Source of the DNA: a virus
Reading direction: 5' to 3' (one strand)
Length of the DNA: 15,338 bases
UHGV virus genome: UHGV-1839376
Shown here one piece after another: positions 1 to 15,338 of the stretch. How positions within the stretch are numbered: the stretch's first letter is position 1; every line of letters starts with the position of its first letter. Both the position numbers and the translations under genes were made by a program. The notes beneath the pieces are model-generated. The model was not told where the DNA came from. It saw only the letters and a list, made by a program, of their open reading frames with translations, and did not search any database.

Positions 1-64
1 ATTTCAATTCTATAGCTAAAACGTAATCAAATCATTCACATCCTTTCATATTTGACTCATGTAG

Positions 65-853
65 CCGAAACACGAAGTTAACCCACTGATGACTCTCCGC
101 CGCCTGCCGGATGAGGATCCGCAGAATCTCGCTGACCCGGTCTATCGCCGTCGCCGCATCATCCTTCAGAACATGAAGGATGAAGAGCTGGCGATTGCTC
201 AGGTCGAAGAGAAACAGGCTGTTTCGGCGGTGCTCAGCGGTAAATACACCATGACCGGGGAAGCGTTCGAGCCTGTTGAAGTCGATATGGGTCGCAGCGC
301 TGGTAACAACATTGTCCAGGCAGGTGCGGCTGCATGGTCAACCCGCGACAAAGAAACGTATGACCCGACCGATGACATTGAAGCGTACGCGCTTAATGCC
401 AGCGGTGTGATCAACATCATTGTGTTCGATCCGAAGGGCTGGGCGCTGTTCCGTTCCTTCAAGTCTGTTGAGAAGAAACTGGACACCCGTCGGGGTTCTA
501 ACTCAGAGCTGGAAACTGCCGTGAAAGACCTGGGTATGGCTGTTTCATACAAGGGTATGTATGGCGATGTGGCCATCGTGGTGTACTCCGGCCAGTACGT
601 CGAAAATGATGTCAAAAAGAACTATCTGCCGGATCTGACGATGGTTCTGGGTAATACACAGGCCCGTGGCCTCCGTACCTATGGCTGCATTCTTGATGCT
701 GATGCCCAGCGCGAAGGTATCAATGCCTCTACACGCTACCCGAAAAACTGGGTGCAGTCGGGGGATCCGGCGCGCGAATTCACCATGATTCAGTCAGCTC
801 CGCTGATGCTGCTGCCAGACCCTGACGCATTCGTCTCCGTCAAACTGGCATAA
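65..853 (+). pseudogene. E: Major capsid protein (lambda gpE-like), 5'-truncated fragment covering roughly the C-terminal 260 residues
   Basis: Translation PKHEVNPLMTLRRLPDEDPQNLADP...AREFTMIQSAPLMLLPDPDAFVSVKLA closely matches the C-terminal two thirds of lambda gpE as recalled. In-frame stops at 62-64 (TAG) and 53-55 (TGA); positions 1-61 are AT-rich and non-coding in all frames. Stop TAA 851-853. Confidence 0.85.
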
Positions 854-862
854 CTTCCCCCA

Positions 863-880
863 GTGGCCCTGTCGGGCCAC
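863..880 (+). other. Perfect 7-bp stem hairpin (GTGGCCC-TGTC-GGGCCAC) just after the capsid gene stop; possible mRNA stability or partial termination element
   Basis: Inverted repeat read directly from the sequence; no strong U-run follows, so not a canonical intrinsic terminator. Confidence 0.3.
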
Positions 881-898
881 CTTTCTGGAGTATTTCCC

Positions 899-1324
899 AT
901 GACAGAAAAAGAAAAGCTGGTCGCCCGCCTGAATGAACTTGGGACCCAGCTTAACCGCGAGGTCAGTTCCAGCGGCACCATTCAGGAACTAACGATGCGT
1001 ATTGCTGAGCTTGAAGAGGAGCTGGATGGAGACGCCATCTCGGTTGACGGTAAAAACGGCGTGCAGAATGCTTCCGACAGCACCGACAGCACCGACAGCA
1101 CCGACAGCACCGACAGCAATGTTGCTAACGTGGCAAAAGTAAAAACGGAATCGGCCACAACGGGTGACCTGGTATCAGTAGAAACGCTGGCCACCCTGCA
1201 TATTGACGCTCTGCATGCCACGCGTAACGAACCGGTATCCATCGTAGAGCCTGGTGTGATTATCCGCGTATCTGAACAGGATGCCGACGACTTGATCGCA
1301 AAGGGGCTGGCTTTCGAAGTCTGA
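899..1324 (+). CDS. FI: Head assembly / DNA packaging accessory protein (lambda gpFI-like)
   Basis: N-terminus MTEKEKLVARLNELGTQLNREV and C-terminus LHIDALHATRNEPV resemble lambda FI as recalled. GGAG 9 nt upstream of ATG 899. The ORF-track start at 863 is a GTG lying inside the hairpin and is not used. Confidence 0.85.
   Translation: MTEKEKLVARLNELGTQLNREVSSSGTIQELTMRIAELEEELDGDAISVDGKNGVQNASDSTDSTDSTDSTDSNVANVAKVKTESATTGDLVSVETLATLHIDALHATRNEPVSIVEPGVIIRVSEQDADDLIAKGLAFEV
1076..1120 (+). repeat. Tandem 9-bp repeat (GACAGCACC) x4 perfect plus one degenerate copy, in-frame within FI, encoding (DST)n linker
   Basis: Directly visible: gacagcacc repeated at 1076, 1085, 1094, 1103, then gacagcaat at 1112. 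Confidence 0.9.
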
Positions 1325-1334
1325 AGGGGGCCAC

Positions 1335-1688
1335 ATGGCTGATTTCGATAATCTCTTTGACGAGGCCATGTCGCGAGCTGATAGAGCTATCCGTGGTGTG
1401 ATGGGTACAGAGGCAAAGGTGATGTCAGGCGAATTGTCAGGTGCCACCCTGGTCGGTGTATTCGATGATCCAGAAAACATCGGGTATGCCGGTGCCGGGA
1501 TTCGCGTTGAAGGTACCAGCCCGACGCTGTTTGTTAAAACCTCCACTGTCAGCCAGCTGCAGCGTATGGACACACTGGCGATTAACGGGCGGCAATTCTG
1601 GGTTGATCGTGTTGGTCCTGATGATTGTGGATCATGTCACATCTGGCTGGGTAACGGCTCTCCGCCTGCTGCTGCGCGCCGCCGTTAA
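1335..1688 (+). CDS. FII: Head-tail joining protein (lambda gpFII-like)
   Basis: MADFDNLFDEAMSRADRAIRG...FWVDRVGPDDCGSCHIWLG matches lambda FII (117 aa) as recalled. RBS AAGGGGG upstream. Confidence 0.9.
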   Translation: MADFDNLFDEAMSRADRAIRGVMGTEAKVMSGELSGATLVGVFDDPENIGYAGAGIRVEGTSPTLFVKTSTVSQLQRMDTLAINGRQFWVDRVGPDDCGSCHIWLGNGSPPAAARRR

Positions 1689-1697
1689 GGAGCGCTT

Positions 1698-2252
1698 ATG
1701 TCAATAAAAGGCCTTGAACAGGCGATAGAAAACCTTAACAGCATCAGCAAAACGGCTGTCCCGCGTGCGTCGGCGCAGGCTGTTAACCGCGTGGCAAACC
1801 GGGCCGTCAGTCGCAGCGTGGCGGTCGTATCAAAAGATACGCGCGTACCGAGAAAACTGGTAAAGCAACGCGCCAGGGTGAAGCGTGCGACGGTCAATAA
1901 ACCTCGTGCGCTTATCCGTGTAAACCGGGGCAATTTACCGGCCATTAAACTCGGTACCGCAAGCGTGCGACTTTCCCGCAGAAAACGGGACAAGAAAGGG
2001 GCCAACAGCGTTCTGCGTATAGGACCGTTCCGTTTTCCGGGCGGTTTTATCCAGCAACTTAAAAATGGCCGCTGGCATGTCATGAGGCGTACGTCAAAAC
2101 CTCGTTACCCCATTGAAGTGGTCAGCATCCCGCTGGCAGCTCCATTAACTACGGCGTTTAAAGAAGAACTGCCAAAGCTCATGGAGTCAGATATGCCCAA
2201 AGAACTCCGGGCATCCCTTACCAACCAACTCAGGTTAATTCTGACACGATGA
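1698..2252 (+). CDS. Z: Tail completion protein (lambda gpZ-like)
   Basis: MSIKGLEQAIENLNSISKTAVP...GGFIQQLKNGRWHVMRRT matches lambda Z as recalled. RBS AGGAG at 1687-1691. Confidence 0.9.
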   Translation: MSIKGLEQAIENLNSISKTAVPRASAQAVNRVANRAVSRSVAVVSKDTRVPRKLVKQRARVKRATVNKPRALIRVNRGNLPAIKLGTASVRLSRRKRDKKGANSVLRIGPFRFPGGFIQQLKNGRWHVMRRTSKPRYPIEVVSIPLAAPLTTAFKEELPKLMESDMPKELRASLTNQLRLILTR

Positions 2253-2647
2253 AACACAGCGATATTCGCAAGGTGATTATTGACGCGCTGGAGAGCGCGA
2301 TTGGTACTGACGCCATTTATTTTGACGGCAGACCTGCAGTGCTTGAAGAGGGTGATTTTCCCGCTGTTGCCGTTTACCTGACCGATGCGGAATACACCGG
2401 GGAAGAACTGGACGCCGACACTTGGCAGGCCATTCTGCATATCGAAGTCTTTCTTGAGGCTCAGGTACCTGATTCTGAGCTGGATGACTGGATGGAGACG
2501 CGAGTGTATCCGGTTCTCGCAGAGGTTCCTGGGCTTGAATCCCTTATCACCACAATGATCCAGCAGGGCTATGACTACCAGCGCGATGATGATATGGCGC
2601 TGTGGAGTTCTGCCGACCTGAAATATTCCATTACTTACGACATGTGA
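2249..2647 (+). CDS. U: Tail terminator protein (lambda gpU-like)
   Basis: [16 protein letters not shown]...[31 protein letters not shown]...[14 protein letters not shown] matches lambda U as recalled. ATGA start/stop overlap with Z. Confidence 0.9.
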
Positions 2648-2654
2648 GGACCCT

Positions 2655-3392
2655 ATGGCCACACCAAACCCGCTGACACCAACAAAAGGTGCTGGTACCA
2701 CCCTCTGGGTTTACACCGGAACCGGAGATCCATACGCCAATCCGCTTTCAGACGTTGATTGGCTGCGGCTGGCAAAGATTAAAGACCTGCAGCCTGGCGA
2801 ACTGACAGCTGAATCGGAAGATGACACCTACATTGATGATGAGAATGCTGACTGGACATCAACGATGCAGGGGCAGAAATCAGCCGGCGAAACCAACCTG
2901 ACGCTCGCGTGGATGCCGGGAGATTCCGGCCAGCAGGACCTGGTGACCTGGTTCGATGAGGGCACCGTGAGGGGATATAAAATCAAATACCCAAATGGTG
3001 TCGTCGATGTGTTTAAGGGCTGGGTGAGCAGCCTCGGTAAAACCATCACTTCCAAAGAGGTCATGACCCGCACGGCCAAAATCACCAACAACGGCAAACC
3101 ATCGCTGGCAGAAGACAGCGGTACCGCGCCGATTGCAGTCACGGGGATCAGCCTGGATAAATCCACTGCGGCTGTGGCGATTGCGGCCACAACGCAACTG
3201 GTGGTGTCTGTCCTGCCAGCAAGTGCGTCAGATAAATCCTTCCGCGTAGCCAGCTCTGATCCTTCAAAAGCAACGGTCACAGTCAACGGCAATACCCTGA
3301 CCGTCACCGGGGTAGCTGCGGGCACCGTCGAAATCATCGTCATGAGCAATGACGGTAACTTTGTGGCGATCTGCAAAGTCACTGTTTCCTGA
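2655..3392 (+). CDS. V: Major tail tube protein (lambda gpV-like) with C-terminal Ig-like (Big_2-type) domain
   Basis: [45 protein letters not shown] matches lambda V as recalled; C-terminal segment has Ig-like character. Confidence 0.9.
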
Positions 3393-3396
3393 TAGC

Positions 3397-3412
3397 CGGG
3401 GCGTGAGCCCCG
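3397..3412 (+). other. GC-rich hairpin (CGGGGC-GTGA-GCCCCG, GNRA-type loop) after the major tail gene
   Basis: Perfect 6-bp inverted repeat read from the sequence; only 2 T follow, so at most a weak terminator or stability element. Confidence 0.3.
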
Positions 3413-3430
3413 TTCCCACCTGGAGTAAAT

Positions 3431-3853
3431 ATGTTTCTAAAGAGCGAACTGCTTGAAAGCAACGGCAGCAGCGTCACATTGTTCCAGCTTTCGGCGCTGC
3501 AGCGTATTGAATACCTCGAATACCTGAAGCAGCTGGAGGCAGTTGAAGCAGGCGATTTTCAGGCAGCCATCACCCTCACCGTAAAAAGTGGGGCGTTCCT
3601 CGTGGCGATGTCGCTATGGCGCGGCCACGAACTGAAAGGCTCCCAGGGAGAAAATGCGGCGGCGGAAGTGGCAAAGATTCAGGATGAGGTCATGCAGTCA
3701 TGGCCAACCGAACTTGTTGCCGAAGCGGAATATAAGGTGAAACTCCTGTCCGGGATGATTGCGCCGGTAACTGATGACCAGGCAGCGTCCGGCGAAGAAG
3801 GTAATGAACCCGCTGAACCCGCTACTGCGGAAAAGTCCTCGCCAGTGAGCTGA
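3431..3853 (+). CDS. G: Tail assembly chaperone (lambda gpG-like)
   Basis: MFLKSELLESNGSSVTLFQLSALQRIEYL...GAFLVAMSLW matches lambda G as recalled. RBS GGAG 5 nt upstream. Confidence 0.9.
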   Translation: MFLKSELLESNGSSVTLFQLSALQRIEYLEYLKQLEAVEAGDFQAAITLTVKSGAFLVAMSLWRGHELKGSQGENAAAEVAKIQDEVMQSWPTELVAEAEYKVKLLSGMIAPVTDDQAASGEEGNEPAEPATAEKSSPVS

Positions 3854-4182
3854 ATTTTGCCATGAAACTGGCGCGTGAGTTCGGTCGCCCGGACTGGCGT
3901 GCCATGCTTGCTGGCATGTCCTCAACGGAGTATGGCGACTGGAAAATCTTCTATCAGGACAATTACTTTCATGATGTGCAGCTGGACGCTCACTTCTCCG
4001 GCTTGCTCTACACCATCTCAACCATGTTTTTTGCCGATCCGGAGTTAACCCCGGACAGTTTCAGCATTCTTAATACTGCACAGGAACCCATCGACATTGA
4101 TGAACCGGATGACAATACGCTGATGGCGAAGGCTGCAGGTATTTCAGGAGGCGTGCGCTATGGCCCAGACGGCAGTCGGTGA
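3431..4182 (+). CDS. GT: Tail assembly chaperone G-T fusion made by programmed -1 ribosomal frameshift near 3829-3835 (GGAAAAG); T portion about 3835-4182
   Basis: The -1 frame is open from 3817 and encodes ...LAREFGRPDWRAMLAGMSSTEYGDW..., lambda gpT-like as recalled. The ATG at 3862 has no RBS. The G frame stops at 3851-3853. The only shifty motif in the overlap is A-AAG at 3832-3835. Confidence 0.75.
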
Positions 4183-6676
4183 TCTGGTCGTTAACCTTGA
4201 CGTTAACTCGTCGAAATTCAGCGAGCAGCTTAACTACGTCAAAAAAGAATTAAAACAGACCGGCAATGCGGCAAACGACGAAGCGTTACGTATCCAGCAG
4301 TCCTTCATCCGCCAGGAGAACGCCGCGCGTAAGGCCGGTATTTCAGTGGGTCAGTATAACGCCGCAATGCGTATGCTCCCGGCGCAGTTTACCGATGTGG
4401 CCACGCAGCTGGCAGGTGGGCAGAACCCCTGGCTGATTCTGCTTCAGCAGGGTGGTCAGGTTAAGGACTCCTTTGGCGGGATCATCCCGACATTCCGGGC
4501 GCTGATTGGGACGGTTTCCCCGTTGATGGTCGGCATTGGTGCATTGTCCGTTGCAACGGGCGCGTTGTTCTATGCCTGGTACCAGGGCTCTTCCACTCTG
4601 TCTGATTTCAACAAAACGCTGGTACTGTCGGGCAACACAGCCGGACTGACAGCTGACCGCATTCTGGCGCTGGCGCGGAACGGACAGGCAGCGGGGCTGA
4701 CCTTCAACCAGACCAGTGAAGCGCTGACCGAGCTTATCAACGCGGGGGTGCGTGCTGGCTCGCGCTTTGATGACATGAGCCAGGCGGTGTCGCGGTTTAC
4801 CGATGCCTCCGGCGTGCCGGTGGAGAAAGTCGCAGCAGCCTACGGCAAGCTCGCAACGGACCCGACATCGGGCCTGATCGCGATGGCCCAGCAGTTCCAT
4901 AACGTTACCGCTGAACAGATTGCCCATGTGGCGCAGCTGCAGCGTGCCGGTGATGAGGCTGGCGCACTGCAGGCGGCTAACGAGGCTGCTACAGCCGGAT
5001 TCAACGATCAGACCAAAGCCATCCGCGACAATATGGGGACGATAGAGTCTTCAGCGGACTCCCTGAAGCGCGCCTTCAAGTCGATGTGGGATGCAGCCCT
5101 CGATATTGGCCGACCTGACACCGCGCAGGAGATGGTGGCAAAAGCCGAAGCCGCGTTCAAAAAAGCTGATGAAATCTGGAACCTGCGTAAAGGTGACCGA
5201 TATGTCAATGATGAGGCTCGCGCCCGATTCTGGAATGACCGCGAAACGGCCAGGCTTGCGCTGGATATGGCGCAGCAGCAGGCGGGAATTGCCAGGGCGA
5301 ACGAAGAGAATGCATCGCGCGAAGCGGCTGCGGAATCGGATCGCCAGAAGTATGCTGCGCAGGCACAGGCAAACTATGCCAAAACGCAGACGGCACTGGA
5401 GAAATACACGGCCAGGCAGAGCGAGCTCAACAAGGCGCTGAAAGAGGGGCGGATCCTCCAGGCTGACTACAACATCAACCTGGCTGCCGCGAAAAAAGAG
5501 TACGAAGACACCCTTAAAAAGCCGAAGAAAACACCTGCAGTCAGGACTCCTGCCGGTACCCGTGCAACCGATGCGGCCAGCGCCCAGACGATGGAGCTGG
5601 AAGCACAGCTGCGCACCCTGCAGGAGCATAAGGGGATAAATGACACCATCAGCCAGCAGCGTCAGGAGCTGTGGCGTAAGCAGTCCCGTTTTACGGTTCT
5701 GGAAGAGGCCGCGAAGACCCGGACGCTTTCTGCCGAGGAAAAATCCCTGCTGGCCAGTAAAAGCGAGGTGCTTTCCCGTGCGGAGCTGAACGCGAAGCTC
5801 GGCGATCAGATAGTGGCGCAGGAGCGGCTTAATCGCCTGCAGGATACGTCCCAAAAATACGTCACGCAGATCGGCGAGAAAACCCGAGCCCTGGCGGAAA
5901 GTGCTGGTATGAGCAGTCGTGCAGCACAACGCCGCAACGAGGAGGCCCAGCTTCTTCAGGGGTGGAAAAATGGTGGAGGTTCCGAAAACGATGCCGGTTA
6001 TCAGAATGAGCTGCAGGGGCTGCATGCGTATTACGCCGAGCAGGATAAGCTTCGGGGTGACTGGCAATCCGGAGCCAAATCCGCATGGGCAGATTATGTT
6101 GATTCTGCTTCTGATGCTTATGGCCAGATGAAGTCGTTTGCCAGCAGTACGTTTGATGGCATTGGGCAAAATATGGCTGACATGCTGACGCGCGGAAAGG
6201 CTGACTGGGCTGACTTCACCCGCTCCACGCTCTCCATGCTGACACAGATCCTGCTGAAACAGGCGATGGTAGGCCTGGTGGATTCAGCATCAACCGCGCT
6301 GGGATTTGCAGGTGGCGGTTATACCGGTTCAGGCGGGAAATATGAGCCAGCAGGTGTCGTTCACCGTGGTGAGTTTGTTTTCACCAAAGAGGCTACCAGC
6401 AGGATCGGCGTCGGCAATCTTTACCGGATGATGAAAGGCTATGCAACGGGAGGGTATGTCGGGGGCGGTGGTACAGGCCCGGCTGCAGCACCTTTCGGTG
6501 TCAGTGTGTATGCCCCGGTGACGGTCGAGAATGCTTCCGGTAACGCACAGCAGCAAAACGACGGAGACAGGCTGGGTAAGGCGTATCAGCAGGTGATTAA
6601 CAAATCTGTCAATGATGGTATCGCCAGGGCAATCCAGCCCGGTGGGCTTATCTGGAATGCGACCAATCGCAGGTAA
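4160..6676 (+). CDS. H: Tail tape measure protein (lambda gpH-like)
   Basis: 838 aa; long blocks such as GISVGQYNAAMRMLPAQFTDVATQLAGGQNPWLILLQQGGQVKDSFGG and GGKYEPAGVVHRGEFVFTKEATSRIGVGNLYRMMKGYATGGYVG match lambda H as recalled. AGGAGG RBS; start overlaps the T stop. Confidence 0.92.
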   Translation: MAQTAVGDLVVNLDVNSSKFSEQLNYVKKELKQTGNAANDEALRIQQSFIRQENAARKAGISVGQYNAAMRMLPAQFTDVATQLAGGQNPWLILLQQGGQVKDSFGGIIPTFRALIGTVSPLMVGIGALSVATGALFYAWYQGSSTLSDFNKTLVLSGNTAGLTADRILALARNGQAAGLTFNQTSEALTELINAGVRAGSRFDDMSQAVSRFTDASGVPVEKVAAAYGKLATDPTSGLIAMAQQFHNVTAEQIAHVAQLQRAGDEAGALQAANEAATAGFNDQTKAIRDNMGTIESSADSLKRAFKSMWDAALDIGRPDTAQEMVAKAEAAFKKADEIWNLRKGDRYVNDEARARFWNDRETARLALDMAQQQAGIARANEENASREAAAESDRQKYAAQAQANYAKTQTALEKYTARQSELNKALKEGRILQADYNINLAAAKKEYEDTLKKPKKTPAVRTPAGTRATDAASAQTMELEAQLRTLQEHKGINDTISQQRQELWRKQSRFTVLEEAAKTRTLSAEEKSLLASKSEVLSRAELNAKLGDQIVAQERLNRLQDTSQKYVTQIGEKTRALAESAGMSSRAAQRRNEEAQLLQGWKNGGGSENDAGYQNELQGLHAYYAEQDKLRGDWQSGAKSAWADYVDSASDAYGQMKSFASSTFDGIGQNMADMLTRGKADWADFTRSTLSMLTQILLKQAMVGLVDSASTALGFAGGGYTGSGGKYEPAGVVHRGEFVFTKEATSRIGVGNLYRMMKGYATGGYVGGGGTGPAAAPFGVSVYAPVTVENASGNAQQQNDGDRLGKAYQQVINKSVNDGIARAIQPGGLIWNATNRR

Positions 6677-6681
6677 CAGTT

Positions 6682-7029
6682 ATGACGATAGAAACATTCC
6701 CCTGGGGCATTAAGGTTTCCAGCCAGCCCACCGAGGGAAGTAAAGACATAGTCAGGAAAGTCCAGTTCGGCGACGGGTACGCACAGGTGAGCGGCTCCGG
6801 CCTGAATGATGAGATTCGCACCTATGAATATTCCTTTTCAGGAGATCCGACTACAGCGAATGAAATCCATGCCTTCCTTCGTCGGCATAAAGTGAAGTCA
6901 TTTATTTTCACTCCGCCTTTCGGCGATACCGCGCTGTGGCGTGTAGAGGCTGACACGCTCAAAAAGGTGGTTAAAAACGTAAAAGTGATAACCGTAACCG
7001 CAACGTTTGAACAGGCATTTACACCATGA
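6682..7029 (+). CDS. M: Minor tail protein (lambda gpM-like)
   Basis: Size, position after H and the VRKVQFGDGY motif match lambda M (VRKVRFGDGY as recalled). Confidence 0.85.
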   Translation: MTIETFPWGIKVSSQPTEGSKDIVRKVQFGDGYAQVSGSGLNDEIRTYEYSFSGDPTTANEIHAFLRRHKVKSFIFTPPFGDTALWRVEADTLKKVVKNVKVITVTATFEQAFTP

Positions 7030-7781
7030 GTCTTAATGCTGATTATCAAAAACTTGAGCCGGGCAATGAAGTCCGGCTTTTTTCTGTCGATGGTACAGCG
7101 TTCGGTATGTCAGATGTGCTCCGCTTCCACGCACACAATATCGCGCACACCCCGGAAGAGATTGAAGCCGCAGGCGGCGACGAGAATAAACTTCCGGCGA
7201 AGTCCATCTGGTGGCAGGGGGAGGAGTATAAAGCCTGGCCGTGTCAGGTTGAGGGTATTGAAGCGACCACGGATGGTACCAGCCCACAGCCAAAACTGAG
7301 GGTGGCGAACCTGGACAGCTCGATCTCAGCGCTCTGTCTGGCGTATGACGATCTGCTGCAGGCGAAAGTGAGTATCCACGACACGCTGGCACAGTATCTG
7401 GACGCCAGAAATTTTCCGCAGGGCAATCCCACTGCAGACCCGTCACAGGAAAAGCTGAAGGTCTTTTATATCGATGCCAGAAGCACCGAGACGGATGAAG
7501 TTGTCGAATTTACGCTTTCCAGTCCGATGGATTTACAGGGCCAGATGATTCCGACGCGTCAGCTGCATTCGTTATGCAGCTGGTGCATCCGGAACAAGTA
7601 CCGGACCGGCGACGGCTGCGACTATGCCGGAACGCGCTATTTCGACAAAAACAATAATCCGGTTGACGATCCCTCGCTGGATGTCTGCAACGGCACGCTG
7701 ACGGCCTGCAAGCTCCGGCACGGAGACAGCAACGAACTGCCGTTCGGCGGTTTCCCGGGTACATCTCTTATCAGGAGCTGA
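7026..7781 (+). CDS. L: Minor tail protein (lambda gpL-like) with C-terminal cysteine cluster
   Basis: C-terminal CSWCIRNKYRTGDGCDYAG...CNGTLTACKLRHGDSNELPFGGFPG resembles lambda L as recalled. ATGA overlap with M. Confidence 0.88.
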   Translation: MSLNADYQKLEPGNEVRLFSVDGTAFGMSDVLRFHAHNIAHTPEEIEAAGGDENKLPAKSIWWQGEEYKAWPCQVEGIEATTDGTSPQPKLRVANLDSSISALCLAYDDLLQAKVSIHDTLAQYLDARNFPQGNPTADPSQEKLKVFYIDARSTETDEVVEFTLSSPMDLQGQMIPTRQLHSLCSWCIRNKYRTGDGCDYAGTRYFDKNNNPVDDPSLDVCNGTLTACKLRHGDSNELPFGGFPGTSLIRS

Positions 7782-7782
7782 T

Positions 7783-8514
7783 ATGCGTCAGAAAACCATT
7801 GATGCCATCATGGCACACGCTGCAGCGGAATATCCGCGCGAGTGCTGCGGCGTGGTGGCACAGAAAAGCCGGGTTGAGCGCTATTTTCCCTGTCGTAATC
7901 TCGCAGCAGAGCCGACTGAACATTTTCACCTGTCCCCCGAAGATTACGCAGCGGCAGAAGACTGGGGGACGGTGGTAGCCATTGTTCACAGCCATCCTGA
8001 CGCGACGACACAGGCCAGCGAGCTTGATAAGGCGCAGTGTGATGCAACACTGCTGCCCTGGCATATTGTGAGCTGGCCAGAGGGGGATTTACGTACCATT
8101 CAGCCACGCGGGGAGCTCCCATTGCTGGAGCGACCGTTTGTGCTTGGCCACTTCGATTGCTGGGGTCTGGTAATGAGCTATTTCCGGCAGACCCACGGTA
8201 TCGAGCTCTACGATTACCGGGTGGATTATCCCTGGTGGGAAAACGACTACCCGGACAATTTCTATCAGGATTGCTGGTATGAATGCGGATTCAGGGAGTT
8301 TGACGGCCCGACTCAGGAAGGGGACCTCGTCATCATGCAGGTGCAGGCTGATAAGTGGAATCATGCCGGGATTTTACTGGAGGGTAACATGCTGCTGCAC
8401 CATCTTTACGGGCATCTGAGCCAGCGAGTTCCTTATGGCGGATACTGGCAGGAGCGCACGATGAAGATCGTTCGCTATAAAGATGTAATGGCAGGTGAAA
8501 CATGCAGGAAGTAA
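7783..8514 (+). CDS. K: Tail assembly protein (lambda gpK-like) with JAB/MPN (JAMM) and NlpC/P60-like regions
   Basis: JAMM motif H-S-H-x7-S-x2-D visible in AIVHSHPDATTQASELD; a Cys-containing GHFDCWGLV segment follows. Position between L and I. Confidence 0.88.
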   Translation: MRQKTIDAIMAHAAAEYPRECCGVVAQKSRVERYFPCRNLAAEPTEHFHLSPEDYAAAEDWGTVVAIVHSHPDATTQASELDKAQCDATLLPWHIVSWPEGDLRTIQPRGELPLLERPFVLGHFDCWGLVMSYFRQTHGIELYDYRVDYPWWENDYPDNFYQDCWYECGFREFDGPTQEGDLVIMQVQADKWNHAGILLEGNMLLHHLYGHLSQRVPYGGYWQERTMKIVRYKDVMAGETCRK

Positions 8515-9089
8515 TGACCCGCATTGAGCTTGGCGGCGTGCTCGGGAAATCATTCGGTAAAATTCACCACCGCCTGATTTCCCGTGTAAGCGAGGCGGGA
8601 GTGGCGCTCGCAAAGACTATTCCGGGCTTTGAGCAGTTTATGATTTCCAGCCAGCGCCGTGGGCTCACATACTCCGTATTTAAGGGTAAAAAAAACATCG
8701 GTGTGGATGACCTCGGTTTCCCGGTTACCGGCGATGTTATCCGCATTGTCCCGGTAATCATCGGGAGTAAAAAAGCCGGTTTGATTCAAACTATCCTGGG
8801 CGCAGTATTAGTGATTGCATCGATCTGGATGCCAGGTCTGAGTATAGCTGCCAGCAATATGATGTTTGCTGCTGGTGCGTCCATAACGCTGGGGGGGGTA
8901 GTTCAGATGATATCCCCTCAGGCTACAGGGCTGGCCAGCAAACAGAGCTCAGATAACCGCGCCTCATACGCGTTCGGCGGAGTCACAAATACCGCCGCAC
9001 AGGGTTACCCGGTTCCGCTCCTGTACGGCCGCCGGAGAATCGGCGGGGCAATTATTTCTGCCGGAATTTATGTCGAAGATCAGCAGTAG
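8502..9089 (+). CDS. I: Tail assembly protein (lambda gpI-like)
   Basis: Position and size; VIRIVPVIIGSKKAGL, hydrophobic Gly/Ala-rich middle and C-terminal VPLLYG motif as in lambda I. Start overlaps the K 3' end. Confidence 0.85.
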   Translation: MQEVMTRIELGGVLGKSFGKIHHRLISRVSEAGVALAKTIPGFEQFMISSQRRGLTYSVFKGKKNIGVDDLGFPVTGDVIRIVPVIIGSKKAGLIQTILGAVLVIASIWMPGLSIAASNMMFAAGASITLGGVVQMISPQATGLASKQSSDNRASYAFGGVTNTAAQGYPVPLLYGRRRIGGAIISAGIYVEDQQ

Positions 9090-9106
9090 TTAACAAACCT
9101 TTTTAC

Positions 9107-9131
9107 AAGCCACCTTCGGGTGGCTTTTTTT
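9107..9131 (+). terminator. Rho-independent terminator-like hairpin between I and J (8-bp stem AAGCCACC/GGTGGCTT, UUCG loop, 7-T run)
   Basis: Perfect inverted repeat with TTCG loop followed by TTTTTTT, read directly from the sequence. Confidence 0.55.
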
Positions 9132-9142
9132 ATGGGCGCGAT

Positions 9143-12100
9143 ATGGCTAAAACAATTACCGGACGAAAAGGCGGGAGCTCCAGTTCCCGAACTCCCACCG
9201 AACAGCCTGATGATCTGCAATCTGTAGCGAAGGCAAAGATCCTCGTTGCGCTTGGGGAAGGGGAGTTTGCTGGACAGCTCACCGGGAAGGATATCTACCT
9301 GGACGGAACGGCGCTGGAGAACGCCGACGGCTCCCAAAACTTCAGCGGCGTTACGTGGGAATTTCGTCCGGGGACTCAGGCACAAAAATATATTCAGGGT
9401 ATCCCCGGCACCGAAAATGAAATCAGCGTGGGCACCGAAGTGTCAAGCACCACCGGCTGGACACATACCTTTACCAACACGCAACTGTCAGCCGTTCGCC
9501 TGCGCCTCAAGTGGCCATCGCTTTTTAAACAGGAGGATGATGGCGATCTGGTTGGCTATTCAATTAACTACGCTATTGATCTGCAGACCGATGGCGGCAC
9601 CTGGCAGACGGTACTTAATACCAGCGTAACCGGCAAGACAACTTCCGGCTACGAACGCAGCCATCGCATTGACCTACCGCAGGCAGGCAGCACATGGACG
9701 GTGCGCCTGCGTAAGCTAACGGCGGATGCCAACAGCGCGAAAATTGGTGACACGATGACGCTGCAGAGCTATACAGAGGTCATTGACGCCAAACTGCGTT
9801 ATCCAAATACCGCGCTGCTGTACATCGAATTCGACTCAAGCCAGTTTAACGGCTCTATCCCGCAAATATCCTGCGAACCGCGAGGGCGTGTAATCCGCGT
9901 TCCGGATACGTATGACCCGGAGACCCGCACCTATAGCGGCACATGGACGGGGGCGTTTAAGTGGGCGTGGACGGATAATCCAGCCTGGATTTTTTACGAT
10001 CTGGTGGTGAGCGACCGCTTTGGGCTGGGCAATCGCCTGACGGCGGCCAATATTGATAAATGGACGCTTTACCAGGTCGCGCAATATTGCGATCAGCCGG
10101 TTCCTGATGGTAAAGGCGGTAGCGGCACTGAGCCTCGCTATACCTGCAACGTGTATGTGCAGGAGAGGAATGACGCCTATACCGTGTTACGAGATTTTGC
10201 GGCGATATTCCGGGGCATGACTTACTGGGGTGGCGATCAAATCGTTGCGCTGGCGGATATGCCCCGCGATGTGGATTACAGCTACACGCGTGCAAACGTG
10301 GTTAATGGGCGCTTTACCTATTCGGGCAGCACCACGAAAACCCGCTATACCACAGCACTGGTTTCCTGGTCCGATCCGGGTAATGCCTACGCGGATGCGA
10401 TGGAGCCTGTATTTGAGCAGGATCTCGTTGCTCGCTTTGGCACAAATCAGCTCGAAATGACAGCCATTGGTTGTACCAGACAGTCAGAAGCGAACCGAAA
10501 GGGGCGCTGGGGTATTCTCACCAACAACAAGGATCGCGTTGTTTCGTTCGATGTCGGGCTGGACGGAAACATACCGCAGCCTGGCTATATCATCGCTGTG
10601 GCAGACGAGCTGCTTTCCGGAAAGGTTATGGGCGGACGCATCAGCGCCGTTAATGGTCGCGTTATCAAACTTGACCGTGTAGCTGATGCGGCAGCAGGTG
10701 ATCGCCTTATCCTCAACCTTCCCTCCGGAGCGTCACAGAGCAGGACAATTCAGGCGGTTAACGGGGAATCGGTCACAGTCACCACTGCATACAGTGAGAC
10801 GCCGCAGGCCGAAGCTGTCTGGGTGGTTGAGTCAAACGAACTGTACGCACAGCAGTACCGTGTTGTGAGCGTCACTGATAACGATGATGGCACTTTCACC
10901 ATTACCGGTGCATGGCACGATCCGGATAAATATGCCCGAATCGATACCGGAGCCATTATTGACCAGCGGCCGGTGAGCGTGATCCCGCCGGGCAATCAGT
11001 CACCGCCAGACAACATCGTAATCAGTTCGTTTTCGGTGGTGCAGCAGAATATCAGCGTCGAAACCATGCGCGTGAGCTGGGACCAGGCGCAGAATGCTAT
11101 CGCCTATGAAGCGCAATGGCGCCGCAACGACGGGAACTGGGTTAACGTGCCGCGCAGTTCCACCACGTCATTCGACGTTCCTGGGATTTATGCCGGGCGC
11201 TATCTGGTACGTGTACGCGCCATCAATGCCGCAGAAATTTCATCCGGGTGGGGATATTCGGAAGAGAAAACGCTGACGGGTAAAGTGGGCAATCCGCCGA
11301 AACCGGTCGGCTTCATCGCTTCCGATAATGTGGTATTCGGTATCGAGCTGAGCTGGGGATTCCCGGCGAACACCGACGACACGCTGAAGACGGAAATTCA
11401 GTACAGTCTGACTGGGACGGAAGACGATGCGATGCTGCTGGCAGACGTACCCTATCCGCAGCGCAAGTATCAGCAGATGGGCCTAAAGGCTGGGCAAATT
11501 TTCTGGTACCGCGCGCAGCTGGTGGACCGCAGCGGAAACGAATCAGGGTATACAGACTTTGTGCGCGGGCAGGCCAGCATCGATGTATCCGATATCACCG
11601 ATGCAATCCTGGAGGACATGAAAGGCTCCGATACGTTCAAAGACCTGATCGAGAACGCGGTAGACAGCAATGAAAAAATTGCTGGTATGGCTGACGACAT
11701 TAAACAGGCCAACGACGAACTGGCGCAACAGGCGCAGGATATCGCCAAAAACGCCCAGGATATCGGGAAGGTTCAGACCAGCGTTACAAACCTGTCGAGC
11801 ACGGTCGGAGATGTGTCTTCTTCTCTGAGCAAGCTTGAGCAGACAGTGGCGACGGCTGATACCGCGCTGAGCCAGCGCATCGATAACATCAGCGTGTCTG
11901 TGGACGGTATGACGGGTGGTGTAAAGAACTCGGCTATCGCTATAATCCAGAACGGGCTGGCACAGGTTACTTCCCGCCGCTCTCAAACCGTGACAAACGC
12001 GGGTAACAGCGCCAGCATTGACCGTATCGATACCACCATTGCAGATACCAGCCAGGCCGTTGCTCGCGCGCTGGTGACGCTTGATGCGTCTGCCGGTGGC

Positions 12101-12688
12101 AATGTTTCCAACTCCACCGACCTCACCGAAACGCTGGCTGATTTCACTCAGGCGTCGGCCACGAAAATCAACACGCTGACTGTTACCTCCGGAGAAAATA
12201 CTGCAGCCATTACGGTAAACGCAAAGGCCGTGGCTGATGTGAATAATAATCTCAGTGCGATGTACAACATTAAAGTGGGTGTCTCCAGCAACGGGCAGTA
12301 TTACGCTGCGGGGATGGGGATCGGCGTTGAGAATACGCCGTCCGGGATGCAGTCGCAGGTTATCTTCCTGGCTGACCGCTTCGCCGTCACCACGGCAGCA
12401 GGTAACAGCGTGGCTTTGCCGTTTGTGATCCAGAACGGGCAGACATTCATCCGGGCCAGTTTCATCCAGGACGGCACTATCAGCAACGCAAAGATTGGTA
12501 ATTTTATCCAGTCGAACAATTATGTTGCTGGTTCTGCTGGCTGGAAGCTTGATAAAGGGGGGACGTTTGAGAACTACGGTTCGACTGCTGGTGAGGGAGC
12601 CATGAAACTGACAAATCAGACGATCAGCGTCAAAGATGGCAGTAATGTTCTTAGGGTGCAGGTTGGCCGATTAACGGGAGTATTCTGA
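9143..12688 (+). CDS. J: Tail tip / central fibre host-specificity protein (lambda gpJ-like), with a C-terminal region unlike lambda J
   Basis: 1181 aa; blocks such as YTEVIDAKLRYPNTALLYIEFDSSQF and KWTLYQVAQYCDQPVPDG...TEPRYTCNVY match lambda J as recalled. The C-terminal part, from a coiled-coil-like region onward, differs from lambda J. Confidence 0.92.
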   Translation: MAKTITGRKGGSSSSRTPTEQPDDLQSVAKAKILVALGEGEFAGQLTGKDIYLDGTALENADGSQNFSGVTWEFRPGTQAQKYIQGIPGTENEISVGTEVSSTTGWTHTFTNTQLSAVRLRLKWPSLFKQEDDGDLVGYSINYAIDLQTDGGTWQTVLNTSVTGKTTSGYERSHRIDLPQAGSTWTVRLRKLTADANSAKIGDTMTLQSYTEVIDAKLRYPNTALLYIEFDSSQFNGSIPQISCEPRGRVIRVPDTYDPETRTYSGTWTGAFKWAWTDNPAWIFYDLVVSDRFGLGNRLTAANIDKWTLYQVAQYCDQPVPDGKGGSGTEPRYTCNVYVQERNDAYTVLRDFAAIFRGMTYWGGDQIVALADMPRDVDYSYTRANVVNGRFTYSGSTTKTRYTTALVSWSDPGNAYADAMEPVFEQDLVARFGTNQLEMTAIGCTRQSEANRKGRWGILTNNKDRVVSFDVGLDGNIPQPGYIIAVADELLSGKVMGGRISAVNGRVIKLDRVADAAAGDRLILNLPSGASQSRTIQAVNGESVTVTTAYSETPQAEAVWVVESNELYAQQYRVVSVTDNDDGTFTITGAWHDPDKYARIDTGAIIDQRPVSVIPPGNQSPPDNIVISSFSVVQQNISVETMRVSWDQAQNAIAYEAQWRRNDGNWVNVPRSSTTSFDVPGIYAGRYLVRVRAINAAEISSGWGYSEEKTLTGKVGNPPKPVGFIASDNVVFGIELSWGFPANTDDTLKTEIQYSLTGTEDDAMLLADVPYPQRKYQQMGLKAGQIFWYRAQLVDRSGNESGYTDFVRGQASIDVSDITDAILEDMKGSDTFKDLIENAVDSNEKIAGMADDIKQANDELAQQAQDIAKNAQDIGKVQTSVTNLSSTVGDVSSSLSKLEQTVATADTALSQRIDNISVSVDGMTGGVKNSAIAIIQNGLAQVTSRRSQTVTNAGNSASIDRIDTTIADTSQAVARALVTLDASAGGNVSNSTDLTETLADFTQASATKINTLTVTSGENTAAITVNAKAVADVNNNLSAMYNIKVGVSSNGQYYAAGMGIGVENTPSGMQSQVIFLADRFAVTTAAGNSVALPFVIQNGQTFIRASFIQDGTISNAKIGNFIQSNNYVAGSAGWKLDKGGTFENYGSTAGEGAMKLTNQTISVKDGSNVLRVQVGRLTGVF

Positions 12689-12689
12689 A

Positions 12690-12992
12690 ATGGCTTATGG
12701 AATACAGACCTGGGATGCTTCAGGAAAACCCAACAACTATGGCATCAAACCCGTTTCCGTCGTTGGGCGAATACAGCTGGCTGCCGGGCAAACCTCCGGC
12801 AGCTGGTCTTTTACGGTGCCCTCAGGAATGAAAGTTGGTTTTGTTCTTTCACTTGATGAAGGAGGTAACAGCGTAGGGCGGCGCATTGTCGCGTCAGGGA
12901 GCACAATAACCGTAAGCGCTGCATCTTCTGTAGGTCTGGGTAATTATCCGGCCTCAAAGTGTGAAGTGGTCGTTTTCATGGAGAAAGCATAA
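12690..12992 (+). CDS. Hypothetical protein (100 aa), first gene of the J-distal cassette; function unknown
   Basis: ATG 2 nt after the J stop, GGGAG RBS 9 nt upstream; stop overlaps the next start (TAATG). No recognisable catalytic motif. Confidence 0.7.
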   Translation: MAYGIQTWDASGKPNNYGIKPVSVVGRIQLAAGQTSGSWSFTVPSGMKVGFVLSLDEGGNSVGRRIVASGSTITVSAASSVGLGNYPASKCEVVVFMEKA

Positions 12993-13666
12993 TGGCCGAA
13001 TTTGGCGCGATGATATTAATGGACAACGGGAACCCATTTGTAACGCCCCAGTCAACGCCTTTTTGTCTTTACGGCAAGTACACTTTCAACTCCTCTGCTA
13101 ATGGCAGTTCGCAGCAGGTTGCTCAGAATATTGCATTAAATGCTGACTACCCTGTGATGGTATTTATCAGGACCACAAATACCGCCCAGCCCACGCCAGT
13201 AATATCTTACCGGAACGGAGGAAATGTATATGTCGCGGGGGTTAATCCCTATAACCAGAGCTTCACGTTAACCGCATATATATTTGCCATATTTCCCCAG
13301 ACGTTACCGAAATGGGGGATGGCCATCTGGGATGCGGCAGGAAAGCTGGTGCTCACTAATGAGTCCCGGGTGTTGTCCGACCTACAGACAATTGGAACGC
13401 CTGGCGCAAACGGAGGGATAAATATCGATCAGACACTTAGCGGGCCATGGGCTGTTGCACCTGCACAGCTTGGCCAAAGCATCGTTGTGAATAACTCAAC
13501 CCAGCCTCCGACAATCTACACCATTAATGCTTATTCGGCGTGCAGGTTTGACGGGGCCAATACGAGGATAAACGCAGGGGGGTCCTCCACTGGCACAGGC
13601 TCTCCGGGGGGGCTAACGAAGGCTGGCATTTCCTTAACCGCGATAAATACAGCGGCCTATGACTGA
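12992..13666 (+). CDS. Hypothetical protein (224 aa), second gene of the J-distal cassette; appears to hold two copies of the domain found in the preceding protein
   Basis: Translationally coupled to the upstream ORF; GGAG RBS. Internal segment KWGMAIWDAAGK resembles the N-terminus MAYGIQTWDASGK of the preceding protein, and the underlying DNA is also similar (16 of 19 nt). Confidence 0.7.
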   Translation: MAEFGAMILMDNGNPFVTPQSTPFCLYGKYTFNSSANGSSQQVAQNIALNADYPVMVFIRTTNTAQPTPVISYRNGGNVYVAGVNPYNQSFTLTAYIFAIFPQTLPKWGMAIWDAAGKLVLTNESRVLSDLQTIGTPGANGGINIDQTLSGPWAVAPAQLGQSIVVNNSTQPPTIYTINAYSACRFDGANTRINAGGSSTGTGSPGGLTKAGISLTAINTAAYD

Positions 13667-13718
13667 TTGATCGTTTTGGGCGATCAATAACTGATAATTG
13701 ATCTATCAAATCAATTAT
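13666..13718 (+). promoter_or_regulatory. Intergenic inverted-repeat cluster: 8-bp stem hairpin (13666-13688) and perfect 9-bp inverted repeat ATAATTGAT-N7-ATCAATTAT (13694-13718); candidate operator/regulatory region upstream of the lipoprotein gene
   Basis: Repeats read directly from the sequence; TTGAT/ATCAA half-sites recur at least five times within 55 bp. No confident -35/-10 pair identified. Confidence 0.4.
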
Positions 13719-13777
13719 ACCCACCTCTTTCATGTTGGTATTGTCTAAGTTCATGAATACCTCTGGATATCATCAAA

Positions 13778-14011
13778 ATGATTAAGCTTCTTATCGGTAT
13801 GGCTTGCGCTGCCATGCTTTCAGGTTGCGCTGGTGTACTTGAGAAACAGGAACCGATTTGCAGCGGCACGGCATATATGGGTGGCCATGAGAATACCGTT
13901 ATGATTTACGCCGTTCGAAAGCAAAACAACCAGACGCAATACCGGGCCGGATATCCCTTTAACTGGCGCTGGGTAAGTGCGAACACATTCACAAGCACGA
14001 CATGTAAATAA
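13778..14011 (+). CDS. cor: Small outer-membrane lipoprotein, Cor/Llp-like (putative receptor-blocking superinfection exclusion protein)
   Basis: 77 aa; signal peptide with lipobox LSGC (MIKLLIGMACAAMLSGC); two further Cys (ICSGTAYMGGH and C-terminal TTCK) in a pattern reminiscent of T5 Llp as recalled. Lies between J and the tail fibre gene. Weak RBS. Confidence 0.6.
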   Translation: MIKLLIGMACAAMLSGCAGVLEKQEPICSGTAYMGGHENTVMIYAVRKQNNQTQYRAGYPFNWRWVSANTFTSTTCK

Positions 14012-14031
14012 CTCATGACTTTCAATGCAAA

Positions 14032-14053
14032 CCTCGCCTCGGCGGGGTTTTTT
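14032..14053 (+). terminator. Rho-independent terminator after the lipoprotein gene (stem CCTCGC/GCGGGG with one G-U pair, CTCG loop, 6-T run)
   Basis: Read directly from the sequence, 21 nt after the TAA stop at 14009-14011. Confidence 0.55.
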
Positions 14054-14069
14054 ATTGCCTGGAGAAAAT

Positions 14070-15338
14070 ATGCTTTATAACACAGGAACTATCTCTATTA
14101 ACGGAAATACCGCAACCGGATCCGGTACAAACTGGACTGCACCGGCCAGCCAGGTTCGCGCTGGCCAGACGATTATTGTCATGTCTAACCCGGTTCAGAT
14201 GTTCCAGATTTCATCCGTGAATAGCGCCACGTCAATGACGGTAACGCCTGCTGCATCACCGGCGCTGAGCGGCCAGAAGTACGGCATTCTGGTATCAGAC
14301 AATATCTCGGTTGATGGACTGGCACAGGCTATGTCGCAGCTCATCAAAGAGTACGACGAGAACATTGGCGCGTGGGAGGCGTTCGCCACCACATCAGCAA
14401 ACCAGAGCATCACCGTCACCATAAACGGCACCCCTGTTACGATCCCCGGCATCGGTAAACTGGCGCAGAAAGGGAGCAACGGTGCGCTTGCTGTTGCAGA
14501 CGGCGGGACCGGGGCAACGACTGCAGCAGCCGCTCGATCAAGCCTCGGTTTGGGAAGTAGTGCAATCCTCAATGTAGGTAATGCTGCAGGCAATGTCATC
14601 ACACGAGGAAGCGGCATATCAGCAAGCTACTCTGATGTAAACCTTGTGCTCTTTATGAAGAGCATTGGATCTGGATGGTATCGAAATTTGCTGGCCGGGA
14701 TAGGCATGTACCAATATTCAGCAGGATTTTATTCGTATACTGGTGATACGCATGCCTATATCCAGGTTGACTATGCTACCGGGAATGTCAGAGCTCTAGG
14801 GACGGGAGATAATCTGTTAGCGGACGGTATAGTAAAAATCAACACGCTATATGGAACAGTAAATACAACAAAATCCAGCGATGGCACCATTAAAGCAGCA
14901 TCACCAGTGGCCCGTATTGTGACGAGTCGTGACGTATGCCAGCGAGCTGATATAGCGGAGGATGGTTTCTCCTGGTGCGGCTGTGGAACGGCTAACCCTG
15001 AAGCAGAGGGAGTAACCCTTTCTCGCCTCGATGTTGGGATTTACATGCTAACCGGCTCGGCTGGCTTGGCGTCAGATGGATGGCAACTGCTGCCCCCAAT
15101 GGACCCTGGCGGCATGGGAGAGTTGGGAGTGGTTGAGGCAGAGCAAACCGATAGCGGCGAGCTGACAATCCGTCTTTTCAAGCGAAAATATATCCTGAGC
15201 GATGAAGGTGAGGTCATCAAAACCAAAGGTGAACCGATTGACGTCCCGGCGAACAGCTGGATCGATGTTCGTCTGGATATGCCAGTGGATAGCATCTGGA
15301 ACCCCAAAGTTTCCGGTTCTTCTCTCGAACTCCAGTGA
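14070..15338 (+). CDS. Side tail fibre protein (422 aa) with conserved N-terminal region and variable C-terminal domain
   Basis: GGAG RBS 5 nt before ATG 14070. The motif GALAVADGGTGATTAAAARSSLGLGS is typical of phage tail fibre proteins. The ORF-track start at 14025 would run through the terminator hairpin. Stop TGA at 15336-15338 coincides with the window end. Confidence 0.8.
   Translation: MLYNTGTISINGNTATGSGTNWTAPASQVRAGQTIIVMSNPVQMFQISSVNSATSMTVTPAASPALSGQKYGILVSDNISVDGLAQAMSQLIKEYDENIGAWEAFATTSANQSITVTINGTPVTIPGIGKLAQKGSNGALAVADGGTGATTAAAARSSLGLGSSAILNVGNAAGNVITRGSGISASYSDVNLVLFMKSIGSGWYRNLLAGIGMYQYSAGFYSYTGDTHAYIQVDYATGNVRALGTGDNLLADGIVKINTLYGTVNTTKSSDGTIKAASPVARIVTSRDVCQRADIAEDGFSWCGCGTANPEAEGVTLSRLDVGIYMLTGSAGLASDGWQLLPPMDPGGMGELGVVEAEQTDSGELTIRLFKRKYILSDEGEVIKTKGEPIDVPANSWIDVRLDMPVDSIWNPKVSGSSLELQ

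Follow-up and report, generated by a model that had tools for sequence, protein, structure and literature searches.

A lambdoid tail module that begins at the probable right end of a satellite inserted in a capsid gene

The DNA analysed here, a stretch of 15,338 nucleotides from virus genome UHGV-1839376 (the window), opens inside a broken major capsid gene. With high confidence, we assign its first 72 nt as the attR of an HE-PICI (helper-embedded phage-inducible chromosomal island, a phage satellite) of the group E:Phage_cap_E:80, inserted in the capsid gene of an HK225/N15-like lambdoid prophage. The tail module that follows probably belongs to a composite of helper and satellite and not to a tail-only remnant, as judged from its sequence. 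A preliminary description of the window had taken it for a defective remnant with deleted head genes. That reading is unsupported, since nt 1-62 are a site-specific satellite end and not arbitrary DNA. The left end of the window contains the following features:

1..62, plus strand: satellite right-end arm, the satellite side of attR; non-coding, 27% G+C, stops in three of three frames; matches satellites
62..64, plus strand: junction stop TAG, composed of a T from the satellite and the AG of capsid codon 79 (AAG), according to translation and the alignment to uninterrupted prophage L010
63..72, plus strand: att identity block AGCCGAAACA, common to the satellite and the capsid gene
63..853, plus strand: 3' fragment of the major capsid gene (cognate of lambda E), from the last two bases of codon 79 to codon 341 and the stop
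89..853, plus strand: ORF of 254 aa called mechanically, with the first ATG in frame within the capsid fragment as its start; reported by gene callers

Translation of positions 2-853 revealed two stops in the capsid frame, TGA at 53-55 and TAG at 62-64, just as the preliminary description had listed them, the TGA lying 9 nt upstream of the junction TAG. The remaining two frames are shut by TAG at 13-15 and TAA at 24-26, and the AT-rich nt 1-62 (27.4% G+C versus 54.7% in nt 63-853), closed in all frames as stated there, hold no capsid-like coding sequence. From nt 65 the capsid frame is open (PKHEVNP...; PKHEVNPLMTLRRLPDEDPQNL...) up to the TAA at 851-853. Residues 2-260 of the resulting 262-aa fragment match positions 77-328 of the 329 in Pfam Phage_cap_E (E 1.4e-45). 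Translation, Pfam and the alignment to L010 agree with the earlier claim that the capsid gene is interrupted; what is present is its 3' part, from codon 79 onward. Two details of that claim needed correction. Similarity had been said to begin at nt 65, whereas DNA similarity with intact relatives begins at nt 63, which corresponds to capsid nt 236. The break had been placed about 100 residues into the protein; the alignment to L010 puts it about 80 residues in (codon 79/341): of the 341 codons, the first 78 are gone entirely and codon 79 lacks its first base. The fragment is unable to yield capsid protein, and the 254-aa ORF probably does not give a functional product. Its counterpart in relatives bears the RefSeq label 'major capsid protein, missing N-terminus'. 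When nt 1-1400 were scanned for promoters and terminators, the counts did not exceed those of shuffled sequence. Between the capsid stop and FI, at 857-888, lies a G+C-rich hairpin (GTGGCCC-TGTC-GGGCCAC) followed by CTTTCT, which the consensus scan did not flag; the phi80 record has a rho-independent terminator annotated after the capsid gene.

Intact relatives of the helper locate the break precisely. When window 1-1500 was searched by megablast in 5,426 complete E. coli genomes, 34 records covered at least 80% of the query. The matches of the best 30 of these 34 begin at nt 60-63, and in all 30 the annotation gives the major capsid protein as complete. The cultured phages HK225 (the closest, at 97.7%), mEp237, N15 and phi80 likewise end their match at the junction, and isolate contigs with an intact capsid gene lose it at window nt 60-63. 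The alignment with intact relatives that had been proposed as a check thus gave a uniform result, with every relative losing the match at nt 60-63. Looking up the FI protein led to isolate contigs in which Nu1, A, W, portal, S49 protease, D and a 341-aa E are contiguous, and only uninterrupted prophages were found among the 10 places listed. The prophage L010 (GCA_013066025.1) is 99.964% identical to window 60-11324, with 4 mismatches in 11,265 nt, and L012 is 99.90% identical over the same positions. L010 carries an intact 341-codon capsid gene and a contiguous Nu1-A-W-B-C-D cluster. By this comparison it is effectively the same prophage with an unbroken capsid gene, and it serves as the empty site. 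When the two are aligned, the window is wholly divergent leftward of ...AGCCGAAACACGAAG; the uninterrupted site in L010 reads GAAGCCGAAACACGAAG, and its attB sequence is GTTATGTGAAGCCGAAACACGAAG. None of the matches listed from complete E. coli genomes showed the helper lineage of the window interrupted.

The sequence to the left of the junction is that of satellites. Blastn with window 1-120 spanned the junction in 33 E. coli genomes. Used alone, nt 1-62 matched at 100% in 32 complete E. coli genomes, with the same capsid codon next, and this arm was found at a median of 1 and a maximum of 2 places per genome. It is also a published sequence: the attR of Eco11272.11.E_Phage_cap_E_80 in supplementary file 6 of PMC10111431 contains window nt 11-62 verbatim ('tatagctaaaacgtaatcaaatcattcacatcctttcatatttgactcatgt'), and the 26-mer at nt 37-62 is present in 24 entries of the attR alignment in that file. 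Disruption by an IS was rejected as an explanation on the basis of this low copy number and of the relatives, where the arm is the end of an 11-kb integrase island and not of a transposase element. Of the sequences that the preliminary description had proposed to look for at the break, an att-like repeat is present as the 10-bp att block, while nt 1-62 are neither host DNA nor an IS end.

A further mark of this satellite class would lie just beyond the reach of the window. HE-PICIs are characterized by a doubled tgTGTATTGCantgTGTATTGCa, specific to them, located at 81 +/- 2 bp on the upstream side of the att centre and at 132 +/- 2 bp on its downstream side (PMC10111431). We found the doubled TGTATTGC motif preceding the arm in 13 of the 14 loci that have upstream sequence, and the doubled tgTGTATTGCantgTGTATTGCa motif ending 81-82 nt before the att centre in 13/13 loci with enough upstream sequence; 11 of these 13 share the whole arm and two (L028 and L029) only its last 34 nt. 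The downstream copy was seen in L003 at about +132. For the window, the upstream copy is predicted 18-39 nt before nt 1, that is, outside it. In IMG/VR, 12 contigs carry the satellite arm, none of them with the window's helper allele. L028 and L029, both from IMG/VR, have only window 29-62 in common with it and differ upstream, with the doubled TGTATTGC motif at the same distance; from this comparison, the satellite arm is modular. On the minus strand of L018 (IMGVR_UViG_2547132269_000005), at about 1910-1944, the arm and AGCCGAAACA are joined to sequence translating as PKHEFNYQQAVERLPGE. This downstream sequence is apparently another capsid allele, which suggests that one satellite type exploits several helper lineages.

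The junction itself has the structure of an attachment site. Window 63-72, AGCCGAAACA, matches agccgaagca at 9 of 10 bases, the first 7 being identical; the identity blocks listed for the site group are agccgaagca and aacccaagca, and the Sen38667 element has the same AAGCCGAA-acacga junction (PMC10111431). Relatives have a common 10-bp direct repeat at attL and attR, which reads AGCCGAAGCA, or AACCCAAGCA in some strains. The block spans capsid codons 79-82. The site was called position 80, by Pfam 35 (PMC10111431); an insertion point at codon 79/341 and a fragment start at Phage_cap_E position 77 in current Pfam agree with this name. At base 8 of the block (nt 70), the window has A, as in the helper attB (L010, AGCCGAAACA), and satellites with the window arm have G (AGCCGAAGCA). 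Since the helper's A is found at nt 70, the crossover would lie to its left, and strand exchange within the first 7 bp, AGCCGAA (63-69), is probable from the sequence. Seven base pairs is the usual overlap length for tyrosine recombinases.

The arm and the block together bear on whether the window could have arisen by simple deletion or rearrangement, the head module and the capsid 5' end being lost and nt 1-62 being whatever DNA adjoined. Such an event would leave a window without head and packaging genes and could leave a junction that is AT-rich and non-coding, both of which are observed. We nevertheless consider it very improbable, as the exact satellite arm occurs at the integrase's codon in dozens of unrelated strains and in other capsid alleles, with a 10-bp att identity block at the junction, a combination that an independent deletion would not recreate. 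A cryptic remnant of the deletion type was rejected likewise: many strains and capsid alleles have this junction at one and the same codon, flanked by one and the same arm, and it carries an att identity block. The breakpoint that had been proposed at about 58-65, as either a deletion or an insertion, is therefore best read as an insertion carrying a satellite arm and an att block and not as a deletion scar.

The relatives further reveal what lies between the two halves of an interrupted capsid gene. The attL junction was detected in 173 of 5,426 complete E. coli genomes, a frequency in line with the published carriage of HE-PICI, estimated at ~5% of E. coli genomes (PMC10111431). In 20 complete genomes attL could be paired with attR on the same strand, with attL upstream and the two 10,571-13,452 bp apart; in 20/20 of these, attL consists of a capsid 5' fragment and then the integrase. 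We read three loci in full (L002/L003, L016 and L017), those of strains WP7-S17-ESBL-04, 95-3322 and A37, which have the same layout. In WP7-S17-ESBL-04 the helper head genes (nohA/Nu1, terminase large subunit, W, portal, S49 protease and decoration protein) are followed by a 246-nt capsid fragment annotated 'missing C-terminus'. The island begins with a tyrosine integrase, an HTH (AlpA-type) regulator, DUF2971, SWIM, an Icd-like protein, primase and SSB, and continues with a second, complete capsid gene, decoration, HTH, small terminase and a minus-strand DUF2971. After it come the capsid fragment 'missing N-terminus', FI, FII and the tail genes. The satellite genes of the three loci are co-oriented with the late genes (plus strand), save the opposite-strand DUF2971. 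Just beyond attL, L003 has Nu1, A, W, portal, protease and D, of which the last three were also read in L016 and L017. Pfam searches of the island genes returned Phage_integrase with Arm-DNA-bind_3, Phage_AlpA, a D5_N/Pox_D5 primase, Phage_cap_E and Phage_Nu1. The L016 integrase is identical at 408 of 411 residues to that of 11capE (L030). The satellite capsid in L016 (10333-11373) is 40% identical to the capsid of the window's helper, and its Nu1-like small terminase (12365-12916) is 63% identical to the helper's (L010). By sequence, the satellite capsid and the Nu1-like terminase are to be seen as diverged homologues, not recent copies, of the helper genes.

Some features of these loci vary. 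Near the right end, a minus-strand DUF2971 gene is found at 13023-13781 in both L016 and L017 and at 11023-11781 in L002; the corresponding slot of the type element 11capE (L030, 9737-11453) has HEPN and DUF262 genes instead. The cargo beside attR looks like a swap-in accessory slot, possibly for defence. The helper protease of strain 95-3322 has an internal stop (L016, 1392-2708). The helper of WP7-S17-ESBL-04 is the Qin prophage region (dicA, relBE, cspB/F/I, nohA), in which an IS66-family element splits the tape-measure gene (L002, 16235-21503); an IS1 splits the satellite primase (4596-7123).

Of the two fates that had been offered for the head genes, deleted or displaced, displacement is favoured by the attL that lies upstream in 20/20 relatives, and deletion found no support. 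An excisable satellite, whose body and attL we infer from the relatives, has most likely pushed the window's head genes some 11 kb upstream. The upstream satellite body would measure about 10.6-13.5 kb and encode an integrase, AlpA, primase, SSB, E-like capsid, D-like decoration, Nu1-like terminase and variable cargo. Past it, one would meet the first 236 nt of the capsid gene and then helper D, C, B, W, A and Nu1. The predicted attL has the satellite left end ...CTAAGTGC joined to the capsid 5' part, GGGTTATGTGAAGCCGAA[G/A]CACTTAGCATGG, and the predicted attP of the satellite circle reads ...GACTCATGTAGCCGAAGCACTTAGCATGG....

Alternatively, the junction might be a relic, the right end of an HE-PICI that did insert here and of which a later deletion took most, possibly together with the head genes; a short satellite stub beside the capsid fragment would be left, and with it a tail-only remnant as in the preliminary description. 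There is only a slight chance of this in our view. No sequence is visible upstream of nt 1, many published HE-PICI helpers look truncated (PMC10111431), and the protease stop, the IS66 in the tape measure and the IS1 in the satellite primase show decay in relatives. On the other side, attL has been kept one satellite length upstream in 20/20 paired relatives, and the visible 11.3 kb of the helper is 99.96% identical to a complete unbroken prophage, with all tail genes open. Such identity to an unbroken prophage speaks for a recent insertion that has had little time for decay.

We also searched for the window's own upstream sequence. Neither the exact pattern of the window junction nor a degenerate attR pattern had a match in species-representative genomes, the exact window-specific junction had none in JGI metagenomes, and the predicted attL of the window's helper allele had no exact-pattern match in IMG/VR. 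The truncated capsid protein is called on two public contigs only (ENA metagenome), both of which end inside the arm: L014 is 100% identical and starts at window nt 15, and L015 is 99.5% identical and starts at nt 3. The same junction is thus present in three independent assemblies, namely the window, L014 and L015. In L014, nt 15-69 are exactly one 55-mer, with the A/G difference at nt 70 as the next base, and its start fits a second copy of the arm in the sample, be it another HE-PICI or an excised attP circle. A simple k-mer overlap model accounts for the L014 start only; the starts at nt 1 and nt 3 do not fit it. At window nt 1 a contig probably ends, owing to a repeat or to branching of the assembly graph. 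The starts of the window and its two sibling contigs, all inside the arm and no more than 15 nt apart, could point to an artefact of assembly or windowing, that is, a chimeric join with the true capsid gene intact. This is the least probable of the explanations considered, and barely credible given that the junction occurs in the three assemblies and in 32 closed genomes with other capsid alleles, and that the join lies exactly at the integrase identity block.

The attR reading places the window in a system with a described mechanism. HE-PICIs integrate in helper prophage late genes, co-oriented with them (PMC10111431). The type element, Eco567.11capE, has a 10-bp identity block and occupies the lambda-E-like capsid gene of a prophage of E. 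coli NRG857c, 50icd (PMC10111431), and 201 similar elements were reported at the same site, E:Phage_cap_E:80 (Tommasini, Mageeney & Williams 2023, PMC10111431). Their attP comes without replacement sequence, so that the late gene stays broken until excision (PMC10111431). After mitomycin C treatment of 11capE/50icd the composite excises and replicates, and precise excision of the satellite follows from 2 h, in 42-98% of composites (PMC10111431). Excision of 11capE regenerates the capsid gene, as observed by qPCR and deep sequencing for 11capE/50icd only (PMC10111431).

By analogy, the tyrosine integrase of the satellite would have inserted the element at capsid codons 79-82 of the window's helper. 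In the integrated state the helper would make no capsid protein, since the attP would bring no replacement sequence. Upon induction, the composite would excise and replicate, and a later precise excision of the satellite at the identity block would restore the capsid gene late. The satellite would gain passive replication and probably late transcription, at a cost borne by the helper. Against the attR reading stands a mismatch at 1 of the 10 block positions. The window composite may be non-inducible, considering that the helpers of some relatives are decaying. The visible helper genes are all open and near-identical to those of the intact prophage L010. They comprise:

within 899..15338, plus strand: helper late genes FI, FII, Z, U, V, G/T, H, M, L, K, I and J; all open; gene-for-gene match to L010 and L012, and Pfam labels
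12690-14011, plus strand: three small ORFs of 100, 224 and 77 aa between J and the tail-fibre gene; open
from 14025, plus strand: tail-fibre gene, identified by domain search, running past the window end

Domain search identified FI in addition to the tail fibre, and the three ORFs at 12690-14011 had no Pfam match. The FI packaging gene includes five perfect tandem copies of a 9-bp unit (CCGACAGCA, window 1074-1118), which encode repeated Thr-Asp-Ser. FI has 138 aa in L015 versus 141 in the window, and the copy number of the 9-bp repeat may vary.

The element type, the site, the identity block and the arm sequence were all published in 2023 (PMC10111431). The only new point here, a minor one, is an HK225/N15-like helper lineage for a known satellite group. 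The window's element shares with 11capE and the E:Phage_cap_E:80 group the target gene and codon, the block family and the lack of replacement sequence. Within that site group, its helper is set apart by an HK225/N15-type structural module, and its attR is absent from the published attR alignment (PMC10111431). It differs from 11capE in the right arm; 11capE has HEPN and DUF262 as cargo and no Nu1-like terminase, whereas satellites with the window arm, known from the relatives, carry a Nu1-like small terminase and DUF2971. The cf-PICIs are described as encoding all that is needed to make and fill their own capsids (bioRxiv 10.1101/2022.09.08.507074). By the abstract's description they resemble the satellites seen here in having their own capsid protein and relying on helper tails, and differ from them in that the gene set of the relatives here is limited to homologues of the capsid, the decoration protein and the small terminase. 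Classical Gram-negative PICIs (EcCICFT073; fis and hpt PICIs) are alike in layout to the relatives, with int, alpA, a variable zone, primase/ori and a late zone that often includes a capsid gene. They differ in sitting in chromosomal housekeeping or tRNA genes and acting on the helper in trans only; the window-type element sits inside a helper late gene, and the doubled TGTATTGC motif is reported for HE-PICIs only.

Phage phi10403S in Listeria comK and the skin element in Bacillus sigK are elements of regulated gene integrity, or active lysogeny. In these, too, a gene is split without a replacement copy and a precise, timed excision restores it; here, by contrast, the broken gene is that of another mobile element, the helper phage, and it is the satellite, not the cell, that profits from the timing. 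Gene integrity and active lysogeny elements are mentioned in the Discussion of PMC10111431.

Two more far-reaching readings are unlikely. The satellite insertion might also substitute shell and packaging-specificity proteins encoded by the satellite itself, with the helper tails read through, which would be a form of cis tail-stealing; or the window might be the first HE-PICI in an HK225/N15-type helper lineage. The former was suggested by the satellites with the window arm, which encode their own E-like capsid, D-like decoration and Nu1-like terminase and sit between the helper head genes and the FI-to-tail genes. If the latter applied, the single mismatched base of the block would confine the crossover to AGCCGAA (7 bp).

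For the biology of these prophages, a lambdoid capsid gene without its N-terminus beside about 60 nt of AT-rich DNA ending in ...TTGACTCATGT is to be read as a satellite attR and not as a dead prophage. A prophage of this kind may recover a working capsid gene upon excision of the satellite.

Follow-up and report, generated by a model that had tools for sequence, protein, structure and literature searches.

The distal J fibre of a lambdoid virus genome is of the phi80/HK022 type and adjoins a candidate FhuA-recognition cassette

Which receptor would be used by a lambda-like tail fibre whose end is not that of lambda? The question is raised by the J gene of UHGV virus genome UHGV-1839376, of which a stretch of 15,338 nucleotides (the window) was analyzed. 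An earlier note had J diverge from lambda J at a coiled-coil-like segment and, together with a Cor-like gene, took this to indicate FhuA specificity of the phi80/T1/N15 type. [quoted passage not shown] As a whole explanation we consider it probable that this distal J is combined with an FhuA-recognition cassette, in which gp22-like and gp23-like proteins sit on the J tip, and with Cor.

Layout of J and of the genes downstream

The following features were identified:

9143..12688, + strand, J-like central tail fibre/tail-tip protein, 1181 aa (ORF call and Pfam matches)
11573..12208, + strand, alpha-helical shaft/coiled coil of J, aa 811-1022, a candidate fold-switching segment (heptad periodicity; without lambda counterpart)
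12209..12610, + strand, beta-prism "central straight fibre" domain of J, PF09327 Phage_Tail_Tip, aa 1023-1156 (Pfam score)
12461..13215, + strand, block of 755 bp with zero mismatches to phi80 (pairwise blastn mismatch list, sliding-window identity)
12563..12685, + strand, terminal ~41 aa of J (TFENYG...RLTGVF), proposed adaptor matching the downstream receptor-binding cassette (identity to phi80 and HK022)
12690..12992, + strand, gp22-like, 100 aa, likely tail-tip accessory subunit (phi80 PHI80_22/N15 gp22/T1 gp32 family, PHROG 557)
12992..13666, + strand, gp23-like, 224 aa, most likely receptor-binding protein (phi80 PHI80_23/N15 gp23/T1 gp31 family, PHROG 425)
13778..14011, + strand, cor, superinfection-exclusion lipoprotein, HK022-type allele (NF047972, PHROG 1119)
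14029..14050, + strand, intrinsic terminator closing the J-gp22-gp23-cor unit (9-bp GC-rich stem, then T-run)

Hub, FNIII and prism domains were all found in J, with PF24801 (aa 90-216), PF13550 (aa 341-503) and PF09327 (aa 1023-1156; 163.8 bits against a cut-off of 22) each scoring above its own cut-off. The distal part (nt 11580-12688) runs from a long, probably trimeric heptad coiled coil (aa ~811-1022) through the prism (aa 1023-1156) to a proposed adaptor of ~41 residues. J is 82% identical to N15 gp21 (aa 5-~815) and 83-100% identical to HK022 J per 30-aa window over most of its length. The closest relatives of the upstream part of J are N15, HK225, and HK022, not lambda. An exact-protein look-up returned an identical J from at least 34 blocks of public assemblies.

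The order J-gp22-gp23-cor is common to eight reference phages (phi80, N15, T1, HK022, HK225, mEp237, mEpX1, and Teewinot), and a megablast of nt 11000-14100 against 5426 complete E. coli genomes picked up the cassette in 91 of them, with 80-90% identity in most. The Cor-like gene of the earlier note is a Cor equivalog, with 135 bits for NF047972 against a cut-off of 31 and a match to PHROG 1119. Its N-terminus, MIKLLIGMACAAMLSGC, bears the lipobox LSGC, and the protein shares 89.6% identity with Cor of HK022 and 79.2% with that of phi80. Proteins of the Cor type act on FhuA (PMC9586334). No "moron" promoter of cor was detected in a sigma-70 scan of nt 12600-14200. In phi80 a terminator is annotated at the place corresponding to the one found here.

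J and the LamB-binding domain of lambda

BLASTP aligned J to lambda J with 32% identity over aa 11-859, and a separate match of 30% identity was found between J aa 1018-1109 and lambda J 840-931. N-terminal and central J had been described as matching lambda J; the hub and FNIII parts are homologous, but the relationship is distant, at ~32% identity, and not close. J does diverge from lambda J at the coiled coil, and the start coordinate 11580 that had been given for the divergence coincides with a mosaic junction.

Lambda J residues ~935-1132, the Ig-like RBD, had no counterpart in J by BLASTP, phmmer, or MAFFT, and the C-terminus of J was not found to align with the LamB-binding domain. The NCBIfam profile lambda_TipJ (NF049904) has a cut-off of 1950 bits; whole J reached 523, and nothing in J matched positions 959-1163 of the profile. 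In the lambda gpJ chains of the PDB (8iyk, 8xcj, and 8jvm), only residues 839-934 were matched by the nt 11580-12688 region, aligning to J aa 1017-1112. J is, as judged by these alignments, without a counterpart of the lambda Ig-like LamB-binding domain, in line with the non-LamB C-terminus claimed earlier. The C-terminal domain is also shorter, as claimed, with 72 residues after the PF09327-type prism when aligned to lambda versus ~200 in lambda itself; the whole protein, however, is longer than lambda J (1181 versus 1132 aa), because of the inserted coiled-coil shaft.

We give practically no credence to the reading that the J C-terminus is a diverged LamB-binding domain. The prism was the sole similarity to lambda in the region, the part past it is too short by comparison (72 versus ~200 residues), lambda residues 935-1132 were left unaligned and lambda_TipJ stayed below its cut-off. 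No point supporting this reading was found, and it is refuted at the sequence level.

Mosaic junctions

DNA similarity of the N15 type ends at nt 11558 and similarity of the phi80 type begins at nt 11606, which places a junction near nt 11580. The block identical to phi80, with just three mismatches through nt 13582, reaches from the J tip across gp22 and over most of gp23. Similarity to HK022 in gp23 is lost from about nt 13330. One exchange junction is located inside the J coiled coil and one inside gp23. The shaft itself is mosaic, aa 811-930 being HK022-like and aa 931-1050 phi80-like, and it is much shorter in N15 than in J. A 755-bp phi80-identical stretch within an N15/HK022-like tail module represents a clean case of cassette exchange.

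The J tip and the downstream cassette

J aa 1051-1181 are 100% identical to phi80 J and HK022 J. The terminal tip is 100% identical to that of phi80 and HK022, 75% to that of N15 and 72% to that of T1, and the conserved tip of the phi80/HK022/N15/T1 type, ...GWKLDKGGTFENYG...RVQ(V/I)G(R/K)(L/I)TG(V/S)(F/W), is present in J and likewise in Teewinot. The module is thereby of the phi80/HK022/N15/T1 (FhuA) type. This agrees with the phi80/T1/N15-type specificity proposed earlier, and by analogy to phi80 and HK022, FhuA itself would be used.

As far as about aa 1080, the J proteins of Teewinot (FhuA) and Oekolampad (LptD) share 92-100% identity; over the last ~55 aa the figure drops to 32-45%, and the genes that follow J are exchanged as well. 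Since tip and cassette were exchanged together, the part touching the receptor is not assignable from this swap. For phages with other cassette types the match covers the first ~62 of the last 100 aa of J and no more. The tip is invariant where gp23 varies, and its cassette-specific part comprises ~41 residues. In these comparisons the J tip co-varies with the downstream cassette, and it looks like an adaptor, not a receptor binder. The logic implicit in the earlier note, by which the altered C-terminal domain of J would be what contacts the new receptor, is probably mistaken as to mechanism (PMC8594841; bioRxiv 10.64898/2026.04.02.716166; PMC12874032).

The gp22-like and gp23-like proteins

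The gp22-like protein is 100% identical to gp22 of phi80 and to that of HK022. The gp23-like protein is 97.3% identical to its counterpart in phi80, 81% in HK022, 58% in Teewinot, and 55% in T1 (55-65% for N15 and T1), and the gp23 family is more variable than the gp22 family. Six substitutions (Q89K, Q171R, S198T, L208V, K210N, and A211T) separate it from phi80 gp23. Homologues of gp23 were also found in phages of Klebsiella, Enterobacter, and Citrobacter. Both small proteins are translationally coupled to J, which argues for gp23-like being part of the late structural operon.

In PHROG and RefSeq the pair is annotated as "outer membrane" and "membrane associated". Neither a signal peptide nor a hydrophobic segment was found in gp22-like or gp23-like, and the widespread practice of naming them "outer membrane protein" or "membrane associated protein" is probably wrong. 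No family was found for either protein in Pfam and NCBIfam, and PDB sequence searches with both gave zero matches. Contrary to a published claim (PMC12309495), gp22-like had no match to the lambda RBD. By predicted fold, the best matches of gp23-like were a solved receptor-binding protein (RBP) and fibre RBDs; in a Foldseek search of its predicted structure against the PDB nothing was found below E 0.03, and 9rpt was not listed. The motif G-x-x-I-L-x-D-x-x-G-x-P at the N-terminus is common to gp23-like and the Oekolampad RBP. Membership of gp23-like in DUF6453 (PF20051) by sequence or profile was rejected: there was no Pfam match, an hhalign comparison of both families returned a probability of 2%, and BLASTP against the DUF6453/Oekolampad RBP gave E 0.3.

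Most likely, the receptor-binding subunits are these two small proteins encoded just downstream of J, with gp23-like as the putative direct FhuA binder. The same architecture, with a J tip and small downstream proteins, was proposed previously (PMC8594841; bioRxiv 10.64898/2026.04.02.716166; PMC12309495; PMC12874032).

The receptor

FhuA is the receptor of T1, phi80, Teewinot, and JLBYU60 (PMC10373560). Because the module is near-identical to that of phi80, whose FhuA dependence is established, we infer, with strong support, FhuA as the receptor here. Recognition would be supplied by a cassette travelling with the J tip, the translationally coupled gp22-like and gp23-like; most likely these dock on the tip and contact FhuA, a TonB-dependent transporter, and the Cor lipoprotein would then block FhuA in lysogens.

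The same FhuA dependence could also reside in the J tip itself, with gp22-like and gp23-like acting as assembly chaperones or as non-virion (membrane/moron) proteins. The tip is conserved at 72-100% among the FhuA phages T1, N15, phi80, and HK022, k-mers predictive of FhuA were located in the GpJ tip (bioRxiv 10.64898/2026.04.02.716166), the database labels of the small proteins speak of membranes, and at the sequence level gp23 could not be linked significantly to any proven RBP. Yet the cassette-specific tip is just ~41 residues long and constant where gp23 varies, and the small proteins are coupled to J and have neither signal peptide nor hydrophobic segment. The best matches of the predicted gp23-like fold are a solved RBP and fibre RBDs, and PyoF11 and PyoF12, the presumed pyocin counterparts, occur in particles and are indispensable (PMC12874032). 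On balance we regard a receptor-binding J tip as unlikely, but worth keeping in mind.

Far less probable is recognition of another receptor, e.g., another TonB-dependent transporter, through the six gp23 substitutions or the different shaft. The six differences from phi80 and the homologues in Klebsiella, Enterobacter, and Citrobacter phages would allow for it, but gp23-like is still 97.3% identical to that of phi80, the more divergent gp23 proteins of HK022 (81%), Teewinot (58%), and T1 (55%) all belong to FhuA-dependent phages, and a Cor equivalog adjoins.

For annotation, it is the cassette of J-tip, gp22, gp23, and cor, not "J" alone, that indicates the receptor class of a lambdoid prophage. 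The phi80/HK022-type J end is already known and nothing about it is new here; the main value is in annotation, with no biology beyond the work on phi80, HK022, T1, BASEL, and the F-pyocin structures.

The coiled-coil shaft

Hydrophobic periodicity of 3.5 residues was found in the shaft, with z = 14.2 for aa 840-925 and z = 6.8 for aa 815-1022, measured against composition-preserving shuffles. The peptide quoted earlier as coiled-coil-like, DDIKQANDELAQQAQDIAKNAQDIGKVQTSV, corresponds to aa 851-881 within nt 11580-12688, and its description was borne out by this periodicity. J aa 840-990 contain zero Pro and zero aromatic residues, and weak matches to the coiled-coil families SMC, EnvC, and ApoLp-III were found at the shaft residues.

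The C-terminal ~400 aa of J are homologous to the F-pyocin central fibre. The solved F2-pyocin fibre 25vf_A was matched with E = 0 at full length and E 1.5e-26 by the nt 11580-12688 fragment, J aa 940-1149 aligning to its residues 988-1192. Patterns resembling SxSxxMxxLxS occur 12 times in the shaft versus 5.1+/-2.1 in shuffles (loose regex; p about 0.005). [quoted passage not shown] By analogy, the J coiled coil may resemble the fold-switching shaft of the F-pyocin, and receptor binding might switch it to beta-prism; this idea rests on the loose motif count and the pyocin-fibre homology, not on a structure.

It is possible, though somewhat doubtful, that in this temperate lambdoid prophage the ~200-aa coiled coil is a metastable spring, which refolds to beta-prism once FhuA is bound by a three-part tip (J adaptor, gp22-like, and gp23-like), and that both "membrane protein" ORFs encode the subunits by which phages of the phi80 type actually bind FhuA. 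To our knowledge, spring-type refolding on receptor binding has so far been shown only for F-type pyocins, and we know of no experimental demonstration of the small ORF pair as FhuA-binding subunits for any FhuA-dependent lambdoid phage.

Comparison with known systems

Lambda gpJ (PDB 8IYK, 8XCJ/8XCK) shares with J the hub domains, the FNIII domains, and the PF09327 prism, in the order hub, FNIII, helical shaft, prism (PMC11101478). The shaft is short in lambda whereas it is a heptad coiled coil of ~200 aa in J, and the lambda protein carries at its end an Ig-like RBD for LamB, covalently attached, in place of which two separate ORFs are found here. Downstream of J, lambda carries lom and not gp22, gp23, and cor.

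The F-type pyocin central fibre (PDB 25vf; PMC12874032, PMC13455828) is homologous over the last ~210 aa (E 1.5e-26), and in it, too, a long coiled coil leads into a prism. The genes just downstream encode PyoF11 and PyoF12, two small proteins for which a role in capping the fibre has been proposed and which are likened to the present pair by position. It differs in being a Pseudomonas bacteriocin with a receptor of the LPS type, not FhuA, and in that the alpha-to-beta fold switch has been shown for the pyocin but is presumed for J. In Oekolampad (Bas18; RBP-LptDE, PDB 9RPT; DUF6453) the RBP locus is also found just downstream of a J homologue and beside an exclusion lipoprotein. This RBP, however, is a single protein of 321 aa, compared to a pair of 100 and 224 aa here, has no significant sequence or profile similarity to gp23-like, and binds LptD, not FhuA; the J tip of Oekolampad differs as well.

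T1 (gp33-gp32-gp31-cor) and N15 (gp21-gp24) have full-length J homologues (T1 9l9p_S, E 7.6e-293) and share the cassette, with tips 72-75% identical. Their shafts are unrelated or shorter (N15 J has 1061 aa), their gp23 proteins are 55-65% identical, and in T1 cor is on the opposite strand. HK022 (gp24 J-gp25-gp26-cor) is alike in J at 83-100% over most of the length, including the start of the coiled coil and the tip, in gp22 (100%) and in cor (89.6%). It is unlike in J aa 931-1050, which are just 37-77% identical and phi80-like here, and in its gp23 of 212 aa (81%). Phi80 (PHI80_21 J, PHI80_22, PHI80_23, cor) has the same gene order with a terminator after cor, the identical 755-bp stretch, 93-100% identity over J aa ~931-1181, and near-identical small proteins (gp22 100%, gp23 97.3%). 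In contrast, its J hub and FNIII part is ~50-60% identical, that of the present J being N15/HK225/HK022-like; coiled-coil aa 871-930 are absent from phi80, and cor is here of the HK022 type (79% to phi80).

Organization of the late module

The window holds the late module (head and tail genes) of a prophage that is lambdoid/N15-like, with 97% identity to phage HK225 over nt 60-9070 and about 90% identity to N15 over nt 60-11558. The gpG-like and gpT-like ORFs (3431-3853 and 3862-4182) are the counterparts of N15 genes 14 and 15, which use a -1 frameshift. The canonical GGGAAAG slippery heptamer was not found at these two ORFs in a quick search; the local sequence is CGGAAAAGT. The tail fibre region contains the following features:

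9143-12688, + strand, ORF for the J-like central tail fibre (J), 1181 aa
J aa 90-216, FNIII-A_GpJ domain (Pfam)
J aa 341-503, Phage-tail_3 domain (Pfam)
J aa 1023-1156, Phage_Tail_Tip domain PF09327 (Pfam)
12690-12992, gp22-like ORF 3' of J, 100 aa
12992-13666, gp23-like ORF 3' of gp22-like, 224 aa
13778-14011, lipoprotein gene (cor), 77 aa
14029-14050, intrinsic terminator
3' of the terminator, side-fibre gene carrying PF25670 and continuing past the window end

Translational coupling joins J, gp22 and gp23, with the junctions TGAaATG and TAATG. The mechanical ORF start of the side-fibre gene (14025) falls within the terminator, and its start in gene calls of related assemblies corresponds to window position 14070 (MLYNTG...).

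Comparison of J with lambda J

By BLASTP, J aa 11-859 was found to be 32% identical to lambda J, and aa 1018-1109 gave a separate match to lambda 840-931 (30% identity), while lambda residues from about 935 to 1132 had no counterpart in J. A six-way MAFFT alignment of J proteins agreed with this. In the lambda gpJ chains 8iyk, 8xcj and 8jvm only residues 839-934 matched this region, at window aa 1017-1112. The NCBIfam lambda_TipJ model scored 523 bits (cut-off 1950), and its positions 959-1163 were without a match in J. Lambda gpJ consists of hub domains, two FNIII domains (FNIII-1 and FNIII-2), a short shaft of alpha-helices, a prism of beta-sheets and, at the C-terminus, an Ig-like receptor-binding domain (RBD), the loops of which are inserted into LamB (PMC11101478). 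All of these elements are present in the window J except the RBD, and the shaft is much longer than in lambda.

The coiled-coil character of the shaft is genuine. The 3.5-residue hydrophobic periodicity exceeded that of shuffled sequences with z = 14.2 for aa 840-925 and z = 6.8 for aa 815-1022, and aa 840-990 contain neither proline nor aromatic residues. Together with the four comparisons, in none of which the C-terminus aligned with the LamB-binding domain, this confirms the earlier note's observation that J (11580-12688) departs from lambda J at a coiled-coil-like segment; the peptide quoted there is aa 851-881. The N-terminal and central parts, described as matching lambda J, are homologous but distant, and the "shorter" C-terminus does not make for a shorter protein, which overall is longer than lambda J.

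The flagged fragment of J is homologous to the solved F-type pyocin fibre 25vf_A (E 1.5e-26, window aa 940-1149) and to T1 gp33 (9l9p_S). The coiled coil at the equivalent position of the F7 pyocin (163 residues) becomes a beta-prism upon cell binding and powers tape-measure ejection, and AlphaFold analyses predict the same refolding for many siphophage fibres, including those of lambdoid phages mEp390 and HK639 (PMC12874032). A loose version of the pattern SxSxxMxxLxS occurs 12 times in J aa 815-1025, compared to 5.1 ± 2.1 in shuffles; the remaining 814 residues have 7. A similar fold switch in the window J is plausible, if tentative.

Mosaic structure of J and its closest relatives

Compared with N15, HK225, mEp237, HK022 and phi80, J is a mosaic:

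aa 1-810, N15/HK225/mEp237/HK022-like, 83-100% to HK022 per 30-aa window
aa 811-930, HK022-like, missing from N15
aa 931-1050, phi80-like (93%), unlike HK022
aa 1051-1181, 100% identity to both phi80 and HK022

Further upstream J is also a patchwork, with about 100% identity to HK225 and mEp237 over nt 9400-10600, and about 95% to HK022 and mEpX1 but only 70-80% to HK225 over nt 10500-11300.

Phi80 DNA had no mismatches to window 12461-13215 and only three through 13582. Of the two small proteins, that of 100 aa is identical to phi80 gp22, and that of 224 aa differs from phi80 gp23 by six substitutions (97.3% identity). With 135 bits for NF047972 (cut-off 31), the lipoprotein is a Cor equivalog; its identity to HK022 Cor is 89.6%. 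Divergence from the HK022 allele starts within gp23, at about nt 13330. The order J-gp22-gp23-cor is common to phi80, N15, T1, HK022, HK225, mEp237, mEpX1 and the Dhillonvirus Teewinot, and of 5426 complete E. coli genomes 91 had it as well. Public assemblies contain the exact J protein, as chromosomal prophage, in at least 34 blocks. In one comparison locus (GCA_014165155.1, 3001-7488, corresponding to window 9143-13666) J and gp22-like are identical and are followed by a 212-aa HK022-type gp23 allele; no cor gene was called there.

Receptor specificity

It is established that T1 and phi80 use FhuA as their receptor. Uc-Mass in 2004 and Hernandez-Sanchez in 2008 are said to have reported Cor/FhuA dependence for HK022-like and mEp lambdoid phages. 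Because the module is 97-100% identical to that of phi80, FhuA is by far the most likely receptor, and the adjoining Cor equivalog also supports the FhuA-type specificity suggested earlier. FhuA was demonstrated experimentally as receptor for the Dhillonviruses JLBYU37, JLBYU60 and Teewinot (PMC10373560), the group in which the gp22 and gp23 homologues have 70% and 58% identity, respectively. Exclusion at FhuA by T1 and phi80 is mediated by Cor-family lipoproteins (PMC9586334).

The J tip and the two downstream proteins

The earlier note took the different C-terminal domain of J to imply a different receptor. The absence of the lambda RBD and the FhuA-type module bear this out, but the tip itself is probably not the binder. 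We argue that J ends in an adaptor and not in an RBD, based on three lines of evidence. Teewinot and Oekolampad, two members of one genus, use FhuA and LptD, respectively, and their J proteins are 92-100% identical to about aa 1080; over the last ~55 residues identity falls to 45% and then 32%. This drop coincides exactly with a change of the downstream genes, where a gp22/gp23/cor-type cassette gives way to one receptor-binding protein (RBP) of 321 aa and a different exclusion lipoprotein. The Teewinot tip has the same pattern as those of the window, phi80, T1 and N15. Used as a tblastn query, the last 100 aa of J matched 1634 phage records, of which Oekolampad, TheodorHerzl and IME253, with other cassette types, matched the first ~62 residues only. 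Finally, the two small ORFs look like structural subunits, given their translational coupling to J and the lack of a signal peptide in both. Receptor binding most likely resides in these two downstream proteins.

Public annotation labels the small ORFs 'outer membrane protein' and 'membrane associated protein' (PHROG category 'moron'). Since no signal peptide, nor any hydrophobic segment, was found in either, these labels are unsupported; both proteins were modelled as soluble all-beta folds. Homologues of gp22 are conserved, at 69-93% identity, and those of gp23 vary far more (46-92%). The gp22-like model (pLDDT 83.6) is a small beta-sandwich with generic matches only; it did not match the lambda RBD, opposite to PMC12309495. 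The gp23-like model may share its fold with the solved Oekolampad RBP bound to LptDE (PDB 9RPT, DUF6453), with the Pam1 tailspike RBD and R2-pyocin fibre domains as next structural matches. As Foldseek, hhalign and BLASTP did not reproduce the link to the Oekolampad RBP, we regard it as suggestive and not proven.

The motif [YFW]G[AIM]x[ITM][WLI](x)D..G.P was seen in four places:

window 12690-12731, gp22-like N-terminus, MAYGIQTWDASGKP
window 12992-13036, gp23-like N-terminus, MAEFGAMILMDNGNP
window 13313-13351, internal to gp23-like, WGMAIWDAAGKL
Oekolampad locus L010 4742-4783, - strand, N-terminus of the unrelated LptD-binding RBP, MGAGILIDYNDGRP

With hhalign the gp22 and gp23 families aligned only over a 14-column stretch at the motif (E 8.5e-5). 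The motif may represent a shared tail-tip docking strand.

Relation to known systems

The finding on J contains nothing new, because an identical protein exists in public assemblies, the cassette is a familiar one, and both the split-RBP and the fold-switch ideas were published before. The tip-gp22-gp23(-cor) block can be exchanged as a cassette and is, in the window, essentially that of phi80. This architecture is in line with earlier proposals, in which genes for dedicated RBPs and an exclusion lipoprotein lie directly 3' of gpJ (PMC8594841) and the GpJ tip may be what makes the fibre structurally compatible with the RBP of its locus (bioRxiv 10.64898/2026.04.02.716166). It also agrees with PyoF11 and PyoF12, whose genes lie directly 3' of that for the F-pyocin central fibre; both proteins occur in particles, are essential, and are predicted to form the fibre cap (PMC12874032).

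Follow-up and report, generated by a model that had tools for sequence, protein, structure and literature searches.

What do the two small genes directly downstream of the host-specificity gene J do for this phage? The window (the entire 15,338-nucleotide stretch of UHGV virus genome UHGV-1839376 that we analyzed) covers the tail genes of a phi80-type lambdoid phage, and between positions 12400 and 14100 its DNA is 95.2% identical to that of phi80 and 99.4% identical to that of Escherichia phage Phi06_2987 S. A sequence-only reading had singled out the gene pair as an uncharacterized cassette of undescribed function, a description that does not hold. Both proteins match known families over their full lengths (gp22 to PHROG 557, E of 2.4e-36 over residues 1 to 99 of 100; gp23 to PHROG 425, E of 3.8e-80 over residues 1 to 224 of 224), the phi80 record FN582354 carries genes 22 and 23 with the same lengths as the window ORFs, and the family has been treated in the literature. 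The deposited phi80 gene 22, HK022-group, and mEp copies share 100% identity with gp22, and the closest deposited alleles of gp23 are 92 to 97% identical (97% for Phi06_2987 S and 92% for HK140). We assign the two ORFs to the gp22 and gp23 proteins of phi80, N15, T1, and HK022 (Table 1).

Table 1. Features of the J-gp22-gp23-cor region, with positions in the window
Feature	Position	Strand	Description
J 3' end, last 60 codons and stop	12506-12688	+	proposed docking site for gp22/gp23
gp22 (ORF1)	12690-12992	+	100 aa; PHROG 557, PyoF11-like, one-domain beta-sandwich
gp22 N-terminal hairpin motif	12690-12749	+	M-x-[WYF]-G-[IVF]-x-T-W-D-x-x-G-x-x-N-N-x-G-I
gp23 (ORF2)	12992-13666	+	224 aa; PHROG 425, PyoF12-like, two-domain all-beta
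gp23 N-terminal domain (aa 1-103)	12992-13300	+	begins with diverged hairpin FGAMILMDNGNPFVTP; hairpin, then 7 strands
gp23 C-terminal domain (aa 104-224)	13301-13663	+	begins with WGMAIWDAAGKLVLTNESRV hairpin
cor, superinfection-exclusion lipoprotein	13778-14011	+	NF047972, E 6e-40; PHROG 1119, E 3e-34; lipobox LSGC
Intrinsic terminator 3' of cor	14029-14058	+	annotated in the same place in phi80

The layout ties the pair to J. The J stop codon (TGA, 12686-12688) is followed one base later by the gp22 ATG at 12690, the gp22 stop and gp23 start overlap as TAATG (12990-12994), and a GGAG-type Shine-Dalgarno sequence lies 9 to 10 nt 5' of both starts. From J to the end of gp23 we found no terminator-like site, and the first terminator is the one 3' of cor. 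The earlier prediction of two translationally coupled ORFs after J, flanked by J on one side and by lipoprotein and tail fiber genes on the other, is thus confirmed: the gene order is J, gp22, gp23, cor (NF047972), and the side tail fiber gene. The drop in GC content that had been claimed is also real (0.505 for gp22 and 0.510 for gp23, versus 0.548 for J and 0.551 for the upstream tail genes), although it is smaller than the stated 45 to 50% versus 55 to 62%.

This GC content, slightly below that of the tail genes, and the neighboring cor moron are the points in favor of a second suggestion of the sequence-only reading, that the pair is a moron, i.e., cargo gained by horizontal transfer that serves a host-directed function and has no connection to the tail. 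We find this barely credible. The two genes have no promoter or terminator of their own and are translationally coupled to J, their synteny with J is strict across at least five phage lineages and in tailocins, and the lowered GC extends into the J 3' end (0.53), as expected of an exchangeable specificity module.

Among INPHARED records, 346 contain gp22 and 350 contain gp23, and the two sets have the same taxonomic distribution, which takes in lambdoid phages, N15, Dhillonvirus, T1-like Drexlerviridae, and Klebsiella Webervirus. A profile HMM search with gp22 against 1.8 billion representatives returned approximately 55 clusters of stand-alone proteins of approximately 100 aa, together with some giant repetitive proteins whose matches are probably driven by composition or Ig repeats. 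This search retrieved no gp23-like proteins and no J-gp22 fusions, and so offers no Rosetta-stone evidence. Comparison with T1, N15, and other genomes showed that synteny is conserved: J, a small gene, and an overlapping larger gene follow one another in T1, N15, JLBYU60, Klebsiella phage Alina, and Aeromonas phage pAEv1818. We identified homologues in T1, N15, phi80, JLBYU60/37, and Teewinot, all of them phages that depend on FhuA (PMC10373560, PMC13164509).

Published work on relatives points to a role at the tail tip. Saha et al. reported that a PyoF11/PyoF12 pair invariably follows the central fiber gene in F-type pyocins and many phages and that both proteins are essential for killing; their alignment includes the T1 and N15 proteins (bioRxiv 10.1101/2021.02.16.431561). 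He et al. (2026) detected the pyocin homologues in particles by mass spectrometry, observed cryo-ET density at the fiber end, and obtained AF3 models that seat the proteins on the fiber C terminus (PMC12874032). Particle presence and essentiality have been shown for pyocins only (bioRxiv 10.1101/2021.02.16.431561; PMC12874032). We place the window cassette in the PyoF11/PyoF12 family through the N15 and T1 members of the published alignment, which are close homologues of the proteins studied here (window gp22 is 76% identical to N15 gp22). Like the pyocin genes, gp22 and gp23 form a two-gene pair immediately 3' of a J-like central fiber gene, with a single predicted beta-sandwich in gp22 and two in gp23 (our AlphaFold2 models), the same one-plus-two Ig-like architecture that Gu et al. 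reported for the pyocin homologues (PMC13455828). The pyocin versions differ in that they are thought to recognize LPS or other Pseudomonas surface features and have no cor partner, whereas the window pair comes from a temperate coliphage, is paired with Cor, and is correlated with FhuA.

The closest phage counterparts lie in the Drexlerviridae and Dhillonvirus. Maffei et al. (2021) described an FhuA-type "bona fide RBP locus" downstream of gpJ (PMC8594841), and this post-gpJ locus predicts the terminal receptor in the Drexlerviridae and their relatives, with one family being FhuA specific (PMC8594841; bioRxiv 10.64898/2026.04.02.716166, from the Mutalik group). In JLBYU60, Matusiak et al. (2025) modeled the homologues gp25 and gp26 as a spike cap made of an "Ig-like" and a "hand-like" protein, with the best modeled FhuA interface on the hand-like protein (PMC12309495). 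By homology, we equate the window cassette with both the locus of Maffei et al. and the pair of Matusiak et al. The window proteins are 56/50% identical to those of T1 (ST32/ST31) and 70/57% identical to those of the JLBYU60 group (gp25/gp26), and the loci share gene order, the stop/start overlap, and an adjacent Cor-type lipoprotein. Unlike the Drexlerviridae locus, the window module is of the lambdoid temperate type (phi80/HK022-type), and its cor shares the strand of the pair and has a promoter of its own. FhuA binding by the gene product has been published as AlphaFold-based models only (PMC12309495; bioRxiv 10.64898/2026.04.02.716166). Confidence in the published complex models is modest, and they differ in the copy number of gp22, a trimer or one copy (PMC12309495); gp22/gp23-type proteins are not resolved in cryo-EM structures of T1 and F-pyocins (PMC11945409, PMC12874032, PMC13455828).

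A different view comes from the KanT1 paper, in which the two proteins are membrane components of a Cor exclusion cassette and no structural match to them was found (PMC13164509). In that view, gp22 and gp23 would be membrane-located accessories of exclusion, at work in the envelope of the infected cell, and not virion proteins. The cassette is common to T1, HK022, N15, ES18, and phi80, and it correlates with FhuA use, since all ten cassette-bearing BASEL phages of the Drexlerviridae and Dhillonvirus use FhuA (PMC13164509). The location of cor is a further point in its favor, as cor adjoins the pair in phi80, T1, N15, JLBYU60, and pAEv1818. (The last of these was at first a candidate for a cor-free genome and was rejected as such, as the gap contains an unannotated cor homologue.)

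The protein sequences and models do not fit a membrane location. We found no signal peptide, lipobox, or transmembrane segment in gp22 or gp23 (maximum Kyte-Doolittle score over a 19-residue window, 1.27 and 0.84, respectively, compared with 1.83 for Cor), in agreement with the sequence-only reading, and both N termini lack a basic residue or a hydrophobic core. The predicted models of both proteins are soluble beta-sandwiches with no beta-barrel. Further, the pair is coupled to J and not to cor, which has its own promoter on the strand of the tail genes in the phi80 record and lies on the opposite strand in T1 and JLBYU60. In Klebsiella phage Alina the pair leaves no room for an adjacent cor, which argues against a dedicated exclusion role, and in F-pyocins the pair is essential for killing (bioRxiv 10.1101/2021.02.16.431561). 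Finally, the predicted gp23 fold matches a solved virion receptor-binding protein, PDB 9rpt, which was released in December 2025 and was missed in the "no structural hit" of PMC13164509. Taken together, these observations make the exclusion-accessory reading very improbable.

Scans of gp22 and gp23 against Pfam and NCBIfam gave nothing above noise (best matches, Tailspike_C at E of 0.015 and DUF6201 at E of 0.2), and single-sequence and profile searches of the PDB found no relative; the Sf6/P22 tailspike C-terminal domain and CBM77 were weak candidates (E > 0.2) and were rejected. The AlphaFold2 model of gp22 (pLDDT 82) has seven strands following the N-terminal hairpin, and that of gp23 (pLDDT 90, pTM 0.85) has two beta-sandwich domains. 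In the monomer model the gp22 hairpin has a pLDDT of only 46 to 55, which would be expected if it becomes ordered only within a complex. In a Foldseek search against BFVD, the gp22 model gave only weak matches (best E, 2.7e-3); these included Pseudomonas phage proteins of approximately 100 aa, and none was convincingly of the gp23 type.

In its last 60 residues, the window J shares 75%, 73%, and 59% identity with the J proteins of T1, N15, and JLBYU60, respectively; over the 100 residues before this segment, identity is only 38%, 44%, and 31%. The J protein of Rtp, which is followed by a different receptor-binding protein of the LptD type, diverges in the last ~35 residues. In these comparisons, the 60-residue end of J co-varies with the gp22/gp23 cassette, a pattern that matches "Specificity Module 1" of the F-pyocins (bioRxiv 10.1101/2021.02.16.431561). 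The window J aligns to the solved F2-pyocin fiber with 1047 bits; its match to the lambda_TipJ profile ends at position 958 of 1163, and it lacks the lambda-type C-terminal domain. In lambda, a receptor-binding domain that does the same job at the same site of the tail is part of the J polypeptide; here, receptor binding appears to have been delegated from J to separate genes.

A conserved J tip could also mean that J itself binds FhuA and that gp22 and gp23 are assembly chaperones of its C-terminal part, required for the fiber tip to fold but absent from the particle. Saha et al. raised the possibility of chaperones, the position directly after the fiber gene resembles that of tail fiber chaperones, the J C terminus is conserved among FhuA phages, and Lewis et al. 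treat J as the receptor-binding protein (PMC10373560). We nevertheless consider this reading unlikely. The pyocin homologues were detected in particles, with density at the fiber end (PMC12874032); the predicted fold of gp23 is that of a bona fide receptor-binding protein; and the fastest-evolving, mosaic part of the module is the gp23 C-terminal domain and not the J tip, the pattern expected of a receptor-contact surface.

This last point rests on the conservation of the two proteins. gp22 is more conserved than gp23 in every comparison. The HK022-type allele of gp23 is 100% identical over residues 1 to 113 but only 25 to 55% identical over residues 161 to 220, with a 12-aa deletion, and the entropy profile agrees with a variable body of the gp23 C-terminal domain. 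From the divergence of the HK022-type allele after residue 113, we assign the variable surface to the C-terminal domain body, which these alignments identify as a mosaic hot spot; residues ~150 to 220 of gp23 are probably the variable, receptor-contacting part.

The same gradient bears on an inverse assignment of roles, in which gp22 would be a homotrimeric, lambda-J-like terminal receptor binder and gp23 an accessory or trigger present in one copy. The small gp22 has an Ig-like or lectin-like sandwich fold, its best fold matches are H-type lectins, and H-type lectins trimerize. Matusiak et al. modeled a trimer of the gp22-like protein on the spike with acceptable scores; their AF2-Multimer predictions, however, favored the gp23-like protein as the end of the spike and also gave the best FhuA model for it (PMC12309495). 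Further, gp22 is the more conserved protein and is 100% identical between phi80-type and HK022-type alleles that differ in gp23, and the LptD-type locus consists of one three-domain chain with no gp22. We regard the inverse assignment as decidedly unlikely.

The sequence-only reading had noted a peptide motif, with matching DNA, shared by the gp22 N terminus and the middle of gp23, and this observation was correct. The peptide YGIQTWDASGK occupies gp22 residues 3 to 13 and WGMAIWDAAGK gp23 residues 108 to 118 (BLASTP E of 0.016), and the 20-nt DNA pattern CTGGGATGCNNCAGGAAANC has exactly two occurrences, one at 12710 and one at 13327, against an expectation of 0 from 200 shuffles. Recent gene conversion was considered as an explanation for the 17/20 DNA identity of the two copies and was rejected because the identity is confined to seven codons, including that of Trp, which has no synonymous codon, and the sequences on either side are unrelated. 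The motif is also the most constrained part of each protein. In the gp22 family (~55 clusters, down to ~27% identity) conservation is highest, and entropy lowest, in the first 20 residues; in gp23 the motif segment and the linker before it form the most conserved block, with G109, W113, D114, and G117 invariant or nearly so. In the AlphaFold2 models, the motif forms a short N-terminal beta-hairpin before each of three beta-sandwich domains, one in gp22 and two in gp23, and the hairpins of the two chain-initial copies (gp22 and the gp23 N-terminal domain) have low confidence in the isolated-chain models.

The motif is part of a longer similarity, as had been proposed, at least between gp22 and the C-terminal half of gp23. 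In hhalign comparisons, these align over 77 to 82 columns (probability 86%, P of ~5e-6), and their relationship as domains is well supported at the profile level. The proposal of three paralogous domains over two genes stands on firmer ground for this pair than for the N-terminal half of gp23, whose start had been read as a diverged motif copy. For that half the signal is weak and in register, and is suggestive: residues 1 to 98 of gp22 align with residues 1 to 98 of gp23 at P of 6.5e-4, a value that improved from 0.02 as the profiles were deepened while the register stayed constant. The two halves of gp23 align with each other at P of 0.008. A third related domain at the gp23 N terminus is therefore plausible.

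A possible parallel is found in a family with a known receptor. The receptor-binding proteins Rtp44 and that of phage Oekolampad (DUF6453, PF20051) have been solved bound to LptDE (PDB 9rpt), and in the 9rpt homologue Gln299, a residue of the C-terminal part, contacts an extracellular loop of LptD (PMC12685063). The predicted gp23 fold matches this solved structure. At the sequence level, gp23 has no Pfam match to PF20051 at E ≤ 1, a PDB profile search finds nothing, and hhalign against the Rtp44 family gives a probability of 9 to 17% (P of 0.0015 to 0.004), which is not significant, so that the link is one of fold. The two systems also differ: the DUF6453 protein is a single three-domain chain whose gene lies on the opposite strand, it lacks a gp22-like partner, and its receptor is LptD.

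Several weak signals would nevertheless fit a shared plan. Rtp44 (311 aa, compared with 324 aa for gp22 plus gp23) is built of three units that each open with G-I-x-[IV]-x-[DN], at residues 4, 115, and 209. The two weak alternative hhalign alignments of gp23 to the Rtp44 family are offset by exactly one domain (P of 0.0015 and 0.01), and domain-by-domain comparisons with the three Rtp44 units are weak (P of 0.001 to 0.4) and mostly in register. In a distant Aeromonas phage relative of gp23, the C-terminal domain opens with FGINIFDAQGRC, and the third Rtp44 unit opens with PGINIFNSNNQC. One possible, though on balance doubtful, interpretation is that gp22 and the two gp23 domains are diverged paralogues, that one gp22:gp23 heterodimer forms a pseudo-threefold knob in which each hairpin engages one J chain, and that DUF6453 is the fused form. 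Such a knob may be a split, symmetry-broken version of a homotrimeric fiber-tip knob, with one asymmetric face turned toward a monomeric receptor. A single ancestral three-domain cap, now divided between two genes in the FhuA type and fused into one chain in the LptD type, is a speculative reading of these weak sequence signals and one fold match.

Our preferred reading, to which we give a probability of about 0.7, is that gp22 and gp23 are a virion receptor-binding cap at the tail tip, mounted on J, with gp22 as adaptor and gp23 as the FhuA binder, and paired with Cor. Of the functions suggested by the sequence-only reading, the one that it listed first, a distal-tail or receptor-binding accessory, is the best supported: the match of the predicted fold to a solved complex of a receptor-binding protein with its receptor and the conservation gradient both support it. 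Under this model, gp22 and gp23 would be made late from the tail operon by translational coupling to J and would dock noncovalently on the last ~60 residues of the trimeric J fiber, with the conserved N-terminal beta-hairpins of the three beta-sandwich domains probably serving as docking elements. The conserved, one-domain gp22 would be the J-proximal adaptor, and the faster-evolving, two-domain gp23 would use the variable body of its C-terminal domain to contact the receptor, which in this lineage is presumably FhuA. Receptor binding would then lead to rearrangement of J and the tail tip and to DNA ejection. Cor, expressed from its own promoter, would block FhuA from the periplasmic side in lysogens and infected cells, and recognition and exclusion would in this way travel as one exchangeable specificity module. 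Identity, operon layout, fold, J-tip co-variation, and the conservation gradient were obtained here; particle association and essentiality are taken from the pyocins, and we infer the contact of gp23 with FhuA, the hairpins as docking elements, and the stoichiometry.

A comparable arrangement is known from T5, in which a separately encoded monomeric receptor-binding protein, pb5, sits on a trimeric central fiber and binds FhuA, while a periplasmic lipoprotein, Llp, blocks FhuA (PMC9586334). pb5 belongs to an unrelated protein family and is absent from the gp22/gp23 sequence matches and the listed fold matches, and T5 infection is TonB independent, whereas phi80 and T1 require TonB (PMC10373560).

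The gene pair is already in databases and described as a family, and in this sense the window adds no new biology. What we add are the co-variation of the last 60 residues of J, the greater conservation of gp22 than of gp23, and the mosaicism of the gp23 C-terminal domain. These observations matter because the FhuA binder of phi80, T1, HK022, and N15, all classic model phages, is still a candidate assignment. Public annotation, which calls gp22 and gp23 "outer membrane" and "membrane associated" proteins, is misleading, and a superinfection-exclusion assignment persists in a 2026 paper. If the fission-and-fusion scenario were true, the J-distal receptor-binding families described as "unrelated" would all belong to one superfamily, with gene fission and fusion as the source of its diversity. 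In practical terms, residues ~150 to 220 of gp23 would be the place to engineer or swap host range.

Comparison of gp22 and gp23, the proposed receptor-binding cap pair that follows the tail-tip gene J, with HK022/mEp235-type alleles revealed a mosaic structure. Against these alleles, gp22 is 100% identical and gp23 (window 12992-13666) is likewise 100% identical through residue 113, whereas past this residue identity falls to 25-55% and a 12-aa deletion is present. The mosaic boundary within gp23 is sharp. Such a drop inside gp23, downstream of an identical gp22, implies that recombination took place inside the C-terminal domain of gp23 and not at the boundaries between genes.

Homologues of the pair are also found in records with unexpected host names, namely, "Campylobacter phage" A136, A15b, and A110b (MG065687, MG065637, and MG065688, respectively) and "Pseudomonas phage Motto" (ON843697). 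These homologues share 46-72% identity with the coliphage proteins, the same level as in T1-like coliphages. The host labels of these four records look doubtful; alternatively, these phages could be contaminants of enterobacterial origin.

The region between gp23 and cor, the gene for a superinfection-exclusion lipoprotein, contains three inverted repeats, nested or overlapping, which lie just upstream of, or over, the cor promoter -35 element as placed in the phi80 record (see the table below). Because no T-run follows the repeats, they do not form a typical terminator; they could instead represent an RNA element or an operator. In Aeromonas phage pAEv1818, the gap 3' of the gp23-like gene holds an ORF whose product (…LLVSASITGCVGVLEKQEPICYGT…RAGGPFGWRWVS…) is a clear Cor homologue. 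This gene is absent from the deposited annotation.

Coordinates of features in the window and in pAEv1818
Feature	Coordinates	Location
J coiled-coil-like stretch	window 11585-12232	J residues ~815-1030
J extreme C-terminus	window 12610-12685	J residues ~1157-1181
Three inverted repeats, nested or overlapping	window 13658-13718	gp23-cor intergenic region
Perfect 9-nt palindrome pair ATAATTGAT/ATCAATTAT, one of the three repeats	window 13694-13702 and 13710-13718	gp23-cor intergenic region
Cor homologue ORF, unannotated	L007 (pAEv1818 locus) 2740-3018	Aeromonas phage pAEv1818, OL964755

Downstream of cor, the side tail fibre ORF in its longest form begins at 14025, a position within the stem of the cor terminator. 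Its match to the PHROG, however, sets in at residue 15, and an ATG at 14070 is preceded by a GGAGAA Shine-Dalgarno sequence. On these grounds, 14070 is probably the true start.

The extreme C-terminus of J reads TNQTISVKDGSNVLRVQVG. By eye, it shares an I-x4-G-x2-V-L spacing (hydrophobic residue, Gly turn, V-L) with the hairpins that open the gp22 and gp23 domains, a resemblance that hints at like-with-like β-hairpin packing between J and the cap.

Taken as an entire protein, J matches the solved F2-pyocin central fibre at 1047 bits and T1 gp33 at 977 bits. It also carries a long coiled-coil-like stretch, which matches SMC, EnvC, and BLOC1_2-type profiles. In the F7 pyocin, the equivalent fibre segment converts from a coiled coil to a β-prism upon receptor binding (PMC12874032), which makes J of this phage a candidate for such a fold switch as well.

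Follow-up and report, generated by a model that had tools for sequence, protein, structure and literature searches.

The inverted repeats upstream of the lipoprotein gene cor in a phi80-like temperate siphovirus probably form the operator of an OxyR/Dam epigenetic switch acting on the cor promoter. Since a switch of the same kind operates in agn43, P22 gtr and opvAB, the block that the prophage places on FhuA is probably on in only some of the cells. The kind of switch is thus already known from these three systems, and cor would be a new member of the group. A search of the openly accessible literature retrieved no report that connects cor with OxyR, Dam or phase variation and no report of cell-to-cell variation in Cor expression, and searches for the motif strings returned unrelated primer matches only.

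The stretch of DNA analyzed here (15,338 nucleotides, hereafter the window) represents the tail end of the phage genome, with an identity of 99% to Escherichia phage Phi06_2987 and of 93% to phi80; an identical copy of the repeat region is present in the chromosome of E. coli UPEC85 (NZ_CM137000.1, about 4,220,970-4,221,130), and the phi80 lysogens XL10-Gold (NZ_CP081008.1:1859519-1859674) and JCL301 carry the region as well. The repeats are followed by cor (13778-14011, plus strand), which encodes a 77-aa lipoprotein that blocks FhuA (PHROG 1119, E = 2.6e-34), and are preceded by an ORF for a 224-aa protein of PHROG 425 (12992-13666, with the stop codon TGA at 13664-13666). Cor is a textbook superinfection-exclusion and lysogenic-conversion protein. 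Pfam gave no match for Cor, the 224-aa ORF, a 100-aa ORF and three other cargo peptides of the wider family described below. The gene has the properties of a moron, with a promoter and a terminator of its own: a conserved extended -10 element at 13736-13744 and an intrinsic terminator found by the terminator scan at 14029-14050 on the plus strand, the latter also annotated in the records of phi80, HK140 and mEp213. We regard cor as the candidate cargo regulated by the repeat operator.

The repeats are organized in two blocks. The first, Box A (13666-13688), is the palindrome ATTGATCG-TTTTGGG-CGATCAAT, whose arms at 13666-13673 and 13681-13688 enclose a 7-nt loop and correspond to the 8-bp hairpin that an earlier sequence-only reading had placed right after the stop of the 224-aa ORF. 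The second, Box B (13694-13718), is the perfect 9-bp inverted repeat ATAATTGAT-N7-ATCAATTAT (13694-13702 and 13710-13718), present as that reading had described it. Its count of at least five TTGAT/ATCAA words in about 55 bp was reproduced as well: five are found, at 13667, 13683, 13698, 13705 and 13710, versus 0.16 expected per 55 nt from the window-wide frequency (Poisson P ~7e-7). The same reading had denied the first hairpin the role of a classical terminator, and rightly so, as intrinsic terminators combine a G+C-rich stem with a U-run and this AT-rich stem is followed by AACTGATA with no T-run, the terminator scan being silent at 13666-13700. Among relatives, the consensus of Box A is ATTGATCGTT-TTG-AACGATCAAT, and that of Box B in the family is AATTGATCTnnnnAAnCnATTAT.

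Three GATC sites, the targets of Dam, are associated with the repeats: GATC 1 at 13669-13672, GATC 2 at 13682-13685, 13 bp downstream, and GATC 3 at 13700-13703, another 18 bp downstream. No other 35-nt stretch of the window contains three GATC sites, and the pattern GATCG-N7-CGATC occurs in it once, at Box A, versus 0.01 expected. The sequence-only reading had described the region without these sites. GATC 2 is present in every homologous cor-type upstream region aligned.

The regions upstream of cor were aligned for eleven phages, including HK022, mEp213, Fostie and Enterobacter phage LAU1, and in this alignment both repeat blocks and the element TGnTAT..T are conserved above the level of the spacers and of the end of the upstream gene. 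In a wider set of cor loci, limited to one genome per species, Box A, Box B and TGnTAnnnT are kept in sequence and in exact spacing 5' of cor across eight genera (Escherichia, Enterobacter, Klebsiella, Rahnella, Hafnia, Trabulsiella, Pseudocitrobacter and Buttiauxella, the Klebsiella case being a Klebsiella phage). Judging by these alignments, the repeat element is under selection, since Box A, Box B and the -10 element are retained across genera without indels between them while the surroundings are unalignable; sequence divergence extends over the 5'UTR, the spacers and the terminal part of the upstream gene. The repeats first noted in a single genome are therefore conserved both in related and in distant prophages. 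Phages of the HK022 type have lost two of the three GATC sites, retaining only GATC 2, and have an intact cor, so methylation control is not universal in the family. The element is missing before cor of the virulent phages T1 and Dhillonvirus UAE_MI-01, as well as of SSU5 and POCJ13, an absence that fits a function in lysogens.

The same cassette also precedes unrelated small cargo genes in other types of prophages. Among these genes are those for a membrane peptide of 40 aa, a protein of 47 aa, a membrane protein of about 100 aa and, as judged by eye, a DinI-like protein and a Dam-like methyltransferase, along with two kinds of predicted short terminator-ended transcripts that may be small RNAs. 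Three copies of the cassette are located after a baseplate-like gene.

The half-site consensus of OxyR, ATAGxTxxxAxCTAT, corresponds to ATAGnTnnnAnCTAT (PMC2909390). Two 15-bp sequences of this type, separated by 16 nt, are found in the operator: the distal half-site A, ATCGTTTTGGGCGAT (13670-13684, centered at about -75), and the proximal half-site C, ATCTATCAAATCAAT (13701-13715, centered at about -44), each of which agrees with the consensus at 7 of 10 positions, half-site A rising to 8/10 in most relatives. Box B coincides in part with the proximal half-site, which ends at the start of the -35 slot, and the three GATC sites lie in the half-sites or at their edges. The proposal of the sequence-only reading, an array of TTGAT words for one generic dimeric protein, is refined accordingly to two OxyR half-sites, for a dimer of dimers, combined with three Dam sites.

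For the family profile, IMG/VR was scanned with two patterns, the Box B pattern and TTGATCG-N7-CGATCAA, and 111 distinct 62-mers with the same architecture were reduced to 38 representatives less than 85% identical to each other, with the consensus ATTGATCG nTnnnAn CGATCAAT n7 AATTGATCT nnnn AAnCnATTAT. In the interior of half-site A, conservation is confined to T6 (33/38) and A10 (31/38), which are the two interior positions that the OxyR consensus specifies. In half-site C, A10 and C12 are invariant (38/38), and A14 and T15 are found in 35 and 37 of the 38 sequences, respectively. None of these six positions was constrained by the search pattern, and each carries the same base as the OxyR consensus; positions left free by the consensus are nearly random (0.08-0.41 bit), except that position 9 of half-site C favors A or T. 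At its conserved unfixed positions the family profile therefore mostly matches the OxyR consensus, which is the strongest internal evidence for OxyR as the ligand. There are departures: position 4 of half-site C is mostly T (G in the consensus) and position 13 is variable, and conserved flanks extend outside the consensus (ATT 5' of GATC 1, AAT 3' of GATC 2, AATT 5' of GATC 3, and TAT 3' of half-site C). The agreement with OxyR resides in the family profile and in the gtr-like arms; in the single sequence, the score of 14/20 against the generic 37/46-mer OxyR consensus, the best in the window, is not significant, as scores of at least 14 were reached by 75 of 200 whole-window shuffles (37%), and the best half-site score of 7/10 was equalled in 41% of the region shuffles.

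The conserved flanks and the non-significant score of the single sequence are the main points in favor of an operator for some other protein, either a host regulator of the LysR or another type or a phage protein, for which the GATC sequences would be mere letters of the recognition site and Dam would have no role. HdfR, also a LysR-type regulator, provides a precedent for binding to GATC-containing sites (PMC6735912). We consider such an operator unlikely, though it is the least improbable of the alternatives. Against it, the arms of Box A are identical to those of the OxyR-bound gtr sites, and the conserved unfixed positions track the OxyR pattern. A phage-specific protein is further disfavored by the genomic distribution of the cassette, which occurs beside lambdoid-type tail genes and beside the baseplate-like genes of unrelated prophages, with differing cargo.

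If OxyR is the ligand, the element could still be a classical OxyR site, through which cor would be activated or repressed in response to peroxide and whose GATC sites would carry no heritable states. OxyR is primarily a regulator of oxidative stress, and the HK022-type phages keep the half-sites with one GATC only. In addition, an alternative half-site B (13692-13706, 6/10) would give N7 spacing, which is reportedly that used by oxidised OxyR (Toledano 1994). The left half of this half-site is not conserved in the family, however, and the candidate was rejected, as was a third OxyR half-site after half-site C, which is not conserved either. The GATC sites are kept at fixed distances of 13 and 18 bp in nearly all copies of the cassette, with different cargo (GATC 2 and GATC 3 are 19 bp apart in one copy), which speaks against a classical site. 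Moreover, switching of agn43, gtr and opvAB is independent of the redox state of OxyR (PMC4856963). The classical site comes second among the alternatives and is improbable too.

The phi80 record FN582354 contains an annotated cor promoter, which was transferred to the window by alignment. It predicts an extended -10 element TGgTATTGT (TGGTATTGT) at 13736-13744 on the plus strand, in which T, G, T, A, T and the last T show no variation among the eleven phages, and a transcription start at 13752, a position that rests on the GenBank annotation of phi80 and is uncertain by about 1 nt. Among 41 representatives with unrelated cargo, TAnnnT is located exactly 23 nt 3' of half-site C in 26, while every other offset is found in at most five. 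This fixed offset makes the six bases directly 3' of half-site C the -35 slot; in the window it reads TATACC (13716-13721), a poor match 17 bp 5' of the -10 hexamer, and in other cassette types TTGAAC, TTGATA or TTGAAG. A sigma-70 promoter scan, which needs both hexamers, found nothing here, because the cor promoter combines an extended -10 with a poor -35. Counted from the annotated start, the operator spans -82 to -37 and adjoins the -35 slot, a placement in which OxyR occupancy could change the activity of the predicted promoter. The independent regulation of the moron that the sequence-only reading had suggested is in line with this arrangement, an operator-type DNA element tied to cor's own predicted promoter.

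The region also contains a perfect TATAAT on the minus strand (13714-13719), pointing leftwards through the operator and conserved in the family as (T/G)A(T/A)AAT. Neither this hexamer nor the conserved TAT after half-site C is explained by OxyR. It could be the -10 of a leftward promoter, read from 13719 to 13714 and firing through the OxyR site, so that promoter and operator form a unit as in agn43; the flipped layout does resemble that of agn43, where the likely -10 (TAGAAT) overlaps a half-site. Its product may be an antisense RNA covering the end of the 224-aa gene; alternatively, the unit may compete with the cor promoter. A -35 and a TG motif are missing on this strand, the promoter scan is empty, neither a terminator nor an ORF is found on the left, positions 14-15 of half-site C already account for part of the hexamer, and the cargo genes are always on the other side at a fixed distance. 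On this evidence a leftward unit is very unlikely.

The sequence-only reading had left the choice between an operator array for a dimeric protein and a structured RNA; the DNA operator is retained here, and the structured RNA and the simple TTGAT array are not. An RNA element in the late transcript would use the two hairpins for processing, attenuation or antitermination. The plus strand does fold into two hairpins (-15.8 kcal/mol, z = -3.15), and 87% of the cells of the family alignment are paired, helix 2 showing some double changes; a palindromic DNA site, however, yields equal pairing statistics. Compensation is lacking where it would be expected of an RNA: the T/C change at 13711 (pair 42-52) leaves the pair open in 23 of 40 sequences, in each case without a compensating change, and hairpin 1 of HK022 has a mutated left arm and an unchanged right arm. 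The 'loop' positions T6 and A10 are conserved, as for a protein site, and no U-run follows hairpin 1. With its position 5' of the annotated transcription start, the element is outside the cor mRNA. No Rfam match overlaps 13660-13777 even at E values up to 10, the permissive scan giving only weak, terminator-driven matches downstream of cor. A structured RNA is thus highly improbable.

Least tenable of all is an operator for Fur (iron) or for a regulator of the FNR/CRP family (anaerobic), an idea prompted by motif words and by the iron-regulated target FhuA: the Fur-like heptamer TGATAAT at 13692 is not conserved in relatives and the best match to GATAATGATAATCATTATC is 10/19, equalled by 83% of shuffles, while TTGAT and ATCAA, which are FNR half-site words, never occur as a pair at the required 4-nt spacing, the best match to TTGAT-N4-ATCAA being 7/10 (43% of shuffles). 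Scans of 13655-13730 with the CRP, IHF, Lrp and DnaA consensus sequences gave nothing better than shuffles.

For the OxyR/Dam switch, we propose the following mechanism. With the GATC sites unmethylated, a tetramer (dimer of dimers) of the host LysR-type regulator OxyR would occupy 13670-13684 and 13701-13715; a spacing of 16 nt between half-sites is of the type used by reduced OxyR. Methylated GATC sites would exclude OxyR, and bound OxyR would shield them from Dam, so that competition between the two proteins after each replication would give rise to two heritable states of the cor promoter. Lysogen cells in the Cor-making state would have FhuA blocked and would be resistant to T1, phi80 and colicin M at the price of poor ferrichrome uptake; the remaining cells would make no Cor. 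The anatomy of the operator, its conservation and its likeness to validated sites are direct observations, and from them we infer OxyR binding, its sensitivity to methylation, bistability and the direction of the effect.

As to direction, the ON state cannot be read from the sequence, and we lean slightly towards the OxyR-bound, unmethylated operator being ON. This assignment is favored by the geometry, which resembles that of OBSC and OBSD in opvAB, by the poor -35, by the rigid spacing between operator and -10, and by the HK022-type phages, which keep the half-site consensus and an intact cor despite the two lost GATC sites, a pattern that would be odd if OxyR binding silenced cor. The opposite logic, with OxyR-bound as OFF, has precedents in mom and agn43 (for agn43, PMC3764049).

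More tentatively, and somewhat short of probable in our estimate, the cor operator would be one copy of a widespread portable OxyR/Dam cassette with three GATC sites, by which enterobacterial prophages of unrelated types would make many small accessory genes bistable. Besides Cor, its cargo would comprise membrane peptides of very small size, putative small RNAs and also a phage-encoded Dam methylase. Through the cor copy, lysogens would hedge FhuA-dependent iron uptake against resistance to FhuA-dependent phages and colicin M, and natural variants that have lost GATC sites, such as the HK022 type, would be fixed in a single state. If the switch is real, receptor blocking by prophages of the phi80, N15 and HK022 types becomes a bet-hedging trait, with consequences for the interpretation of phage sensitivity, killing by colicin M and uptake of ferrichrome in lysogens, phi80-contaminated laboratory strains among them. 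The short list of OxyR/Dam switches (agn43, gtr, opvAB and mom) would also gain a set of prophage cargo recognisable from sequence, by searching for ATTGATCG-N7-CGATCAAT with a third GATC 18 bp 3' of the second and, at 23 nt from the end of the proximal half-site, a -10 hexamer.

Among the known systems, agn43 (flu) has, like cor, one OxyR tetramer site with three GATC sites. The regulatory region of the K-12 gene (...ACGATCAATATCTATTTTATCGATCGTTTATATCGATCGATAAG...) contains an 8-bp inverted repeat with a T-rich 7-nt spacer and GATC sites 13 bp apart, ATCGATCG-TTTATAT-CGATCGAT. In agn43, as in cor, a half-site with a GATC pair is combined with a half-site with a single GATC, 19 bp away in agn43 and 18 bp away in cor, and the half-sites are 17 and 16 nt apart, respectively. 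OxyR is purely a repressor of agn43, and methylation corresponds to ON (PMC3764049). With the agn43 promoter read as TTGTCC-17 nt-TAGAAT, the site of agn43 covers part of the -10 and of the transcribed leader, whereas that of cor, at -82 to -37, is located 5' of the promoter and is inverted with respect to the gene.

The mom gene of phage Mu has three upstream GATC sites in a site located further upstream than that of cor, and OxyR represses it. We know of no demonstration of phase variation for mom. Like cor, it is a phage gene with three GATC sites in an upstream OxyR site. Binding of OxyR is blocked there by Dam methylation of the upstream GATC sites (PMC2909390).

The Salmonella opvAB locus is close to cor in geometry, with half-sites OBSC at -75 and OBSD at -43 compared with about -75 and about -44. 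OBSD, GATCGATATAACCAGT, matches the consensus at 7/10, contains a GATC and is located directly 5' of the -35, thus resembling half-site C of cor. Expression of opvAB needs OxyR, which occupies OBSD in the ON state (PMC4856963; PMC7708049 Table 2), and transcription is activated by OxyR bound to the half-site at -43 (Cota et al. 2015, PMC4856963). The phenotype, phage resistance in a subpopulation, is the one proposed here for cor. Unlike cor, opvAB is a chromosomal locus and not a prophage moron, and it has four half-sites and four GATC sites with alternating occupancy (A+C versus B+D); its OBSC is a perfect ATAG...CTAT without a GATC, whereas half-site A of cor has GATC sites.

The closest likeness in the arms is to gtr of P22, which, like cor, serves lysogenic conversion by a prophage, acts on a phage receptor and has an extended -10 promoter. 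Its regulatory region reads AAATTGATCGGTAACAACGATCAATTAAC...ATAGATAAAAACTATCAAATTATAC...ATTGATCGCTTGTATCGATCAAAAC, followed by the extended -10 TGcTACACT. Half-site A of P22 gtr is ATTGATCG-GTAACAA-CGATCAAT and half-site C is ATTGATCG-CTTGTAT-CGATCAAA, so both have in common with Box A the arms (ATTGATCG-N7-CGATCAA[T/A]), the 7-nt spacer and the 13-bp GATC pair. OxyR binds the gtr sites, methylation abolishes binding, and OxyR protects the GATC sites (Broadbent 2010, PMC2909390). The gtr half-sites consist of two GATC-pair blocks and a central ATAG...CTAT block, with GATC1/2 at -110/-97 and GATC3/4 at -46/-33, each pair inside one half-site (PMC2909390). The two operators differ in number and placement of the parts: gtr has three half-sites (A, B and C) 17 nt apart and four GATC sites, so that OxyR can take two alternative positions, AB for the ON and BC for the OFF state, whereas the operator of cor consists of a single tetramer site, in which the two half-sites are 16 nt apart and the GATC sites number three. 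In gtr, the -35 is overlapped by half-site C, whose end is 18 nt from the -10; half-site C of cor ends 23 nt before the -10 and abuts the -35.

Three phage or prophage loci carry copies of the operator found upstream of the lipoprotein gene cor, each consisting of Box A and Box B and followed by a short, terminator-ended stretch: L056 (about 650-760, minus strand), L100 (12600-12790) and L107 (about 4300-4500, minus strand). In all three, GTGTAGAAAT follows the two boxes, and the approximately 55-nt stretch after it closes with the terminator AGCCCGCC(C/T)CGCGCGGGCTTTTT. The stretch contains no ORF and matches no Rfam family in any of these loci; it may represent a prophage-encoded small RNA placed under the same putative OxyR/Dam switch. 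The gene upstream of the cassette in these loci encodes a baseplate protein by appearance, and the phage type is therefore unrelated to phi80. The host small RNA RybB lies at L107:2467-2546 (Rfam RF00110, 102 bits), approximately 2 kb from the cassette, and thus the end of this prophage adjoins rybB.

A second cassette type was identified in six IMG/VR loci (L170, L179, L184, L188, L199 and L217), with AATCGATCTGTATAAACGTTTATAAAA as the proximal element and TGTCATTAT as the extended -10. A short A/T-rich leader and an apparent G+C-rich stem-loop (GGGAAAGCGAAGCCCACCGT...) are located 3' of this -10; the region is a candidate for a further small RNA, or else for a tiny ORF. In a further locus, L168 (12090-12900), a cassette-like site with four GATCs is found approximately 40 nt before the start of a phage methyltransferase gene (251 aa, MSTPIIPWVGGKRRLAKHILPLFP..., Dam-like by eye). 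A feedback loop could operate in this phage, the methylase gene being located behind a putative methylation-sensitive operator.

In the HK022-type phages HK022 and HK544, aligned to window positions 13669-13703, the Dam targets GATC 1 and GATC 3 are lost together (to GATT and TATC, respectively), and GATC 2 and the OxyR consensus positions are retained. In these phages the proposed switch may be naturally "locked". The operator of the window also contains a perfect TATAAT on the minus strand (13714-13719), directed leftwards through it and kept as (T/G)A(T/A)AAT in 38 diverged cassette copies. This hexamer, which has neither a -35 nor an obvious product, may act as a promoter, either divergent or competing, or may simply be the flank of the putative OxyR site. 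Downstream of cor, the tail-fibre gene starts at 14025 in the ORF list, within the cor terminator; the position equivalent to 14071 (ATGCTTTATAAC...), used in phi80 records, is the more plausible start.

A rearranged element is present upstream of cor in Aeromonas phage pAEv1818 (L012) and in two Serratia loci (L031 and L035), in the order CCAATTGATTTTGATGATATTGATCGTT-GCA-AACGATCGTT, about 15-19 nt, and TGATAGGAT. Its promoter-adjacent half-site is the one bearing the GATC pair, and in this respect the element resembles half-site C of the phage P22 gtr operon, an OxyR half-site that likewise places a GATC pair beside the promoter.

Follow-up and report, generated by a model that had tools for sequence, protein, structure and literature searches.

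A cor exclusion lipoprotein gene with its own terminator in the tail region of an HK225/mEp237/N15-like siphophage

The 77-codon open reading frame at positions 13778-14011 of the window, by which we mean the whole 15,338-nucleotide stretch of the virus genome UHGV-1839376 that was analysed, is a real gene and, judged by its sequence, an ordinary copy of cor: the gene is already known, it lies in the usual place, and its product is identical to an annotated protein. The fuller reading, to which we assign a probability of about 85%, is that this cor serves lysogenic conversion and superinfection exclusion, as in temperate siphophages of the phi80, HK022 and N15 types, through a product that disables FhuA. 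Features described below are on the plus strand unless stated otherwise.

The reading frame, which is among those listed for the window, starts with ATG and encodes 77 amino acids followed by a stop codon; its translation is MIKLLIGMACAAMLSGCAGVLEKQEPICSGTAYMGGHENTVMIYAVRKQNNQTQYRAGYPFNWRWVSANTFTSTTCK. Residues 1-76 align with profile positions 1-76 of 78 in the NCBIfam model NF047972, "phage exclusion lipoprotein Cor" (135 bits, E 6.4e-40), an equivalog model with a cut-off of 31 bits, and the protein also matches PHROG 1119, "Cor superinfection exclusion protein" (E 2.6e-34). The top match in a collection of 5.8 billion proteins (P0001, present on 159 contigs and named "phage exclusion lipoprotein Cor [Escherichia coli]") is 100% identical, and in E. 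coli UPEC85 (NZ_CM137000.1), which has a prophage of 99.4% identity, RefSeq calls the same gene cor. Homology to Cor, which the original prediction had put forward from the sequence letters, is firmly borne out by these matches. No Pfam family scored above threshold for the protein; DUF4223 and MiAMP1 (E 0.06-0.1) were considered and read as noise.

A tblastn search with the window protein found a homologue in 241 phage records, HK022, phi80 and T1 among them. Identity amounts to 89.6% with the Cor proteins of HK022, mEp235 and HK106, 79% with those of mEp213 and phi80, 61% with that of N15, and 33% with that of T1. The Cor proteins of the lambdoid and N15-type temperate phages HK022, phi80, mEp167 and N15 share with the window protein the 77-residue length, the lipobox and the cysteines, and the differences are only allelic and mosaic; in its mature part, HK022 Cor differs at a single residue. 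Further away, T1-like virulent phages (Drexlerviridae) encode a homologous small lipoprotein at 33-34% identity (tblastn E 5e-7), and T1 cor likewise adjoins gp22/gp23 homologues and the tail fibre gene. In contrast to the window gene, however, T1 cor runs in the direction opposite to the T1 tail genes and belongs to a virulent phage, where it is hence no lysogenic-conversion gene.

By the Lsp/Lol rules for signal peptides, a lipoprotein precursor is cleaved before the cysteine of the lipobox and this cysteine is lipidated. Reading the sequence directly by rules, which was the one method used for this call, we recognize a lipoprotein signal peptide in residues 1-16 (13778-13825) with predicted cleavage before C17: a short basic n-region (K3) and a 10-residue hydrophobic core precede the lipobox L14-S15-G16-C17, the LSGC of the 77-residue protein that had been noticed originally. 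The phi80 record FN582354.1 marks the equivalent stretch of its Cor as a signal peptide for SPase II. The mature protein (61 residues, 13826-14008) has the cysteine predicted to be lipidated at its N-terminus, followed by an alanine at +2 (outer-membrane sorting), and contains C28 and the penultimate residue C76, which are predicted to form a disulfide. In 28 Cor homologues, C17 and C76 are invariant and C28 is retained in at least 90%, and the conserved Cor core residues (G35, I43, Y44, Q52, T53, G58, P60, W65 and F71) are all found in the window protein. The Shine-Dalgarno sequence of the gene is weak, consisting of GGA 10 nucleotides upstream of the ATG.

Comparison with T5 Llp, the sequence of which was verified against PDB 8a60_B and 7qjf_A, gives different answers for sequence and for structure. 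BLASTP of Cor against Llp gave no alignment, hhalign of a 28-sequence Cor profile against Llp aligned the signal peptide only (residues 1-22), the NCBIfam Cor model did not match Llp, a PDB sequence search with Cor found no match at E <= 10, and tblastn with Llp returned only relatives at identities of at least 90%. Llp nonetheless matches PHROG 1119 too, over its full length (E 1.1e-19), and in a MAFFT alignment with 21% identity its three cysteines line up with Cor residues C17, C28 and C76. C28 and C76, which are Cys12 and Cys60 of the mature protein, align with the Cys11-Cys58 disulfide of Llp (PMC9586334). An AF2 model built from the Cor alignment is all beta, with a mean pLDDT of 82 and about 90 over residues 30-77; its best structural match is Llp in the FhuA-bound form, which suggests that the modelled protein has the Llp fold. 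A Foldseek search against the PDB discriminated less well, with Llp only at rank 36 (E 0.34), amid generic Tudor/SH3-like barrels; in BFVD, rank 1 was a Cor protein, rank 2 a 75-residue protein of the T5-like phage DT571/2 (30% identity) and rank 3 a lipoprotein of the T5-like phage slur09, which encodes a 91%-identical Llp.

The term "Llp-like", as applied in the original prediction, is valid for the fold and the cysteine pattern, whereas Cor stands outside the narrow Llp sequence family. The alignments proposed along with it gave the identities stated above for the Cor proteins and about 21% for Llp. Its more detailed cysteine pattern is present in the window protein as C28-SGTA-Y33-M34-GG-H37 together with C76, but the T5 Llp motif is C-x3-YM-x2-H, one residue shorter than the C-x4 form of the window, and YM-x2-H was rejected as a signature of the Cor family, since positions 33, 34 and 37 vary within Cor (I-V and Q in phi80). 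The Cor-Llp relation is already in the literature: an identity of about 20%, including the disulfide, has been described with the proposal that Cor works like Llp (PMC9586334), and AF models of the T1, phi80, mEp167 and HK022 Cor proteins have placed Cor and Llp in one family (bioRxiv 10.64898/2026.03.26.714494). T5 Llp is unlike the Cor of the window in being the product of an early gene of a virulent phage.

The entire window represents the head-tail region of a siphophage of the HK225/mEp237/N15 kind. An ORF at 9143-12688 encodes a J-type tail tip/host specificity protein; over its C-terminal 270 residues, identity is 95.2% with phi80 J and about 80% with HK022 J. Because of the 95% identity to phi80 J in this part, the phage of the window likely uses FhuA, in agreement with what had been suggested for it. 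The position of cor between J and the tail fibre gene holds as well, with the correction that cor does not directly follow J: two ORFs intervene, one of 100 residues (12690-12992) homologous to phi80 gp22 and matching PHROG 557, "outer membrane protein" (E 2.4e-36), and one of 224 residues (12992-13666) homologous to phi80 gp23 and matching PHROG 425, "membrane associated protein" (E 3.8e-80). Neither belongs to a Pfam or NCBIfam family. The order J, gp22-like ORF, gp23-like ORF, cor, terminator, stf is that of phi80, HK022, mEp213 and N15, and with the same neighbours in T1 the place is indeed the one where phi80/N15/T1-type phages carry cor. In phi80, HK022 and N15, the space between J and cor is always taken by these two conserved ORFs of the gp22/gp23 type, which in T1 adjoin cor; their products may be accessory components of the tail tip, inherited together with a J tip of the FhuA type.

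In the UPEC85 prophage (L003, locus 6252-7501), stf is followed by a tail-fibre pseudogene fragment and a recombinase gene and then by yciI and tonB; about 1 kb separates these two chromosomal genes from the tail-fibre end of the match. A prophage with a predicted blocker of the TonB-dependent receptor FhuA thus sits next to tonB in this strain, at a site that we take to be the phi80 attachment region.

An intrinsic terminator with a 9-bp stem, a CTCG loop and a T6 run follows cor at 14029-14053, as recognized from the terminator pattern and the RNA fold. The hairpin spans 14029-14050 and the T-run 14048-14053, so that the terminator of its own with which cor had been credited is present and its last base coincides with the end of the feature as first delimited. 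The RNA fold has an energy of -16.1 kcal/mol (z = -2.8), and one of 200 shuffled sequences was as stable. Terminators are annotated at the same place in phi80 and mEp213, whereas the annotated terminator of N15, although also located between cor and the tail fibre gene, lies further downstream of cor.

The side tail fibre gene stf begins at 14070 and continues to 15338 (PHROG 1591, E 2.4e-130; Pfam PF25670, E 7.3e-31). As listed, its ORF reaches further upstream, to an ATG at 14025 that falls within the cor terminator; annotation in relatives places the start at the ATG of 14070, with GGAG ahead of it. The ORF and the window end on the same base (15338), and the UPEC85 homologue is 45 nucleotides longer. 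Within the beginning of stf, phi80 has an annotated antisense "moron" gene, gene 25 (85 residues), to which the window shows 88% tblastn similarity at 14078-14332 on the minus strand. There the frame is broken into separate minus-strand ORFs at 14075-14182 and 14195-14617, which casts doubt on gp25 as a conserved gene.

The phi80 record annotates cor itself as a moron, with a -35, an extended -10, a start site, a rho-independent terminator and the signal peptide for SPase II. Compared with phi80, the 117 bases ahead of cor in the window differ at three, all of them outside the annotated -35, extended -10 and start site. Aligned onto the phi80 cor annotation, the -35 equivalent is ATTATA at 13714-13719, a weak match, the extended -10 equivalent is TGGTATTGT at 13736-13744, and the start site maps to about 13752. 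The TTGGTAT core of the extended -10 is kept in mEp213 and HK022, and LAU1 has TTGTTAT. We infer a cor promoter in the window, the identity to the annotated phi80 feature being the one ground for it; a consensus sigma-70 scan of 13500-14200 called no promoter.

Reaching from the end of the gp23-like ORF into the -35, a conserved upstream element with two inverted repeats and three GATC sites (13666-13718, assigned to neither strand) was found by repeat search and comparison with relatives. The first repeat, ATTGATCG-N7-CGATCAAT, is located directly after the stop of the gp23-like ORF; the second, ATAATTGAT-N7-ATCAATTAT, is perfect and overlaps the cor -35. Of the four ATTGATC heptamers in the window, three fall in 13666-13718. 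The three GATC (Dam) sites lie inside 35 bp; the second most compact triple takes up 159 bp, and while the total of GATC sites in the window is as expected, this triple is the sole such cluster there. Enterobacter phage LAU1 shares the element with phi80 and mEp213, and HK022, N15 and Kpn_R1 have it in part. These 50 bp, with their two inverted repeats from ATTGATC half-sites over and upstream of the cor -35, could conceivably form an operator or a Dam/SeqA-sensitive switch, a reading that we consider doubtful; if it were true, expression of cor would be conditional or phase-variable and not constitutive. A literature search on regulation of the cor promoter found no report specific to cor. 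A Fur box upstream of cor, considered with iron-dependent co-regulation with fhuA in mind, was rejected, the best match to GATAATGATAATCATTATC being 10/19, below the shuffled mode of 11.

The cor locus is mosaic, with a junction within 13740-13860 that separates a phi80-type 5' side from an HK022-type mature coding part. Up to about 13740, the DNA of the window is 95-100% identical to phi80; the signal-peptide segment of cor is 85% identical to phi80 and to HK022 alike; and for the mature coding part at 13860-13980, identity is 100% with HK022 but no more than 70-90% with phi80.

In the mechanism that we propose, the 77-residue Cor precursor would be exported, signal peptidase II would cut it before C17, and C17 would be lipidated. 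The beta domain of about 60 residues, clamped by the C28-C76 disulfide, would then bind the periplasmic face of the ferrichrome transporter FhuA and switch it to a form unusable by the receptor-binding proteins of phages, and transport of ferrichrome and colicin M would stop as well. A lysogen would in this way be resistant to phages using FhuA for entry, among them relatives of the resident prophage, the J tip of which is itself phi80-like. The gene appears to be built as a moron, with a short upstream region in which the promoter elements are identical to those annotated for phi80 cor, and its own intrinsic terminator. When Llp acts on FhuA, the extracellular loops EL7 and EL8 fold inward and the phage binding site is occluded (PMC9586334). 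Direct periplasmic binding to FhuA is established for Llp; by analogy with T5 Llp, we infer periplasmic binding and an allosteric loop rearrangement for Cor, and a mechanism of the Llp type would be the most likely one. The passage in PMC3594210 that cites Uc-Mass et al. 2004 has Cor of HK022, N15 and phi80 inactivating FhuA, lowering ferrichrome uptake and protecting against colicin M, and by analogy with these orthologues the same three effects would be expected of the window Cor.

Cor may, on the other hand, not act like Llp and instead block adsorption by forming a complex with abundant outer membrane proteins (OmpA, OmpC, OmpF and others), so that FhuA is masked or perturbed; the work of Arguijo-Hernandez et al., as summarised in PMC9311878, leaves room for such a less direct action. 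The undetectable pairwise sequence similarity of Cor and Llp also speaks for it, as does the 2026 preprint, according to which the way Cor excludes phages at the molecular level has still to be elucidated (bioRxiv 10.64898/2026.03.26.714494); yet the match of the Cor model to FhuA-bound Llp, the cysteine pair common to both proteins and the inhibition of ferrichrome uptake by Cor (PMC3594210), which fits direct action on FhuA, make it unlikely. It is highly improbable that the target is a TonB-dependent transporter other than FhuA, as thought for the Llp-type lipoproteins of some T5-like phages, in which case a lysogen would be unprotected against FhuA-dependent phages: the mature Cor is one position off that of HK022, the Cor proteins of HK022, N15 and phi80 act on FhuA (PMC3594210), and the J tip encoded nearby is nearly that of the FhuA-dependent phage phi80, even though lipoprotein-mediated exclusion is probably used for many TonB-dependent transporters (PMC9586334) and the second BFVD match comes from DT571/2.

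Action on FhuA, which we prefer, could also serve the phage at another stage than lysogeny. Because cor is co-directional inside the late tail operon, it is probably also transcribed late in lytic growth. T5 Llp is known to prevent the loss of newly made virions to FhuA on cell debris after lysis, and cor might be transcribed with the late tail operon only and not be expressed in the lysogen, its main role being to spare progeny virions from FhuA in lysis debris. Its shared direction with J and stf, the sigma-70 scan without a promoter, the poor -35 and the weak Shine-Dalgarno sequence would all suit exclusively late expression, which we nevertheless judge rather unlikely, given that none of the three bases that set the upstream region apart from that of phi80 cor falls in the promoter elements (annotated extended -10, start site), that a dedicated terminator follows the gene, and that Cor is described as protecting lysogens (PMC3594210). 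Protection of the lysogen and a role in lysis debris are compatible and not mutually exclusive.

Beyond correct annotation, the cor gene of the window has little significance. To the Cor family it adds a further mosaic allele, which combines a predicted promoter of the phi80 type with a mature protein of the HK022 type. By analogy with the orthologues, lysogens of this prophage are predicted to resist FhuA-dependent phages (T1, phi80 and relatives) and colicin M, the predicted cost to the lysogen being a lower uptake of ferrichrome, and this prediction would be useful in phage typing or phage therapy with such strains.
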